Of a stretch of 64,000 nucleotides of DNA, positions 1 to 64,000 are shown piece after piece. The DNA comes from Promethearchaeota archaeon (GTDB lineage: Archaea > Asgardarchaeota > Heimdallarchaeia > Hodarchaeales > Hodarchaeaceae), in assembly GCA_048938105.1 (NCBI GenBank), contig JBHLMN010000018.1:32001-96000 (forward strand). Reading direction: 5' to 3'. Position 1 is the first letter of the stretch. Every line of letters begins with the position of its first letter. A program made the translations under genes and the position numbers. The notes beneath the pieces are model-generated. The model was not told the DNA's origin, ran no database searches, and was given only the letters and a program-made list of their open reading frames with translations.

Positions 1-2
1 TT

Positions 3-479
3 AAAGTAATGGGTATTCCAATAGGTAAGTTTTTTGGGCGTGATGGGTGTCGTACTCCGATGCAATGGACAAGTTCCACTCGAAACGCAGGTTTTTCGCT
101 AGATCCAGACATTACTCCATGGTTACCAGTAGCCACAAATTCACCTTTTATTAATGTGGAAAATCAAAAGAACGATGAACGGTCGTTGTTAACCTTTTTT
201 AAACGATTGATACAATTTCGAAAGATAAATAGAGCTCTTACTGAAGGATCCCTCGAGCTTTTTCCCGTGCACAACAAGAACTGTCTTGGTTTTGAACGTT
301 GTGTAGAGAAAGAAAGAATTCTTGTTTTACTCAACTTCAATAAAAGGAGATTTCAAATCAAAAATCCTCATCCTTCATCTACTAAAGTATTTTCTACATA
401 TACTTTGGACGTCTCATTAAAAACTAACAGTCTCATTACACTTCATCCATTTGAAGGGTTATTGCTAAAACTCCATTGA
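3..479 (+). CDS. Alpha-glucosidase / GH13 family, C-terminal part (5'-truncated by window edge)
   Basis: GRDGCRTPMQW motif, PWLPV..NVENQ segment and C-terminal beta-sandwich; frame is open back to the window start. Confidence 0.85.
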   Translation, partial: KVMGIPIGKFFGRDGCRTPMQWTSSTRNAGFSLDPDITPWLPVATNSPFINVENQKNDERSLLTFFKRLIQFRKINRALTEGSLELFPVHNKNCLGFERCVEKERILVLLNFNKRRFQIKNPHPSSTKVFSTYTLDVSLKTNSLITLHPFEGLLLKLH

Positions 480-564
480 AGATGATAATTTCAAGAAGGA
501 AAATATCGAAGGGTACACGCCATAAATGTATTTACAAAAAGAAAGAATAGAACAGAAAAAATAA

Positions 565-1674
565 TTAATCTTCTATTAGGTTAAGATGTCCCCCATATTT
601 CGCATGAATTGCACAGGTGCCTTCATTACCTACCATACATGGGCCTACGGGAGATTCAGGAGTACAAGTTTTATTAAAGAGTTTACAACTCTCTGGATAA
701 ATTTTTCCTAGCATAACGTCCGCACACCTACATCCTTTTGGGATATCCGTACCATTAGTGATTGGAATCTCCTCCTTATCCCGAATATTATATTGAGAAA
801 AATGATCTGCTAACTCAAAACCAGATGAGGGAATGACACCAATCCCTCGCCATCGAGCATCGACGATAGAGTAAGCTTTTTCCATTGCTACCCAAGCAGC
901 CTTATTTCCTTCTCGAGTTACCACTCGTGAATAAAGGTTCTCCGTTTTTGAACGAGAATGAGATAACTGTTGAAGAATTGCTAGGACACCAAGCATCACA
1001 TCAGCAGGTTCAAATCCTGCCACAACAATTGGAACATGATGTTCATCGCTAATAGGTTCATAAATCCCATAACCAGTTATCGCTGAGACATGTCCAGGTG
1101 CAATGAAACCATCTAGAGAAACTTCAGGTTGTTCCAATAGGATTTTCATGGCAGGGGGGACAAGCCTGTGAGAACTTAGAATGAAAAGATTTGAAGGAAC
1201 TCTCTGATTTATAAGTTCAATTGCAACTGTTGGTGCTGTGGTTTCGAAACCAATCGCAAAGAAAACAATTCTTTTTTGAGGATTATTGGTGGCCAGTTTA
1301 ATGGCGTCAAGAAAACTATATACTATTCGTACATCAGCTCCTTCTGCTCGAGCCATCAGAAGTGATCCCTGATTGCTAGGAACACGAGACATATCTCCGA
1401 AAGTGGTTAAAGTATATTCATTCTTAGCGAGCCAGATACTTTGTTCGATATCCTCATTTGGGCATACACAAACAGGACAGCCTGGGCCTGCAATTACCTC
1501 AACATTTGATGGTAGAAGCGATCTAATACCCCAATGAGAGATTGTATACTCATGGGTTCCACAAACATGACAAATGCGAATCTTTCGAGCACTAAGCTTA
1601 GTTGCTAATTTGTGTATCTTGGCTTTGAGCTCATTGATAATAAGTGGGTCTTGAAACGATTTACTCAACAACAT
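565..1674 (-). CDS. hypD: [NiFe]-hydrogenase maturation protein HypD
   Basis: CGTHE, GPGCPVC, GFETT and PGHVS motifs; C-terminal Cys cluster (CRC...CKLF..CTP..PVGPCMV..EGTC). Confidence 0.97.
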   Translation of the reverse strand: MLLSKSFQDPLIINELKAKIHKLATKLSARKIRICHVCGTHEYTISHWGIRSLLPSNVEVIAGPGCPVCVCPNEDIEQSIWLAKNEYTLTTFGDMSRVPSNQGSLLMARAEGADVRIVYSFLDAIKLATNNPQKRIVFFAIGFETTAPTVAIELINQRVPSNLFILSSHRLVPPAMKILLEQPEVSLDGFIAPGHVSAITGYGIYEPISDEHHVPIVVAGFEPADVMLGVLAILQQLSHSRSKTENLYSRVVTREGNKAAWVAMEKAYSIVDARWRGIGVIPSSGFELADHFSQYNIRDKEEIPITNGTDIPKGCRCADVMLGKIYPESCKLFNKTCTPESPVGPCMVGNEGTCAIHAKYGGHLNLIED

Positions 1675-1800
1675 TACTCCATAATGAAATAAAAGATCGC
1701 TACAAAATCCAACTCTATGGAAAATTTTTAATTATTTTCATACTGAAAAAGAGTTTGGCGATTTATTACTGAGTAGATATTTGATAACTTTCTTTGATAA

Positions 1801-3168
1801 TTAGATTTCCTTCAAATATTCTTGAAATTCTGTTTTTAGCTCTAATTCAGAGAATATCTTGATTTGACAGTCTTTTTCCGCTTCCTTTTCGGAAATACTT
1901 CCAATGAGGATAATTTCACTGTAATCCTCGTTATTAATAACTTCTTTAAGATTATTCCAATAAGATTGATGAAAACCTTTCTCTATACCCTCTATTGGGG
2001 GGATAGTGACTAACACTCTTTTATCTGGCGCGGTTAACGAAATGAAGGCACCATTATTTCTTTGCAGGATACCCACACTAAATTGGTTCATTTTATCAAC
2101 AATTATCTTGATTTGCTTACTAAAACGTGTAAGATGCTTTTGATTTCTTTCTAGATCTTTCAATAGGGGCGTCTTGCGCTCCTCAATACATCCTGCAAGC
2201 CATTTGATCGCTTCTCTCGGATTGCCATGAGAATATGCATAAGCTGACTCGATATCTGCTGTACAAAGAGGCCATAACGAATTTTCATCTTGCGAGAGGA
2301 TTTCAAACTTGGAATGGAAATCTTGTAACATTTGAAGACAATAAGCATTGATATCCTTTTTTGAAAATCGCTTCAAGACAACTGGAGGTTCGATACGACT
2401 CTGAACAGCTGTACTGGAAAGATCAAGAATCGTATCCCACAGAGTAGTAAGGCAGGCTAAGCACAGAATGAAATTGGAGGCCTCATTGTGTATCTTCTTT
2501 AGAGTTTCGAGAAACTGTAGCTCTGCCTCTGGTCCTAAAGCAATAAAGAGTGATTCGAGTTCATCAATGAAAAAGATAATTGGCTTATCAATAACCTTCA
2601 AAATTACTTTCAGTGCTGCAAATGCCAGTTCTTCATCATCCATGATCGTACGCTTGAAGTGAGCTGTATCATCGTCAATATCAAAGCCAGTTAACCACTT
2701 AAGAGCTAATTTTGACTGTTTGGGGTCTTTCAGAGCAAAGAATCCATTAATCACAATATTACCCATCCCTGGAAAGTCTACTGCTGCATGTTCGACTTTA
2801 GGGTATTTTTGGGTTAAAGCATCTGCCACATACTCTAATAAAGGTGCGCCTCCAGCTTTAATCGTTTCAAAGTAGAAATGTGAATATACACGATTAGGGT
2901 TGGTTGGAACAGGAATATAAACAACATATGCTTCAGTAATTGTTTCACGCAATACCCAATAAAAGTGAGTCTTTCCATAACCTGCTTCCGCGATTATGGG
3001 TAAGATGACAGATTTACGTTTCTTTTTTCTTATTATTTCTAAGAACCGGATTACATGTTTCAATGCTTCATTGTTTGGACGGTTTAGATTAAAAGGTTCT
3101 GGAACATCAGAACGTGCTGTGAAGTTATGGAATGGGTTTTCTATGACTAAGGATGCCACATGGGTCAT
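1801..3168 (-). CDS. P-loop AAA+/STAND-like ATPase (resembles cyanobacterial RcaG-type ATPases)
   Basis: Variant Walker A AEAGYGKT, Walker B IFFIDELE, sensor/Arg elements QSR and GNPRE, N-terminal NPF. Confidence 0.75.
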   Translation of the reverse strand: MTHVASLVIENPFHNFTARSDVPEPFNLNRPNNEALKHVIRFLEIIRKKKRKSVILPIIAEAGYGKTHFYWVLRETITEAYVVYIPVPTNPNRVYSHFYFETIKAGGAPLLEYVADALTQKYPKVEHAAVDFPGMGNIVINGFFALKDPKQSKLALKWLTGFDIDDDTAHFKRTIMDDEELAFAALKVILKVIDKPIIFFIDELESLFIALGPEAELQFLETLKKIHNEASNFILCLACLTTLWDTILDLSSTAVQSRIEPPVVLKRFSKKDINAYCLQMLQDFHSKFEILSQDENSLWPLCTADIESAYAYSHGNPREAIKWLAGCIEERKTPLLKDLERNQKHLTRFSKQIKIIVDKMNQFSVGILQRNNGAFISLTAPDKRVLVTIPPIEGIEKGFHQSYWNNLKEVINNEDYSEIILIGSISEKEAEKDCQIKIFSELELKTEFQEYLKEI

Positions 3169-3174
3169 TATAAT

Positions 3175-3654
3175 TTACGCCTCAAACATCATGAAATAAA
3201 ATACACCTGTACCAGAATCCGACTCAATCCCACCATGAATTGCATGTGTTTTTGACAGGGCTGTTTGTAATGTGAGAATCCCTTGATCGTGCAGATTTAA
3301 CACTTTCTGGTTAAATAAGTTATCTGGAATCCTCTTTTCACTTAACTTCCGTCGAATATCGGGTATTCTCACGAGGGGTTTCATTGGGTTTGCAAGATCC
3401 TTGTAAGCCTTTTTTAAGCATGTTAAAAACTCCTGATCATCAATCGTGGTATTAGGATTCAGTTCACGAGTAAGATAACTTTTACCATCTGGAGTAATCT
3501 GAAAGATATTTTTTGTCCCACGTTTGATACGTACGTACCCCTTATCAACCAGTTCCTGAAGTATTGCTTTTTCTGCTTCTGTTCGTGCATAATAACCTGT
3601 ATTACCCAAGAATTGCAAGATTTGGAGGTATGAGCTCTCCATAAATATCATCAT
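3175..3654 (-). CDS. Tandem winged-helix DNA-binding protein (RcaD-like), operonic with the ATPase
   Basis: LQELVDKGYVRI...ITPDGKSYL wHTH and a second wHTH VRIPDIRRKL...FNQKVLNLHDQGILTL...GGI; 6-bp gap to the ATPase. Confidence 0.6.
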   Translation of the reverse strand: MMIFMESSYLQILQFLGNTGYYARTEAEKAILQELVDKGYVRIKRGTKNIFQITPDGKSYLTRELNPNTTIDDQEFLTCLKKAYKDLANPMKPLVRIPDIRRKLSEKRIPDNLFNQKVLNLHDQGILTLQTALSKTHAIHGGIESDSGTGVFYFMMFEA

Positions 3655-3909
3655 CTCTATAATATATTCTCAATTGAGCCTATAAGCTTCAAAGAATTTT
3701 AGTCTAGGCTCAAAAACGATGAGATTAGCCTTATGATCTTAGGATAATGAAGATGGAAATGAAGAAATAACTTGCTATCATGAGGATATTATCTTAAAAT
3801 CAGAAATATTATGCTTAGTTAATTTAGTGTTGAAGAAGTTTAGCACCTGATTTTTCCTTCTTCATTCTAATCATAATTAATAAATCCATTTAATCAAGAA
3901 AAGAGTGAT

Positions 3910-5043
3910 TTGACAATGATTCTTGATAATCTGACTAAAATTTCCGAATTGGATTCCCAAAATATGTTTCAAATGGTTTATAACTGGGCTGAGCTAATTG
4001 AGGAGTTACTCCAACATTCTTTTGAAGTTCCAGATCAAGTTACTGTTAATCAACGTACGATCTCTTACGTTGACCCTATTTCTCAAGTAGTTGTCTGTGG
4101 AATGGGAGGATCGGCAGTTAGTGGTGATTATTTACGAATTTACCTAGAAAAAACATCTCCTTTTCCAATAATAATACAAAGAAATTATACGATTCCAAAT
4201 TTCATAACAAAAAATACGTTAATAATTCTGATTTCGTATTCTGGAAACACAGAAGAAACCATATCATGTTTGATAGCTGCAATAAAGAAATCAGCCAAGG
4301 TAGTTGGAGTAGGGTCAGGAGGTAATTTGGGGGATTTTTTAAGAAATCATAACATACCCTTCTTTCCAATTCCCTCTGGGTTTCAGCCAAGAGCAGCTTT
4401 TCCACTTTTATTTTTCCCCTTGCTTAAAATTTTATCTACATTTAATTTAATTCCCATAGATCAAGCGGCAATTGATGAAACAATTTCATTCTTTCGCCAA
4501 ATGAGACAGGAATTCCATTTTGACAAACCTGTCAAAATAAATCAAGCAAAACAGATAGCACTCAAGTTACATGAACGTATTCCTGTTATATGGTCTCCTT
4601 TCGGTTGCATTGCTAATCGAATGAAGTGTCAACTTAATGAAAACTCAAAAATTTTAGCCATGGCTGAAGAATTACCAGAATTCAACCATAATCACATAGT
4701 TGGTTGGGAATTTTGGGGTAAAGACAATCCTTTTATTGTCATTGCTTTTCGTTTTCAAAGTGAACATCCTAATGTCAAGTTACGTTTTAAGATAACTAAG
4801 GAAATAGTTGGAATAAAAGCCGAAATTATTGAGATTGAAGCAAGAGGTACAAGTTTATTAAGTCAATTATTCTCCGCCACTTATTTTGGGGATTATATTT
4901 CAATGTATTTAGCCATTCTAAACAATCAGGACCCAAATACCGTAGATAACATTGATTATTTAAAAGAACAATTAGAACGACGCGAACAGACCCAAACCAA
5001 GTTAATTGCTACCTTACACGCGATTAATGAAAAAACGACCTAA
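3910..5043 (+). CDS. Bifunctional phosphoglucose/phosphomannose isomerase (SIS)
   Basis: GMGGS, SYSGNTEET, QPRAA, QLNENSK and PEFNHN motifs. Confidence 0.93.
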   Translation: MTMILDNLTKISELDSQNMFQMVYNWAELIEELLQHSFEVPDQVTVNQRTISYVDPISQVVVCGMGGSAVSGDYLRIYLEKTSPFPIIIQRNYTIPNFITKNTLIILISYSGNTEETISCLIAAIKKSAKVVGVGSGGNLGDFLRNHNIPFFPIPSGFQPRAAFPLLFFPLLKILSTFNLIPIDQAAIDETISFFRQMRQEFHFDKPVKINQAKQIALKLHERIPVIWSPFGCIANRMKCQLNENSKILAMAEELPEFNHNHIVGWEFWGKDNPFIVIAFRFQSEHPNVKLRFKITKEIVGIKAEIIEIEARGTSLLSQLFSATYFGDYISMYLAILNNQDPNTVDNIDYLKEQLERREQTQTKLIATLHAINEKTT

Positions 5044-5152
5044 ATTTGCCTAATTTTGTGTAAGTGAAAATCAAACAGAAAATAGATTAGGATCTACTTA
5101 AAATGCCAGTTATCGTGTTTTTTCCCCTGAAAGCGATGAAACCAAACACTAG

Positions 5153-6520
5153 GTGAAATTGATGGCTAATTATGACGTCATTGTGGTTGGGGCTGGTACT
5201 GGTGGCTCAGTAACTGCGGCTGCTCTTGCCAATAAAGGAGTAAAAGTGGCTCTTTTTGATAGGCAACCTAAAGAAATGATAGGAGTAAAAATATGTGGGG
5301 ACGCTACGAGTGGGGAACATTTCAAACGGATTCAAAAGATTACCAAGATTGAACCACCGAGGGGTGATGAAATCAGGCAAAAAATCAAAGGAGCATGGCT
5401 TTTCTCCCCAGATAGGGAAGTTAAATTTGAATTAATCGAGGAAGGAGGGACGGGTATCATCATTGACCGCTTTAAACTTGGGATGAGGATTTTAAATGAT
5501 GCAATTGATCTTGGAGCTGAACTTTACGATTCAACATATGTTAAAGAACCAATCATCCACCAAGATCAAGTGACAGGTATTAAATATCGGGGAAAAAACA
5601 AGAATATTCAGGAAATGTCTGCAAATGTTGTAGTTGATGCATCAGGCATTGGGGCAGTACTTCGCCGAAAACTAGATCCTGAAAAGACTTTCATGAACCT
5701 TGAACTAGCCCCCAAGGACGTATGTAATTGTTATCGAGAAGTACGTGATGTAGAAAATGAGATTGAATCGCCTGAGTTCATTCGTATCTGTTTTGATCAA
5801 GAGTTGTGCCCTGGTGGGTATTTATGGGAGTTTCCAAGGGGAACATCATCAATGAATGCAGGATTAGGCGTGATGCGCAAATTTAAAGTGAATGCTCATG
5901 TTCAATTCAACAAATATTTAGAAAGAGAAAAGAAGTTTTACACTAATTCAAAATTAATTCATGCTGGTGCTTGGAGAGTACCATTACGTCGGCCTCAGGA
6001 TAATCTCGTTTGGAACAATTTTCTTCTTGTTGGCGACGCAGGAACCCAAGTAAAACCTACAGATGGTGGCGGAATAGGTATTTCTGTTAACGCTGCAGCA
6101 ATGGCTGGTAAAACAATCGCCAAGGCTTTAGAAAATGATAATGTCTCTTTAACTGGCCTTTGGGATTATAATGTCGATTTTATGACTTCTATAGCTCCTG
6201 TGAACGCTCCTTTAGCAATCATGAAAGATTTTATTATGCCCTTACCAAGTTCAATCATTAACACGGTTTTTCACAATAAAATCGTCGAAGGAGGGGACTT
6301 ATTATATGGTAATGCTACTGGAGAAATCTCAGGTGGATTTTTCAAAACCCTCCAACGAGCTTATCGTGGGAAAAGAATTCTACGAACACTTTTAAAATTT
6401 AGATCTGTCATAAAAAAAATGGATAAAGCAAGAGAACTATATGAAAATTATCCAAAAACACCTGAAACGTTCTTGAATTGGCGTGAGAAGATTTTAAAAC
6501 TATATGGTGAGGCGAATTAA
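5153..6520 (+). CDS. Geranylgeranyl reductase family (digeranylgeranylglycerophospholipid reductase-like)
   Basis: GAGTGG FAD motif, KICGD, PGGYLWEFP, LVGDAG..P..GGGI. Confidence 0.9.
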   Translation: MKLMANYDVIVVGAGTGGSVTAAALANKGVKVALFDRQPKEMIGVKICGDATSGEHFKRIQKITKIEPPRGDEIRQKIKGAWLFSPDREVKFELIEEGGTGIIIDRFKLGMRILNDAIDLGAELYDSTYVKEPIIHQDQVTGIKYRGKNKNIQEMSANVVVDASGIGAVLRRKLDPEKTFMNLELAPKDVCNCYREVRDVENEIESPEFIRICFDQELCPGGYLWEFPRGTSSMNAGLGVMRKFKVNAHVQFNKYLEREKKFYTNSKLIHAGAWRVPLRRPQDNLVWNNFLLVGDAGTQVKPTDGGGIGISVNAAAMAGKTIAKALENDNVSLTGLWDYNVDFMTSIAPVNAPLAIMKDFIMPLPSSIINTVFHNKIVEGGDLLYGNATGEISGGFFKTLQRAYRGKRILRTLLKFRSVIKKMDKARELYENYPKTPETFLNWREKILKLYGEAN

Positions 6521-6538
6521 AAAAAAGGCTAAGTTTTT

Positions 6539-8335
6539 TCACATAAAAAGATCATCTACAACTTTAAGGGCGGGAGGGCAAACACGCATATTACCTATCG
6601 CGGTTGAATAAAAATAACCTGAGAAGTTCCCAAGAATTTTTGTCGCACTTTTGTAGATTAGTGCGTTTTCTAGTGCAGTTGATGAGATAAGTAATTTAAA
6701 AAGATCATTTCCTTTTCCGTCTAAAGATTGAAGGTGAAAACCCATCTTAACTTGGGTATCATTCATAAGAAAGATAAAATAGTTATTTCCAAAGAAAGAT
6801 TCAGGAGGCTTCTCAATAAACCAATCTTTAGGAATATCAAGTAAATATAAGTATTTAGGATTCCTTGGTCTTTCTTCATCGATAAACACTACAGGATTAT
6901 CTTTGATATAAAATTCTTTGAATATAGAAATTCCAATTGCAAGGAGATTGGAAATTATAGCCTCAGAATAAGGCACAAGGAGCGACCTAACAGCATTTAA
7001 ACCTTCATTATAACGCTTTTCTTGAAGAAACTTAATTTCTTTGACTTTTTGACGTTTTGCGGGTGTTTCCAGTAACTTCACTAGTCTAGAGGGAACCCGT
7101 TCATAAAAATAATGAGCAATAATATTTTCGAAAGCAAAGTGAATCCCTCCAACCTGTTCAAAAATCGCAACAGCTTTCTGAAGGGATTTTGTTTTTTTCT
7201 GCGATTGTAACGCGTTTTTGAACGTCAATTGTGAATTAAGACTGTCTATTACATCCTTGGATGACTCAAATTGCCATTTTGACCCTTTTCTATAATATTT
7301 GAACCATGGGGGTTCTTTAGAGAGTGAATTAATCACCTTTTTTACAAAATCTTGGAATTCCTTAGAAATCTCTTTTATTAATTTATCATATTCTTTTGAA
7401 AAACCTTCTTTTATTGAGTCAAATTCCTTGTGTGAAACCTTCTTTCCAGCTTTCAGGCGTGTCTGAACTTTTTCTAAATCATGGATAAGTTTTATTTTGA
7501 TTTTTTCAGATACTGAATGTTCAAACTCAATTTCTAACTTAAATTCAGCATCATCATTTTCAGCTTGAATTTTACATGAATTAATCAACGAATGAACTGG
7601 GTTTTTGAAGTCTTTCTCTAGTTTTTCAATACATTTCGCATGGATTCTCTCTAAGTATTCTTGGGGGTGTTCCTCAACATATTGACAGATGTCATCTATT
7701 CCTAATTCTTCTAGTGTGGGTAAAGAACCAACCATTGAGAATTTTTTCCAATTATAGCTTAAGAGTTCTTTAATAAGTATAAGAAGGGTATTCATTTTAC
7801 GAATACGATTTGCAAGGAATCTACAATTAGTATCTAAATCACGAAAGAACTTTCCTGAATGATATTCTTCCTCTATCAAAAGATATCCGAATAAAGAAGC
7901 TGTTGTACTAATTAATGCTCTTTCTAACATGTCTCGAGCAAGTGATGCAGATTCAGGATTTCCAGATAAATCGTAGGCTGCACGATCTATCTCTAACGTT
8001 GGTAGGGGAATATCTTCATCTAGTAATGTAGCTAATTCTTTTTTAAGCTGAGTACCATCCATCTTCTGTAATTCTTGTGGAGTTTTTTCAATAAGAAAAT
8101 TCGTAAAAGCCAAAAAAAATGGTTGTCTTCTAAAATCATATTCTGCTGCTGCGACTGTTAATAGTGCAAATAATTCGGTTGATGATATAATTTCATTGAG
8201 AGGTTGATTGGGAAAAGCCAGATCCAGCAATTGTTTCGTAATCACTAAGCCCTGTTCTCCAAAGGGATCATCTTCATACCCTTTGATAAATTCTTGAAGG
8301 AGTTTACCCGCAATAATACTTTCTATGGTGGCCAA
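6539..8335 (-). CDS. Hypothetical alpha-helical protein (598 aa)
   Basis: Long ORF overlapping the upstream longin-like gene by 13 bp; no recognised motif. Confidence 0.7.
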   Translation of the reverse strand: MATIESIIAGKLLQEFIKGYEDDPFGEQGLVITKQLLDLAFPNQPLNEIISSTELFALLTVAAAEYDFRRQPFFLAFTNFLIEKTPQELQKMDGTQLKKELATLLDEDIPLPTLEIDRAAYDLSGNPESASLARDMLERALISTTASLFGYLLIEEEYHSGKFFRDLDTNCRFLANRIRKMNTLLILIKELLSYNWKKFSMVGSLPTLEELGIDDICQYVEEHPQEYLERIHAKCIEKLEKDFKNPVHSLINSCKIQAENDDAEFKLEIEFEHSVSEKIKIKLIHDLEKVQTRLKAGKKVSHKEFDSIKEGFSKEYDKLIKEISKEFQDFVKKVINSLSKEPPWFKYYRKGSKWQFESSKDVIDSLNSQLTFKNALQSQKKTKSLQKAVAIFEQVGGIHFAFENIIAHYFYERVPSRLVKLLETPAKRQKVKEIKFLQEKRYNEGLNAVRSLLVPYSEAIISNLLAIGISIFKEFYIKDNPVVFIDEERPRNPKYLYLLDIPKDWFIEKPPESFFGNNYFIFLMNDTQVKMGFHLQSLDGKGNDLFKLLISSTALENALIYKSATKILGNFSGYFYSTAIGNMRVCPPALKVVDDLFM

Positions 8336-9084
8336 TCAAATACAACTCCTTGTAATACCTCTTTAAGAAGAGCTGCTGGACCATGATGTTTTATTTCTTC
8401 CGCCATTAGCTTCTTAATCCTTATTCTCAGGTTTGGGATAATCTGATCAATGTTTTGAGCTGTAATGAGAGGAGAAACACTATTTTCTAAAGCTGATCCT
8501 AGGGTAATCCACACAGCTGAATCAATGGCATTTTCTATCCTTTCGGGAAATGTTAAATCAGAGAGGTTTAAACCAATTTTTTCGAAAATAGTTCTATCAA
8601 TCTTGAGAAGCTGTTCTTCTAAGGTATCAGTTTCACGAAAAGGTGATTCTCTCAACTGTTTTCGCCAATTGAAAATAGCTTGATAACCTAATTTCACTTG
8701 AAACTTATCTGGAAGACTACCTACCATTAAAATTTCTTCAAATGCTGGGTTGAATACATAGTCTGATAAATATTGAGCTCCTAATCCCCCAACAAGCACT
8801 TTCATTTGCTGGCTGATCTGTTGGGGAAAACCTGTTGTACCCCAAACAAAAAATCCAACCATTGCATCTTGACCAGCAGTTTGGATGTATATCCGACCTT
8901 CTTTGGCCTGAATATCATTTAATTGTCCCATACCTGTTTCAGATTGAGTGAGAGAATTGATTGCGGAGAGTATCCCGCCAAATAGTAGGCTCTGTTCACT
9001 AGAGAAACCGACCGAGACGGTTGGAATTCCATGGTTAACAATAAAGAACGCTATTTGGGGACAAGAAGGCTTTTTCTTTGCCAT
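8323..9084 (-). CDS. Longin-like N-terminal domain protein
   Basis: FFIVNHGIP...LFGGILSAINSLTQ..G.GQLNDI....RIYI pattern typical of longin/MON1/FUZ-type first domains common in Asgard archaea. Confidence 0.6.
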   Translation of the reverse strand: MAKKKPSCPQIAFFIVNHGIPTVSVGFSSEQSLLFGGILSAINSLTQSETGMGQLNDIQAKEGRIYIQTAGQDAMVGFFVWGTTGFPQQISQQMKVLVGGLGAQYLSDYVFNPAFEEILMVGSLPDKFQVKLGYQAIFNWRKQLRESPFRETDTLEEQLLKIDRTIFEKIGLNLSDLTFPERIENAIDSAVWITLGSALENSVSPLITAQNIDQIIPNLRIRIKKLMAEEIKHHGPAALLKEVLQGVVFDWPP

Positions 9085-9310
9085 AATTCTGTAACATCCT
9101 TAATAGGTTAGGTAGGTAGATCGTTATTAGTTGGCCATCCTAGATCTGGACGCTTAGGCATAGGTCATGAGGCTAATCATCTGAATAATTGAAACTCAAT
9201 ATATTGGGATAGTTTCATTACTCGTTTAAAATATATAATGAAATTTAGAAAGCATTCTAATATAAATCTATAGATATCTTTATGGATTCAAGCGATCTGG
9301 ATGACAAAAA

Positions 9311-10564
9311 ATGGTTTTTTTTCCATCTAAATCTCAATTCATTGAAAAGTATAGATGGCTTCTTCTTTCTTTGCTGTGTAATCTGATAATACACTTATTT
9401 CTAGGATTGATTTATTATAATCCAGTGGATTTTGTACTTCAATATGAGGCTGCCAAAAAAATTGCGCAAGGACAGCTCCTTTACCGTGATATTGGTAAAT
9501 TCATAATTGGTGACGTAGAACTACCAAAACCACAATATCCACCGCTTTATTTATACACTTTAGGATTTATTATCGCAATATTTGGTGTAGAAAGGTTCAC
9601 ATGGCAAATGGCTAAGATTTTTTTGATTATTTTTAATATACTTGTCGGTTTGTTAGTCTATCATATTCTATTGATTCATATCCAGTCTTCTCCTAGAGGC
9701 AATATGATAGCGTTAGCTGCATTAAACTGGTTTTTATTAAATCCATCAACCTTAGGAATCGTCTTTGGAGGTTATCATGAAAATTTCATGTTATTTTTCG
9801 TGTTACTGGGAATTTTTATGTTTAAAAACGCTCACTACGGACGGACTGGGTTATGTTTTGGATTAGCTCTCTTAGTTAAACCGATTGTTGGCATTTATAT
9901 GATACCCCTTTTAGTTTGGGGTATTCAAACACGTGATTTGAAATCAATAATAATCTGGATTGGAGCTGGTTTCACATTTCTGATAGGATCTCTTCCATTC
10001 TTATTATTATCTCCTGAGGAATATATCAATGATGTTTTCCTTATTCATACTCAGAGACCCGATCCAAGCATGTCATTTTACACTTATTTTTTATCTGAGA
10101 TCTCATCAACTCTATTTCCATTTGTATTGCAGCTAATCATTTTTGGACTATATATTGTGATATTTATCAAGAAAATTCCAGTTACCAGTTCTAAGGAGGT
10201 TATTGTAGCAATTCTACCATTTATGACCATTTTTATGGCTCTAAACCGTATTCTTTATCCTCACTATGTACCATTTTTCTTTCCGTTTTTCACTTTCACA
10301 GTCTTTTTTCTAGTTAAGGAGTATTATAATCATAATACAGCTAATAAACCAATTGTAATTTTCATAGTGTTAATTTTAGGCCTTTTTTTGGTTTATTTAG
10401 GAAGTATCTCATGGTCGTTACTTTGGTCAATTGAAAGGTACGAAACTTATTTGTCCAATCCACTCTTCCCGATTTCAGCAGTCATATGTATCATTGGATT
10501 AATTATAATTTCAGTAACTTCTCTCTTCTCTCTTAATTATATGAGTAAAGAAAAAGTCAAATAG
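9311..10564 (+). CDS. GT-C fold membrane glycosyltransferase (GT87/PIG-M-like mannosyltransferase)
   Basis: About 10 TM helices; D after TM1, YPPLY, LNP, G.HE, LVKP, PHY motifs. Confidence 0.75.
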   Translation: MVFFPSKSQFIEKYRWLLLSLLCNLIIHLFLGLIYYNPVDFVLQYEAAKKIAQGQLLYRDIGKFIIGDVELPKPQYPPLYLYTLGFIIAIFGVERFTWQMAKIFLIIFNILVGLLVYHILLIHIQSSPRGNMIALAALNWFLLNPSTLGIVFGGYHENFMLFFVLLGIFMFKNAHYGRTGLCFGLALLVKPIVGIYMIPLLVWGIQTRDLKSIIIWIGAGFTFLIGSLPFLLLSPEEYINDVFLIHTQRPDPSMSFYTYFLSEISSTLFPFVLQLIIFGLYIVIFIKKIPVTSSKEVIVAILPFMTIFMALNRILYPHYVPFFFPFFTFTVFFLVKEYYNHNTANKPIVIFIVLILGLFLVYLGSISWSLLWSIERYETYLSNPLFPISAVICIIGLIIISVTSLFSLNYMSKEKVK

Positions 10565-10593
10565 AAGATAAAAAAGTCAGCAAATTCTTATTA

Positions 10594-12198
10594 CTAATCC
10601 AATTCAGCTTCAAACTCACAATATGGATGCCCATTTGCTTGACATTTTGTCTCGCGAACAATAATTTCATCTTCAACTAATAGGTTTAACCTACCATTAA
10701 GAAACCCTGCCATGAAATCGTCCAAAGTGTTAATTTTAGTTGGTTTTTCGATTCCTGGGAAAAGAGCAGAGAGATCCACAGTAGAGAGGTCAATTCCTGA
10801 AGTGGCTGCACTTTCCCAGATTTTAAAAACAGCAGATTCATCATCGATAACTTCAACAGTAGCCACACCATGAATCCGAGATAATAACCGTCCTGGTGTG
10901 TTTAAATAATAGCCAAGTAATTCGCAGGCTTGAGGAAATTCCGCTGGGGGTAAGTATTCTTCACCATCAAGATTTCGTTGAGATACGATCCTACTGATAC
11001 TTCCGACATCTTCTAGCATTTGACCATAGCTTTGACCCGCATAAGCTAATAATGTGGAATTGAATGGATCAGAAAATTTTACAGAGGTAATGATGTGCTG
11101 CAAGACTGAGATATGACAATAATCTCCAATACCTGGTCTCATTTGCCTACGATTAAGGATCGAATCAAACATATTTCGAGAAATGGTTGATAAGGAAACA
11201 TCAAACCGTAAGCGGTCATCATCACTGAAGAATTCCTTAGATTTAACCTTAGAGGGACTATAATGGTCAGACTCCTCGCCCAATCGTATATCAAATTCAC
11301 AGTAATCGTCTCCTAACCCCCAGCATTTTGTCTCCTCAACACTCGCTTTCTCACCTAATGTTACCTCCAAGAGGCCTGCAATTTCTCCAGATATAAATCC
11401 ACAAACATCTTGTCCAATATCAGAGTTCATCACTGCGAGTCCAGAATCTTTAATTTGTAATCGAGCATGATAAGGTGCAATTTGTGTAATATGAACTTCA
11501 GAGGCTATATTAGTTGCACCAGGATTTGGTCCATAAAGAATACGAAAACCCTTCAGCATTTCAGTAAATCGGGATTTCATTCTGTGTGTTTCCATAATCT
11601 TGGGATTATATCTATGGATCCATGATTGAGCTGACCCGAATTTTCCCGCTAGTTCTCCTGAACGAAATAAGTATGACTTGGCACTTGGATTAATAGCTAA
11701 TAAAGAAGTAACAATGGATTGAAGATGTCCTATGTGAACGTAATCGCCAACTGAAGGACGAGTCACTGATTCAAGTTCATCCTCATTTAATATCCTTTCT
11801 GAAACACTGATGATTGATAATTTCCGCCATCGATCAATCAATTGAGACGATTCACTTGCTTTAACCCCCGCCTCGATCAATTTATTAAATAAAAAGTTGA
11901 ATAAATCATACTGATCTGGTGAAAACATATTTGTAGCATCAGTAGTTTCAGTAGTAAAGCTGGAGAACATTGATGCTGCCTGAGTTGCAGAGAGAATAAC
12001 CTCATCATCATAGAGAACATGAGGGACGTTGCGGACACCATATTTACTCGCAATATCACGGTTTTCATCTGTATCAATAATAGTTAAACTCGCCCCGCCT
12101 TGAGAAGTATCTTCAATTCGCTTTAAATGTCGTGCAACTGGCTTACAGGCTGCACAATGAGGCCCCTTGAATAGAATAATTTTGATAGGTTCTGTCAT
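10594..12198 (-). CDS. Thioredoxin domain fused to two tandem V4R domains
   Basis: N-terminal CAAC and VP; V4R signatures CGFISGEIAG..EETKCWGLGDDYCEF and FMAGFLNG..ETKCQANGHPYCEF; internal repeat RPSVGDYVHIGHLQ / RPGIGDYCHISVLQ. Confidence 0.85.
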   Translation of the reverse strand: MTEPIKIILFKGPHCAACKPVARHLKRIEDTSQGGASLTIIDTDENRDIASKYGVRNVPHVLYDDEVILSATQAASMFSSFTTETTDATNMFSPDQYDLFNFLFNKLIEAGVKASESSQLIDRWRKLSIISVSERILNEDELESVTRPSVGDYVHIGHLQSIVTSLLAINPSAKSYLFRSGELAGKFGSAQSWIHRYNPKIMETHRMKSRFTEMLKGFRILYGPNPGATNIASEVHITQIAPYHARLQIKDSGLAVMNSDIGQDVCGFISGEIAGLLEVTLGEKASVEETKCWGLGDDYCEFDIRLGEESDHYSPSKVKSKEFFSDDDRLRFDVSLSTISRNMFDSILNRRQMRPGIGDYCHISVLQHIITSVKFSDPFNSTLLAYAGQSYGQMLEDVGSISRIVSQRNLDGEEYLPPAEFPQACELLGYYLNTPGRLLSRIHGVATVEVIDDESAVFKIWESAATSGIDLSTVDLSALFPGIEKPTKINTLDDFMAGFLNGRLNLLVEDEIIVRETKCQANGHPYCEFEAELD

Positions 12199-12676
12199 GT
12201 TTCCTATGACTCCATTTTTCCTATTTAGCGGGTTTAGAGTCCTTTATTTATTAAGAGTAACAACTAAGATTACAAAACAATCTTTTATATATTATACCAT
12301 CGATTTGATTCAAACCCTTTTCATACGAAAACAACCGTAAATTATCAGATGTGGCTCTTCAGGAGGTTATTCTCTGCTTTATTGTTGTCATTTCTCCATC
12401 CTCTTGACTTTTGTTCTTATTTCTTGTATATGTTCGCTATAAAAGAATCTTAGATCTTTTTCAATTAATCTCCTTTCGAAATTTCTTCCATTCAATCATA
12501 TGAATTTTATGTTCAATACCATTACGCTAATAACCAAAATAATTAAGATACCTTCATTGTTGATTACTTATTTATCACATTAGGGGATGTACCCTTCATT
12601 TTTTGATTTGATATACTAACAATCTCTCTAGTTAACTTGAAGAAAGAAAGAAATGATATAATTACCTGATTCTCAT

Positions 12677-13060
12677 ATGATTAATGCAACTCAAGAACTT
12701 AGTTCAAGAAACAAAGAATTAGATGTAATTCTTGAAAATTATTTGAAAAAAACCTCTTCTATCCAAGCTATCACCGTTGTAAGCCCAAATGGCCTTCCTA
12801 TAGCATCTAGCTCTGATGAAAATGAAGTAGTCATCGCTGCGATGACTGCTGCGAGCCAAGCATTATCAGAACGTGTTTTAACAGAATTAGATAGGGGAGA
12901 TATGCAAGAAATCATGCTTTCAGGAAAAAATGGTTTTGTAGTCATACTGAATGCAGGAGAGAATGCTGTTGTTAGTTTTACTGCTAAGGATTTCAAAAGC
13001 ATAGGATTGGTGCGGGTCTTAGCAAAACAACTGGCAAAAATTATTTCTGAAATGGTATAG
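12677..13060 (+). CDS. Roadblock/LC7 (MglB/LAMTOR-like) protein
   Basis: VVSPNGLPIAS, IAAMTAA..LSER...EL.RG....IML.G.NG pattern. Confidence 0.92.
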   Translation: MINATQELSSRNKELDVILENYLKKTSSIQAITVVSPNGLPIASSSDENEVVIAAMTAASQALSERVLTELDRGDMQEIMLSGKNGFVVILNAGENAVVSFTAKDFKSIGLVRVLAKQLAKIISEMV

Positions 13061-13299
13061 TATCATTATGTCTAAAATGTGTTGAGCTTAAGGTGGTATT
13101 GTAAAAAATCCTCTTCTATTGAAAATTGCTCCAAAACTCTTCATAATTCTCAACACGAAATTATTGTCCTTATATTCTGTGTAAAAATAATGATATAAAC
13201 AATTGATCCAATAACCAAAAATTCCGCCTTTCACTATAATAAACTGTCTATTAAATAATTATTCACACAACTTGAAAAAAGAATTCATCAATAGATCTG

Positions 13300-13563
13300 A
13301 TGAGTGACATGTTAGATTTTTTCTCTAACTTCTATGAATGTTCGTTCCAACTGGTACCAATTTCTAAAGGAACCGATTTACTTGAGGATATTTTTGAGCA
13401 AATGAAGGTACAGGTAAAAACTTTCTATCAATTACTACATTGGAAGCGTAATCACCTATTATTTCCTAAACCAACATTAAGTACTGATCAAATTTTTTTT
13501 CTGGGTTCATTCCTCTGTTTTAGAATCTGCTTTACTTTTAACAGGAGTACAAGGCGGGTTTAA
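13300..13563 (+). CDS. Possible small hypothetical protein inside the tnpB element
   Basis: 87-aa ORF whose stop lies 1 bp before the PIN-like gene; no motif. Confidence 0.3.
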   Translation: MSDMLDFFSNFYECSFQLVPISKGTDLLEDIFEQMKVQVKTFYQLLHWKRNHLLFPKPTLSTDQIFFLGSFLCFRICFTFNRSTRRV

Positions 13564-13564
13564 A

Positions 13565-14041
13565 GTGACTCAAAAAGGACCAAAACTCTGTGATTCTTCA
13601 ACTTATAAAGGGAAAAAACAAACACCCCGTCCCCGTCGGGTTCTACTGGACATTGGTTGCGATGATCCTGATCTTATCAAAGCTTTAACTCAACTAGGCT
13701 TGGAAGTTGAACTGGTCTGGCGCCATGCCGTGGATCTCTTGAATTATGAAATTATCGAAATCTGTACAGCCCAACACATTGCTATCTTGGTGTCAACCAA
13801 TAGCCAGTTATTGACTCCCCCAGAAGAATGGCTCACTTATCTCATGCCTCATCGAACAAGGCTCTTTTTTCCGCCTCCGCAATTGTTGCACGACCCGAAA
13901 GGTTTAGCTCAGGCTATCTATGAACGTACTTTTACTCGACTGAAACGAAAACAAGTGGGACAGCTTAATCCACACCATTTACCTCGTAATTCTAGTAAAA
14001 ACGTTACTAATCCCCCTTCAAATAAAATTAACATGGAGTGA
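13565..14041 (+). CDS. PIN-like (DUF5615/Mut7-C-type) domain protein with degenerate acidic site
   Basis: RVLLD....LIKAL..LGLEV.......L.NYEIIEIC.....ILVSTN resembles the 'LLDE..L..G.DV..D.EI..A..RILVT.D' consensus; GTGA overlap with tnpB. Confidence 0.55.
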   Translation: MTQKGPKLCDSSTYKGKKQTPRPRRVLLDIGCDDPDLIKALTQLGLEVELVWRHAVDLLNYEIIEICTAQHIAILVSTNSQLLTPPEEWLTYLMPHRTRLFFPPPQLLHDPKGLAQAIYERTFTRLKRKQVGQLNPHHLPRNSSKNVTNPPSNKINME

Positions 14042-15573
14042 GGAATCTAATGCGACTAACCCTTGAAGCAGCATGGTATCCATCCACAGAACAACATCAA
14101 ATCATTCAGGATCATATGAGACGCTTTCAAATCGTGAAACGCGTCGCATTCAACTGTCTCCTCAAAGGACACGCGAGACAACCAATTGTCACTCGGATTC
14201 GAAAATTAAATCTCCTCTCAAACGCTCGGTATATTCGCTCTGCAATTGAGGAAGCCAAAACAATTATCCAAGCTCAACAACAGCTGGTCTCTCTTTATTG
14301 CAAGGAGAGTGCGTGGAAAGTCCAACAGGCTAATCAACGCTTGAAGGACTACCAACAAACCTTGAATCAAAAACAAAAACCTTTCACGAAAAAACAATAT
14401 CAAAAACTCAAAGGACTACATACTTATTTCCAAAAGACCCAGTCTCTCCAGATGAAATGGCAAACTCATAGAAAAAATAAGACTATTCCTTCAATAGTAT
14501 TTGGAGGCAAACAAAATCTTCACCTATACCAACAAGGAAAAATATCCAAAGAGGAGTGGACTAAAAGACGGAACAATGGCATTTATTGTGTGGGTGAAAA
14601 AAACAAGCGAGGCAACGCCAACTTACGTCTTCATTATGATCCTCTTACCGACACATTCACTTTTTCGATGCTATTAGATCGTGGCCAAAGAAATGAGCGA
14701 TTGAGGGCTTTTTTATTTATCCCAATCAAGTATGAAACACTTTTTCGACGATTAACCTATAGTGAAGAGAAATACACTGTTCGTGTTTTGTACTCCACTA
14801 ATAGGACTTTTTTTCGAGTATTGGTTACATTAGATCTTTCAACCGAAATCATATCAAATAATAATGGGATAGCTGGAATAGATCTTAATCCTTCAGGGAT
14901 TGCGATCACTTTAATCTATCCTAATGGAAATTATCGCTGTTCAAGATGGTTTTTCTGCTCTGAACTAGTATATGCCCGAAAAGAGAAGCGTGACTGGTTG
15001 ATCGGTAATCTTGTGAAAAAAGCTCTCAATTGGATTACTTCGTATAAGTTGAATACTCTCACTTTAGAAGATTTGACATTTTATAAGCAGTTTGGATCAA
15101 ATAAAAGGTTTAATCGAATCAAAACAAACTTTGTTCACAAAAAATTACTTCAGACTATTCAAGCTCAAGCGATAAAACAGAAAATAACACTCAAATTGAT
15201 TAATCCAGCCTATACTTCAATTCTTGGCAAGATAAAATATCAACGCTGTTATGGTCTGAATATTCACCAGGCTGCTGCTTTAGTCATTGCCCGTCGCAGT
15301 CTGGGTTTAAATGAAAAACTTTATGCTCACATCAATGGGAAACGGCTGGTGTTGGTTGTTCCACCGATGGAAGGATGGACAAGCAAACAGATCCACCGTT
15401 TATCCCGTGAGATAGATGAGTTCACGGCTCACCTGGGTAATTCAACGAGTAAAGTGTCGGTTAGTTTACCCCGACTAATTACTCGGCGCCAAGGCTCAGG
15501 AGGCGGGATAGTCCCCCGCGATCACACCCCTACTCCAGGTAAGGGTGCACCAGTTCTCAAGACTGGTGTTTAG
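14038..15573 (+). CDS. tnpB: TnpB-related RNA-guided nuclease (long, Zn-finger-less clade with HxAAA at RuvC-III)
   Basis: RuvC-I GIDLN, RuvC-II LEDL, INPAYTS..G..KY...G..IHQAAALVIARR; also FGGK and GNANLR segments typical of this clade. Confidence 0.9.
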   Translation: MRNLMRLTLEAAWYPSTEQHQIIQDHMRRFQIVKRVAFNCLLKGHARQPIVTRIRKLNLLSNARYIRSAIEEAKTIIQAQQQLVSLYCKESAWKVQQANQRLKDYQQTLNQKQKPFTKKQYQKLKGLHTYFQKTQSLQMKWQTHRKNKTIPSIVFGGKQNLHLYQQGKISKEEWTKRRNNGIYCVGEKNKRGNANLRLHYDPLTDTFTFSMLLDRGQRNERLRAFLFIPIKYETLFRRLTYSEEKYTVRVLYSTNRTFFRVLVTLDLSTEIISNNNGIAGIDLNPSGIAITLIYPNGNYRCSRWFFCSELVYARKEKRDWLIGNLVKKALNWITSYKLNTLTLEDLTFYKQFGSNKRFNRIKTNFVHKKLLQTIQAQAIKQKITLKLINPAYTSILGKIKYQRCYGLNIHQAAALVIARRSLGLNEKLYAHINGKRLVLVVPPMEGWTSKQIHRLSREIDEFTAHLGNSTSKVSVSLPRLITRRQGSGGGIVPRDHTPTPGKGAPVLKTGV

Positions 15574-15653
15574 CATAATTCCTGATCAACTCTTCATAAA
15601 ATGTCTAGATTTGCAGAGGATTTATGTACCTGGTATTGTAACACTACCTTGTT
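15430..15653 (+). ncRNA. Putative TnpB omega-RNA (scaffold ends at 15633, guide from 15634)
   Basis: GC-rich paired segments: CGAGTAA/TTACTCG, GCGGG/CCCGC, CACCC/GGGTG, CACCAGT/ACTGGTG. Loop CCAGGTA (15535-15541) is complementary to TACCTGG (15627-15633), giving a terminal pseudoknot. The 5' boundary is approximate. Confidence 0.7.
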
Positions 15654-15735
15654 AAAAGGAAATCTTCTAAAAAGAACAACCTGATTACCGTTTTTTAGAT
15701 TGAGAATATCGAAAGAAAGACTCTGAGGATATAGA

Positions 15736-16464
15736 ATGAGGATCGAGCAATTTGCAAGCATATATCTAGAGTTTAATAAACCTGTGGTATTAGAGGTCTA
15801 TCAGGGTTATCTTATTGCTGGACAGATAAAAAGTAGGGCACCACGTTGTTTTTGGATCAATAAACAAAACATTGAGGGGATTGCAGAATTAGCTAAGATC
15901 GTAGCAATCGAATCTGCCTTTCATGGCCTTCTTTCACTAATCCCAGGAGGATCATTTGCTTATCGTTTGATAAAGGATCAAATTGGTTATCCCCCTCGTT
16001 TTAATGTAATATTCGAACCAAGATATTACACTGTTACATATAGCACCATCACTTTGGATCAAAAAGGAGATAATAAAGGTATAGTTGATGGTCTTGTTCA
16101 TGGTATTGACAGTGTGGCAAAAATGGCCCTTAAAACAGGTAGTAAACTGCAAGAAACGATTGTTGAATTAATAACAAAAGAAAAATCAAATACTATACCG
16201 AGTGATGATATCTTAGGATTTACTTATATAAGATTTGATGATGTGACAACTGCTATTCGTAATAAAATCGTAGAAAAACGTTTATCTGAAACAAAATCTA
16301 CTTCAGCAAGGTTGGCAAAGAGTACAATGGCTGATATTGTTCCTCCAGTTGTCGTTAGTTTCAAAACCACAGCCAATGAGGAAGCAATGAATTTTCTCAG
16401 TCATTTACATCAATTAGGTTTTAAAGTTAATTTTTCTAAATCCATTGTTGATGCAAACAAATAA
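15736..16464 (+). CDS. Hypothetical protein (242 aa)
   Basis: ORF with upstream GAGGA; no motif recognised. Confidence 0.65.
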   Translation: MRIEQFASIYLEFNKPVVLEVYQGYLIAGQIKSRAPRCFWINKQNIEGIAELAKIVAIESAFHGLLSLIPGGSFAYRLIKDQIGYPPRFNVIFEPRYYTVTYSTITLDQKGDNKGIVDGLVHGIDSVAKMALKTGSKLQETIVELITKEKSNTIPSDDILGFTYIRFDDVTTAIRNKIVEKRLSETKSTSARLAKSTMADIVPPVVVSFKTTANEEAMNFLSHLHQLGFKVNFSKSIVDANK

Positions 16465-16519
16465 GGCTTAAAGTTTGCACATCAACACAAAGAAGAACAT
16501 TGTAAGGAATAACTGAGAA

Positions 16520-17821
16520 TTGAACATTTACTATGACACTATCATCGTTGGGGCTGGTATTTCTGGAGCAACTCTTGCCCATGATTTAACAAAAGCAGGT
16601 CAACAAGTATTGCTACTTGAAAAAGGTGGTAATCATCGTTTTCTAGGCAATCATTTAGCTATTATTAGAATAGCAGACAGAAAGGGTTTTCGTTACACTA
16701 AAGAGCATTTAATGGTTGCTTCAGGAGTTACAGTTGGTGGATCATCTGTAATCAGTGCTGGAACTGCATTTCGGCCGCCTCGTTATTATTTTAAGCCTTG
16801 GAACGTAGATATTGAACGAGAGCTGGATCAGGCAGAAAAAGATTCGAAAATGACTATTATTCCAGATGATTTGATTGGAAAAGGAAATCTTAATCTTTTA
16901 GAAGCAGGAAATCGGATTGGTCATGAATGGATTCGATTACCAAAATTTATTGACCTTTCTAAATGTGTTCCAAACTGTTCAGCCTGTATGTTAGGCTGTA
17001 AACGAAAAGCAAAATTCACTGCTCGAAGTTTAATCGAAGAAGCAAAATCTCAAGGATTACAGATGCAGAAAAAAGAAGTTGAACGTGTGGCTATTGAAGG
17101 TAGCAAAGCTATCGGAGTCAAACCTAAAGGGGGACACATAATAAAAGCGGATCGAATAATTATTTCTGGAGGGGGTATCCATTCACCAATAATATTGCAA
17201 AAATCAGGAATTGATAACGCAGGGCAGGGATTTTTCATGGATCCCATGGTTTTTACTTATGGTGTGGCTGCTGAAAAAAGCCACAGGACAATTCACGATA
17301 TGCCAATGGCTGTTGGTACATATAAATTCTATAAAGATGAGGGAATTCTTCATAGTCCAGTAGTTGATCCATGGGGAATCTTTCTAGTCACTTTCTTATA
17401 TCAAAAAAATCCATTGAAAGTATTGAAATTTCGTCATTATCGTCACCTCATGGGAATTATGTCGAAAATACAGGACACCAAACAAGGTACCCTCACACCT
17501 ACTAGATTTGGTATTAGAATTTCAAAAAAATTGACAGTAGAAGATCACATTCGACTCGATAAAGGTCAATCCATTGCTCGAGAAGTATTAATAGAAGCAG
17601 GATCAAAACCAAAACATATTTTTTCCACTCCTATCCGTGGTGCTCACCCTGGGGGTACAAATAGCATTGGTGAGGTTGTTGATTCTAATCTTCAAACGAA
17701 AATCTCCAATCTTTATGTTTGTGATTCAAGTATCCTACCCCGATCGTTAGGAGCGCCTTTGGTAATAACACTAATGGCTTTTGCTAAAAGATTAGCAGGA
17801 CGAATTATTAGTGAATCATAG
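16520..17821 (+). CDS. GMC family FAD oxidoreductase
   Basis: GAGISG, VGGSSVI, C..C..C..GC, GGIHSP.IL.KSG, HPGGT, NLYVCDSS..P motifs. Confidence 0.9.
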   Translation: MNIYYDTIIVGAGISGATLAHDLTKAGQQVLLLEKGGNHRFLGNHLAIIRIADRKGFRYTKEHLMVASGVTVGGSSVISAGTAFRPPRYYFKPWNVDIERELDQAEKDSKMTIIPDDLIGKGNLNLLEAGNRIGHEWIRLPKFIDLSKCVPNCSACMLGCKRKAKFTARSLIEEAKSQGLQMQKKEVERVAIEGSKAIGVKPKGGHIIKADRIIISGGGIHSPIILQKSGIDNAGQGFFMDPMVFTYGVAAEKSHRTIHDMPMAVGTYKFYKDEGILHSPVVDPWGIFLVTFLYQKNPLKVLKFRHYRHLMGIMSKIQDTKQGTLTPTRFGIRISKKLTVEDHIRLDKGQSIAREVLIEAGSKPKHIFSTPIRGAHPGGTNSIGEVVDSNLQTKISNLYVCDSSILPRSLGAPLVITLMAFAKRLAGRIISES

Positions 17822-17986
17822 GATCTTATCCCTTTAAATCGTAAGAAATAAGATTACTTCTACTATTTCATTTTCTTTAAAAAAGAGACTGCAGCCTCCC
17901 CAGTGTTTATTGTTACCTCTAATATTGTCAGTTCTTTGTTCTTTTTCATTATATTACTGTAGGAATTGGTTTTACTTTCGTTTAAA

Positions 17987-20900
17987 TTATTCCTCTTCAC
18001 CAAGTAATTCTGTTGTTCCATAAATGTTTTGATAAGATAGAACAATAGTAGAAACAAATTTTCTTATTTCGAAGGCTGATTTTTGGATTTTTTCCTTTTT
18101 TGAGGGATCTTTATCCATAATCACATGAAAGGAGTGTACTTGATCTTGTATTTCATCTTGAAATTGGTTTAACAATGGAAATACGTTTTTATGAATTAAA
18201 ATATTGAGTGTGAGATTCTCTTGGCCTCCACGAGCTTCAGGCCTTTCTACTGCAAATCCGAAAGACAGTACACTAGTTCTTATACCCTCAGCTAAAATAA
18301 AATCGAAGTTAGATGGAATTTCCTCGTCAAAATTTTGGCCAAATCCAGTCCCACCAAAAGAGCGGTCTGAAAGTTCTACAAGTTTCGAATAATTATCCTT
18401 TAACAGCTCGGGTAATATGATAATAGGGATGGGCCCATGCCTCTGGTCAAAGAAAGAAACAATAACACCGAGTGTGTGGTTATCTAGAGAGTTTATTACT
18501 TCATTAGGATTGATATCAGCGATTTTTTGTAGTACAAGTTCTTTATCTAAACCTACAAGCTCTGGTTTGCGTATGAACTTGATATAAACGATTGAACCAA
18601 CGAAAATCACAAATATAATAACACCTGCAATTAAAAGAACCCATTGAGGCAAGCCAGGTGATTGGAATCTGAAAGTTTGATCAGGTAATCCTGTATTATC
18701 AAAGGCATACTCATTAATATTTCCATCACCATCTCTAGTCGATATCCGATAGTGAATTTCAATATCTGATTGGTTATGCTGGAAATCTACTGTTACTGAA
18801 TATAAAAAGACATTATCAGATTTATTTTGAAAGATCATTTTAGAATGATGCAGTTCTGTTTGCAGAACAGTAGCCCCAAGTCCAGCAGTACCTTCAGTTT
18901 CGCTTACAGGTACGAAATAATAGAAAAGTATAACTTCTGAGATATTTGAGCCAAATTCTTCCACTTCTGCATAAAAAATAAGACTAGTGGGATCATACTC
19001 ATCATCCTTTATGAACCAAGCATCAATGACTCGTGGAGGAGATTTATCCAACAGAGTAAAAATATAATCCTTCTCATTAGTAATATAAAAAACATCAGAA
19101 TATTCAACAGTAGTTCTGACTGTAATTCTCATTGTTGCATTTGTATTAAGAAATGCAAAATCATGTAGCGTATAAGGTAGAATCCAATAACCAGTAGCAT
19201 TAGGAAAGTTTGTTATCGTATTCACAATTGGTACAGTGGACTTGTTCAGAAAAATTTCAAACCTAACATCAACAATCTGATTATCGAGAGAATCATGTGC
19301 TTTTACAGCAAATTGATATAAGCCTTCTGATTCTGTGTAAATATACGAAACAAACTCTTGAATTGCTGGGCGACTTTCAATGAATATTGACATGCTAATT
19401 AATGATCCATTATCGAATCCATCAAAAGGTCGAATCTGCACAGTCCAATTTTGACCAGGATGAGTTTGATCTTGAGGAATCAACCTCAGATTGTCATATT
19501 GCGATTGATATGAACCATTAACGTACCAATTAAAGAAAGATAAGTCACTATCTCCTAGATCGATATCTAAGAGCGTTAAACTTACATTAATATCTTCATC
19601 TTCAATCAGGAAATCTGGAAATTCATTTCCAACTAGCTTAAGTATTTTAATCTCAGGAGCTTTATTCACAATAAAAATTTCTTGTGAACTATAATTCAAT
19701 GACCAATTTTCACCGTCATCAGTGATTTGGACACGAGCGAACCATGATTCGCCCTTTGAAATCTCCGTAGCTGGAATTTCTTCCCAATTATCGTATTCAG
19801 GTTGATAAGTACCGTTTTTGAACCAATAAATGAAGGTATATTGCCATAATATGGGATCTTGATCTGGATCTGTGTTGTTAATATCTTGAATGGGATCAAG
19901 GATTAAGCTTGTGTCTGCATAAGTTTGAGTCGCATTCTTGTTACTACTCCATATTGTAACTTCTGTAATAATCGGAGGACTATTTAAGATAGTAATCGGA
20001 TCAGAAGTATATATGATGCTATAATCAAAACCATCAAAAACTTGTATCTCGATTCTCCAACTATCCCCTTTAGTAGTATTTATAGCAGGAATCATAGTAG
20101 AATTTTCAAACTTATCTTGCTCTATTCCCTTGTTGAACCACTTAATAAAGGCTACATAGGAGTCTACAGGGTCGTCATCTTCGTCAAAAAAATCCCAAGA
20201 TATGTTTAAAGAATCAACTGTATATGCAGGAAGGTCTAATCCGTTTGGTTGGATTTTTACATCATATACAATAGGTAATGAGTTAACAATAATAATATTT
20301 GAGCTAATGTTTGGTTCTATTCCCCAATTTATACCATCAAAAGGTTGAACATAGACAGAAATATTATCCCCTCTAGAGAAGGTATTACAAGAAAGACGGA
20401 TTCGTACATGAATCTGATTTCCAATTTGATCAAAATCTATTATAGTTCCATTTTCTGTGTCTGGGATAGGGGTACTATTATTGTACCATAAAATTAGTGT
20501 TTCTGACAGAGTAATATTATCTCCATCATAATCAAAATAAATAAACATTAAATCTAAGTCCATATCCGATTTTGTTTCTAGGTTAACCTCATAGAATTCA
20601 GTAATTATGGGAGGACTATTATTTATTATAATAGCAGGTGAAGTTACCCAGTCACCAAAATCGCCCCAACGATCACGTGGCCTAACACTAACGTTCCAAA
20701 TGTCTCCACGGGATAAATAGCTAATTGGTACAAAAAATGATGATATTTCTTCCACTAAAGTCCCATTTCTAAACCATTTATATTCAGCATCAGTGACTAA
20801 ACCATTTTCATCATATTCAATATCATAAAGGGCATTACTTTCCCCGGAATCGGGATCCAAAGTAGTATAATTGACATAAAGGACTTTAGAGGCATAAAAA

Positions 20901-23900
20901 ATTGTTGTAATATTATTAGGGCCATGAATATAAGGGGATCCATCAATTGTTGGAGCAGCATTATCGATGATTAAGTACACTCTATATTTTTGCCATATTT
21001 CACCTAGGCTTTCCCCATCATGGGGAGTAATTTGGACGGTGATATAATCTCCTGCAACAAAATATGTGCTTAATAAGTCCAAAGTTCCATTGACTTTATG
21101 TATTTCATCTCCATTTCTTTCAACGGTCCAATTAATCTTAGTTCTTGCTAGGTCTAAGTCATCACCATCAGCATCATTAATATAGGGATCAAGAAGAACA
21201 CTAATATCATCTAATGTGTTTAATCCTCCAGTTAATGTTACATCATCAAGTGACATGAGCGAGTTTTGAATAGTTATTTTTTCTGATGTATAATTTCCTG
21301 ACCATTCCGTTCCATCAAAGACACGAATAACAAAAGTCCAATTTTCTCCCTTTGCTGTATAACTTGAAGGCACAGAAGTTTTATTATTTAGACTCGGTAC
21401 TTCCTTAGTTCCATTTTTCCACACAATGGACAAATTAACCATAAGATCATTATCAATATCATGATAATATTCAATATAGTTTGCAATAAGGGTATTTGTG
21501 GTATACGCGGTAGTGGATGGATATATTTCAACTGATAATAGTTCAGGAGCCGTGTTTTCAATCATTATCGTGGCATTGGTACTCCAATTGCCATAGTCTC
21601 CGTAAATATCTTGTGGTTTCACTTCTACTGTCCAGTTGTCTCCTTTAATAAGAGGAGCAATATCAAGAATTTTAAATGTTGGTCCATCAAATTGAGATTG
21701 ATAAATGTCATTTCTATACCAACGGAAAATGGTAATCCCCTCATTATCTCCATCAGGGTCAGAATAGGTATAGCTTACATTTAAATACCCACCAGCTACC
21801 TGATTGCTAAGTGTTAAATTCACCATTAGTGCTTCTGGAGGTTTATTTGGAGGTACTCCAATACTCATGGTTGCAGAAGAAATCCAGCCACTAAAGTTCG
21901 TTCCATCGCTTATATTCATTTCAACACGCCATAGATCATTATTAGTTGTGTTTCCACTCTTAATTACCAATGTATTGGTATAATTAAGCACCCAACTTCC
22001 CAAGCTATAGATATACCACCTTATTTCTAGTGACTCATTTGGATCTGAATCAGCGTCAAAATATGTATAGTTTGCAATCAAATCATCAGTAGACAATATT
22101 TCTGCAGGTATTGTATTATTATTTATATCTACAATCAAAGTCGGTGGAGTATTTCCAATAGTAATTTGGTTAGAAACAGTAAATACTCCAAAATTCTGCC
22201 CATCATACGGAGTAATAATATAATAGAAAATATAACTCTTATTTGTGGCACTAGGTGGTACCTCTGTTTGATTTTCAAAGTTTGTTAGCTCAAGAAATCC
22301 AGAACCATTCCTATAATCACAATACCATCTGATCAAAGACCCCTGTTCTATATCACTTGGATCAGGATCAATCCAATCATAGGAGGCAGTTAGAGTATTC
22401 CCTGTGAGAGGATCACTCGGATAAATAATCACATTCTTTGTGGCAGGAGCAGAATTCTGAATTGTAATAATAATTTCTGAAGCAATCATATCTCCAAAAT
22501 CCTTCCCATCTCGAGGTTTTACTGTTGCATTCCAAATTTCACCCCTCACTAGCGCACTTGAAGGAATTTGTGTTTCATCGTTATATGCTGGTTGTAACTT
22601 CCATTCTGTTCCATTCCATAGATACCATCGAATCTCTGTTCCAGATTCGGTATATCCTTCAGCATCGAAGTAATCATAAAGTAGATATAGAGTGTCGTTG
22701 CTAGTAACCGGTAATTCCTCTGAAAATGCATCTCTGGATAAGGATACATTCTCAGCAATAGGTACGAGATTCGGAGCATATCCTGGATGTTCAGATGAGG
22801 TGTATGTATTTCCTTTAGTATCATTCACCTTAACCACAAAGTTAATAGATCCTTCAATCATGACAAGAGTATTATTCATAAACCCTGATGTTGTATTTTG
22901 CATTATTGCCCATAATGCACTTAAATCTCCCATATTCTCATGATACGTTACGTTTACAATAACAGTATTGATTTTGCCCCAGGAATCAGAAACATTTGCT
23001 TTAAAAGTACCATATGGCCCTTCATCAGTAAAAAAGGCCCAATCATCAACATTTGGGGCTATTGTGTCATAATCGAAGGTGTGGTTGCCCTCAATAGAGG
23101 CTTTTTTTAGAGTGTTATCGAAAGTATCAGATGCATTAACAATTTGATAAGTATAATAATCATCGTAGTTAATTGAGAGAGGTTGATAAATCCATATGTC
23201 GCTAGCATTCTTACTCATATCAACTTCTATAATTCCGTTAAGTAACAACTTTACATTAGTTACTGTTGAAAATGAATCAGTGACATTTGCCCAAAATGTT
23301 GGATTTCCATCACCTGGATCGTCAACACCAAAGCTATCAATTACAGGAGGAGTCTTATCGGTATAAAGTGTTAGTGCATGAATATAAATATCCTGTTCTA
23401 TACTTTCGGCATAGATTTGTATTCTATTTTCTGAATCGATTCCACTACCACCCATCAACCATTGGTCACCACCTACATCATAACGAGGAAATGTCCAACT
23501 TTGGCCATATTTTCTAGCTATATTCTTATAATCTGCGTAACCACCGGTCGATTCATACTGTAAAATGACTCCTGAAGCATTAGAAGGTACAGTAGAATAA
23601 CTGTCTAAGTCTCGTATAGTCCATCCTGGGTATGGTGCTGAAATACTATCCCTGTTTGTGTCTAACCAGTCAATGCTATCCTTTACTTCTGCGATTAAGA
23701 AAAATTTGGCTGCCCTCCCACTAGTAATGTAATATTCAAATTGGTCATTTGCATCGATTTTGACGAAAAAAACTCCACAATTATATTCTTCCCACTCTCT
23801 AAATGTCATAGAATCAGTAGAACCAACAGCTCTGACCAATATTGTTGCATCTTGATCAGATGTTGATTGTCCAAAAAGGATAACTCCTGTTGTAGTGTCA

Positions 23901-25729
23901 TCTACGCCACTAATAGTAATCTTATTCCATGATGAGTCAGCAGTTAAACTTCCTAAATCAGAAGCAACTCTTTTAAATTGTGGATCCGAGCCTACAGTAT
24001 AACCCATAACATAAAGTCTCGAGGATGCACTTTGTCGCCAAGTATCAATATATTTATGTTCACTAAGCTTAACTATTTGCATTCTCCACGTTTCTTCTTC
24101 AATTCTACAATAATTAGAGCCCCCATTCATGAAATCATTAGTATCCTGTGATCCTCGGGCAACAGCATGACGAACATAAATACTATCTTCAACCCAAGTT
24201 AATATTACACCTGTGGCATTGCTAGGAATGCTGTCATCTGATAAATCCTGTTGTACCCAAGAACTATATGTCATCCCTAAATTCACTTCATCTGGGCTAT
24301 CAAGCCAAATAAATCCAGAATCATCCCCTAAAACCTGTTCTGGACCTTCTACAATCAACAAGACTGAGTCAATCTCCCACCAATCTTGAATACTATCAGT
24401 AGAGGTTGTTGAACCACCAAATTTAATCGTAAATGTTGGACTAGTAAGTGTAACTGTGAAATTATTCCATGTGGAAGCTGTTAGATCTGAAGTAATCAAC
24501 TCCCAAGAGTCCCCATCCCAATAAGTTACATTAATATCTTCAATTCCTCCAAATGAGCCTGTTTTGATACATAATTCCTCTGCAATACTTCCAGAGTCAT
24601 AAACTCCAGCAAATTGAGCTTCTAGATCTAATTGATAATCAGTTCCAGTTCCACCACCAGAAAAACCTGAAGGAACATCAGTGGAAAATGTGCCGCCACT
24701 ACCAGCCTCAACACAATTGGATGAGCCAGCAGAGTCAGTTAAATCATTGTCAAACTCATAATAATGGACTAGATTGCTTTCCGAACCTGATAATTTAGTT
24801 TTATAATCATTCTGAATAGCCGAAAGGCTTCTATCAGTGTCATAATAGCGAAAATCATCAACATGCCCATCGACTTCATAACCACTGTTTCTGGAGTTCA
24901 TAATATTATTTTGAATGACTCCAATAGTGCTTACTGCACCTGTCCATGTTGAAGTAGAAGCCACCTGAGAAGGTTGATTATTCTCATCTCCCTCGTAAAT
25001 GTAAATAGTATTCGCAATTTCATCCCAAGTTACAGCCCAAAAATACCATGTATTAGTCGTAAAACCATGAGTATAAAGTAATGCATCAGTTACCCCCCAA
25101 TCTAGATGTAATTCCGAATTTCCAATTCCACCAAATCTAATCTCAAAATCAGTATGTTGACCCCAGAAACGACCACTAATAGAGTCAAACTTTAACCACA
25201 GAGAAATTGTGCCTGATGTTGAACCAAAATCTGTTAAACCACCAGAACCAACCTGTAAAAAATTCCCAAAACCACCAGGAGCATCCCAAGAATGCGTGTT
25301 GCCACTGGAAGGAATTACTTCTGTCATGTTATCATAAATTGAATCTGTTGCCTGTATATTACTAAACAAGTCATGGCTGCCTAAATCAGGACTTGAATCA
25401 ACATCAGATGTCAAGTCTACATAGTCTTCAATCGTTCCTCCTCCTGGTCCTTGAATTTTATGATGAATTCCAATTGAAAAATTATTATTTGCTTGAAAAT
25501 TAATTTCAGAAGATTCAAGTTCTATTCGAGGTGACCTCATAAGTCTTGATACTGCCTGATTGCTTCTATTTTCCTCTTTTGATATTCTGAAACCTCTTAA
25601 TAGCTCCAACGCAATCGAATTTGAATCTTCATAATTTACTGTTTGGATTGGAATAGAAAATGAAACAATATTAAGTACAAAAAAACAAGTAAAAAAACCG
25701 AGAATGAAATTTTTATGGCGTATTAACAT
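17987..25729 (-). CDS. Giant single-pass surface protein: signal peptide, LamG domain, about 11 Ca-binding Ig-like repeats, TM helix and cytoplasmic folliculin/SMCR8-like longin (uDENN) domain
   Basis: N-terminal hydrophobic signal; LamG motifs (TISLWLK, WYFWAVTWD, GHVDDFRYY); about 100-aa repeats N..P...D.D.D....W..NG...KG..W...V.P.DG; TM at about aa 2363-2385; tail FFDQRHGP and PEARGG. Confidence 0.85.
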   Translation of the reverse strand: MLIRHKNFILGFFTCFFVLNIVSFSIPIQTVNYEDSNSIALELLRGFRISKEENRSNQAVSRLMRSPRIELESSEINFQANNNFSIGIHHKIQGPGGGTIEDYVDLTSDVDSSPDLGSHDLFSNIQATDSIYDNMTEVIPSSGNTHSWDAPGGFGNFLQVGSGGLTDFGSTSGTISLWLKFDSISGRFWGQHTDFEIRFGGIGNSELHLDWGVTDALLYTHGFTTNTWYFWAVTWDEIANTIYIYEGDENNQPSQVASTSTWTGAVSTIGVIQNNIMNSRNSGYEVDGHVDDFRYYDTDRSLSAIQNDYKTKLSGSESNLVHYYEFDNDLTDSAGSSNCVEAGSGGTFSTDVPSGFSGGGTGTDYQLDLEAQFAGVYDSGSIAEELCIKTGSFGGIEDINVTYWDGDSWELITSDLTASTWNNFTVTLTSPTFTIKFGGSTTSTDSIQDWWEIDSVLLIVEGPEQVLGDDSGFIWLDSPDEVNLGMTYSSWVQQDLSDDSIPSNATGVILTWVEDSIYVRHAVARGSQDTNDFMNGGSNYCRIEEETWRMQIVKLSEHKYIDTWRQSASSRLYVMGYTVGSDPQFKRVASDLGSLTADSSWNKITISGVDDTTTGVILFGQSTSDQDATILVRAVGSTDSMTFREWEEYNCGVFFVKIDANDQFEYYITSGRAAKFFLIAEVKDSIDWLDTNRDSISAPYPGWTIRDLDSYSTVPSNASGVILQYESTGGYADYKNIARKYGQSWTFPRYDVGGDQWLMGGSGIDSENRIQIYAESIEQDIYIHALTLYTDKTPPVIDSFGVDDPGDGNPTFWANVTDSFSTVTNVKLLLNGIIEVDMSKNASDIWIYQPLSINYDDYYTYQIVNASDTFDNTLKKASIEGNHTFDYDTIAPNVDDWAFFTDEGPYGTFKANVSDSWGKINTVIVNVTYHENMGDLSALWAIMQNTTSGFMNNTLVMIEGSINFVVKVNDTKGNTYTSSEHPGYAPNLVPIAENVSLSRDAFSEELPVTSNDTLYLLYDYFDAEGYTESGTEIRWYLWNGTEWKLQPAYNDETQIPSSALVRGEIWNATVKPRDGKDFGDMIASEIIITIQNSAPATKNVIIYPSDPLTGNTLTASYDWIDPDPSDIEQGSLIRWYCDYRNGSGFLELTNFENQTEVPPSATNKSYIFYYIITPYDGQNFGVFTVSNQITIGNTPPTLIVDINNNTIPAEILSTDDLIANYTYFDADSDPNESLEIRWYIYSLGSWVLNYTNTLVIKSGNTTNNDLWRVEMNISDGTNFSGWISSATMSIGVPPNKPPEALMVNLTLSNQVAGGYLNVSYTYSDPDGDNEGITIFRWYRNDIYQSQFDGPTFKILDIAPLIKGDNWTVEVKPQDIYGDYGNWSTNATIMIENTAPELLSVEIYPSTTAYTTNTLIANYIEYYHDIDNDLMVNLSIVWKNGTKEVPSLNNKTSVPSSYTAKGENWTFVIRVFDGTEWSGNYTSEKITIQNSLMSLDDVTLTGGLNTLDDISVLLDPYINDADGDDLDLARTKINWTVERNGDEIHKVNGTLDLLSTYFVAGDYITVQITPHDGESLGEIWQKYRVYLIIDNAAPTIDGSPYIHGPNNITTIFYASKVLYVNYTTLDPDSGESNALYDIEYDENGLVTDAEYKWFRNGTLVEEISSFFVPISYLSRGDIWNVSVRPRDRWGDFGDWVTSPAIIINNSPPIITEFYEVNLETKSDMDLDLMFIYFDYDGDNITLSETLILWYNNSTPIPDTENGTIIDFDQIGNQIHVRIRLSCNTFSRGDNISVYVQPFDGINWGIEPNISSNIIIVNSLPIVYDVKIQPNGLDLPAYTVDSLNISWDFFDEDDDPVDSYVAFIKWFNKGIEQDKFENSTMIPAINTTKGDSWRIEIQVFDGFDYSIIYTSDPITILNSPPIITEVTIWSSNKNATQTYADTSLILDPIQDINNTDPDQDPILWQYTFIYWFKNGTYQPEYDNWEEIPATEISKGESWFARVQITDDGENWSLNYSSQEIFIVNKAPEIKILKLVGNEFPDFLIEDEDINVSLTLLDIDLGDSDLSFFNWYVNGSYQSQYDNLRLIPQDQTHPGQNWTVQIRPFDGFDNGSLISMSIFIESRPAIQEFVSYIYTESEGLYQFAVKAHDSLDNQIVDVRFEIFLNKSTVPIVNTITNFPNATGYWILPYTLHDFAFLNTNATMRITVRTTVEYSDVFYITNEKDYIFTLLDKSPPRVIDAWFIKDDEYDPTSLIFYAEVEEFGSNISEVILFYYFVPVSETEGTAGLGATVLQTELHHSKMIFQNKSDNVFLYSVTVDFQHNQSDIEIHYRISTRDGDGNINEYAFDNTGLPDQTFRFQSPGLPQWVLLIAGVIIFVIFVGSIVYIKFIRKPELVGLDKELVLQKIADINPNEVINSLDNHTLGVIVSFFDQRHGPIPIIILPELLKDNYSKLVELSDRSFGGTGFGQNFDEEIPSNFDFILAEGIRTSVLSFGFAVERPEARGGQENLTLNILIHKNVFPLLNQFQDEIQDQVHSFHVIMDKDPSKKEKIQKSAFEIRKFVSTIVLSYQNIYGTTELLGEEE
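19380..22775 (-). repeat. About 11 tandem ~100-aa Ig/cadherin-like repeats in the giant protein
   Basis: Repeat starts NLVP, NSAP, NTPP, NKPP, NTAP, NSLM, NAAP, NSPP, NSLP, NSPP, NKAP, most with a DxDxD loop; diverged at DNA level. Confidence 0.85.
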
Positions 25730-25967
25730 CGAAATCCCTAAATCTTTGTTTAATTGAATTATAATAGTCGTTAAAAATTAGAAGCTCTGTATTATTTGGA
25801 TAGGATAAGTTATTGAAGTAAATTTAGCTTTATATTGTTTAGAATATTATAAGGCTTGCTGAACAAAACCTCCGTATTAAAATATCTATGTAAATTTTAA
25901 TCATCAAACATCCCATTATATCGAGAATTGATGGTCAGCTTGAGTAACGCCTCAATCATCGATTTCT

Positions 25968-28157
25968 TCAATCCAGATCTTTTTCAAGAAGAGCTAAGTA
26001 CTCCTTTAGTTCTCTAGATGTTTGATCTTCTACCACTTCAAATTCAGGTTTTAATACTTCCTTCGGTCTTATTCCTTCTGATTCTGATTCAATTACCTTT
26101 TTTATAGTTTCTTGGATGACTCGTGCTGCAAAATCTAAAGCACCATCTTTATCAATTGGGAGTTGTATCGCTTCCTTAAGAAGCCGCTTTAACTGATCTA
26201 TTTTGATAGATTCCACAACATTAACCTGAGCTATTGGAAATCCTCGCTGCACAAAGTCAATTAAAACTCCTTTCTTGGCTTTATAAACAGTAAACGCTAA
26301 TTGTTCACTATCAGGGAGCATGAGATAATTAGTATCTACTTCAATCTGCATAGGAATTATAAAATTAACAGTTTCAGTTAAATATCCTTGTTCTTTCCGA
26401 CTTCTTTTAGTTGTCACTTCACTGGTAGATTTCAAGGTTTTCTTTTGCAACTGTCTTAAAGATTCGTGAATAATTTTTGTTGCAAAATGCATAGAACCCA
26501 ATCCTTCCTCAAAGAATCCCATATTCTGCATATTAAGTTCATATGCTAATAAATACAGAATTTCATCAGAAGTGATCTTTGATGAGACTTTTGCACTTCC
26601 AATTAACTCTGTTTGACCAACAAGCCCTAAAAAATGAAAAGAAATAATTGCGTTTAAACCTTCATCAACAAGATCGATTTTAAATCCCAACCCCTTGATA
26701 TTAGGAATAGCGATTATCCCGTTGTTCGTTTCAGCCTCTACAGGAATATCAACTTCTGTCAATTCCACTGGTTTTTCTTCAACAATCTCTTCTACAGCTT
26801 CTTTTTTCTTCTTTTTCATTTTTTCTGGGATTAAATATTTCTCTAGTATTTCTTCAATAGACATCTTTGGTTTTTCAGCTATAAAGACCAAACACTTAAC
26901 AAAATCTTCTTCTTTAAGTCGTGATTTTAAATAGGCACCAAAAAGCTGTAAAAGTTTGTCATCGGTTATATTTTTGTATTTTTTATCCCCTTGAGACTTT
27001 TTAATGAATGGTAAATATTTGAAAAAAACATCAAGAAGAAGAGGGATTTCAATACCGATTTTAGCTGCTGTCTCAAAGATAATATCATATCCAGATTCGA
27101 CAATCTCTGTGGCTTTATCAGGTTCAATTCGGAAAAAATCTACGAAGTAACTAATTCTCGGGTTGATTTGAACACTTTCCCTTTTTTCAACTAGTTTTTC
27201 TTCATTTACAACTGATATAATGTGTTCTTTATGTTTTGTCGGCGTAAGAACTGAATCTTGGCCCACAAATTCATCCGCATATGGTTGAGGACTCACATCA
27301 ACATGTGTTAATGTTGTTTCCGAAATAGACTCTTCTTCAGCAGCATTACCCAGGAATATTCCTCCTTGAGATAATGCCTCAGGATCTGTTTTTACAGCTG
27401 ACTCCATCAACCGTTGTAATTTACTTAATATAGCAGGATCTCCAGCCATTTTAGGAGTAATAGTTTCTACAGGTTGATTAGCTACAACAGCTGAAGGCCT
27501 TCGAAGTGTCATTCCAGTTTCATGAAATTCTTCAATCTCACCAATCTCACGCCCCTCAACAAATTCACTCTTAGAGATTTCTGGGATTACAAGTTCAATT
27601 ATTCTTCCAAAAGCGTTGATTACACTTTCTGGACGATAGATTGTAGTTCTAAAGAATTTAAGTGGCCCTTTAGGATATTCTAATTGAAGTTGTTCTTTTA
27701 GCTGTTCATGTATTGATTCATAGTTTGGTGAGTCAACCAAAAGATCGTTCTTATGTAGAAAAACAAAAGTCTCTGTATGAGGAGAATAAGTATTAATTTT
27801 TTCAAGACATGCTTTGAAATATTCAATAGCATTGTTTCGGGAAGTTTTGTTGGCTACATCGATTAAGAATATAAAAATTTTAACACTACTGAATACAAAT
27901 GGGCTAAAACCACTTAAAAAACGCTTCAGAAAGACCTTTTGACCACCTAAATCCATTATGGTTATTGGTGTATCACGAATTGTAATAGACATTCGTTCAT
28001 AATTAATTGTAGCTGAAAGACTGTCAACGTCCTCCGCACGTTGTTTGAGGAAAAATATACGTTTGACCGCAGTTTTTCCTGCTTCAGATAATCCTGCTAT
28101 CAATATTTTGTATCCTAGCTTCGCAGCTAATTCTGCGTCAGAAACCCATTCGCTCAT
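25968..28157 (-). CDS. Rag/Gtr-like small GTPase with a long C-terminal extension
   Basis: G1 GLSEAGKT, G2 ATINY, G3 DLGGQ, G4 HKND (His-Lys typical of Rag), G5 TTIY; about 540 additional aa. Confidence 0.88.
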   Translation of the reverse strand: MSEWVSDAELAAKLGYKILIAGLSEAGKTAVKRIFFLKQRAEDVDSLSATINYERMSITIRDTPITIMDLGGQKVFLKRFLSGFSPFVFSSVKIFIFLIDVANKTSRNNAIEYFKACLEKINTYSPHTETFVFLHKNDLLVDSPNYESIHEQLKEQLQLEYPKGPLKFFRTTIYRPESVINAFGRIIELVIPEISKSEFVEGREIGEIEEFHETGMTLRRPSAVVANQPVETITPKMAGDPAILSKLQRLMESAVKTDPEALSQGGIFLGNAAEEESISETTLTHVDVSPQPYADEFVGQDSVLTPTKHKEHIISVVNEEKLVEKRESVQINPRISYFVDFFRIEPDKATEIVESGYDIIFETAAKIGIEIPLLLDVFFKYLPFIKKSQGDKKYKNITDDKLLQLFGAYLKSRLKEEDFVKCLVFIAEKPKMSIEEILEKYLIPEKMKKKKKEAVEEIVEEKPVELTEVDIPVEAETNNGIIAIPNIKGLGFKIDLVDEGLNAIISFHFLGLVGQTELIGSAKVSSKITSDEILYLLAYELNMQNMGFFEEGLGSMHFATKIIHESLRQLQKKTLKSTSEVTTKRSRKEQGYLTETVNFIIPMQIEVDTNYLMLPDSEQLAFTVYKAKKGVLIDFVQRGFPIAQVNVVESIKIDQLKRLLKEAIQLPIDKDGALDFAARVIQETIKKVIESESEGIRPKEVLKPEFEVVEDQTSRELKEYLALLEKDLD

Positions 28158-28444
28158 TAGTCACTAACCTGTAAAGTCATTCATTGAGTCGTTTATTATA
28201 AAATTCTAAAATTTTTCCCAAGTTTTACTCACATTACTTATGATCTGTGATATCGAGATTAAGTACCTAATAAAAATCTTAAGGAATTCTTGTTGTGAGA
28301 AATAATAAGGCATATTAATCTATTTTGATCAGAAGCACTAACAATACAATGAGGATATTTTATATATCGTAGAACAAGTTATTATTACTTGAATTCTAAC
28401 TTACATTTAATCAGCATTTAAAGAAGATTCCGAGGGTTACATCC
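28158..28444. promoter_or_regulatory. Divergent promoter region shared by the two Rag-like GTPases
   Basis: Head-to-head genes; TATA-like elements at about 28192-28203 and 28358-28367. Confidence 0.5.
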
Positions 28445-29347
28445 GTGTCAGCAGTAGCAAAACAAAAAGTTCTTTTTATGGGCCTTGGTGCTTCAGGTAA
28501 ATCAAGTATACGCTCGGTAGTCTTCGAAGGAAAATCAGTGGAAGATGTCAAAGATTATAATGCAACGATAAATTATACCCGATCTTCTAAAAGTATAATT
28601 GATAGTGCATTTCAAATTTTTGATTGTGGGGGTCAAGAAGCGTTTATTTCCGTCTTTGTTGGAGAACAAGCGGAATTTATTTTTAGCGATGTTTCTATAT
28701 TAGTTTGGGTCGTAGATGTTTCCAATTTCGATGTAGTTAGTACCTCAAAATTCTATTTTGATTTAGCTGTTAAAAAATTAAGTGAATACTCACCTGATTC
28801 TGTAATTTTTTGTCTCTTTCATAAGATTGATCTTCTACTATTGGATATGAAGGAACAAGTTGTAACAACCATGAAAAGTTATTTTACAGCTGAAGAATCG
28901 TTTAATGTTCATTATCGGGGAACATCAATTTATGACAACTCGATTTTTTTAGCTGTGGGAGAGATGGTACAAACCTTAATTCTAAAAACTACAAAAGCTA
29001 AAACCGTCTCTGAGGCTATTCAGGAATTCATGCAAGCACACAGAGAGTTATCAGGAATCGCAGTTTATTCAGATGATGGATTACCTGTATTTGAGGAAGG
29101 AGAAATGGCTGATCAAATTATTCTTCCTGCTAATCTTTGGCTAACAAATTACGACAGGCTAAGTAATGAGTTTGCTTCTGACATAACTTTTAAAACTACT
29201 TTAGAAACAAATGACTACATTTTTATTTTTCAAAAACTTAAAGGGGAGCTGCTTCTGTCAGGTATAGCGCAAAAAGTTGCTCCACTTCAATATGTGCTTG
29301 TTAAAATGGAACAGCTTGCTGAAATTATAAGCAAGTTATTGCAATAG
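28445..29347 (+). CDS. Rag/Gtr1-like GTPase with C-terminal roadblock domain
   Basis: KVLFMGLGASGKSSIRSVVF, ATINY, DCGGQ, FCLFHKIDLL and TSIYD closely match RagA/Gtr1 motifs; C-terminal roadblock (GIAVYSDDGLPV...). Confidence 0.92.
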   Translation: MSAVAKQKVLFMGLGASGKSSIRSVVFEGKSVEDVKDYNATINYTRSSKSIIDSAFQIFDCGGQEAFISVFVGEQAEFIFSDVSILVWVVDVSNFDVVSTSKFYFDLAVKKLSEYSPDSVIFCLFHKIDLLLLDMKEQVVTTMKSYFTAEESFNVHYRGTSIYDNSIFLAVGEMVQTLILKTTKAKTVSEAIQEFMQAHRELSGIAVYSDDGLPVFEEGEMADQIILPANLWLTNYDRLSNEFASDITFKTTLETNDYIFIFQKLKGELLLSGIAQKVAPLQYVLVKMEQLAEIISKLLQ

Positions 29348-29376
29348 CTGTTTTTACAAAACTTTACATTTCTTTG

Positions 29377-30399
29377 TTAGATATAATGTAAAACGCCATT
29401 CTCGATTTTACCATTCTTAATAAGACCTGCACTTATTAAGCTTACAATGAAATCCTCTATCAACGTTTCAGAGATTCCGGTTTGAACTCTAGCCTCCCCA
29501 AGGTTTAATGGGGACTTTTTCTTATAAGATTGTACAATTAATTTTGCTAATGTTTGTCGTTTTGGAGTAAAGTGAAAATCTAGATATTCATCAACTTCAT
29601 CATAGGTTAGTTGATCGGTAAGGCGAATTCGATAGTGAATCCCTGTTTCTGCTTGTGATATCAAACCAATTTTAGAGAGCATTCTTTGAACAATTAGTTC
29701 ATCTGATATTATTTCTACTTTGTAGAGGGAACCTTTGGGCAATTGTCCTGTGAAATTCTTAACTTGATGAAGCAAATTAACTTTAAGAGAAGGTTTAACT
29801 TCTTCTCGTATTAAGACATTTATCTGTTTGTTTGGTTTGTCTACTAGCATAATTGGAGCACTTGCAGGAACGAGAGCGAGTTCTAAAAAAGGTTCAAATG
29901 TCTCTCTATCAGAAAGATAAAATGACTCAATACCTGTTTCAATGATCTGCAATTTTTCATCAATTTTTTCTAAGAATCCTTTTTCTTTTAGGTCTTCATC
30001 TGTACGTATCTTATACGACCGAATAGCTCTCCTTAAATTTTGCTTAAGAACGCCAACATATTTCACTGTGGAGCTTGAACGAGTTATAACCCAAAAAACG
30101 ACAATTCTTCCAAACTGAGCTATACGAACATCTTGAGAATCCACTGCTTTTAAAGTGAAAATGAATCCAATTGTTAAGAAAGGATCCCGAGGGGTTGGTA
30201 TTGGTCCATAAGAACGAATTTCCCCAACGCGAGGAATATCTGAACTCAATGCGGTTAAGGATTTAATTGCAAGATTGAATCCCTCTTCCTCGGATAAAGG
30301 AGAGGAATTATAGATGTTCTGAGGGCCAAAATCCTCAAAAATGGTTATTATCAATCCATCAGTGAGACTGGTACCTTTTAAAGCATCATTCTTTGACAT
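29377..30399 (-). CDS. Longin/uDENN domain protein with C-terminal PCI-like winged helix
   Basis: IITIFEDFGP, YGPIP.P, FIFTLK...D.R...FGR N-terminal pattern; C-terminal LNL...TGIS...IEDFIVSLISAGLIKNGKI. Confidence 0.65.
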   Translation of the reverse strand: MSKNDALKGTSLTDGLIITIFEDFGPQNIYNSSPLSEEEGFNLAIKSLTALSSDIPRVGEIRSYGPIPTPRDPFLTIGFIFTLKAVDSQDVRIAQFGRIVVFWVITRSSSTVKYVGVLKQNLRRAIRSYKIRTDEDLKEKGFLEKIDEKLQIIETGIESFYLSDRETFEPFLELALVPASAPIMLVDKPNKQINVLIREEVKPSLKVNLLHQVKNFTGQLPKGSLYKVEIISDELIVQRMLSKIGLISQAETGIHYRIRLTDQLTYDEVDEYLDFHFTPKRQTLAKLIVQSYKKKSPLNLGEARVQTGISETLIEDFIVSLISAGLIKNGKIENGVLHYI

Positions 30400-30476
30400 G
30401 TAAAATTGTCACCAAATCAGAAATTTTAATTTTCTATCTACTAATTAAAGTTCCTATCTGTTCACTATTGATATCG

Positions 30477-32366
30477 CTATTCTTCAGGTTGGTTATCTAA
30501 AACTTGTTGCATTAGCTGATTTACTCTTTTTATCATTTCGGTCGGATCCTGTAAAAGTCCTTCAGCTAGTTCTTGATTTTCCAGTAATTGAAAAGTACAT
30601 GTCTGAATGAGGGGAGAATCTGGTTCTTTTTCAAAAAGGGTTTTTAACAAAGTGATAAGAGAATGATTTGCATTTATTTCCATTATCTTTTTTTGAGGAA
30701 TATAGTTTTCTTCCATGTATTTTAGAACACGTGTAAAAGCAGAAGTTCCACTAGGATTCACAAGTCGACAAGGGCTATCTGTTAATAAATCTGTATAACA
30801 AATGTCTATTATCCGATCTCCCAATATTTCTTTCATGTGAGTAAGAAAAGAGTCTTTCTCAGACTCTTCTTCTTTCTTCTCTTTATCTACTTCTTCTTCC
30901 TCTTTAGCTTCAATAGGTTCAGCTTGATCAATGGGTTTGAATTTCTTTTCTTGAAACTCTTTGACATGCATCATTACAAAAGAATCAACAGGATCAGCGA
31001 AGAGAATGACTTCTTGATCCATCTTTTTGTAGTATTCTAAATGTGGGCTCCGCTTTAGAGTTGTTAAATTCTCACCAAGTAAATACAAAATCTCTTCCTG
31101 TTCTTTAGGCATATGTTTGATATATTCTGTCAAAGTGATAAGTTTGTCCTCTGATTTGGTAGTCTGAATTCGAAGAATCTTAAGTAATTTCTTTCTCCGC
31201 TTTTCATCTTGCGTTATCCCTTCTTTAATAAAGACCCCAAATTGATCCCACCATTCTAAATACTTATCTTCTTCCTCATCAGCAATTTTTTCGAGTTCAT
31301 CTAGTATTCGACCACTAAGAACCTTAGAAATCCTACGAATAGTTCGATCGACTTGAATTACCTCTCTTGAGACATTTAAAGGTAAATCTTCACTATCAAC
31401 GACACCAAAAACGAACCGTAAGTATTCAGGAAGTAAATCCTTTGCTTTTTCTTGAACAAGAATTTTTTTGCTATACAATCGAAGCCCATAATCTTGATAG
31501 CTGTAAGTCATCATCATACGGCTTCGTTGCTTTGGTAAGAACAGAAGTGCTCTGAATTGGATTGGCGCGTCAACACTTAACCTCACACGATGGAATGGTT
31601 CAGTCCAATCTAAACTCACTTGACGATAAAATTCGTTATATTCTTCCTCAGTAACTTCATCTTCTGATTGATGCCAGATAGGAATTTGACGATTCACAAT
31701 TTGATCATCATCAGCAATTCGGATAGGAAAACCAACGAAATCACTGTATTTTTTTACAATAGATTCAATCTTGAACTTATTAGCAAACTCTTTAGCATCA
31801 TCCTTCAGATGAAGAATAACATCAGTTCCTCTTTCAGGTTTATCACGGTAAGCCACATTGAAATTCCCCGATCCATCCGATCGCCATTCAACTCCTCGTG
31901 AATCTTCAGTATAAGAACGGGAACGTACAATTACCTCGTTTGATACAATAAAGGAACTATAAAATCCAACACCAAATTGTCCAATTAAATTTATAGCATC
32001 AGGAGATTCCTCTAATTGTTTTAGAAATTCCAGTGTGCCTGATTGAGCGATTGTCCCTAGGTTCATTTTAATCTCCTGATAGGTCATACCAATTCCTGTA
32101 TCTGAAACTGTTAATGTTCTCTCATCCTCATCGAATGTAATCCTAATACCAAGTTCAACATCAGGATCAATGATAGCCTCTTTGGTTTCAAGTTGAATAA
32201 TTCGCATTCGATTCAGAGCATCGGTAGAATTCGAAATTAATTCCCGCAGGAAAATTTCTCGATTTTTATACAACCGGTTTATCAGAATATCTAAAACTCG
32301 CTGAATTTCAGCTTGAAATTTAAATGTTCTTCCTTTAGAATCTTTTTTAGAGCTGTTTGTTGGCAC
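30477..32366 (-). CDS. htpG: Hsp90 chaperone HtpG
   Basis: FQAE, LYKNREIFLRELISN, DTGIGM, IGQFGVGFYS, GVVDSEDLPLNVSRE, MEINANH. Confidence 0.97.
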   Translation of the reverse strand: MPTNSSKKDSKGRTFKFQAEIQRVLDILINRLYKNREIFLRELISNSTDALNRMRIIQLETKEAIIDPDVELGIRITFDEDERTLTVSDTGIGMTYQEIKMNLGTIAQSGTLEFLKQLEESPDAINLIGQFGVGFYSSFIVSNEVIVRSRSYTEDSRGVEWRSDGSGNFNVAYRDKPERGTDVILHLKDDAKEFANKFKIESIVKKYSDFVGFPIRIADDDQIVNRQIPIWHQSEDEVTEEEYNEFYRQVSLDWTEPFHRVRLSVDAPIQFRALLFLPKQRSRMMMTYSYQDYGLRLYSKKILVQEKAKDLLPEYLRFVFGVVDSEDLPLNVSREVIQVDRTIRRISKVLSGRILDELEKIADEEEDKYLEWWDQFGVFIKEGITQDEKRRKKLLKILRIQTTKSEDKLITLTEYIKHMPKEQEEILYLLGENLTTLKRSPHLEYYKKMDQEVILFADPVDSFVMMHVKEFQEKKFKPIDQAEPIEAKEEEEVDKEKKEEESEKDSFLTHMKEILGDRIIDICYTDLLTDSPCRLVNPSGTSAFTRVLKYMEENYIPQKKIMEINANHSLITLLKTLFEKEPDSPLIQTCTFQLLENQELAEGLLQDPTEMIKRVNQLMQQVLDNQPEE

Positions 32367-32699
32367 TTCTCATACAATCCTTAAGATTTTTCTTTTAAGA
32401 AAGGATTTAAAGCCCGTTAAAATCTCCTCAAGAAATATTCTAATCTTTTATCATCTTATTACTTATTATAAAGAAATTATTCTTAAAACAGGATTTTCAT
32501 AATTTAATCTAATTTCTTCATGATAACTATCCAATGTTCAGTACTATTATTCTTTCAGAAGGGGTTAATCTAAAATTTGATATTCGGTTTCTTCTTAAAA
32601 TCAAATTTAAAAAGAAAAAGAATGAGCATTCCAACACATACACTCATTGATAAAGAAGGAACATTAGCTTTAATTTGAAGGGTTAGATAACAAAGGAAT

Positions 32700-33527
32700 C
32701 TAGAGTGTTAATCTGCTACTCTTATTCGGTATTTCAGTTGTACTTCTATAAAGTTGGGATTTTTTTTGGTAATATTGGCTTATATACCATCTATAAAAGA
32801 GAATTAGGATTTCTTTACCAATATAAAAAACAGAATTTCGAGTTAAGTTCGTTTCTCTCGCATCTGGGTTTATTATAATAGGTAATTCAACCACTTGATA
32901 TTTTCGCCAGATTAGATATAACAATAATTCCAGATCAAACGTCCAATGGTCAATATTCATGACAGGAAGAGCTGCAGATAAAACTTTTCTTTTAAAAACC
33001 TTTAATCCGACTTGTGTATCTTTTATTTTCAACCATGGGAATAAAAATCGAACTAGACAGATGAAGCCCGCAGATAAAAACGATCGATGTGATGACCACT
33101 TAAGTCGACTACCAAACTCCCTTTTACTTCCAATAACTCCATCAACATCCATCTCTATCAATTGCTTGTAGTACTTCGATATTTGAACAGCTGGTATATC
33201 CAAATCCCCATCAACGAAAGCTATACACTCGCTTTGGGTTTTTTCAAATCCTTTTCGAATAGCATAACCCTTACCACCATTATTTTTGTAATGAATGATT
33301 TTAAGATGTTGTAAAGATTTAATTTTTCGTTCTTGTAGTCTTTCTAAAGTATTGTCGATCGAACCGTCATCAATGACAACGATTTCATAATCTATATGAG
33401 CCTTGGATAACTCAGATTCCAATCTATCAATTGCTTTTTCTATGTGTTTTCCTTTATTAAATACTGGGATAATAACTGATAGATTGGGCATCTTTTCCTG
33501 CATTCCAGTCTGTGTAATTTCGAACAT
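32700..33527 (-). CDS. GT2 glycosyltransferase (polyprenol-phosphate hexose synthase-like)
   Basis: VIIPVFN, IDDGSID, N.GKG.A, DGD, GSKR, DTQVGLK, FDLELL. Confidence 0.9.
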   Translation of the reverse strand: MFEITQTGMQEKMPNLSVIIPVFNKGKHIEKAIDRLESELSKAHIDYEIVVIDDGSIDNTLERLQERKIKSLQHLKIIHYKNNGGKGYAIRKGFEKTQSECIAFVDGDLDIPAVQISKYYKQLIEMDVDGVIGSKREFGSRLKWSSHRSFLSAGFICLVRFLFPWLKIKDTQVGLKVFKRKVLSAALPVMNIDHWTFDLELLLYLIWRKYQVVELPIIINPDARETNLTRNSVFYIGKEILILFYRWYISQYYQKKSQLYRSTTEIPNKSSRLTL

Positions 33528-33777
33528 CTATATGCTTATCCATGTTGGATTAAACTTGACTTTCATAACTTACCTCTTGTTTAAGAACATTTTCAAATGA
33601 ATCTTATCAACACTTTTTCGATGAAAGAATACCTTTGAAGTGTTAAATCGTTTAATTAAAGAAAGATTCTTTGATAGTTATCAAAAACCACGAAAATAAG
33701 AAAGTACCAAAATGATTATTCTTTTGTACATTTAAGAAGAATTTAGGGAAAAAAGAACTCCAATGATTAGCTTATCG

Positions 33778-34845
33778 TCATAGTTTCCGATTTTTCTTAT
33801 AATATCTTTCTTGCGCTTTTATCAAAGCTTCTTCAAACTTTGAATAATCTAAGTCAACCTCATCAAAGAGACTTTTAATTATCTCCTCAGGAACAAACTC
33901 TTCTACTTCTAATCTTTCTAATGCTACTTCTCGGCTTATTTGATTGTCCCTAGTTAATATACTTAAATTATCTACCTTGTCATTAAACCCAAGTACTTTT
34001 TTATAGATATATAATTTTAATTGAGCAATATTGCAATCTGCTCTCCAAAAAGATTCAAGGAGGGGATTCTTTTTCCAGTTTAATTCCTTTTTGATAGTTG
34101 AAATTACATCTTTCTCCACCCATCTTGTATAGTCAAAAAACGGTCGAACCTTTAATAAACCGTATCTTTTAACCAGTTTTTTCTCATAAAAGAAGTAGAA
34201 ATATTCCTTAAACTGTGTACTGAAATAGGTGTAATTTAAAACCCATCTTGGGTTTCTAATTACATTTTTTATATAGTTTTTTTTGGAAAAAAGAAGGAAT
34301 TTATATTCAGGATGTTCAAATGGTTCTCCTCCCATGACAACCACCGGAATCTTCTTTTTCTTTGCATATCGAAATACCATTATTGGAGTAAGTCTACAAC
34401 CTGTGCAGAATGATTCAACCATTTCAACTGTAGGCCTTTTCATCCATGTTGACATTGTGTGTTTAAAACATCTTTTTAGATACTCATTCTTTTCTATTAC
34501 AAGTTTAACATTTAATATATCTGTTCCAACATCCCTATTTTTTAAGGCCTGTTCCGGGATAAAATCAGCTTCAATGGAATAAGCTAGTACTCTTAAATTT
34601 ATCACCTTAGTAAGATAATATAATAAATATGCACTATCTTTTCCACCACTATAACCAATTATACAATCATAATCTTGGTTTCTATCTTTTTTAATTTTAT
34701 GAAACTTCTCTATTTCCTCTCTACAAGCTTCATCTCCAAGATAATTAAGTTTTTTGTGATTAATACAATGATTGCAAACACCCTCTTCATTAAATGTTAT
34801 CTTTGGATAAGTTACTGGCAGGATACATTTTGTACATCGTTTCAT
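33778..34845 (-). CDS. N-acetyl-sugar amidotransferase (WbpG/PseA-like PP-loop ATPase)
   Basis: N-terminal CTKC...CNHC, YDCIIGYSGGKDS, C.GC, R..QISRE.AL. Confidence 0.85.
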   Translation of the reverse strand: MKRCTKCILPVTYPKITFNEEGVCNHCINHKKLNYLGDEACREEIEKFHKIKKDRNQDYDCIIGYSGGKDSAYLLYYLTKVINLRVLAYSIEADFIPEQALKNRDVGTDILNVKLVIEKNEYLKRCFKHTMSTWMKRPTVEMVESFCTGCRLTPIMVFRYAKKKKIPVVVMGGEPFEHPEYKFLLFSKKNYIKNVIRNPRWVLNYTYFSTQFKEYFYFFYEKKLVKRYGLLKVRPFFDYTRWVEKDVISTIKKELNWKKNPLLESFWRADCNIAQLKLYIYKKVLGFNDKVDNLSILTRDNQISREVALERLEVEEFVPEEIIKSLFDEVDLDYSKFEEALIKAQERYYKKNRKL

Positions 34846-34865
34846 CTGTAATTTCCTCTGATAAA

Positions 34866-34914
34866 GATGGCCTCATGTGGTTCCTACATAGATGAACCAT
34901 ACTTGGAGGCCATC
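34866..34914. promoter_or_regulatory. GC-rich stem-loop just upstream of the amidotransferase gene
   Basis: GATGGCCTC/GAGGCCATC perfect 9-bp arms plus an inner TGTGGTTC/GAACCATA stem. Confidence 0.5.
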
Positions 34915-35347
34915 ATGTTTGGGTTTTGTATTTACTCGGTTTTTGGGTCAATTATTGAAGTAAATTTACCAATTGCAAATTATTCTTCTATCATAATGGA
35001 CTTTCTGATTTGATTTCGTTTTAAAATTCACTTCAAGGTTGTTAGATCAATGTATAAATAGTCTAAGTGTTACCTTGGGAACCAAAAATTCGATTCTAGC
35101 ATTCTATCTCCTGATTTATTTATGTTTTCAAATAAATCTCCTTTTATTTTACTCTAGATTTTTTAACAAAGACAATACACAAAATTTATCTTGCATTATG
35201 AATTGTTTTATTAACTATTGTTCTTTAAATTTTCTTTCCTCTTGTTTGCGTTTTTAGTAGATTTATTTGTAATAACAACATAAAAGATGATTTCCCAAAA
35301 ACTATAGAATAAAAAAAAGCTAAATTCTGTACTAAAATGAATTAATT

Positions 35348-36487
35348 TCACTCATCGGTTTTTAAAAGGAGACTTATAACTTTTAAATAAGATCTGGCCG
35401 CATTATCCCATGATAATGATAAAGCATAACGTCTTGCATTTTTTGCCATCCCTTCTAATTTATCAGGTTGCTTAAATATATGAATCACAGCCTGTGCTAG
35501 CTCTTTAGGATCTCTTCTCTTAACTAATAACCCTGTTTCACCATTTATGATAGAATCGCGTAACCCAGGCACTTCATAACCAACAGCTATGGTCAATGTT
35601 ATATTTGCTTCAATTACAACTAATCCCCAACCTTCTCTGATAGAAGTTGTCAAAAGAATATGTGCTTTGGAAAGAAGGTTATACTTTTCTTCTTCCGATA
35701 AAAAACCATAAAATGCAATAGCTGATTTTAAACCTAATTTTTTTACCAAGTTTCGAAGGTGTTTTTCATACTGAGGGGTACCTCGACCAACAATCATCAT
35801 TTTAGCTTCTGTTAATTCTTTTTTAATGAAATAAAAAGCTAAAATACTTTCTTCAACTCGTTTCTGTCCAGTTAAACGGCCTAACGAGATTACAGTTGGA
35901 ACTTTTGATTTTCTTATTTCTGGGAGTATTATCGGAGTAGAGAACCCAGATCTTATTACAACTACATTTTTATTATAAAAACCAAGTTTCATAAGATCCT
36001 GTTTAGTACTGAAAGAAACGGCAATTGCGGGAATTCTCGTGGATAATTTTAATAAGACAGGTTCCAACCAGAAAGCTAGAATAGCGAGAGGTTTGGGGAT
36101 CTCATAAAATAAGACAGAATTATTGAGAGACCCATTTGGGTAATCACGCCCTGTTTGATGAAAAAGCAGTAAAATCGGGGTGTTTAGAAAGAAAGATGCA
36201 AACCAAGGGATACCTGCAGTTTGTGCTTCAATAACAATATCAAATCTATTTTTAAAGATTCTATGATACAACCAGAAAAAAAAACGCACTGAAAGATCAT
36301 TACCATATCTAAAAATCATTAAATTCTTTCTTTTAACCACTCTTTCCCCTCCAGAAAATGTTGATGTGAAAAGGACAATTTTATGCCCCCAACTAACCCA
36401 TCGATGAATTAATTCATGTACAACTACTTCTGCTCCTCCTGCCTTAGGATTAGCATTATCCCGCCAATTTAAAATAAGTATTTTCAC
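35348..36487 (-). CDS. GT4 glycosyltransferase
   Basis: WRD..NP.AGGAE, GRL..QK, EGWGLVVIEA. Confidence 0.93.
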   Translation of the reverse strand: MKILILNWRDNANPKAGGAEVVVHELIHRWVSWGHKIVLFTSTFSGGERVVKRKNLMIFRYGNDLSVRFFFWLYHRIFKNRFDIVIEAQTAGIPWFASFFLNTPILLLFHQTGRDYPNGSLNNSVLFYEIPKPLAILAFWLEPVLLKLSTRIPAIAVSFSTKQDLMKLGFYNKNVVVIRSGFSTPIILPEIRKSKVPTVISLGRLTGQKRVEESILAFYFIKKELTEAKMMIVGRGTPQYEKHLRNLVKKLGLKSAIAFYGFLSEEEKYNLLSKAHILLTTSIREGWGLVVIEANITLTIAVGYEVPGLRDSIINGETGLLVKRRDPKELAQAVIHIFKQPDKLEGMAKNARRYALSLSWDNAARSYLKVISLLLKTDE

Positions 36488-36492
36488 CTAAA

Positions 36493-36780
36493 TCAACTTG
36501 AAAGATTGTCAATATTTTGGGTACTGTCGTGGGTATCATTTAATTCGGTTGATGTTCCATGGTATAAAATTACTAAAGTAAATCCGATAATGAAGAATAA
36601 TACTCCCAACAAACTAAGCTCATCCTTTAGAATTGGAATACTAAGATAATTTACGACTGGATCTGCTAACAATAAAAGAGAAGCAGTTATAAATGCCCAT
36701 TTGTATCTCAATTTGTAATACCAAAAGATCAGAATATAACAAATTGAAACCAAAAAGAAAAAGATACTAAGCTCGCTCAT
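36493..36780 (-). CDS. Small 3-TM membrane protein coupled to the GT-C-like gene
   Basis: Hydrophobic 95 aa; overlaps the upstream gene by 14 bp. Confidence 0.7.
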   Translation of the reverse strand: MSELSIFFFLVSICYILIFWYYKLRYKWAFITASLLLLADPVVNYLSIPILKDELSLLGVLFFIIGFTLVILYHGTSTELNDTHDSTQNIDNLSS

Positions 36781-39700
36781 TTTTGTTCATCTGGAAGATT
36801 TTTTGAAATAATTTCAGAATTTTTTCATGATAGAGAATTACAAAACCAATGATTGATCCAATGATGAATAATAGAGAAATAAAAGATCCATAATTGAAAA
36901 AATATTCAGGAAAAAAAACTATTCTTAGATTCAATGGATTAATGGATCCTTTGTCTTCTATATTGATAATGTATCCAAGATTTGCACCATTCATGATAAT
37001 TGGATCATGATATTTTCCATTTAATTCTAGCTTCCAAAATTCATTGTAATTCTTTGCTATCCATAAAAAGAAAGGTTTCAAGGCTTTGATTTGAATATCA
37101 ATTTGTACTGATTTTATTATATACTGAAAATCAATATCTTTAGTGTTATTTAAGATAGATCTGAGAGTTTCAGAATCATTACTAACGGAATATAACCATA
37201 AGAAAGATTGGGTTGTTGAATCCGTACTTTGATTGGTTGTTACTGTAATATTAATAGTTGATTGATTGAGTTGTAGATTATTCGAGGTTTTCCAGGGAGT
37301 TTGGGATTCATTTGATAATAGAATTTTCTTTTTATTAATATATATTTGAGGATTTCTAGCACTATTATGAGAAATCCGAAAAATCCCCTTATGTAATATT
37401 TTAAGTTCAAAAGTTTGATTAATATTAGAATTAGGAATAGGACAATAGATTATTATGGGATATTTGTTCAATAGAACATTTGCTTTTGATAGTAAATCGC
37501 TATATTGGTCACTTGGGACAAGTACGAGACTATCTAAGACATTTAGGCCAAATTCATTACAGAATTGAATTTTATACAATCCTTCTGTTAAATTTATGCT
37601 TTTATGAACCCAATTAAATGAAGCCTTTTTTTCAGTAATAGTATTAAATTGAAAAGACATTATTTCATCATTTGAGCCATTAGTTATGCTAACATTAATT
37701 AACCCACCAGCTTGAGAATCCAATTTTCTTAAAAAAAACTCCCATTGCTTTTTTTGAGTGCAGCGAAAGTTGAGAGTGAGTACTGAATTATCATCTTCAG
37801 AAACTACTCCTGAAACTCCAAAGGGGATGTCCCAAATAGATAAATCCCATTCATCAATAATATCTATATTCTCTAAATCAATACTTTCCCATTCTTCGTT
37901 TCCATAATCCCCTAAGGACAAGAGTTCTACATCATTAGGATTGAGAAAGATTATATCTTCAAGTGAAGTACTATAATCTGCTAGTATTCGTAATTGAAGG
38001 CCGTTTAAATCGCTGTATATTTCCTTGTTTTGTTTTGCAAAAATTAGGGGGTAATTGAATGGATTATAAGAATCGATATTATCCAAAGCTTCTAGAGCCT
38101 GGAAACCATTTATTACCCATAAAACAGATTCTGTACAACCAACAATTCTCTTAAAATTCGTATTTTCAAATACGTTGAGAAAACCAAAATCCTTCTCAAC
38201 AAGTTGAAGATCCTGTTGAGATAAAAGGTTATTCTTTAGATAAGCTAATTGACTTTTTTTCTCTGGAATGTCATTATGAAGAATGACATATTTAATTCCA
38301 AGAAGAGTAAGATATTTTCCTAATTGTTTAGTTTTATTCATTAATAAATTCCCAAAATTTAGATCTGTACTCAAAAAGAATTCCGCTAAATATTTAGCTG
38401 GCTTATTGGGAGAAATAACTGGTTTTGGGAAATTCACTGTAATAAAGCTAGAAATTGATCTGTTTAAATTCCAATCAACCAGATTACCAAGGTATCCTGG
38501 AACCCACAATACGTTAAAATGTTCATTCTGATCTTTTAACCATTTCTCAAGACGCTCAATTTCTGTAGGAAGTTTAACTGGTTCTAGAGTTCCGTTAAAA
38601 TCTCCCGTAGCTAGAGGCCAAGCAGCTAATATTTGTAAAAAGATAAGTATCCCAAAAAAGGATAATTTTAATCCCTTTATCCATTGACTTTGTTGTCTAC
38701 TTCTAAGTAGGTTTTTTGTATATATTTTGATTTGGATGACAATATTTGGTGTTGAATAACCAACTAATACCGCTACTGCTAATAATAGGAGAACTTGGTA
38801 TTTTGGTGATCTAAAAGCCCAAGCATAATACTCATTAAAAGGGATATCGGCTAAAAAGAATGAAAACAGATCTTCATTAATAAATGGAGTTATAAGAATA
38901 AAAAAAACAACTATTGTAAAGAGTGAGAAGAATATAACGTAAGAATCTTTGGGATGAAAACTCAGAGCCATTATTGCTAGGGCAAAAGCAATAATGGAAG
39001 CAAAAAGAAATAACAAAAAAACAACATTTGAATTTAAAATTAAATTGGAAGTCATATATTTTCCATCTATTAACCAGTTTCCCATAAATCTGACGATTCT
39101 TGATGGAATTGCATTTCGATATAATAATTCGAAAATTTCTTCTATAGGTTGACTATAAAGTGAAACTCCACCCATTAATGCACCTGGAAGAAACCAAAAA
39201 GAAGTATAACCAATGAAAAAAATTAATAATAAAATTAAATAGCTCAAAGAGATCTTAATCTTTTGTAGAATAATTTTCATTTGCATTCCATTCTTCCTGA
39301 TCTCACGAAATGTCCAGAAAAAAGTAAATGATAGAAAAAAGACTGGGCCATATATTATCCAATGCGCTGAACAAGTTATTAAAGCCCAAAGTACGGCTGA
39401 TAATGCTATAAACCGTTTTTGTTGGGTCTCAAACGCTTTAAAGAATGTTAAAGCCATGAATGGAAGGATTCCATGAGAAACTCGAATAAAAAGATGAGTT
39501 GCTTGTCCTACAACAAAGGGAGACCACATGTAGACGAAACCAGCAAAAAACGCTCCCCATATATTTTCGCTTACTATTCTAGGATTGTTTTGTCTCCAAC
39601 AAAAAATACAGAGAGAGTAAATTCCAAATCCCGCAAATGTACTGAAAAATATACTAAGCCAACCTAATGTTTGTTGAGTGGTTAAATGCAAAAAAGACCC

Positions 39701-39952
39701 ATAAAAATACGCTATGAGAATTAATGGTAATTGAGGAAGGCGCTCGATTGTCGAAGAATCTAAAATATCATTCCAAATGGGGTAATACATCTTAATAAGC
39801 CCAGAGGGCATTTGGTGAAAATAAAAATCGGCATTAATAGAAAGACCATCCAAAAACACCATTTTCCAGAATATAACAATTGAAAACATAAAATAAGCAA
39901 GAAAAGGGATTACATGGTTCATTACAAGGTTTTTCTTTCGAGTACTCAGCAT
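36767..39952 (-). CDS. Large polytopic GT-C-like protein (AftD/DUF3367/YfhO-like) with extracellular domains
   Basis: About 12 N-terminal TMs (P.WN, AFRSP.K, WPLATGD, LWVP, LGIKYVILHND), beta-rich ectodomain and C-terminal TM. Confidence 0.7.
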   Translation of the reverse strand: MLSTRKKNLVMNHVIPFLAYFMFSIVIFWKMVFLDGLSINADFYFHQMPSGLIKMYYPIWNDILDSSTIERLPQLPLILIAYFYGSFLHLTTQQTLGWLSIFFSTFAGFGIYSLCIFCWRQNNPRIVSENIWGAFFAGFVYMWSPFVVGQATHLFIRVSHGILPFMALTFFKAFETQQKRFIALSAVLWALITCSAHWIIYGPVFFLSFTFFWTFREIRKNGMQMKIILQKIKISLSYLILLLIFFIGYTSFWFLPGALMGGVSLYSQPIEEIFELLYRNAIPSRIVRFMGNWLIDGKYMTSNLILNSNVVFLLFLFASIIAFALAIMALSFHPKDSYVIFFSLFTIVVFFILITPFINEDLFSFFLADIPFNEYYAWAFRSPKYQVLLLLAVAVLVGYSTPNIVIQIKIYTKNLLRSRQQSQWIKGLKLSFFGILIFLQILAAWPLATGDFNGTLEPVKLPTEIERLEKWLKDQNEHFNVLWVPGYLGNLVDWNLNRSISSFITVNFPKPVISPNKPAKYLAEFFLSTDLNFGNLLMNKTKQLGKYLTLLGIKYVILHNDIPEKKSQLAYLKNNLLSQQDLQLVEKDFGFLNVFENTNFKRIVGCTESVLWVINGFQALEALDNIDSYNPFNYPLIFAKQNKEIYSDLNGLQLRILADYSTSLEDIIFLNPNDVELLSLGDYGNEEWESIDLENIDIIDEWDLSIWDIPFGVSGVVSEDDNSVLTLNFRCTQKKQWEFFLRKLDSQAGGLINVSITNGSNDEIMSFQFNTITEKKASFNWVHKSINLTEGLYKIQFCNEFGLNVLDSLVLVPSDQYSDLLSKANVLLNKYPIIIYCPIPNSNINQTFELKILHKGIFRISHNSARNPQIYINKKKILLSNESQTPWKTSNNLQLNQSTINITVTTNQSTDSTTQSFLWLYSVSNDSETLRSILNNTKDIDFQYIIKSVQIDIQIKALKPFFLWIAKNYNEFWKLELNGKYHDPIIMNGANLGYIINIEDKGSINPLNLRIVFFPEYFFNYGSFISLLFIIGSIIGFVILYHEKILKLFQKIFQMNKNERA

Positions 39953-40068
39953 ATTTCGGTTTCCATTTATTCAAGGAAATTATTCAGAGTATATTCAGAA
40001 TAACTTTTAAATAGTCACGTTTATATTCTGGACTGATTAACTCGGGTAATCTTTAGAGGCAGAATCTC

Positions 40069-40965
40069 ATGAGAAAAAGCAGGAAACCCCTCCTAATCAT
40101 CTTAGTACTTATAACATTGATTGGAACGTTATTCTTGGTCAATCTTGGGAGCGTCTCAAGTAATTCAAATAATTCATTTTGGAACTCAAACCTCGCCATT
40201 GATAATGACGTCACAGAACCACCTTGTGAAGGCAATGAACCAGAAGTTGAAATAACAGGGCTCGTAGAAGACGAAACTTATTCAGGTACAATAACAATTA
40301 AAATTTCTATTACAGACGAAAGTAGCATTAAAGAAGCTTCTATAATAATCATTAACGATGAAGTAGAAAAAAGTGATTATATAGAACTTGAGCTCGAAGC
40401 AGGTACATGGATTGGTTCATATGAACTTAATACTACAGTATTTCCTGATGGTACTTACCTTATCACATTTGAAGTTCTTGATGATTGTGACAACAGCGCA
40501 AAAGTTCAATTTGAGGTAATCTTTGACAATGCTGGAGAAGAATGTGATGACAATGATCCACCAGAAGTTGAAATTAAAGGAATCGAAGATGAGGAGACCT
40601 ACTCAGGCACAATTACAATAGAAGTTACAGTCACCGACGAAAGTGATATTGATAAGGCTACCATTGAAATAGAAGATGGCGATATTAGCGAAAAAGACGA
40701 AATAGATCTTGATCTTAAAGCAGGTACATGGACTGGTTCATATGATCTCGATACAACAGATTTTCCTGATGACACTTATGACATTACAATTGAAGTTTAT
40801 GATGAATGTGATAATGTAAAAAGAATCAGACTTGATGTTACCTTTGACAATGGCATTACTACTGGCGAAGGCCCTAGTCCAACACCTGGATTTGAAGGGA
40901 TTTCAGTATTTTTGAGTCTTGGTACTATTGCTGCTGTTCTATGCCAACAACGGAGAAAAAAGTAG
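40069..40965 (+). CDS. Secreted acidic protein with two Ig-like repeats and a PGF-CTERM-like anchor
   Basis: Signal peptide; 107-aa repeat (DNA offset 321 bp from 40240 to 40561), each copy with a Cys pair; TPGFE + TM + RRKK. Confidence 0.85.
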   Translation: MRKSRKPLLIILVLITLIGTLFLVNLGSVSSNSNNSFWNSNLAIDNDVTEPPCEGNEPEVEITGLVEDETYSGTITIKISITDESSIKEASIIIINDEVEKSDYIELELEAGTWIGSYELNTTVFPDGTYLITFEVLDDCDNSAKVQFEVIFDNAGEECDDNDPPEVEIKGIEDEETYSGTITIEVTVTDESDIDKATIEIEDGDISEKDEIDLDLKAGTWTGSYDLDTTDFPDDTYDITIEVYDECDNVKRIRLDVTFDNGITTGEGPSPTPGFEGISVFLSLGTIAAVLCQQRRKK

Positions 40966-41002
40966 TCAGAGTAATTGAGATAAAGAAGATACATTAGTCG
41001 GG

Positions 41003-41830
41003 CTATTTAATAATGCTTCCCAATGGTGATATTAGGAGGGAGGAAACTATTTTCTCAAATGTAACTCTACGGTTTATGTAATAAGGAAACATAAAGACAG
41101 AGAGAGGAAAGCCAGCTTTTATTTCTTGGAAAGTAAGCGGTGCAGGATAAATCTGCCATGGATGAAGAAACATTACTGAAGCTAATCCTTGGCTCTCTCT
41201 ATGTCGAATGAATCGAAATATTTGATCTCCTATTAATCCAATAAAGAAACCTGAGCCATAAGGAATTTCAAAATTCTTCAAAAACACATTAATTAGTCCC
41301 CGCGGCATATCTACCATCTTTCGCCTTTCCTTAATCTTATTAATCATTCTATAGGAAGATACTGGGATTTCAAGAATAGGAAATTGGTTCTTCAAAATAT
41401 TCTTGGTACTATAAATTGAGGAATCGTACTTAAACCCCGCATCTACTAATAGTTGACATTCTTCAATTGTCAGCTGCATTTCTGGAGCTCTAAACCCTTT
41501 AGGTTTAAATGTTGAAAGAAATTCTTCCGCAAACTTTAGTTCCAAATCCAGTGCATTTTTCCCCATTAATTTAAGATGATTACAGGTGTGAAATCCAATT
41601 TCGTGTTTTAATTGCTTAATTTGTTTAATAAGCTCTGGATACCATTGATAAATCTCACTTACTATAAAGAAAGTCAGATTAGTTTTTTTCTTACTCAATA
41701 TCTCAAGAATTTGGGATGTAGCTTGAACAATGAATCCATTATCTAGACTTTTTCTTTTTTCAGAAGTTAACTCTTGTAATGCGCTTCTATGAACCCATGA
41801 TTCTAAATCGATCGTGAGATGATGATACAT
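41003..41830 (-). CDS. Polysaccharide deacetylase (CE4/NodB)
   Basis: TIDLESW, TFFIV, HEIGFH...H, GFRAP, YDSS, FLHPW. Confidence 0.9.
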   Translation of the reverse strand: MYHHLTIDLESWVHRSALQELTSEKRKSLDNGFIVQATSQILEILSKKKTNLTFFIVSEIYQWYPELIKQIKQLKHEIGFHTCNHLKLMGKNALDLELKFAEEFLSTFKPKGFRAPEMQLTIEECQLLVDAGFKYDSSIYSTKNILKNQFPILEIPVSSYRMINKIKERRKMVDMPRGLINVFLKNFEIPYGSGFFIGLIGDQIFRFIRHRESQGLASVMFLHPWQIYPAPLTFQEIKAGFPLSVFMFPYYINRRVTFEKIVSSLLISPLGSIIK

Positions 41831-41941
41831 AGACTGTAAAAACCTACCTTTTTAATTAAAAGCCTGAAGGCTTTATATTATACGCCTGTGTGGAATATAC
41901 TCTTGTTAATCCCTAGTTTTATCAGCCTTATCTTCAAGTTG

Positions 41942-43426
41942 TCATTGTTTAGTAATTTTTGGAATGAATGACTTTCCATCGAAATATTTTGGTATAGGAG
42001 TATTAAGAAGATTTAGTATTGAAGGAGCAATATCAAGTAAATTTGCATTTAACCGCTTAGGTTTAATTGATGAACCAAAAACTCCAAAAATACCAGTCAT
42101 ATTGTGACTAGCGGGACGATTGACAGCAGCTTGTTTTGGTTTTCGAAATAATCCTCTTAAATGCTCTTCTCCAAACAATTCAAAACCTTTATTTGGAATA
42201 AGTACAAATTCTGGGAGAGTATCAACATGTTTTCCGGAATAGACAACGTTTTTTCGGAAAACATCTTGCATTAGCCTGTAATTTAAGTTGGAGTCCTTGA
42301 TTTTTCTTAATTTTTCAAGGAGTTCAGTAATAAAATGTTCTTTTTCATCACTTGATTCCCATGAGTAATATGGGTTAATATCTATCATATGATTTGATCC
42401 AGGTACATAAAAAGCTCTAGTTTTTTCCCAGTCAATATTAAATATCGATCTTTGTGGTGAAATTTGAGATAAAACATGAGAAGTATATTTTGAGTGTTTG
42501 ATTCTCCATACAATTCCGCGTAAACCTAATTTAAGCATAATTTTTTGGATATTCTCTGGCTTTAGACCTATCCTTCCAACAAATTTCCCCATAGGTCTTA
42601 TACTAAGGTATTTCAAGTAGTTTTGCTGTTCTAGCCAGTTGTTAAGGTGAAATTGCCACTTTACCTCTTCAAAACCATGATCAGAAGCAATCATTAGAGT
42701 TATGTTATCTGTCAGATAATTTATTATTAGTCCTAAAATTTGGTCTATCTTTTGGTAAAATTTTAATAAAATATCTCTCTCATTCCAAAAGAAATGCTGA
42801 ACTACATCCAAGAACCTGAAAACAACAATAAAAAGATCCCATTCTTTTGTTTTTAAGTAGTCTGTGACAATTTGCCATCGTATTTTTTGTGCAAGATTAA
42901 TCCTTTTGAGTAAAGAGTTCTTGTCTCCATCTAATCTAAACAACTCCTCATTAAAATCAATTTTATAATTAGGATGTTCTTTAAGAAAGGAGGATCGAAT
43001 ACTAGGAGGAAACATGAAGTTTGATGAGATCGAAGGAGTTCCGAGACCAGAAATCATTATCCCATTAATTGGATCTGGAGGATAAGTTATTGGAACATTA
43101 ATTACAATAGTTTTATAACCCCTCCGTGATAATATTTCCCATATAGCTTTGGCTTTTCGATCGTGGGCTGTGACTGGTTTCATTTGGTCTGTTCCAGGTT
43201 GTATTTTTACAAATCCATAGATTCCGTGTTTTCCAGGATTAACACCACAAAACATACTTGTCCATGCAACAGGTGATAGAGGAGGAATGGATGATTGAAG
43301 ATTTCCTAAAATACCTTCTTTTTGAAATAATAACAGGTTTGGTAGTTTCTTCTCTTTAAAAAACTCTTCGATAAGTTTTGGAGTGGCACCATCAATACCT
43401 ATAAAGATTACACGATACCTGTTCAT
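41942..43426 (-). CDS. Alkaline phosphatase superfamily / type I phosphodiesterase-nucleotide pyrophosphatase
   Basis: IGIDGA, SSIPPLSPVAW, NPGKHG, D.VQH, SDHGF, H...G.F. Confidence 0.88.
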   Translation of the reverse strand: MNRYRVIFIGIDGATPKLIEEFFKEKKLPNLLLFQKEGILGNLQSSIPPLSPVAWTSMFCGVNPGKHGIYGFVKIQPGTDQMKPVTAHDRKAKAIWEILSRRGYKTIVINVPITYPPDPINGIMISGLGTPSISSNFMFPPSIRSSFLKEHPNYKIDFNEELFRLDGDKNSLLKRINLAQKIRWQIVTDYLKTKEWDLFIVVFRFLDVVQHFFWNERDILLKFYQKIDQILGLIINYLTDNITLMIASDHGFEEVKWQFHLNNWLEQQNYLKYLSIRPMGKFVGRIGLKPENIQKIMLKLGLRGIVWRIKHSKYTSHVLSQISPQRSIFNIDWEKTRAFYVPGSNHMIDINPYYSWESSDEKEHFITELLEKLRKIKDSNLNYRLMQDVFRKNVVYSGKHVDTLPEFVLIPNKGFELFGEEHLRGLFRKPKQAAVNRPASHNMTGIFGVFGSSIKPKRLNANLLDIAPSILNLLNTPIPKYFDGKSFIPKITKQ

Positions 43427-43439
43427 TATCTTTGGTTTC

Positions 43440-44729
43440 CTATTGGACTGTACGATTGTTTGACTGGTCTCTTTTTACAAGAATCATACTAATTATTCCA
43501 AATATCATAAAACATACTGAGAAAAACATTATCAAGAATATTGTTGAGAGAGAGTCATGAAACAGGATTATTCCAATTACTTCGAAAATTATACCGAGAA
43601 ATAAGGGAATGTTATAAGAATAATTATTTAATGCGACATTATAATTAATTAAGATAGCTACTACCCCATAAAGAAGAAAAACGAGAGTAAAAAAAGGTAA
43701 ATAAGCAATAGCAGGACGATATAATTCTCCAAAAATCGTCAATACAAAAAATTCACCCATGAAGAATATACTTAAATATACAACCATGGATAAACATAAC
43801 GATATCAATAGACTTGTTTTAAGTACTTTTAAAACATCTTGTCGAGATTCATGTGCTTTTACAGCTTTTGGAATCATCACAATAATAAAAGCAGTAGCGC
43901 TATAAAGAACGATTCTACCAATTGTTGAGAGAATAGCATAATATCCTGATTCGGTTGTTGAAAAAAATATACGAATCAATAATATATCTAAATTAAAAAA
44001 TAAAATAAAGCCAATATCTGTAATTAAAACTGGAAATATTACTTGAAAATCAATGTTCACTGGGAAATCTTCTCTATTAGTGTAGAAATAAGGAGACACA
44101 AATACTAATAGTAATATTGGAGTACAAAATCCAGCAATAATTATCCCCCATATCGCTCCAACTACTCCAAATCCATATAGAACGAGTAATAAGCCAATAA
44201 CCAATCTTATACCTGGAAAAAGAAGGAGACTGAAACCTAATCTATTAGTATTTTCCATTCCCTGAAAAATACCCTCGATTACTGGATTTATTACCGTAGA
44301 AAAGACATAAGATACAGTAATAAATATCAATATTTCAGTTTCAAATTTCAGAGTTGTTGCAATGAAGGGGGAAAAGATTAGTAGCAATAGACCGATTCCG
44401 ATGAAGAATGGAAAGATAAATCTGAGAATATTAATAAATAGACTTTTAATTGCTCCAAGGGTTTTGTTTAATGCTATTAAGGAGGATTTTTTCGCAGCAA
44501 CAATCGTTATGCTTTTGTAAGGAATTGTTAAGATAGCTAAAATCGATAACAGGGCCGAAAGGAGACCAAACTCACTTGGTGATAATAATCTACCCATAAC
44601 TATTTGATACAAGAAAGTTAAGAAATTTTTGCTAAAAATAAAGAATAATATCAAGAATCCTGTAATTGCAAAACTATTAATGACATTATTTCGCCATATA
44701 TTCTTCAATTTGTCATTACGCATTCTCAA
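43440..44729 (-). CDS. Wzx/MATE-type oligosaccharide flippase
   Basis: About 12 TMs; GRLLSPSEFG, GIFQG, DILLI.......GYY. Confidence 0.88.
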   Translation of the reverse strand: MRMRNDKLKNIWRNNVINSFAITGFLILFFIFSKNFLTFLYQIVMGRLLSPSEFGLLSALLSILAILTIPYKSITIVAAKKSSLIALNKTLGAIKSLFINILRFIFPFFIGIGLLLLIFSPFIATTLKFETEILIFITVSYVFSTVINPVIEGIFQGMENTNRLGFSLLLFPGIRLVIGLLLVLYGFGVVGAIWGIIIAGFCTPILLLVFVSPYFYTNREDFPVNIDFQVIFPVLITDIGFILFFNLDILLIRIFFSTTESGYYAILSTIGRIVLYSATAFIIVMIPKAVKAHESRQDVLKVLKTSLLISLCLSMVVYLSIFFMGEFFVLTIFGELYRPAIAYLPFFTLVFLLYGVVAILINYNVALNNYSYNIPLFLGIIFEVIGIILFHDSLSTIFLIMFFSVCFMIFGIISMILVKRDQSNNRTVQ

Positions 44730-44780
44730 TAAAATCCTATAATTATCTTTTTAGTTACTTTAACCCTTTGTTATTCATTT

Positions 44781-45350
44781 TTAGTGAAATCCTGTATTAT
44801 TTTTCTCTACCCGCTTTATTCTCCTAGCTGGTACACCCGCTACTATGTTATAAGCTGGGACATCTTTTGTTACAACGGAGCCAGATCCCACGATGCAATA
44901 TTCCCCTATGATTACTCCAGGCATAATGATTGAATTTGTACCAATATAAGTTCCTTTTTTTATCAAAATTGCTCCTAAAAAAGCATTCAAATCAGTACGT
45001 TCACTTGTAAAGTGAGTGATAAATGTAACATTGGGTGCTATTGAAACTTCGTCCTCAAGATAAATAAGATATGGGAACAAAACATCGAATTTCACTTCTT
45101 CAGAAATTGAAACACGTTTTCCTATGTGTACCCCCCTTTTTCGTTGAACAAATACCCGCATTCCTAGCCATGGTATGAGGTATCGGCATAGCATTTCAAA
45201 ATAGAAGTAAAATATCAACCGATTAATTGTTTTGAAGATTCCAATTAATCCCTTTCGATAACCATAGAAATCTCTATAATATCTTAAACTTGCTAGCAGA
45301 CCCTTTTTCCCTGTAGAAGGTTCGATAGGGATTTTCTTAAATGGGCTCAT
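44781..45350 (-). CDS. Hexapeptide-repeat acyltransferase
   Basis: IGTNSIIMPGVIIG...IVGSGSVVTKDVP...AGVPAR. Confidence 0.9.
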   Translation of the reverse strand: MSPFKKIPIEPSTGKKGLLASLRYYRDFYGYRKGLIGIFKTINRLIFYFYFEMLCRYLIPWLGMRVFVQRKRGVHIGKRVSISEEVKFDVLFPYLIYLEDEVSIAPNVTFITHFTSERTDLNAFLGAILIKKGTYIGTNSIIMPGVIIGEYCIVGSGSVVTKDVPAYNIVAGVPARRIKRVEKNNTGFH

Positions 45351-45406
45351 GAAAACTAAGCTTCCTAAGATTCTATCTAATCAATTAAGTTTCTAAAGTA
45401 GAGGTT

Positions 45407-45769
45407 CTAATGAATTCCTATTTGGTGATTTTCTCTTTTTCTCTGCATCAGAAAATCAATGAAATCGGTAATAGTACCAATAATGATGAAAAAGAAAGCA
45501 ATTAGCACAATATCACCAATAGTCTTTATTAATGACCTATTTAATCCAACTAGAGAAGCTACAAGAATAAGAACAATACCAAATAGCTTAAGAATCGTAG
45601 AACGATCCGTTGTTGTAAGATTTAGGGGAATAAAAATAATTAGAATCCAGATAAAAATTGTTTCCTTAAATATTATAAACAACAGTGATATACCCGCGAG
45701 ATAAATTGAGAAAAAAATGATACTCTCTGTCAAAACTTCCTGAAAGCTTTTATAAATTCTGATCAACAT
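45407..45769 (-). CDS. Small 4-TM membrane protein coupled to the GT-C-like gene
   Basis: Hydrophobic 120 aa, 3 bp downstream of the 1447-aa gene. Confidence 0.7.
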   Translation of the reverse strand: MLIRIYKSFQEVLTESIIFFSIYLAGISLLFIIFKETIFIWILIIFIPLNLTTTDRSTILKLFGIVLILVASLVGLNRSLIKTIGDIVLIAFFFIIIGTITDFIDFLMQRKRENHQIGIH

Positions 45770-45772
45770 CTT

Positions 45773-48700
45773 TCAAAACCCCTTTAAGTTTTTTTTTATA
45801 TTTTTCAATTCTTTTCTCAAATCTATTCGATCTAAGACTATTAAACCCCAGAAAATCGCTATACTTATCACAGAGAGGTTTATGCTTGCATTGAACCATG
45901 TTTGAGGCAGATATTTAATTGTAATTGAAAAATCTCCTGTTTTATTTATCCAAAAACTGTTGATTATTGAAAAACAGGGGATTGAAGTAATTAGAGGCTG
46001 ATCATCAATCTGAGCAACCCAAAGAGGATCATAACATTCAGAAAGAACTAAGATAAATGGGTCAATTGCATTTTGAATAGAAACTTCATATTTTGTAGGG
46101 GAAACTTTCTCATAAGTAATTTTTGGTTGTAATTTATTAGATTCAAAGAATCTATTGAATGGATCTGTATCTGAAAGACCTTTGATGAGATACATACAAT
46201 CAAGGTAGCTATCTAAACTTGTGTTTAAACGAATAGTATATTCACCCTGTTTACAAACGATTGGTACCGAGGAATACACAATAGATTCATCAGATGATTT
46301 TAACGGGCTTAATTCTAGCACTGTGTTATTGATATTAACAGAAACAGCTGGTTGATTATTACCAAGAAATCTGCAAAACAATCGATAATTTCCCTCTTCT
46401 AGAACATCAATAGTTGTTTCTCCTTCTATCTGAGGTTCGAGATATATCACTCCCTTTCCTGAGGCTAAACCACCATATCGTGTAATGAATCCATCGGGGT
46501 TTTCAAATAGAAGTTCTATTTGATCAAACCAAGTGGTTCCATTTTCGGGAAAATTACTATTTCTCCATCCAGCGTTTAAAACAACTGATACTTTTGTGAA
46601 ATCAGAATCTAGTCTCAAATTTATTGAATAATCCTGCCAATCCCGATAACCATCAATCCCACTTGGGTTTTGTCTAATTTGCTGCCAAGTCTCTGCAGTT
46701 TCATTATAACCATATAAAACAGCATGAGACTGAATCGAGTTTTCTGTTTTCATTTTGACTCTGAAAATACATTTAGAATTCGGTTCAATATCGATTTCAT
46801 CAGAAATTATCCAAGACCATTGAGGAGTAGTATTATGTGTACTTACTCGTAGGCTGGAAGCTCCATGCTGACTATTTTCCATGTCTAAAGAAATTGAAAA
46901 TTCCTCATTGACAAAGTTCCACCCTTGAGTTGAATTTTCAAAACTTGGATTAGGAATCTTGTTTTCTATATTCCGAATCGGAGTTTTTATCCCTTCTTCT
47001 GCTTCTAAAATGTACATTATGTCTTTCTCTGAAATAATATCGGAAACTGTTTTTTTTAATGAGCTCATTTTTGCTGAAGGAATTACTTTTATAGCTGATA
47101 TGCCATTGAACCCTTTAGTATTTGAGAAACCAATTTTATGAGCTCCTTTTAGAAAGGTATAATTTCCAATATGTTTCCACCGAAAAACTGGCTTATTATA
47201 AATAGTATCTATATCGATAACATCAGTCCCTTCATCTAAACTCACACGAATCTGACCTCCCTCTGGACTCTCGAATACCCGAATAAAAATCTCATGTATT
47301 CCAGATTCAGGAATGGTAAAAGGAATATCTATAGAGGGAACTCTCTCCCATTCAGCTAAAGAATATAAGTATAAATTGTCAAGATACCATCTTGATGCAA
47401 GATAAGGATTATGTCTAGATAAAATCTGAAAACGGATGAATTTTGTTTTTTCTGGTAGTTTTAAGGTTTCATCGATTTGTGTAAAATCAAAATTTGGTTT
47501 TATAGTATCAAAAATAATTTCTGTAGCCAATAAATCGTATTCTTCATCAAAATATAGTCCTCTTACTCTTATTTGAGGACAATGCTCCCCCTTTATCGAA
47601 AAACCTGCATGTAAATGTAATGTATCTGGGATTTCGATATACGCAGATCTAAAATCAGCCCATCTATCAGTATCCCCAAAAGGAATGCTTCCTGTTAAAC
47701 ACGAAACTACTCCTGTAGATGTTTCAACTTCTGTAATTGTTAAGTTTGTATCTTGTGATGAATACCAAAAATTTGTCTCTGAAGAGTTTTTAAATTCTAT
47801 TTGAATAAGAGGTTCTGCAGGAAGATCGTATGGTTCAGTCAAAGCTTTTGTACTATAAGTGAAGATAAGTCCTTTATTATAATCAAATTCATAAGTATCA
47901 ATATCTCTATCTTGAAGATAAGGATGCCAACGACCATAAAGTGGATCATGGTACATACCTGCAGACCAGGTGGAAGAGGGATCATATTCTGTAACGTGAT
48001 CAAAAGGAAAAATCCAATAACCATCTCCAAAATATGCATAAAGATCATTATTTGTGAAGTTTGCTGGGAAAATAATGAAATCAGCTTTTTGAAGATCCTC
48101 AACCTCCCTGATATTATAATCTAGAAAAGAGATAGCAGTCTGGTAAGGATCAAACGCTGAAATCGCTACCAATGAACCCAGAATTTCTTGGCCACCAAAG
48201 GTTAAACCATACTCTTCAGGAGAGTAACATCTCGATCCTAATCGCAATCCTTCGTTTTCATAAATGGTTATCATCCCCTGGGTTTTCACTGATGACATAT
48301 TTCTCTGAGATTGCATATTAATGAGCATTTTTTCGACTTCCCCCGCATGAGGATCTTGTAGATCATTATGGAAAATTAAAAATCTCACATCAAGCATATC
48401 AAGGAATTTATAGAGATTTTCTGTTCTATTATTCAATATCAAAGACGTTGATCTATCATAATGGTCTAATATGTATGTATAAAACTTGTTTAAGTTAACA
48501 TATGCTGAAAAAGTAGGATTATAAGAAGAAATTTCATCGAAATTGAGTAAGTCCCAAGGTCCTGTAATTTGCCAAGTACTTTTCCGACCCATGTACTTCG
48601 GTGTCCATAAACAGCGAGAAGATGGATAATTTTTAGATAACCATTCATTTATCTCAAAATATTCGTCTGGAACCTCTACTGGTAATAATTTTTGCCCAAT

Positions 48701-50116
48701 ATCGCCGACTAATAGAGGCCAAGCAGGAATGATTACACTGAGAATTATTACCGCGGTTACTGTGAAAGTAACACCTTGGTTTAACCATCCTTTTTTGATT
48801 TTATTTTTAACTGCTGGAAATGAACTCAAATAATTTATAATTACAGGTACTAACTCCATATAAGTAAATCCGATTAAAAAAGACCCGAAAAGTAAAACTA
48901 TTGTCATCAAACGGAAGGGATTACGAAAAACCCATCCAAGTGGAAACTTTAAGATAACCCATTCCATAAATTCTTTAATTATAGGAAAACCATCTTCTCC
49001 TAGGGCAGTAACAATAATCATCCAAAAAAGGATAGATAATGTAAAGAAAAGAACATCATGATTTTTTCGATTTAGTATTATTGGAATAAGCCAAATACAG
49101 AAAATTAAAACTGAAAAAATTTGGAAGAATGTGAGAATTATATCGTTTTGTAATATCGGGGGAAGATCTAGGAATCCTATCCCTGACCATTCGATATTTA
49201 GCTTCAAGAGATTGGTGAGAATAGCATTCCTTGAGTAAAGGGCAAGGGCAACACTAGTAAGTATATAGGGCGGACCAAGTAGCACTCCAGTATTAATGGT
49301 GTACAGTAAATACGGAATTATCCAAAAAAGAGAAAACAACCAATAAAGGATAACATTGAAAGCAAATAAAGCTGTTCTTCTCATGATATTTCTTTTTCTT
49401 AAAGATCCTTGTTCCAAAAAGAGATCCGAGATAATTATGAAAAGGGTATAACTTAAATTCACCAGAAAAGCATAAATGATCCAGCGTTGCTCTCCAGCAA
49501 TGAATAACCACAAAAAACTAGAAATCCCAATCATTTTTAGATTTTGATCATCTTGTCCGTGTTTAAAACTAACAAAAACCAAAGGGATGAGAGCTAAATT
49601 GACTTTCATTCTCGTATGACGCGCCATTGAAACCCATGCTGGATTAAAGGTGAAGAACAAACCTGCTAAGAACGATCCTATTATTAGATGGATTTTATTT
49701 CCATTAAAATTTCGTCGTAAAACAAGATATGCTGATAAAAACATTGAATAAGATCCTAAGGTGTGAGAAAATACCCAAAGTAACTCGAAAAGATCCATCG
49801 GTCTGATTTGGAATACTTGAGCAATAAATAAGATTAGTAACATTAAAGGATACATAGTAATTCTATCAAAATTATTAGAACTTAGGTTGCTATTCCAAAG
49901 GGGATAAGTATCACTAATTAGTTCCTCAAGCCGCAAAGGAACCATTAAATCGTTATACACTTCATATTCATTGAACCCTATTGCTGAAAGAGGGATACGA
50001 AAGATAAAGCAACTTATTAGAAGGTAAATGATAATAACACAAATGTGAACTGAAAACACAGGTAAGAATGCCTTTAGAGATGATGAATTTTCTCCTGTGG
50101 TTTCATTTTGACTCAT
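45773..50116 (-). CDS. Large GT-C-like (AftD/DUF3367-like) membrane protein with CBM4/9-like modules
   Basis: Paralog of 36767..39952 (YPLWN, FRNP.R, WPLLVGD, LWTP, VRFLIFHND); NPSFE...GW...WFDQI CBM-like domain; C-terminal TM. Confidence 0.72.
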   Translation of the reverse strand: MSQNETTGENSSSLKAFLPVFSVHICVIIIYLLISCFIFRIPLSAIGFNEYEVYNDLMVPLRLEELISDTYPLWNSNLSSNNFDRITMYPLMLLILFIAQVFQIRPMDLFELLWVFSHTLGSYSMFLSAYLVLRRNFNGNKIHLIIGSFLAGLFFTFNPAWVSMARHTRMKVNLALIPLVFVSFKHGQDDQNLKMIGISSFLWLFIAGEQRWIIYAFLVNLSYTLFIIISDLFLEQGSLRKRNIMRRTALFAFNVILYWLFSLFWIIPYLLYTINTGVLLGPPYILTSVALALYSRNAILTNLLKLNIEWSGIGFLDLPPILQNDIILTFFQIFSVLIFCIWLIPIILNRKNHDVLFFTLSILFWMIIVTALGEDGFPIIKEFMEWVILKFPLGWVFRNPFRLMTIVLLFGSFLIGFTYMELVPVIINYLSSFPAVKNKIKKGWLNQGVTFTVTAVIILSVIIPAWPLLVGDIGQKLLPVEVPDEYFEINEWLSKNYPSSRCLWTPKYMGRKSTWQITGPWDLLNFDEISSYNPTFSAYVNLNKFYTYILDHYDRSTSLILNNRTENLYKFLDMLDVRFLIFHNDLQDPHAGEVEKMLINMQSQRNMSSVKTQGMITIYENEGLRLGSRCYSPEEYGLTFGGQEILGSLVAISAFDPYQTAISFLDYNIREVEDLQKADFIIFPANFTNNDLYAYFGDGYWIFPFDHVTEYDPSSTWSAGMYHDPLYGRWHPYLQDRDIDTYEFDYNKGLIFTYSTKALTEPYDLPAEPLIQIEFKNSSETNFWYSSQDTNLTITEVETSTGVVSCLTGSIPFGDTDRWADFRSAYIEIPDTLHLHAGFSIKGEHCPQIRVRGLYFDEEYDLLATEIIFDTIKPNFDFTQIDETLKLPEKTKFIRFQILSRHNPYLASRWYLDNLYLYSLAEWERVPSIDIPFTIPESGIHEIFIRVFESPEGGQIRVSLDEGTDVIDIDTIYNKPVFRWKHIGNYTFLKGAHKIGFSNTKGFNGISAIKVIPSAKMSSLKKTVSDIISEKDIMYILEAEEGIKTPIRNIENKIPNPSFENSTQGWNFVNEEFSISLDMENSQHGASSLRVSTHNTTPQWSWIISDEIDIEPNSKCIFRVKMKTENSIQSHAVLYGYNETAETWQQIRQNPSGIDGYRDWQDYSINLRLDSDFTKVSVVLNAGWRNSNFPENGTTWFDQIELLFENPDGFITRYGGLASGKGVIYLEPQIEGETTIDVLEEGNYRLFCRFLGNNQPAVSVNINNTVLELSPLKSSDESIVYSSVPIVCKQGEYTIRLNTSLDSYLDCMYLIKGLSDTDPFNRFFESNKLQPKITYEKVSPTKYEVSIQNAIDPFILVLSECYDPLWVAQIDDQPLITSIPCFSIINSFWINKTGDFSITIKYLPQTWFNASINLSVISIAIFWGLIVLDRIDLRKELKNIKKNLKGF

Positions 50117-50159
50117 TATTGAACCTCAATTCTTCTTTGATATCTTAGATTATAACAGA

Positions 50160-51887
50160 TTACTGATCTATCTGATTTCTTAACCTTTTTCTAAGGATTC
50201 TCCAATTAAGCACAACACATACCCCCCAGAGAAACCCCAAAACGGAAAAGGAGGCCTGGGTCGCCGTGGAGGAGGAAGGCTCAGGGGATGTCGAGGAAGG
50301 CTCAGGGTCGACAAAAACGAGCACCGTATCGTGGGTTGAGTGGTTTCCTTCATCCATGAGAACCAAGGTAAGATTATGGGTGCCTGTAGATAACCAATCT
50401 AAGGTAATAGTGAGATCAGTCGGACGCCAATACTTATCGAACGTGTGGGCACCCGATTCAATGGGTTTACCATCAAGATAGAGCGTGTATGACCCAGGCA
50501 TGGTGTACCTGGTGCGGAAATTATACCAGGTCTGCCAAATGAGGTTCACAGGGTCGTTAGAGCGGACATGTAGATCAGGGGGCGCGCTGAGGATGGGGGT
50601 CAGGCGAAAGCGCTCCATCCGATAGACCCCGTACACAAACTCTTCTGAGTTGTTGAAATCCATTTCCCAAACAATATCTCCCTCATTATTTACCTCAACT
50701 AATCTTACACCAATTATACCTGGACGTCTTATTACACCAAACGTTCCAAGGCGATTACCGTTGGGGAGGCGATCAGCATCCCCCCAATAAGGACTATAGT
50801 ATTCAGCAGGAGCGCTCCAGCTCCAGGTCTCGTTGGCGGTCATGGTGGTCTCGTTAATGGTGAATTCCAAGATCTGGGATCGCCTATGTTCAGGGTTGGT
50901 CTGGTTATGCAGGTCATTGTCGAACAGGATGAACGTGTGGTCACCGACCTTCTCTACGGCGTGCGCATGGTAAAAGAGGTTGGTTCGCTCCCTCCCATAG
51001 CGATCAAAGAGGGTAAAGTTCCCGTACTCCCCTAGCCCCCATAGCACCTTCCCCGTTTTGTGATCGATCTTGTAGAATGTGTTCACATTGCGCATATTAC
51101 AGTACAAAACGTCTTCCTCAGGATCCGAAAAAAGCGAATTGGTATGAGTGATATCACGTAGGCCTCTATTTAGATCCTTGAATGGGCACCACTGGGTATG
51201 GGAAATAAAAGAGTCTGTGTCTAAGGACCATACCAATTGACTCGACATATCATACTCCTCGATTCTGTCATAAACGTACTTAACTTCATTAATTTCCTTA
51301 ATATATACTTGTAATGTGAGAAATGTATTATTAGCATGATTATATTCATACTCGTGATGTCCATAAAAATTAAATATCATGGTTTGATCATTATAAACAT
51401 TCCACAAAGCTAAACCATCAGATTCCCCCATAATGACAGTTGTGGAATTAATAAACTCCACATTCTGACTCTGCGATGCTCCGATTTCACTATCGTTAAA
51501 AGTTTTCTCTATGAATATCTCTCCATTCATATCAGTGATAAAAAGAACACGCTGCCTGAAATTGGGATCAGCTGGTTTACGTAATCTAAGAACAAATAAA
51601 TTATAACCGTCAAAGACATTTCCAAAGAAGCTAACATTCAGAACCTCCTCTAGATAACTGTTATTCCACAATTGAAGGATTTTGTATAATAATTTACTTT
51701 CTGGATCTTCTTGTGGATCATAAAAGTTTTTATTTTCCATCTGAGGTTGATTAATGACTAATGTGACCATTAGATCACCTGTGTAAGTAAATAATGAGTT
51801 AGAAACAGAACTTGAACCTGAAATCAACAACAGAAAAAAAAATAAAATCATGTTTTTAGTCCTAAACCAAACCATAAATTTTCCCAA
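50160..51887 (-). CDS. Arylsulfotransferase (ASST) family, secreted and C-terminally anchored
   Basis: GHHE, DITHTNSL, RNVNTFYKID..TG.V.W..G, HAH, FDND, WGDADRLPNGN; Ser/Thr linker + TM + basic tail. Confidence 0.88.
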   Translation of the reverse strand: MGKFMVWFRTKNMILFFFLLLISGSSSVSNSLFTYTGDLMVTLVINQPQMENKNFYDPQEDPESKLLYKILQLWNNSYLEEVLNVSFFGNVFDGYNLFVLRLRKPADPNFRQRVLFITDMNGEIFIEKTFNDSEIGASQSQNVEFINSTTVIMGESDGLALWNVYNDQTMIFNFYGHHEYEYNHANNTFLTLQVYIKEINEVKYVYDRIEEYDMSSQLVWSLDTDSFISHTQWCPFKDLNRGLRDITHTNSLFSDPEEDVLYCNMRNVNTFYKIDHKTGKVLWGLGEYGNFTLFDRYGRERTNLFYHAHAVEKVGDHTFILFDNDLHNQTNPEHRRSQILEFTINETTMTANETWSWSAPAEYYSPYWGDADRLPNGNRLGTFGVIRRPGIIGVRLVEVNNEGDIVWEMDFNNSEEFVYGVYRMERFRLTPILSAPPDLHVRSNDPVNLIWQTWYNFRTRYTMPGSYTLYLDGKPIESGAHTFDKYWRPTDLTITLDWLSTGTHNLTLVLMDEGNHSTHDTVLVFVDPEPSSTSPEPSSSTATQASFSVLGFLWGVCVVLNWRILRKRLRNQIDQ

Positions 51888-52240
51888 GTTACAATCATTA
51901 TTTACAGCAATTATTTTAATTTCTTATGAGATATCTAGTCAATAGCCATTCTTGTTTTTATAAAAATACATCGAATCAATTATATTTTAGCTAATTTCTA
52001 ACATTATAGCAATTTTAGAGTTAATATTGCTTAAGAAAAGGCTTTTTGTTTGATTCTGAGGGTGAAATTCTGGTAATTAAAACACTCCAAATACTTTTGG
52101 AAATGTTTATTTCAGATATTGATAAATCAGCTCTTAATATGTTACTTAAATAAATGAAATACGCAATTAATATTCTGAAAAATTAAAAAAACACTATCGA
52201 TTTTTAGTAAAATCAATAATCAGTCTGGGGCTAATCGAAG

Positions 52241-52459
52241 ATGACGTCTGCTAAAACAGTTACAATTCCAGGGGATATAATAGAAAACATTCGAAAGCGG
52301 ATTAAAAAGAGTGCTTTCTCAACAGAAGAAGACTTTATAATATTTGTTTTAAGAATCCTTATGGAAGATAAGAATAAAAATTCAACTAATTCCGAGCCAT
52401 TTTCCGAGGAGGAGGAAGAACGTGTCATGGAACGATTACGTGGGTTAGGTTATCTATAG
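52241..52459 (+). CDS. Small CopG/RHH-like protein ending in RLRGLGYL
   Basis: VTIP......I.KRI....FS...DFI..VLR N-terminus; EEEEERVMERLRGLGYL tail of the kind found on sulfatase/sulfotransferase-associated proteins. Confidence 0.8.
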   Translation: MTSAKTVTIPGDIIENIRKRIKKSAFSTEEDFIIFVLRILMEDKNKNSTNSEPFSEEEEERVMERLRGLGYL

Positions 52460-52492
52460 ATTATTGATAACAAGGATATAAAATTGGTAGTG

Positions 52493-52849
52493 ATGTCAGA
52501 AAATAGATGACTATCTAAATCTACAATTATTCCTTTTTCAATTAGAATTTTCATTCCTAAAAAATAGGCTTTAACATACCTCTTAGTATTGTCAATTCTT
52601 CCTCTTTCTCTCTCTAATAAGTATGCAGACTAATCACAAACAAATAAATTTATAGTTGAACTAAGTGATCAACAGAAAATTACCCCTGATGGTTTATCTT
52701 ATCATATAGTCAACCTGATAAAAAACACGACAAATCCGATTCAAGCTGACATAATCTCATCATACAACGCGTTTGAAGGATATAATCTGTTTGTTCTTAA
52801 CAAAAAAAATAGAAATAATCCTTCTTTAGGGGATAGTTCTCATGATTAA
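52493..52849 (+). pseudogene. Degenerate 5' fragment of an arylsulfotransferase paralog
   Basis: One frame reads MSENR*...KK*ALTYLLVLSILPLSL..D*...NAFEGYNLFVL, matching NVFDGYNLFVL of 50160..51887; three internal stops, then truncation. Confidence 0.7.
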
Positions 52850-52989
52850 TTGGAGAAGGGATAAGAAATTTTAAAATGATATTTTTTTGACGAAACTGTT
52901 TCAATATAGCGTTTGATTAATTAATACACTTACACAATTATATTAATAGTGTTCAATTCATTAACCATAAAATTATACAAAAAATATAT

Positions 52990-54138
52990 GTGATAAATGA
53001 CATGATTAAACTTAAGAAACAAAAATCAAGCAAATACAAAGAGTTCGACTTTCCAGCTCCAATGTACTTTATCGTGAAGTTTTTTCATGAATTCTCATTT
53101 CTCGCAAATGTTGTGCACACAGTTGAATCATTCCATCTGAAGAAAAGAATTGATAAGATTAATATCGACAAACCAATATATATAATAGGACTAGCGAGAG
53201 CTGGAACGACAATTACTCTTGAAATGCTCAACAAGCATCCCGATGTGGCTGCGCATAGATATTTACACATGGTTTTACCTTATACACCACATTGGACTCA
53301 AAAGGTCGCAGATTATACCCCTATAATGACATCTCCAGTAGAACGACTCCATAAAGATAGAATAGCAGTCACTCGAGATAGTCCCGAGGCAGTTGAGGAA
53401 ATATTCTGGCAAAAATTTTTTAAGGATACTCATGATGAAGCTCGTTCCAACATCCTTGATAATCTGGTTCAGAACCTACCTTTCGAATTTTTTTATCAAG
53501 ATCATATAAAAAAATTACTTATTAATCGAAAAGCAACTCGCTATTTAGCCAAAAACAATTATAACGTAGCTAGAATGGAATATCTACATAAATTATTTCC
53601 TGACTTAAAATTTATCATTATTATTCGGAATCCTTTTGATCATATCGCTTCTCTAGCCAAACAAGACAGAATTTTAAAAGAACTGGAATATGAAGATCCC
53701 CGATTACTGGATTGGACTAAGATAATCGGACATAGAGAATTCGGGACAGCGAAAGTTTGTATTAATTTTGATAATCCCAAGATAATTGAAAGAATTAGGG
53801 GTTTATGGAATCAAAAAGAGACATACATGGAAGGATGGGCTGTTTACTGGGCAGAAACTTATTCATATATTCATAAAAAATTGCAAACAAATCCAAATCT
53901 AGCTAAAGCAAGTCTAATAGTTCGTTATGAAGATCTTTGCGAAAAATCTGAGATAACGATTGATAGAATCATCGACCATATAGAAGTGGATCCGAAAAAA
54001 TTTCTCAAGATAAAAAAACTATATTCCAAACGTTTAAGAAAGCCTACTTATTATATAGCTAAATTTACTAATAAAGAACAAGAGAAAATAATTCAAATAA
54101 CAGGGAAAATTGCCAAAAAGTTTGGATATGTTTTCTAA
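52990..54138 (+). CDS. PAPS-dependent sulfotransferase (Sulfotransfer_3-like)
   Basis: 5'-PSB IIGLARAGTT, 3'-PB IIRNPFD..S, VRYEDL. Confidence 0.9.
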   Translation: MINDMIKLKKQKSSKYKEFDFPAPMYFIVKFFHEFSFLANVVHTVESFHLKKRIDKINIDKPIYIIGLARAGTTITLEMLNKHPDVAAHRYLHMVLPYTPHWTQKVADYTPIMTSPVERLHKDRIAVTRDSPEAVEEIFWQKFFKDTHDEARSNILDNLVQNLPFEFFYQDHIKKLLINRKATRYLAKNNYNVARMEYLHKLFPDLKFIIIIRNPFDHIASLAKQDRILKELEYEDPRLLDWTKIIGHREFGTAKVCINFDNPKIIERIRGLWNQKETYMEGWAVYWAETYSYIHKKLQTNPNLAKASLIVRYEDLCEKSEITIDRIIDHIEVDPKKFLKIKKLYSKRLRKPTYYIAKFTNKEQEKIIQITGKIAKKFGYVF

Positions 54139-54188
54139 TCATATCCTAAAAGTTAAATTTATATTATTACTTCAAAGATGACGCTCTT

Positions 54189-56315
54189 ATGCGGAAATCA
54201 GTGAAAATCCTCCTAATTGCCAGTGTAATCATTGTTATCATTAGTATTCCAATAATCTTTATTATTTCTAACGTTTTGAGAATGGGGCAAAAACCTCCAC
54301 CATTTACTTTAGATAATGCTCCGGAACAAATCATCATTTCCCGAAATGATATAAGAAAGAAATTAGAAAATAATACCTTTTCTTTGGAGGAAGACAGCCA
54401 GATATTCCTTGATTTTAGCCAATGGATGGCAAATAATTGTCCTGATATACTAAACTTAGTCAAGAATTGGAAACAAACAGTCCTATTTGAAATTAAAAAC
54501 TCTACCTATGATATGTGGTGGATAATTGGAAATAATTCAGCTATTGTGGAAGTAGGTACAAATCCACCTCAAAATTACGGGCTGCTTATTAAATTAGACT
54601 TCAAAACCTTCACTGAAATACTCAGACAAGAGGAAACACCATTATCAGCTTTTCTGAAAGGGAATTTGATATATGAAGGTTCTTTTGATGAAGCGCTCAA
54701 AGTTGCTGAAATTACTAATATTGTAAGTGCAACTGTAATGGACACCTATACCCCAGCTATTCTAGGTGGGCCCACTTTTAAAATAACAGTAGATAAGAGT
54801 GAGCTATATGAAGAGGAGGGATTAACCCTCTTTCCATGCATTAGTGTCACCATTAATCCTGATCACATTGGAAAACTGCATAAATCTCTGATAGGACAGG
54901 GTTCTGTCATAATAGTGGACCAAAGAGGGAAGATAGTTGCAAAACTTGAAGATTCTTCACATTCAGTACATGAATTCATCAATTCAACTACTGTTATGAT
55001 GGGTGGACAAGAGCCTGGATATATGCAATTATGGAACTTCAAAGAGAATATTACTGAAACACTAGAAGTACCATGTGGACACCATGATCTTGATTATAAT
55101 CCAGTCTCGGACACTTTTATGGTGTTAGAGTACATCTATTTAAAGGAGAAATGGGGTAAAGACAATATCACTGTTACTTATGACCTTCTATCGGAATATA
55201 ATAGGGCGGGAGAGCTAGTGTGGCAATGGGATCCCAGTATTTTTTTCCCTTTCAACGCTACACGTTATACAAGCTTGGGTTTAAATGAAACGTTCCGCGG
55301 TGGAGCAGATTGGATGCATTCTAATAGCTTTGTCTGGGATAAGACACTTAAGGTCATTTACTTAAATGTTCGCAATCTTGACACGATCTTGAAGATTAAT
55401 TATACTACTAAAGAGGTGATTTGGGATGCTGGTCGTGGAGGGGACTTCACTTTACTTAACAAAGTAGGAGAAGAAGTAGATACTCTCTTCTGTCATCCTC
55501 ATGGTTTTGAACGGATAAGCTCTGATAGGTACATCTTATTTGATAATGACTTGTTTAATCAATCCAATCCATCTACTATGTCAATAGAAAACTCTACTGG
55601 ACACTCAAGGTTCTTAGAATTTGAAATAGACGAAGAAAACCATATTATGAGAGAGATTTGGTCATGGGTACCTTCAAATCAATCTTACTATTTCCCCGAA
55701 TCAGGAGGGGATGCGGACCGTTTACCAAATGGAAATACTATAGGGATTTTTGGAGATAAGGCTTTAATTCTCAATTTACGCGATCCAGTGATTCTTACAG
55801 AAGTAACCAAAAATGGAACAATTGCTTGGGAATTACAAATACCAGGAATGAATAACACTTTCTTCTGGGTGCACCGATTAGAGAGATTTTATGCAAAACC
55901 ACTTATTACCATTCATGATCAATCTATTGATTTAAGTGATGGATTTCTATGGATTAATCTTTCGACATGGAATACTTTTAAACAAGATGCAACCTTTCAA
56001 GGTATAATAAAAATAGTTGCGGATGGACAAGAGGTTTCTCAGGAATCATTTGAATTTCTGCCTCATTGGCAACCAACAACTTTCGAAATAACAGTCAATA
56101 ATCTCCCATCCAATGCAAAAGCTGTTGAAATCATTATCGAAAACAATGATGGGATCAGAAATTCTGTTATTATTTATGAAAAATCACAAAACGTCCTTCT
56201 TTCATATGGCCCAGTTCTATTCCTTATAGGAAGTGTATTGGTTGCTATTCCTGTTGTTATTGCATATGTGAAAATTAAAAGAAAGCGCGATATCCTAGAA
56301 CAGAATACTGAATGA
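54189..56315 (+). CDS. SCP2 sterol/lipid-binding domain fused to arylsulfotransferase, with N- and C-terminal TMs
   Basis: SCP2 pattern LIKLDFKTFTEIL....P..AFLKGNL..EG....AL; ASST motifs GHHD, DWMHSNS, HPH, FDND, GDADRLPNGN. Confidence 0.82.
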   Translation: MRKSVKILLIASVIIVIISIPIIFIISNVLRMGQKPPPFTLDNAPEQIIISRNDIRKKLENNTFSLEEDSQIFLDFSQWMANNCPDILNLVKNWKQTVLFEIKNSTYDMWWIIGNNSAIVEVGTNPPQNYGLLIKLDFKTFTEILRQEETPLSAFLKGNLIYEGSFDEALKVAEITNIVSATVMDTYTPAILGGPTFKITVDKSELYEEEGLTLFPCISVTINPDHIGKLHKSLIGQGSVIIVDQRGKIVAKLEDSSHSVHEFINSTTVMMGGQEPGYMQLWNFKENITETLEVPCGHHDLDYNPVSDTFMVLEYIYLKEKWGKDNITVTYDLLSEYNRAGELVWQWDPSIFFPFNATRYTSLGLNETFRGGADWMHSNSFVWDKTLKVIYLNVRNLDTILKINYTTKEVIWDAGRGGDFTLLNKVGEEVDTLFCHPHGFERISSDRYILFDNDLFNQSNPSTMSIENSTGHSRFLEFEIDEENHIMREIWSWVPSNQSYYFPESGGDADRLPNGNTIGIFGDKALILNLRDPVILTEVTKNGTIAWELQIPGMNNTFFWVHRLERFYAKPLITIHDQSIDLSDGFLWINLSTWNTFKQDATFQGIIKIVADGQEVSQESFEFLPHWQPTTFEITVNNLPSNAKAVEIIIENNDGIRNSVIIYEKSQNVLLSYGPVLFLIGSVLVAIPVVIAYVKIKRKRDILEQNTE

Positions 56316-56353
56316 GAAGGTCTTTCTACTATAGTTTTTTTTCTTCCATCTTT

Positions 56354-58033
56354 TCAATTTGTTCGCTTTCGAAATAACAAGATTAACGAAAATCCACTTA
56401 AAAGTGAAATAAGTGGAAAATTACTTGCATTTGGATTACTGGTGCCATCAGAACCGGTTTCAGATGTCTGTGCGGATGATTCTGTTGATGAGGGTCTTGA
56501 ACGGAGTTCTATTGTTACTGTGTCTTTTGCACGATTTCCAAAGATATCATCAAGTACTAAAACAATTTCAACGGTTTCATTCTTATCAGTCAATCCCAAT
56601 TTGTAAGAGACCGATGATTCTTCCCATGAGCTTTGTTCCACCATTATATTCTCGACAGAAACAGAATAGTTCCATGGATTAAGATCGTATACTTCCCAGG
56701 ATATTTGAACAGTCTTCTGATCCGACCATACCCAAAAATCGTCTGGACCAGTTATTTGAGGGAGATCAGTCTCATAATCAGGTTGGTTGTAATAGATGGC
56801 TTCAATCGCGTCTAATTCAACGTTTTTTTCTTCAGAAATACATTCGATCCAAATATACCTAGCAGATGTAAGCCCAACTGCTGATAGATCGAAGCTTTGA
56901 TTACCACTCCCAGTTCCTAGGATAACAAAGGGACTAGTGAAATTGTTACCAACTCGAACAAGGTAATCACCATCTCCAGCGATAACTGTAAAGTCTGATC
57001 CAGTTCCATTTATAATTTCTTGATTTAATCCCATATCCAAGACAAGATACCCATTTCCATAATCTATGTAAATTACAGCAAGTTTATCATCGGGGGAACC
57101 AAGTGCATTCTCACCATAAAGATACCAAGTAGAAAGTCCTTCTAGAAACCAATTTGCATAAGCATCAAGATAACCTGATGGAGGCTTTGAGCGAAGTTCT
57201 ATTGTTACTGTGTCTTTTGCACGGTTTCCAAAGATATCATCAAGTATTAAAGTAATTTTAAGAGAATTATTTCTATTCATTAAATCCAAATTGTATGTAA
57301 TTAGAGATTCTTCCCATGGGAGCTGTTCTACTGTTATATTCTCGACAGAAATAGAATAGTTCCATGGATTAAGATCGTATACTTCCCAGGATATTTGAAC
57401 AGTCTTCTGATCCGACCACACCCAAAAATCGTCTGGACCAGTTATTTGAGGGAGATCAGTCTCATAGTCAGGTTGGTTGTAATAAATGGCTTCAATCGCA
57501 TCAAGTTCAACAGTTTCTTCAGAAATACATTCGATCCAAACATACCTTGCAGAGATAAGCCCAACTGTTGAGAGATCGAAGCTTTGATTACCACTCCCAG
57601 TTCCTAGGATAACAAAGGGACTAGTGAAATTGTTACCAACTCGAACAAGGTAATCACCATCTCCAGCGATAATTGTAAAGTCTGATCCAGTTCCATTTAT
57701 GATTTCTTGCCTAAAATCCATATCTAAGACAAGATACCCATTACCATAATCTTGGTAAATCAAAGCATAATTATTATCAGGGGGACCAAGTGCATTCTCA
57801 CCATAAAGATACCAGGTGGAAAGTCCTTCAATAATGTAATTTGCATAAGCATCAAGATAATTTTTCACTGATTGAACGCAAATAATGTCTTTAAATGAAC
57901 TATACTCAATATCGGGTTGCTCTGCGACTTGTATTTTCGTCAATGAATCAATAGAATTTAACTGAATTAAGCCAACACTAGTGAAAAAAATCAAAAAGAA
58001 TCCTATTGTTATATGCATAGATTTGATTTGCAT
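56354..58033 (-). CDS. Surface protein with a recent tandem internal duplication and CTERM anchor
   Basis: Signal peptide; two ~230-aa units (ALG.PD / GSDFT / ELDAIEA domain + Ig-like domain); S/T linker, SNF + TM + RKR. Confidence 0.85.
   Translation of the reverse strand: MQIKSMHITIGFFLIFFTSVGLIQLNSIDSLTKIQVAEQPDIEYSSFKDIICVQSVKNYLDAYANYIIEGLSTWYLYGENALGPPDNNYALIYQDYGNGYLVLDMDFRQEIINGTGSDFTIIAGDGDYLVRVGNNFTSPFVILGTGSGNQSFDLSTVGLISARYVWIECISEETVELDAIEAIYYNQPDYETDLPQITGPDDFWVWSDQKTVQISWEVYDLNPWNYSISVENITVEQLPWEESLITYNLDLMNRNNSLKITLILDDIFGNRAKDTVTIELRSKPPSGYLDAYANWFLEGLSTWYLYGENALGSPDDKLAVIYIDYGNGYLVLDMGLNQEIINGTGSDFTVIAGDGDYLVRVGNNFTSPFVILGTGSGNQSFDLSAVGLTSARYIWIECISEEKNVELDAIEAIYYNQPDYETDLPQITGPDDFWVWSDQKTVQISWEVYDLNPWNYSVSVENIMVEQSSWEESSVSYKLGLTDKNETVEIVLVLDDIFGNRAKDTVTIELRSRPSSTESSAQTSETGSDGTSNPNASNFPLISLLSGFSLILLFRKRTN
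56498..57860. repeat. Tandem ~690-bp direct repeat (about 56498-57173 and 57188-57860)
   Basis: Long identical DNA tracts; offset changes from 690 to 687 because of a one-codon indel (EEKNVE vs EETVE). Confidence 0.95.
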
Positions 58034-58334
58034 AATCTTTCATTCCTAGGAATTATTCATCGCAAACCACTTTTTGTTACTCACTTCATATTAATTTCTA
58101 GAGTGGTTTGATTCATAAGCAGTTTTTCTTCCTCTCAACAAATTATGAAAACTGAAAAAATCAGGAATTTATAGAAAATCATCTTATCCCCTCCAGTTTT
58201 TTGGATTTAAAGAAAGATCTAATTCTATATGGATTTTTTGCGGATTTTTATTTCAGGGTGGTTTAAAAATCATTACTAGGAATGAAAAAGTACATGTTTA
58301 CACTAATCCATAGTTAAAGTATAGGTGAATTTAA

Positions 58335-60926
58335 CTGAAAGATAAAATAAAATGGTTATGTCTGGCAATATTGGTCACATTTAGTTTATTAATCTTTGAC
58401 AATACGCCGATCCCTGATCCAACTATGGCCGCTTTAGGTGACGATTTCTTTGAAGACTTTGAAGGATCAGACTTTTCAGCCTGGACAGCAACTGGGCTTT
58501 GGCATATCGAGAATAATGACACTTCATTGTGGCCGATAGATGGTATTCCAAGCAAGTCTCAGTACGCTTGGTATGGTAATAGTACTTCAGGTAATTACGA
58601 TACTGGTGAATCAAATTTTGGAAATTTCACCTCAGATAGCATTGATCTCACTGGATTATCAGAACCTATTGAACTAGGGTTTTGGAGCTGGGCCCAAACA
58701 GAAAGTTCTGAAGAATACGATAAAAAGATGATCTTTATCTCCCCAGATGGAGGTAATTCATGGAAAAAATTAGGTATGATCCCAAATGAAGAAGGATGGC
58801 AATATTGGACGTATGATATTACCGATTTCAAGGATAACAACGAATTTCGGATAAGTTTCTCTTTCGACACAATTGATTCCATAGATAATCTTCATCGTGG
58901 TTGGTTGATTGATGATATCAGTATAGGTAAGCCATTAGAACGCTTTGAGCTCTGGATTGAGCAAGAAACTCATGCATTTATTTTCGATTCGGGTATTATG
59001 AAATTCAACGCAAAATCCTACTTTGATTACTCAATAAAAACCAATATCACAATAACCATCGAGACACCAAGTAATATAATAGAAATACTATATGTCAATG
59101 ATGGGGTAGAGTTTAGTGCCTATGAGTTGTGGAGTATTCCTATTGAGTACACTTTCGAAGAAGCAGGTGATTATCACGTCAATTTCATTTTAGACGATGC
59201 TACTGGGAAGAGTTGGATTGCCGATTGCTGGTGGGACATTGATGAGGATGTTTTTAACCTTTGGATCGGACAAGATAAGCAAGCATTTCTCTATGAAGAA
59301 AGAATGATGGAATTTTCCGCAACATCTTATTTTAATGACTCAAAGATTGTCGATGTCAGCATCAATATTGAAAGACCTAATAGTGGATATGAAAACCTGT
59401 ATTATAAAGAAGACATTTGGATATCAGCTTTTGGGACATGGAATCACACGCTTAGCTATAAGTTTACACAGATCGGTTACTATTATGTTGATTTCATCGT
59501 AATTGATGAAGATGGTGTTGAATGGGGTATTAGCTGTGAATGGGAAATTCAAGGAGAGAAAAACAATACTTTCATCCTCTGGATCGAACAGGACTACTAT
59601 GCTCCGATAACTGAGGCTCGGAAGATGGGATTCTTTGTTGAATCCTATTTTGAGAATCCGATGTATATTAACATCAAAATAGAAATCAAATTACCTAACG
59701 GTACAGTTGAAACACTGTATGAGAAAGATAATATTCTGATCGAGGCATCGTGGGAAGAATGGCTTGATTACAAATTCACACAAGTAGGTGACTATGTTGT
59801 CATTTTTACTTTGATTGATGATACAGGGAAAGACTGGGTTGTTGATTGTTGGTGGAAAGTGGAAGCAGATTATTATGAGCTCAGGATATATCAAGAAAAC
59901 GAAGCTGGTGTTACTGATATTCGGAAGATAGAGTTTGAAGCGAAATCCTATTTCAATTACCAGATGGAGACTAATATTAGCATACATATTATGACTCCAA
60001 ATGGATCGATTGAAGTATTATATTATGAAGAAAGTGCTACAATAAAGGATTATGGATATTGGAACTACGCCCTTGAATATGAATTCACTGAAGCAGGCGG
60101 ATACCTCGTCATATTTATCGTAGAGGATGATACAGGAACAGAATGGGTCGAAAATTGTTGGTGGTGGGTTAAAGAAGATTTCTTCGGCGTTTGGATCGAT
60201 CAGGAGAATTACGCTCAAGTCAACGATATACGAAAGATGAATTTCCATACTAAATCCTATTACAATAGCTCTATGTACGTGGACGTCATCATAGAAATTG
60301 AAACACCCTATAGTAATGAAACACTCTATAAAAATTCTGTGGAGATAGACGCATACGAATCATGGAATATTTCACTTGAATATGAATTCACACAAGAAGG
60401 AGCATACATAGTCTACTTCACTGTAATCGATAAATTTGAGAGAAATTGGTCTACAGATTGCTGGTGGAAAGTCGAAGCCAAAGAAAAAGAGTATTTTTAC
60501 TTGGATATCGATCAATACTATCGTGCTGAAATAGGGGACGAAGAGAAAATAGAATTCTATGCTAAATCCTATTTCACCCACGATATGGCTGTTAATATTA
60601 GTATAACAATCGAAACACCCGACGGCACAATCGAAACATTATACGAAAAGAATTCAGTTGGGATAGAAGCAGGTGGATCATGGTCGCACTCCCTTGAATA
60701 CAAGTTCACTGAAGAAGGTGAATATAAAGTTCTCTTTACCTTAATCGATGATATTGGAGCTAAATGGTTTGAAGATTGTAATTGGAAAATCACAGAACCT
60801 AACACTGAAACAGAAGACACAAAAGATACCGAACCATCAATAGGTGTGACGTCAGGATTTGAAAGTCTTTTTATCATTGTAGCTGTAGCAGCAATGGCGA
60901 TCTTCTATAAAAAACGTTACGTCTGA
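58335..60926 (+). CDS. Surface protein: MAM/immune-inhibitor-like jelly roll + six ~103-aa Ig-like repeats + PGF-CTERM-like anchor; probable CTG start
   Basis: FFEDFEG..W..TGLWH...GWLIDDI domain; six repeats (W.Q..A...F.A.SYF...ETP...Y.FT..G.Y.V.F..DD.G..W..C.W); TSGFE + TM + KKR; AGGTGA 6 nt before in-frame CTG at 58335 (the track uses TTG at 58371). Confidence 0.85.
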   Translation: MKDKIKWLCLAILVTFSLLIFDNTPIPDPTMAALGDDFFEDFEGSDFSAWTATGLWHIENNDTSLWPIDGIPSKSQYAWYGNSTSGNYDTGESNFGNFTSDSIDLTGLSEPIELGFWSWAQTESSEEYDKKMIFISPDGGNSWKKLGMIPNEEGWQYWTYDITDFKDNNEFRISFSFDTIDSIDNLHRGWLIDDISIGKPLERFELWIEQETHAFIFDSGIMKFNAKSYFDYSIKTNITITIETPSNIIEILYVNDGVEFSAYELWSIPIEYTFEEAGDYHVNFILDDATGKSWIADCWWDIDEDVFNLWIGQDKQAFLYEERMMEFSATSYFNDSKIVDVSINIERPNSGYENLYYKEDIWISAFGTWNHTLSYKFTQIGYYYVDFIVIDEDGVEWGISCEWEIQGEKNNTFILWIEQDYYAPITEARKMGFFVESYFENPMYINIKIEIKLPNGTVETLYEKDNILIEASWEEWLDYKFTQVGDYVVIFTLIDDTGKDWVVDCWWKVEADYYELRIYQENEAGVTDIRKIEFEAKSYFNYQMETNISIHIMTPNGSIEVLYYEESATIKDYGYWNYALEYEFTEAGGYLVIFIVEDDTGTEWVENCWWWVKEDFFGVWIDQENYAQVNDIRKMNFHTKSYYNSSMYVDVIIEIETPYSNETLYKNSVEIDAYESWNISLEYEFTQEGAYIVYFTVIDKFERNWSTDCWWKVEAKEKEYFYLDIDQYYRAEIGDEEKIEFYAKSYFTHDMAVNISITIETPDGTIETLYEKNSVGIEAGGSWSHSLEYKFTEEGEYKVLFTLIDDIGAKWFEDCNWKITEPNTETEDTKDTEPSIGVTSGFESLFIIVAVAAMAIFYKKRYV

Positions 60927-61236
60927 TCTGATAAAATGGTTGGATTATCTCCAGCCTTTCTTCTTTTATTTTTAATTGGGGAATCTAAAATTTTTATTAA
61001 AGTCCTCTCGAATTGTGTATCAACAATTAAACATGAAAATATTGAATTTAATGCTAAAATTTTTAAAATGAAACTTTAAAAGGGCATTACGCGACAAATA
61101 GAGGGAAAATTCAAAAATAAATTAAAAGCTCAGCGATTTACAAAATTTAAGGGAAGGAAGAAAGCCTTGTTTCGGTAAAAAAGAGAAAATGTGAGGAACC
61201 AAAGAAATATCTGGTTTATAGTAAAGCTTGATACGC

Positions 61237-61386
61237 TTAGAATGCAGAAGATGCGATTTCTTTTGCTAGTCCATGCTTCGTTTCTGTTTCAGAATCTGGA
61301 GGTGTCACTGCATTGAGGGGACCGTTATAGTTTAAATAATCGATAGTAATCTGAAGCTCTTCTTGTGTAATAAGTTGATGAGACAC
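61237..61386 (-). CDS. 49-aa small protein, paralog 2 (MSHQLITQEELQITIDYLNYNGPLNAVTPPDSETETKHGLAKEIASSAF)
   Basis: GTG start with GAGGA 5 nt upstream; gapless similarity to 61520..61669. Confidence 0.7.
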   Translation of the reverse strand: MSHQLITQEELQITIDYLNYNGPLNAVTPPDSETETKHGLAKEIASSAF

Positions 61387-61519
61387 CGAGATCCTCACGG
61401 ATAGTAATTACCAAAATTAAATGTTAAATAGATGAGTGACACGCTTGTAATACACATCCTCGGGGAAGTAATTCCTTTTTGGAATCCATACATAACAAGA
61501 GGAAAACTGAAAAGAGATT

Positions 61520-61669
61520 CTAGAGAGATTCGGTTTCAGAAGAAAAAGTAACCCTTTGTTTATCAGCTGATTCGAGATTAGATGGGATATTAACAAACAA
61601 TGGACCGTTGAAATTAAGATATTCAATGATTGCATTAAGCTGGTGATAAAGAGAAGGTTCATGAGTCAT
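61520..61669 (-). CDS. 49-aa small protein, paralog 1 (MTHEPSLYHQLNAIIEYLNFNGPLFVNIPSNLESADKQRVTFSSETESL)
   Basis: Same length as its neighbour and shares L...I[ED]YLN[FY]NGPL with synonymous codon changes. Confidence 0.7.
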   Translation of the reverse strand: MTHEPSLYHQLNAIIEYLNFNGPLFVNIPSNLESADKQRVTFSSETESL

Positions 61670-61750
61670 TATACATCATCAATAGATAGACTTCACAGGT
61701 CTTTATAGACTCATAAGGTTTGATCTACTCCTCAAATGGTAAGAAATTAT

Positions 61751-61781
61751 TTTATATCTACCCGATAGTTTATATCTACCC
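61751..61781. promoter_or_regulatory. 13-bp direct repeat TTTATATCTACCC in the divergent tmk / small-ORF promoter
   Basis: Exact copies at 61751-61763 and 61769-61781, each with TATA-like TTTATA. Confidence 0.5.
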
Positions 61782-61786
61782 ATTGT

Positions 61787-62434
61787 TTGAGACGAATTCC
61801 CGTGAAAGAACTATCTCGCGGTGTCTTAATTGTTTTCGAGGGCATCGATGGATCTGGGAAGACCACACAAATCGAGAAAATAGCTCACCGGTTACGAAAA
61901 CACACATATCCAGTCACAATAACTCACGAACCCAATCATAATTCCAAATGGGGACAATTAATTCAAAAAAAGGTGAAAAAGCATCGGGAGGAAGTGACTC
62001 CTGAAAAAGAGCTCGACTGGTATTTGAAAGACCGGGAATGGGATCTTCACCAAAATATCCTTCCAGCATTAGATAAAAAACACATTGTTTTAGTTGATCG
62101 TTATTATTTGTCAAATGCAGCATACCAAGGGGCTCTCAACATCTTTAGTCCTGAGTATGTCCTCCAAAAGAATTCTTTTGCACGGAAACCAGATTTGTGG
62201 ATCCTTTTAGACGTAGCAGTTGAGATTGGCCAATCCCGAATCCGACAACGTGATAAACAAAATGAAGATCAGCTAGAGCAAGCTGATTACCAAGAAAAAG
62301 TAAGACAGAATTACAGACAATTGGCAACTATGAATATTGGGGGAAAAATTGAGTGGGTAGATGCCAGTGGTGAGGAAGATGAACTAACTCAAATCCTTGA
62401 AAAGATAATTCTGGATTTCTTGAAAGATATTTAA
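61787..62434 (+). CDS. tmk: Thymidylate kinase
   Basis: FEGIDGSGKTT, T.EP, DR, VLVDRY..S..AYQG, PDL. Confidence 0.95.
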   Translation: MRRIPVKELSRGVLIVFEGIDGSGKTTQIEKIAHRLRKHTYPVTITHEPNHNSKWGQLIQKKVKKHREEVTPEKELDWYLKDREWDLHQNILPALDKKHIVLVDRYYLSNAAYQGALNIFSPEYVLQKNSFARKPDLWILLDVAVEIGQSRIRQRDKQNEDQLEQADYQEKVRQNYRQLATMNIGGKIEWVDASGEEDELTQILEKIILDFLKDI

Positions 62435-62437
62435 AAT

Positions 62438-62905
62438 CTACTTCCGAACAAGTTCTTTAGAAGCGTTTAAATAATGCTGTAAGTGAGTAATAGTGGTTTG
62501 GCGGAAAGCTTCAATTCTCTCCTTTCCTTCTGCGGTATCATACATGGCACTCGCTTGTTGTTGGATTTTAATGTCACGGATAAGTGAATTAAGGTCATTA
62601 AGTAATTTTTCATCCTTATCAAAAGCCATGTTTCTGATACGTACCAAAAGAGACAGTGCATCTGTGAATCGAAGGTCATAGACCAATATAAGAGCTCGTA
62701 TGAATAGACTCTGGGTTATTACTGTATTAGCGTTTGGGCCACTGTGCTCGATTCTCTTTAGAAACTGCATGGCGGTGTGAACCTGTCCTTCCTCGAGATA
62801 AGACTTAGCTAACATGAAATTTCTGAAATCGGATAACTCCATGACATTCTGTAAAGCATTTTCTATTCGCTGAAGGGTAAGTCGAATTTCGGAATCAAGT
62901 ACCAT
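62438..62905 (-). CDS. Helical TPR-like hypothetical protein
   Basis: LAKSYLEEGQVHTAMQFL / RALILVYDLRFTDAL helix pairs. Confidence 0.55.
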   Translation of the reverse strand: MVLDSEIRLTLQRIENALQNVMELSDFRNFMLAKSYLEEGQVHTAMQFLKRIEHSGPNANTVITQSLFIRALILVYDLRFTDALSLLVRIRNMAFDKDEKLLNDLNSLIRDIKIQQQASAMYDTAEGKERIEAFRQTTITHLQHYLNASKELVRK

Positions 62906-63130
62906 AGCTTGTCACTTTTCGTCATTTACCTCATATTTTACCTTGAATAAAAAGATTTGTATCAAAAAAAAGGACATTATCTATCATTTTAAGGATTTTT
63001 TCCCATTATTCATTATCATAAGAACTCTGAACTTATTTCTAGAGACTTATTAGATTGAGAGGAGATATAATATGGATCTAGTAGGGTAGAACTTGAAATA
63101 ACCCATCAAAATTTGATCTTGGTGATTCAA

Positions 63131-63164
63131 CTCTCACATGAGAATTAAAAATCTCTCATATGAG
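63131..63164. promoter_or_regulatory. Tandem palindromic site CTCA(C/T)ATGAG x2
   Basis: CTCTCACATGAG (63131-63142) and CTCTCATATGAG (63153-63164), 22-bp period. Confidence 0.45.
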
Positions 63165-63176
63165 TCAATAATCTTT

Positions 63177-63455
63177 CTATCTGACCCGTTTAATAATATG
63201 ATATCCAAATTTCGTTTTTACTGGGATTTGTGTTATTTGGTTTTTCTGTAATGCAAAGGCTGCCTTCTCAAATTCCCTTACCATCGCCCCACGGCCAAAT
63301 TCACCTAAATTACCTCCTTTTTTTCTGCTAGGACAAGTGGAATATTCCTTGGCAAGGTCTTCAAATCGTTTTCCAGCATTAATCTGTTCAATTAGATCCT
63401 CCGCGAGTACTTTCTTATCTACTAAGATATGTTTAGCAGTAATCTTGTTTGGCAT
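63177..63455 (-). CDS. ppiC: Parvulin-type peptidyl-prolyl isomerase
   Basis: A.HILV, FEDLAKEYSTCPS..KGGNLGEF..G.MV.EFE.AAF, VKTKFGYHII. Confidence 0.95.
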   Translation of the reverse strand: MPNKITAKHILVDKKVLAEDLIEQINAGKRFEDLAKEYSTCPSRKKGGNLGEFGRGAMVREFEKAAFALQKNQITQIPVKTKFGYHIIKRVR

Positions 63456-63594
63456 ATTTTTTCACCGTATAGTGGACAAATAAATTCATGATTTTCAAGA
63501 TTTCGGAGAAGAAAAGGTAGTTATTATTTAGTGACTATCTAGAAACGATTCAAAGGTTTGTAGGATAAAATGAAATCATATTATAGTTCTATAA

Positions 63595-63999
63595 TCACCC
63601 GTATAATTTGGTCCAATCATAAGTTTGATTCGTAATCCAAGTGCGGTTCACAAAGAGATGCATTGTATACCAACTGGTCAAACCCACTACATCGTCGACA
63701 CAAACCAAATGTTCATTAGTGGTGAACCATTTATATGCTTCTGGATAGGCAATAGCATACGGTGGAACATCATGATGTTCAGAGTTATTGATAATCACCC
63801 AAAACCTAATATTTTTATGCTGCTGATAATATAATTCCATTTGAAGCGAAGAATTATGGGAAAATGGGATATTGTAATAACGATTATTAGAATTACTATC
63901 TTCAATTTCGTATCCCAAGTAATATCGCATGGCGAATTGCGATCCAGCATCAGGAATAACCCATGTACTATAGTTATAATCACCTCCATGATTTTTAAT
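63595..63999 (-). CDS. C-terminal part of a gene starting beyond the window edge (possibly the extracellular tail of a membrane protein)
   Basis: Frame of the 111-aa ORF stays open to the window end (IKNHGGDYNYSTWVIPDAGSQFAMRYYLG...). Confidence 0.6.
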   Translation of the reverse strand: MKNHGGDYNYSTWVIPDAGSQFAMRYYLGYEIEDSNSNNRYYNIPFSHNSSLQMELYYQQHKNIRFWVIINNSEHHDVPPYAIAYPEAYKWFTTNEHLVCVDDVVGLTSWYTMHLFVNRTWITNQTYDWTKLYG

Positions 64000-64000
64000 A

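Follow-up and report, generated by a model that had tools for sequence, protein, structure and literature searches.

A folliculin-like longin domain as the cytoplasmic tail of a giant archaeal surface protein encoded beside Rag-family GTPase genes

In the window, a stretch of 64,000 nucleotides from a Promethearchaeota archaeon, a single-pass surface protein of 2580 amino acids ends in a cytoplasmic tail that is built as a longin domain, carries a GP motif and a near-invariant loop arginine, occupies the C-terminal site behind the transmembrane helix and is recurrently linked to Rag/Gtr GTPase genes. The explanation that we favor, at somewhat better than even confidence, is that these last 197 amino acids are a membrane-tethered longin of the GAP kind acting on a Rag-like GTPase; the structural and genetic features are observed, and the GAP activity is what we infer from them. 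In eukaryotes, the core of lysosomal nutrient sensing consists of the Rag GTPases together with FLCN-FNIP and GATOR1 as longin GAPs, and the locus bears on the question of their evolutionary origin. If the arginine-dependent activity is real, the archaea most closely related to eukaryotes would have a transmembrane receptor that acts directly on a Rag-type switch.

The receptor gene and the elements of its tail are the following:

17987..25729, minus strand: gene for the 2580-aa single-pass surface protein
18581..18643, minus strand: transmembrane helix, aa 2363-2383
18545..18562, minus strand: juxtamembrane motif ELVGLD, aa 2390-2395
18020..18475, minus strand: longin core, aa 2419-2570
18431..18454, minus strand: GP motif FFDQRHGP, aa 2426-2433, in the beta1-beta2 turn
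18224..18241, minus strand: PEARGG loop between beta4 and beta5, aa 2497-2502, with the candidate arginine finger Arg2500

The open reading frame is uninterrupted over its 2580 amino acids and encodes an N-terminal hydrophobic signal or anchor (aa 7-28), an ectodomain of approximately 2330 amino acids, the transmembrane helix and the tail of 197 amino acids. Since aa 2363-2383 (Kyte-Doolittle 19-aa means up to 2.95) is the sole internal hydrophobic segment and is followed by KFIRK, the part behind the membrane corresponds to 17987-18575. N-x-S/T sequons occur at 3.0 per 100 amino acids in the ectodomain versus 1.5 in the tail. In the juxtamembrane motif ELVGLD the G and D are invariant and the E and L are conserved in at least 90%, and in the AF2 model two short helices come after it. 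The receptor has 82 full-length homologs of 1.4-4.4 kaa, many of them with Laminin_G_3/DUF2341. All near-full copies of the tail family (182/182) lie at the extreme C-terminus of their protein, and a transmembrane-like segment just before the domain is found in 168 of 179 members. No DENN domain follows the longin in the 2580-aa protein, which stops about 10 residues past helix alpha3. The tail is thus not an FLCN ortholog in its architecture, given this missing DENN domain and the C-terminal position of all 182 copies. The distribution of the family is patchy: of 61 genomes sampled across the phylum, 3 contain it.

The first-pass annotation had taken this tail for a catalytically competent GAP-type longin as opposed to a passive scaffold, which the analysis supports in part: the structural comparison bears out the GAP-type longin fold, and catalytic competence would be a prediction from it. 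The AF2 model of the longin core (pLDDT 89.6) shows the element order beta1, beta2, alpha1, beta3, beta4, beta5, alpha2, alpha3, which is the longin topology. In an unbiased VIA-align search of the tail model against 48,161 PDB representative chains, only nine chains reached a Z of at least 8, and the best eight matches are all longins of GAP complexes or the Asgard longin. The top match is the Loki longin 8yqg (Z 13.6), accompanied by FLCN (Z 11.5-12.7, the latter for 8dhb_J, with an rmsd of 2.7-2.8 over 135 residues), SMCR8-C9orf72 (Z 11.1 and 9.7) and Npr2/NPRL2 (Z about 10-11; 10.0 and 9.8 in the 48,161-chain search). Lst4 (Z 10.8) and FNIP2 (Z 9.2) complete the eight. Together with Lst4, FLCN, SMCR8-C9orf72 and Npr2/NPRL2 are the closest solved relatives, and the longins of adaptors, TRAPP, SNAREs and DENND1 remain at Z 8.1 or below in the same search. 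In the ESM-Atlas, the closest cluster consists of Heimdall proteins, 23% of which carry PF11704. A Roadblock/LC7 (MglB-like) topology, alpha-beta-beta-alpha-beta-beta, was considered as well and rejected: the model core opens with two strands, and roadblock structures score at most Z 6.2.

The two motifs on which the likeness to folliculin was originally based are present in the open reading frame where they had been placed, FFDQRHGP at aa 2426-2433 and the Arg2500 codon at 18230-18232 (aa 2492-2512: FAVERPEARGGQENLTLNILI). G2432-P2433 is located between the model strands 39-48 and 52-59, and the structural alignment, which begins with model residue 39 on FLCN residue 2, puts HGP on H14-G15-P16 and F2427 on F10 of FLCN. 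The AF2 model also locates Arg2500 (model R120) in the expected longin beta4-beta5 loop, residues 116-122 between strands 103-115 and 123-133. Conservation among homologs, likewise anticipated, is essentially complete: R2500 is kept in 196 of 200 family members, G2432 in 193/193, P2433 in 186/193 and E2504 in 196/201, and F2427 and Q2429 are, like G2432 and P2433, invariant or nearly so. The FLCN strings cited in the first-pass annotation proved to be right, as database folliculins have HGP at 14-16 and R164 within SLARGF; a test segment of FLCN, 63 aa long, was 100% identical to the primate protein. According to a preprint, R147 of SMCR8 lies in the betaL4-betaL5 loop and is the counterpart of FLCN R164. 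Among longins, only those of the GAP kind are reported to have the GP motif, which neighbors their Arg finger (Traffic 2025, PMC12290439).

At the level of sequence, the relationship with folliculin is seen via the family rather than from the tail itself. A Smith-Waterman comparison of the tail with human FLCN 1-275 gave a best score of 27, which was matched by 391 of 500 shuffles and is not significant; Pfam returned nothing for the tail of the 2580-aa protein, whole or cut, even at E up to 10. The bare motif likeness to FLCN is not above chance, and it is the conservation and the fold that lift it above. Among the 82 tails, PF11704 is the commonest Pfam family (five matches, best E 0.0027), and the tail of a paralog from the same genome matches it with 23.5-23.7 bits at a cut-off of 23.3. 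FLCN residues 150, 160 and 166 fall on PF11704 columns 47, 57 and 63, and R164 therefore corresponds to column 61. Residues 3-67 of the paralog tail cover columns 49-113; both spans are equally long, so the match is ungapped, and the Arg of its PEARGG, residue 15, occupies column 61 as well. This mapping is taken from the uncut paralog match, as the Folliculin match is lost when the paralog and the soluble protein described below are made to start at the Arg. The equivalence of R2500 and FLCN R164 is thus a putative one, supported by the paralog, the family alignment and the topology of the modeled fold.

A soluble PF11704 protein of 437 amino acids encoded in the same genome (29.8 bits) contains both HGP and DPEARG, and hhalign pairs its Arg loop with that of the tail. 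Searched against PDB sequences, this soluble protein gave nothing relevant; with the profile built from the 82 tails, the same database yielded no more than JNK matches at chance level (E 0.16 or worse). Alignment of the tail profile by hhalign with six vertebrate FLCN N-termini, a set of almost no diversity, yielded no meaningful match. A profile search of 1.84 billion representatives retrieved 187 proteins, and no eukaryotic FLCN was identified among the 150 matches listed.

The gene neighborhood provides candidate substrates and a candidate partner:

25968..28157, minus strand: 729-aa 'long Rag' with a Gtr1/RagA-type G domain at aa 17-195
28445..29347, plus strand: 300-aa 'short Rag' with a Gtr1/RagA G domain and full-length matches to similar Rags elsewhere
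29377..30399, minus strand: 340-aa protein (P0215) with a longin at the N-terminus, a winged helix at the C-terminus and a gelsolin-like domain between them

The neighboring GTPases, which the first-pass annotation had named as substrates for GAP assays, are real Gtr1/RagA-family genes, and their linkage to the receptor recurs in other genomes. The long Rag lies directly upstream of the receptor gene on the same strand, at a distance of 238 bp; besides its G domain it has about 530 amino acids with no recognized domain, and an Atlas search with its C-terminal 400 amino acids gave no usable match. Its orthologs adjoin the receptor gene in L008, L010 and L013. The idea that only long-type Rags stand beside the receptor was rejected, as L009 has a short-type Rag that is 75% identical to the short Rag of the window. 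Overall, Rag/Gtr genes adjoin at least one tail-bearing gene in eight of the ten genomes examined; they flank receptor homologs in L008, L009, L010, L013, L018, G025 and G026, and no Rag gene was found near the receptor homolog in L007, L011 and L012 (three of ten loci examined). The genome under study contains only about eight strong Rag genes in its 5.85 Mb, none of which adjoins any of its other five tail-bearing genes. A complex prediction of tail aa 2410-2580 with the short Rag, GTP and Mg gave run scores of 0.37, 0.00 and 0.01, which count neither way.

The 340-aa protein is encoded 3.6 kb from the receptor gene, and at least 11 assemblies have members of its family on the contig of a receptor homolog. 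Its longin has an invariant GP (G25-P26) and an invariant D90-x-R92 in the beta4-beta5 loop, and its best structural match is also 8YQG (Z 11.9); over the whole chain, its model aligns poorly with NPRL2 (rmsd 8.9). No credible match was found between it and the tail profile by hhalign, and both longins are related only at the level of fold and motifs. We consider it a candidate partner or second GAP longin.

In the mechanism that we propose, the tail, on the cytoplasmic side of the membrane, would engage a Rag-like GTPase in its GTP-bound state, and Arg2500 would enter the nucleotide pocket and accelerate GTP hydrolysis. Eukaryotic GAP longins are not known to work other than as dimers, and for this reason the tail probably dimerizes as well; its partner would be the longin of the 340-aa GP/Arg protein or the tail of a second receptor. 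The isolated SMCR8 longin is described in a preprint as devoid of GAP activity when its partner is absent, so the tail alone may likewise be insufficient. Ligand binding, adhesion, clustering or other events at the large glycosylated ectodomain could in this way determine which nucleotide the Rag pair carries, and the receptor may represent an archaeal surface protein wired to a Rag switch.

The most serious competing explanation, which we nevertheless regard as unlikely, is that the tail is a non-catalytic membrane platform to which the Rag pair or the soluble 340-aa longin is recruited, in the manner of FNIP, NPRL3 or the Ragulator subunits. The arginine and the GP motif would then serve folding or dimerization (a structural role is conceivable for an invariant hairpin Arg that precedes Gly-Gly), and the catalytic finger, if any, would be R92 of the 340-aa protein, in whose family a GP and a loop Arg are likewise invariant. 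Longin and roadblock domains are often dimeric platforms in the literature, and the non-catalytic partners Lst4 (Z 10.8-11.6) and FNIP2 (Z 9.2) are among the high-scoring matches of the tail model. However, the GP motif is reported to be absent from FNIP2 and NPRL3 and the Arg finger to mark the catalytic subunit (PMC12290439), whereas the tail family is near-invariant in both elements and one degenerate paralog has lost GP and Arg together.

The substrate of a catalytic tail might also be an Arf-like or Rab-like GTPase, as for SMCR8-C9orf72, with the Rag genes as mere neighbors. The best score of that complex is about equal to that of FLCN, the genome under study encodes dozens of small GTPases (its 37 PF04670-type matches are mostly weak) and three receptor loci have no Rag nearby. 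Yet it is the Rag family and not other GTPases that adjoins receptor homologs at seven other loci in several lineages, and the best family at the sequence level is Folliculin or NPR2, both of them Rag GAPs, which makes an Arf or Rab substrate improbable. Much less credible still is a GEF-type longin that activates a GTPase at the membrane like DENN or Mon1-Ccz1. Longin/DENN platforms are mostly GEFs according to the literature, and DENND1A/B and Mon1-Ccz1 do match the tail model with Z 7-9, but they rank beneath every GAP-complex longin, and the combination of GP and loop Arg is reported to be missing from DENND and other GEF longins (PMC12290439). A coincidental motif in an unrelated alpha/beta domain, to which the insignificant pairwise FLCN score and the lack of direct Pfam or PDB sequence matches would correspond, can practically be set aside, as fold search, conservation, the Pfam matches of paralogs and gene context all agree against it.

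The preferred reading of a Rag-directed GAP longin invites a broader and rather doubtful one, in which this prokaryotic locus would foreshadow the Rag switch in its entirety and not in one part only, with the long and the short Rag paralog served by two different GAP-type longins: the folliculin/Lst7-like receptor tail and the soluble longin-gelsolin-like-winged-helix protein, loosely similar to NPRL2. If so, the logic of two GAPs for a Rag pair (FLCN, GATOR1) would be older than eukaryotes, and it would have been wired first directly to the cell surface and not to a lysosome.

GP/Arg longins in Asgard archaea are already published (PMC12290439); their fusion to a receptor and their linkage to Rag genes were not found in the literature searched. 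According to a 2024 study, Asgard GTPases are generally located outside the operons of longin and roadblock genes, so that assigning a GAP to its GTPase is difficult. The tail family offers a concrete, clonable pairing in which the receptor tail is accompanied by two Rag paralogs and another longin, adjacent to each other and recurrent across genomes.

FLCN-FNIP and its yeast equivalent Lst7-Lst4 are the GAP for RagC/D (Gtr2; PDB 6NZD, 6ULG, 8DHB; Pfam PF11704). The tail shares with FLCN/Lst7 the longin fold, the H-G-P before beta2, the A-R-G in the beta4-beta5 loop at the R164 column and the association with the Rag family. It differs from FLCN in that it forms the C-terminal end of a giant surface protein with a single membrane pass, has two additional juxtamembrane helices and an ARGG-x-EN signature not shared with FLCN, and is too dissimilar in sequence for direct detection from the tail. 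Without a DENN domain, it is nearer to yeast Lst7, a longin-only folliculin (preprint), than to FLCN proper. With NPRL2 the tail has in common the longin fold, the GP motif and the Arg in the loop, and the 340-aa protein recalls NPRL2/3 loosely by joining a longin to a C-terminal winged helix, whereas a DEPDC5-like component was not seen. NPRL2-NPRL3 of GATOR1/SEACIT is the GAP for RagA/B with Arg78 as finger, and SMCR8-C9orf72 that for Arf and Rab with Arg147 as finger. The loop Arg of the tail is preceded by E-A, presumably as in the SMCR8 motif LEARGFVR; unlike SMCR8-C9orf72, the tail has neither a DENN domain nor a WDR41-like partner and lies in another GTPase neighborhood.

Among prokaryotic systems, MglB is a GAP for a small GTPase (bacterial MglA) on a related roadblock/longin platform, but it has the roadblock topology scored above, contributes no Arg finger and is not membrane-anchored. 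The lokiarchaeal Roadblock-Longin protein (8YQG), a longin dimer in line with expectation for this type of longin and the best structural match of both the tail and the 340-aa protein, is soluble and fused to a roadblock, whereas the tail is fused to a receptor. Close counterparts are also the Asgard 'Folliculin/SMCR8-type' longins of Heimdall-group archaea (PMC12290439), of which the soluble 437-aa protein is an example and in which the GP motif and the Arg finger are arranged as in the tail. That paper mentions no giant receptor fusion, does not contain the word 'transmembrane' and leaves the partner GTPases open. Compared with those longins, the tail domain described here is always placed at the C-terminus, almost always behind a transmembrane segment, and is linked to Rag genes.

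The receptor is a 2580-residue surface protein, and its architecture fits that of a type-I surface protein with a 197-residue cytoplasmic tail: hydrophobic segments occur at the N-terminus (aa 7-28) and just once more (aa 2363-2383), there followed by KFIRK, with 71 N-x-S/T sequons in the ectodomain (3.0 per 100 aa) and 3 in the tail. The first-pass annotation had placed a folliculin/SMCR8 arginine-finger motif in this tail. Its motif and codon positions match the translated ORF exactly, and the strings it gave for folliculin (FLCN) are borne out by database folliculins, which show HGP at 14-16 and R164 within SLARGF. The positions in the window are:

25729..17987, minus strand: receptor ORF, 2580 aa
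receptor aa 2426-2433: FFDQRHGP
18230-18232, minus strand: codon of Arg2500, within the PEARGG loop

Motif likeness by itself is not significant: in local alignment with human FLCN the tail scores 27 at best, a score reached by 391 of 500 shuffles. The tail itself also stays below the threshold of the Pfam Folliculin family (PF11704), and hhalign against an FLCN profile of low diversity gave no match.

The AlphaFold2 model of the tail, built from the family alignment, is confident (pLDDT 89.6) and runs through two short helices, beta39-48, beta52-59, alpha61-81, beta90-100, beta103-115, beta123-133 and three helices. The modeled topology is that of a longin whose beta1-beta2 turn holds the Gly-Pro (GP) motif and whose beta4-beta5 loop holds R2500, residue 120 of the model. 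In a structural-neighbour search independent of Foldseek, only 9 of 48,161 PDB representatives reached Z >= 8. The top eight matches comprise the Lokiarchaeal longin 8yqg (Z 13.6), FLCN (Z 11.5; 12.7 for 8dhb_J), SMCR8-C9orf72 (11.1 and 9.7), Lst4 (10.8), Npr2/NPRL2 (10.0 and 9.8) and FNIP2 (9.2), and the longins of adaptor, TRAPP, SNARE, DENND1 and Mon1-Ccz1 proteins rank lower (Z <= 8.1). The closest structural cluster in the ESM-Atlas is a Heimdall group annotated in part as PF11704, and language-model features suggest, as leads only, archaeal clusters labelled NPR2 and fungal ones labelled LST7. Ahead of the longin, together with the two short helices, lies a juxtamembrane motif, ELVGLD (18545-18562, minus strand), with invariant G and D; we know of nothing like it in FLCN, SMCR8 or NPRL2.

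The fingers of FLCN (R164) and SMCR8 (R147) are located in the longin betaL4-betaL5 loop according to the literature. A likely equivalence of the arginines was traced using the PF11704 profile columns as a ruler. FLCN fragments beginning at residues 150, 160 and 166 start at columns 47, 57 and 63, hence R164 corresponds to column 61. A paralog encoded by an 8857-aa open frame in the same genome has a tail above the PF11704 cut-off, of which residues 3-67 match columns 49-113; both stretches are equal in length and the match is thus ungapped. The Arg of its PEARGG (residue 15) falls in column 61, the same column as FLCN R164, and its Arg loop is nearly identical to that of the receptor tail. 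The genome also encodes a soluble PF11704 protein (437 aa) with HGP and DPEARG, whose loop hhalign aligned to that of the tail. Two FLCN chains start aligned at model residue 39 (FLCN 2), so that the tail's H-G-P coincides with H14-G15-P16 and F2427, an invariant residue, with F10; in 8DHB, RagC is contacted by the FLCN loop 10-16 and F10.

The tail is the best-conserved portion of a giant Asgard protein family with variable ectodomains. There are 82 full-length receptor homologs (1.4-4.4 kaa; tail identity 44-88%), and an exhaustive profile search retrieved only 187 family representatives. Across about 200 domain copies R2500 is conserved in 196/200, G2432 in 193/193, P2433 in 186/193 and E2504 in 196/201. 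A non-catalytic platform is a less likely reading of the tail, against which speak this conservation and a 1026-aa tail-bearing paralog of the window's genome from which the GP motif and the Arg have both been lost. The domain sits at the extreme C-terminus in all 182 near-full copies and is preceded by a TM-like segment in 168 of 179. The window's genome has six tail-bearing genes; a tandem array of three of them (contig C52:28000-47999) comprises open frames of 1026, 1541 and 8857 aa. Records named Thor-, Odin- or Promethearchaeota have tails and short Rags 47-75% identical to those of the window, yet among 61 genomes sampled evenly across the phylum just 3 had the tail, so these labels may exaggerate its true taxonomic spread.

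The neighbourhood of the receptor gene contains two Rag GTPase genes and a further candidate longin:

25968..28157, minus strand: long Rag, 729 aa, Gtr1/RagA G domain, directly upstream of the receptor gene
28445..29347, plus strand: short Rag, divergent 300-aa Gtr1/RagA protein
29377-30399, minus strand: 340-aa protein, after the short Rag
30477-32366, minus strand: HSP90, adjoining the 340-aa protein gene as at two other loci (L008 866-2770; L020 8042-9925)
12677-13060, plus strand: stand-alone Roadblock/LC7 protein of 127 aa, downstream of the receptor gene by a few kb
10594-12198, minus strand: thioredoxin protein with V4R domains, 534 aa, likewise downstream
13565-15573, plus strand: two overlapping ORFs, 158 and 511 aa, without Pfam match at E 0.01

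The ~530 residues of the long Rag beyond its G domain match no Pfam family, roadblock profile or Atlas cluster, and orthologs of 703-738 aa adjoin receptor genes at three other loci. No Pfam family was found for the 340-aa protein. It is a member of a conserved Asgard family in which G25-P26 and D90-x-R92 are invariant and whose genes usually adjoin a short Rag gene. It was modeled as a longin (Z 11.9 to 8yqg, 11.3 to FLCN) whose beta1-beta2 turn holds GP and whose beta4-beta5 loop holds R92; after the longin come a gelsolin-like middle domain (Z 8.8) and, at the C-terminus, a winged helix (Z 10). The locus thus has genes for two Rags and for two GP/Arg longins, and the 340-aa protein could be a second GAP longin or a partner of the receptor tail.

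Rag genes within 8 kb of a receptor homolog recur at other loci and in further genomes:

L008: gene order as in the window
L009: two short Rags plus a member of the 340-aa family
L010: both Rag types, long and short
L013: short Rag, long Rag, related longin
L018: 340-aa-family gene, related longin, short Rag, receptor
G025: longin, Rag, receptor, further Rags
G026: receptor, two Rags

No Rag gene was found within this distance at L007, L011 and L012; L012 is from the same assembly as L009, and the genome of L007 carries a Rag/340-aa module ~230 kb away from that receptor gene. The Rag module typically hosts one among several receptor paralogs, and 11 members of the 340-aa family share a contig with a receptor homolog, as inferred from contigs of identical length. 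As the window's genome has ~8 strong Rag genes in its 5.85 Mb, adjacency by chance would amount to a few per cent per locus, with the related genomes not being independent. The recurrent Rag genes also speak against the unlikely alternative that the tail is a GAP for a different GTPase class. A second Rag cluster of this genome (C52:94000-105000), in which no receptor gene was found, has a 279-aa longin of the GP/D-x-R type, kin to the 340-aa family, with three or four Rag-like genes on either side of it or nearby. CP070695 is a complete genome of the Heimdall group; in it a tubulin-family gene (L020 15794-17119) takes the receptor's place beside the long Rag, and the receptor homolog is ~230 kb from that site.

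The tail thus combines a longin fold, the GP and Arg motifs, membrane tethering and Rag linkage. A GEF-type longin is a further, improbable alternative; the GP motif is described as specific to GAP longins and adjacent to the finger (PMC12290439). The first-pass interpretation of a catalytically competent GAP-type longin is supported in part: the AlphaFold2 fold, the motif conservation and the paralog Arg on the R164 column argue for a GAP-type longin with its Arg rightly placed, and catalysis is putative. At the membrane, such a tail would bind a Rag loaded with GTP and supply Arg2500 as the finger, probably as a longin dimer since the SMCR8 longin is inactive on its own (literature). Clustering of the ectodomain could control this predicted action on the Rag.

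GP/Arg longins of Asgard archaea are already known, having been published in 2025 in a paper that poses the question of which GTPases partner them and in which the word "transmembrane" is absent (PMC12290439). MK-D1 GTPases are generally outside operons with longins (Tran et al., 2024), and a literature search for Asgard with DUF2341 found no paper. The receptor fusion and the Rag linkage were not found in the published work searched. In its way of working the tail may be likened to Lst7 and FLCN, but FLCN has a DENN domain, whereas the tail lacks one and is fused to a receptor, and it is therefore not an FLCN ortholog in architecture.
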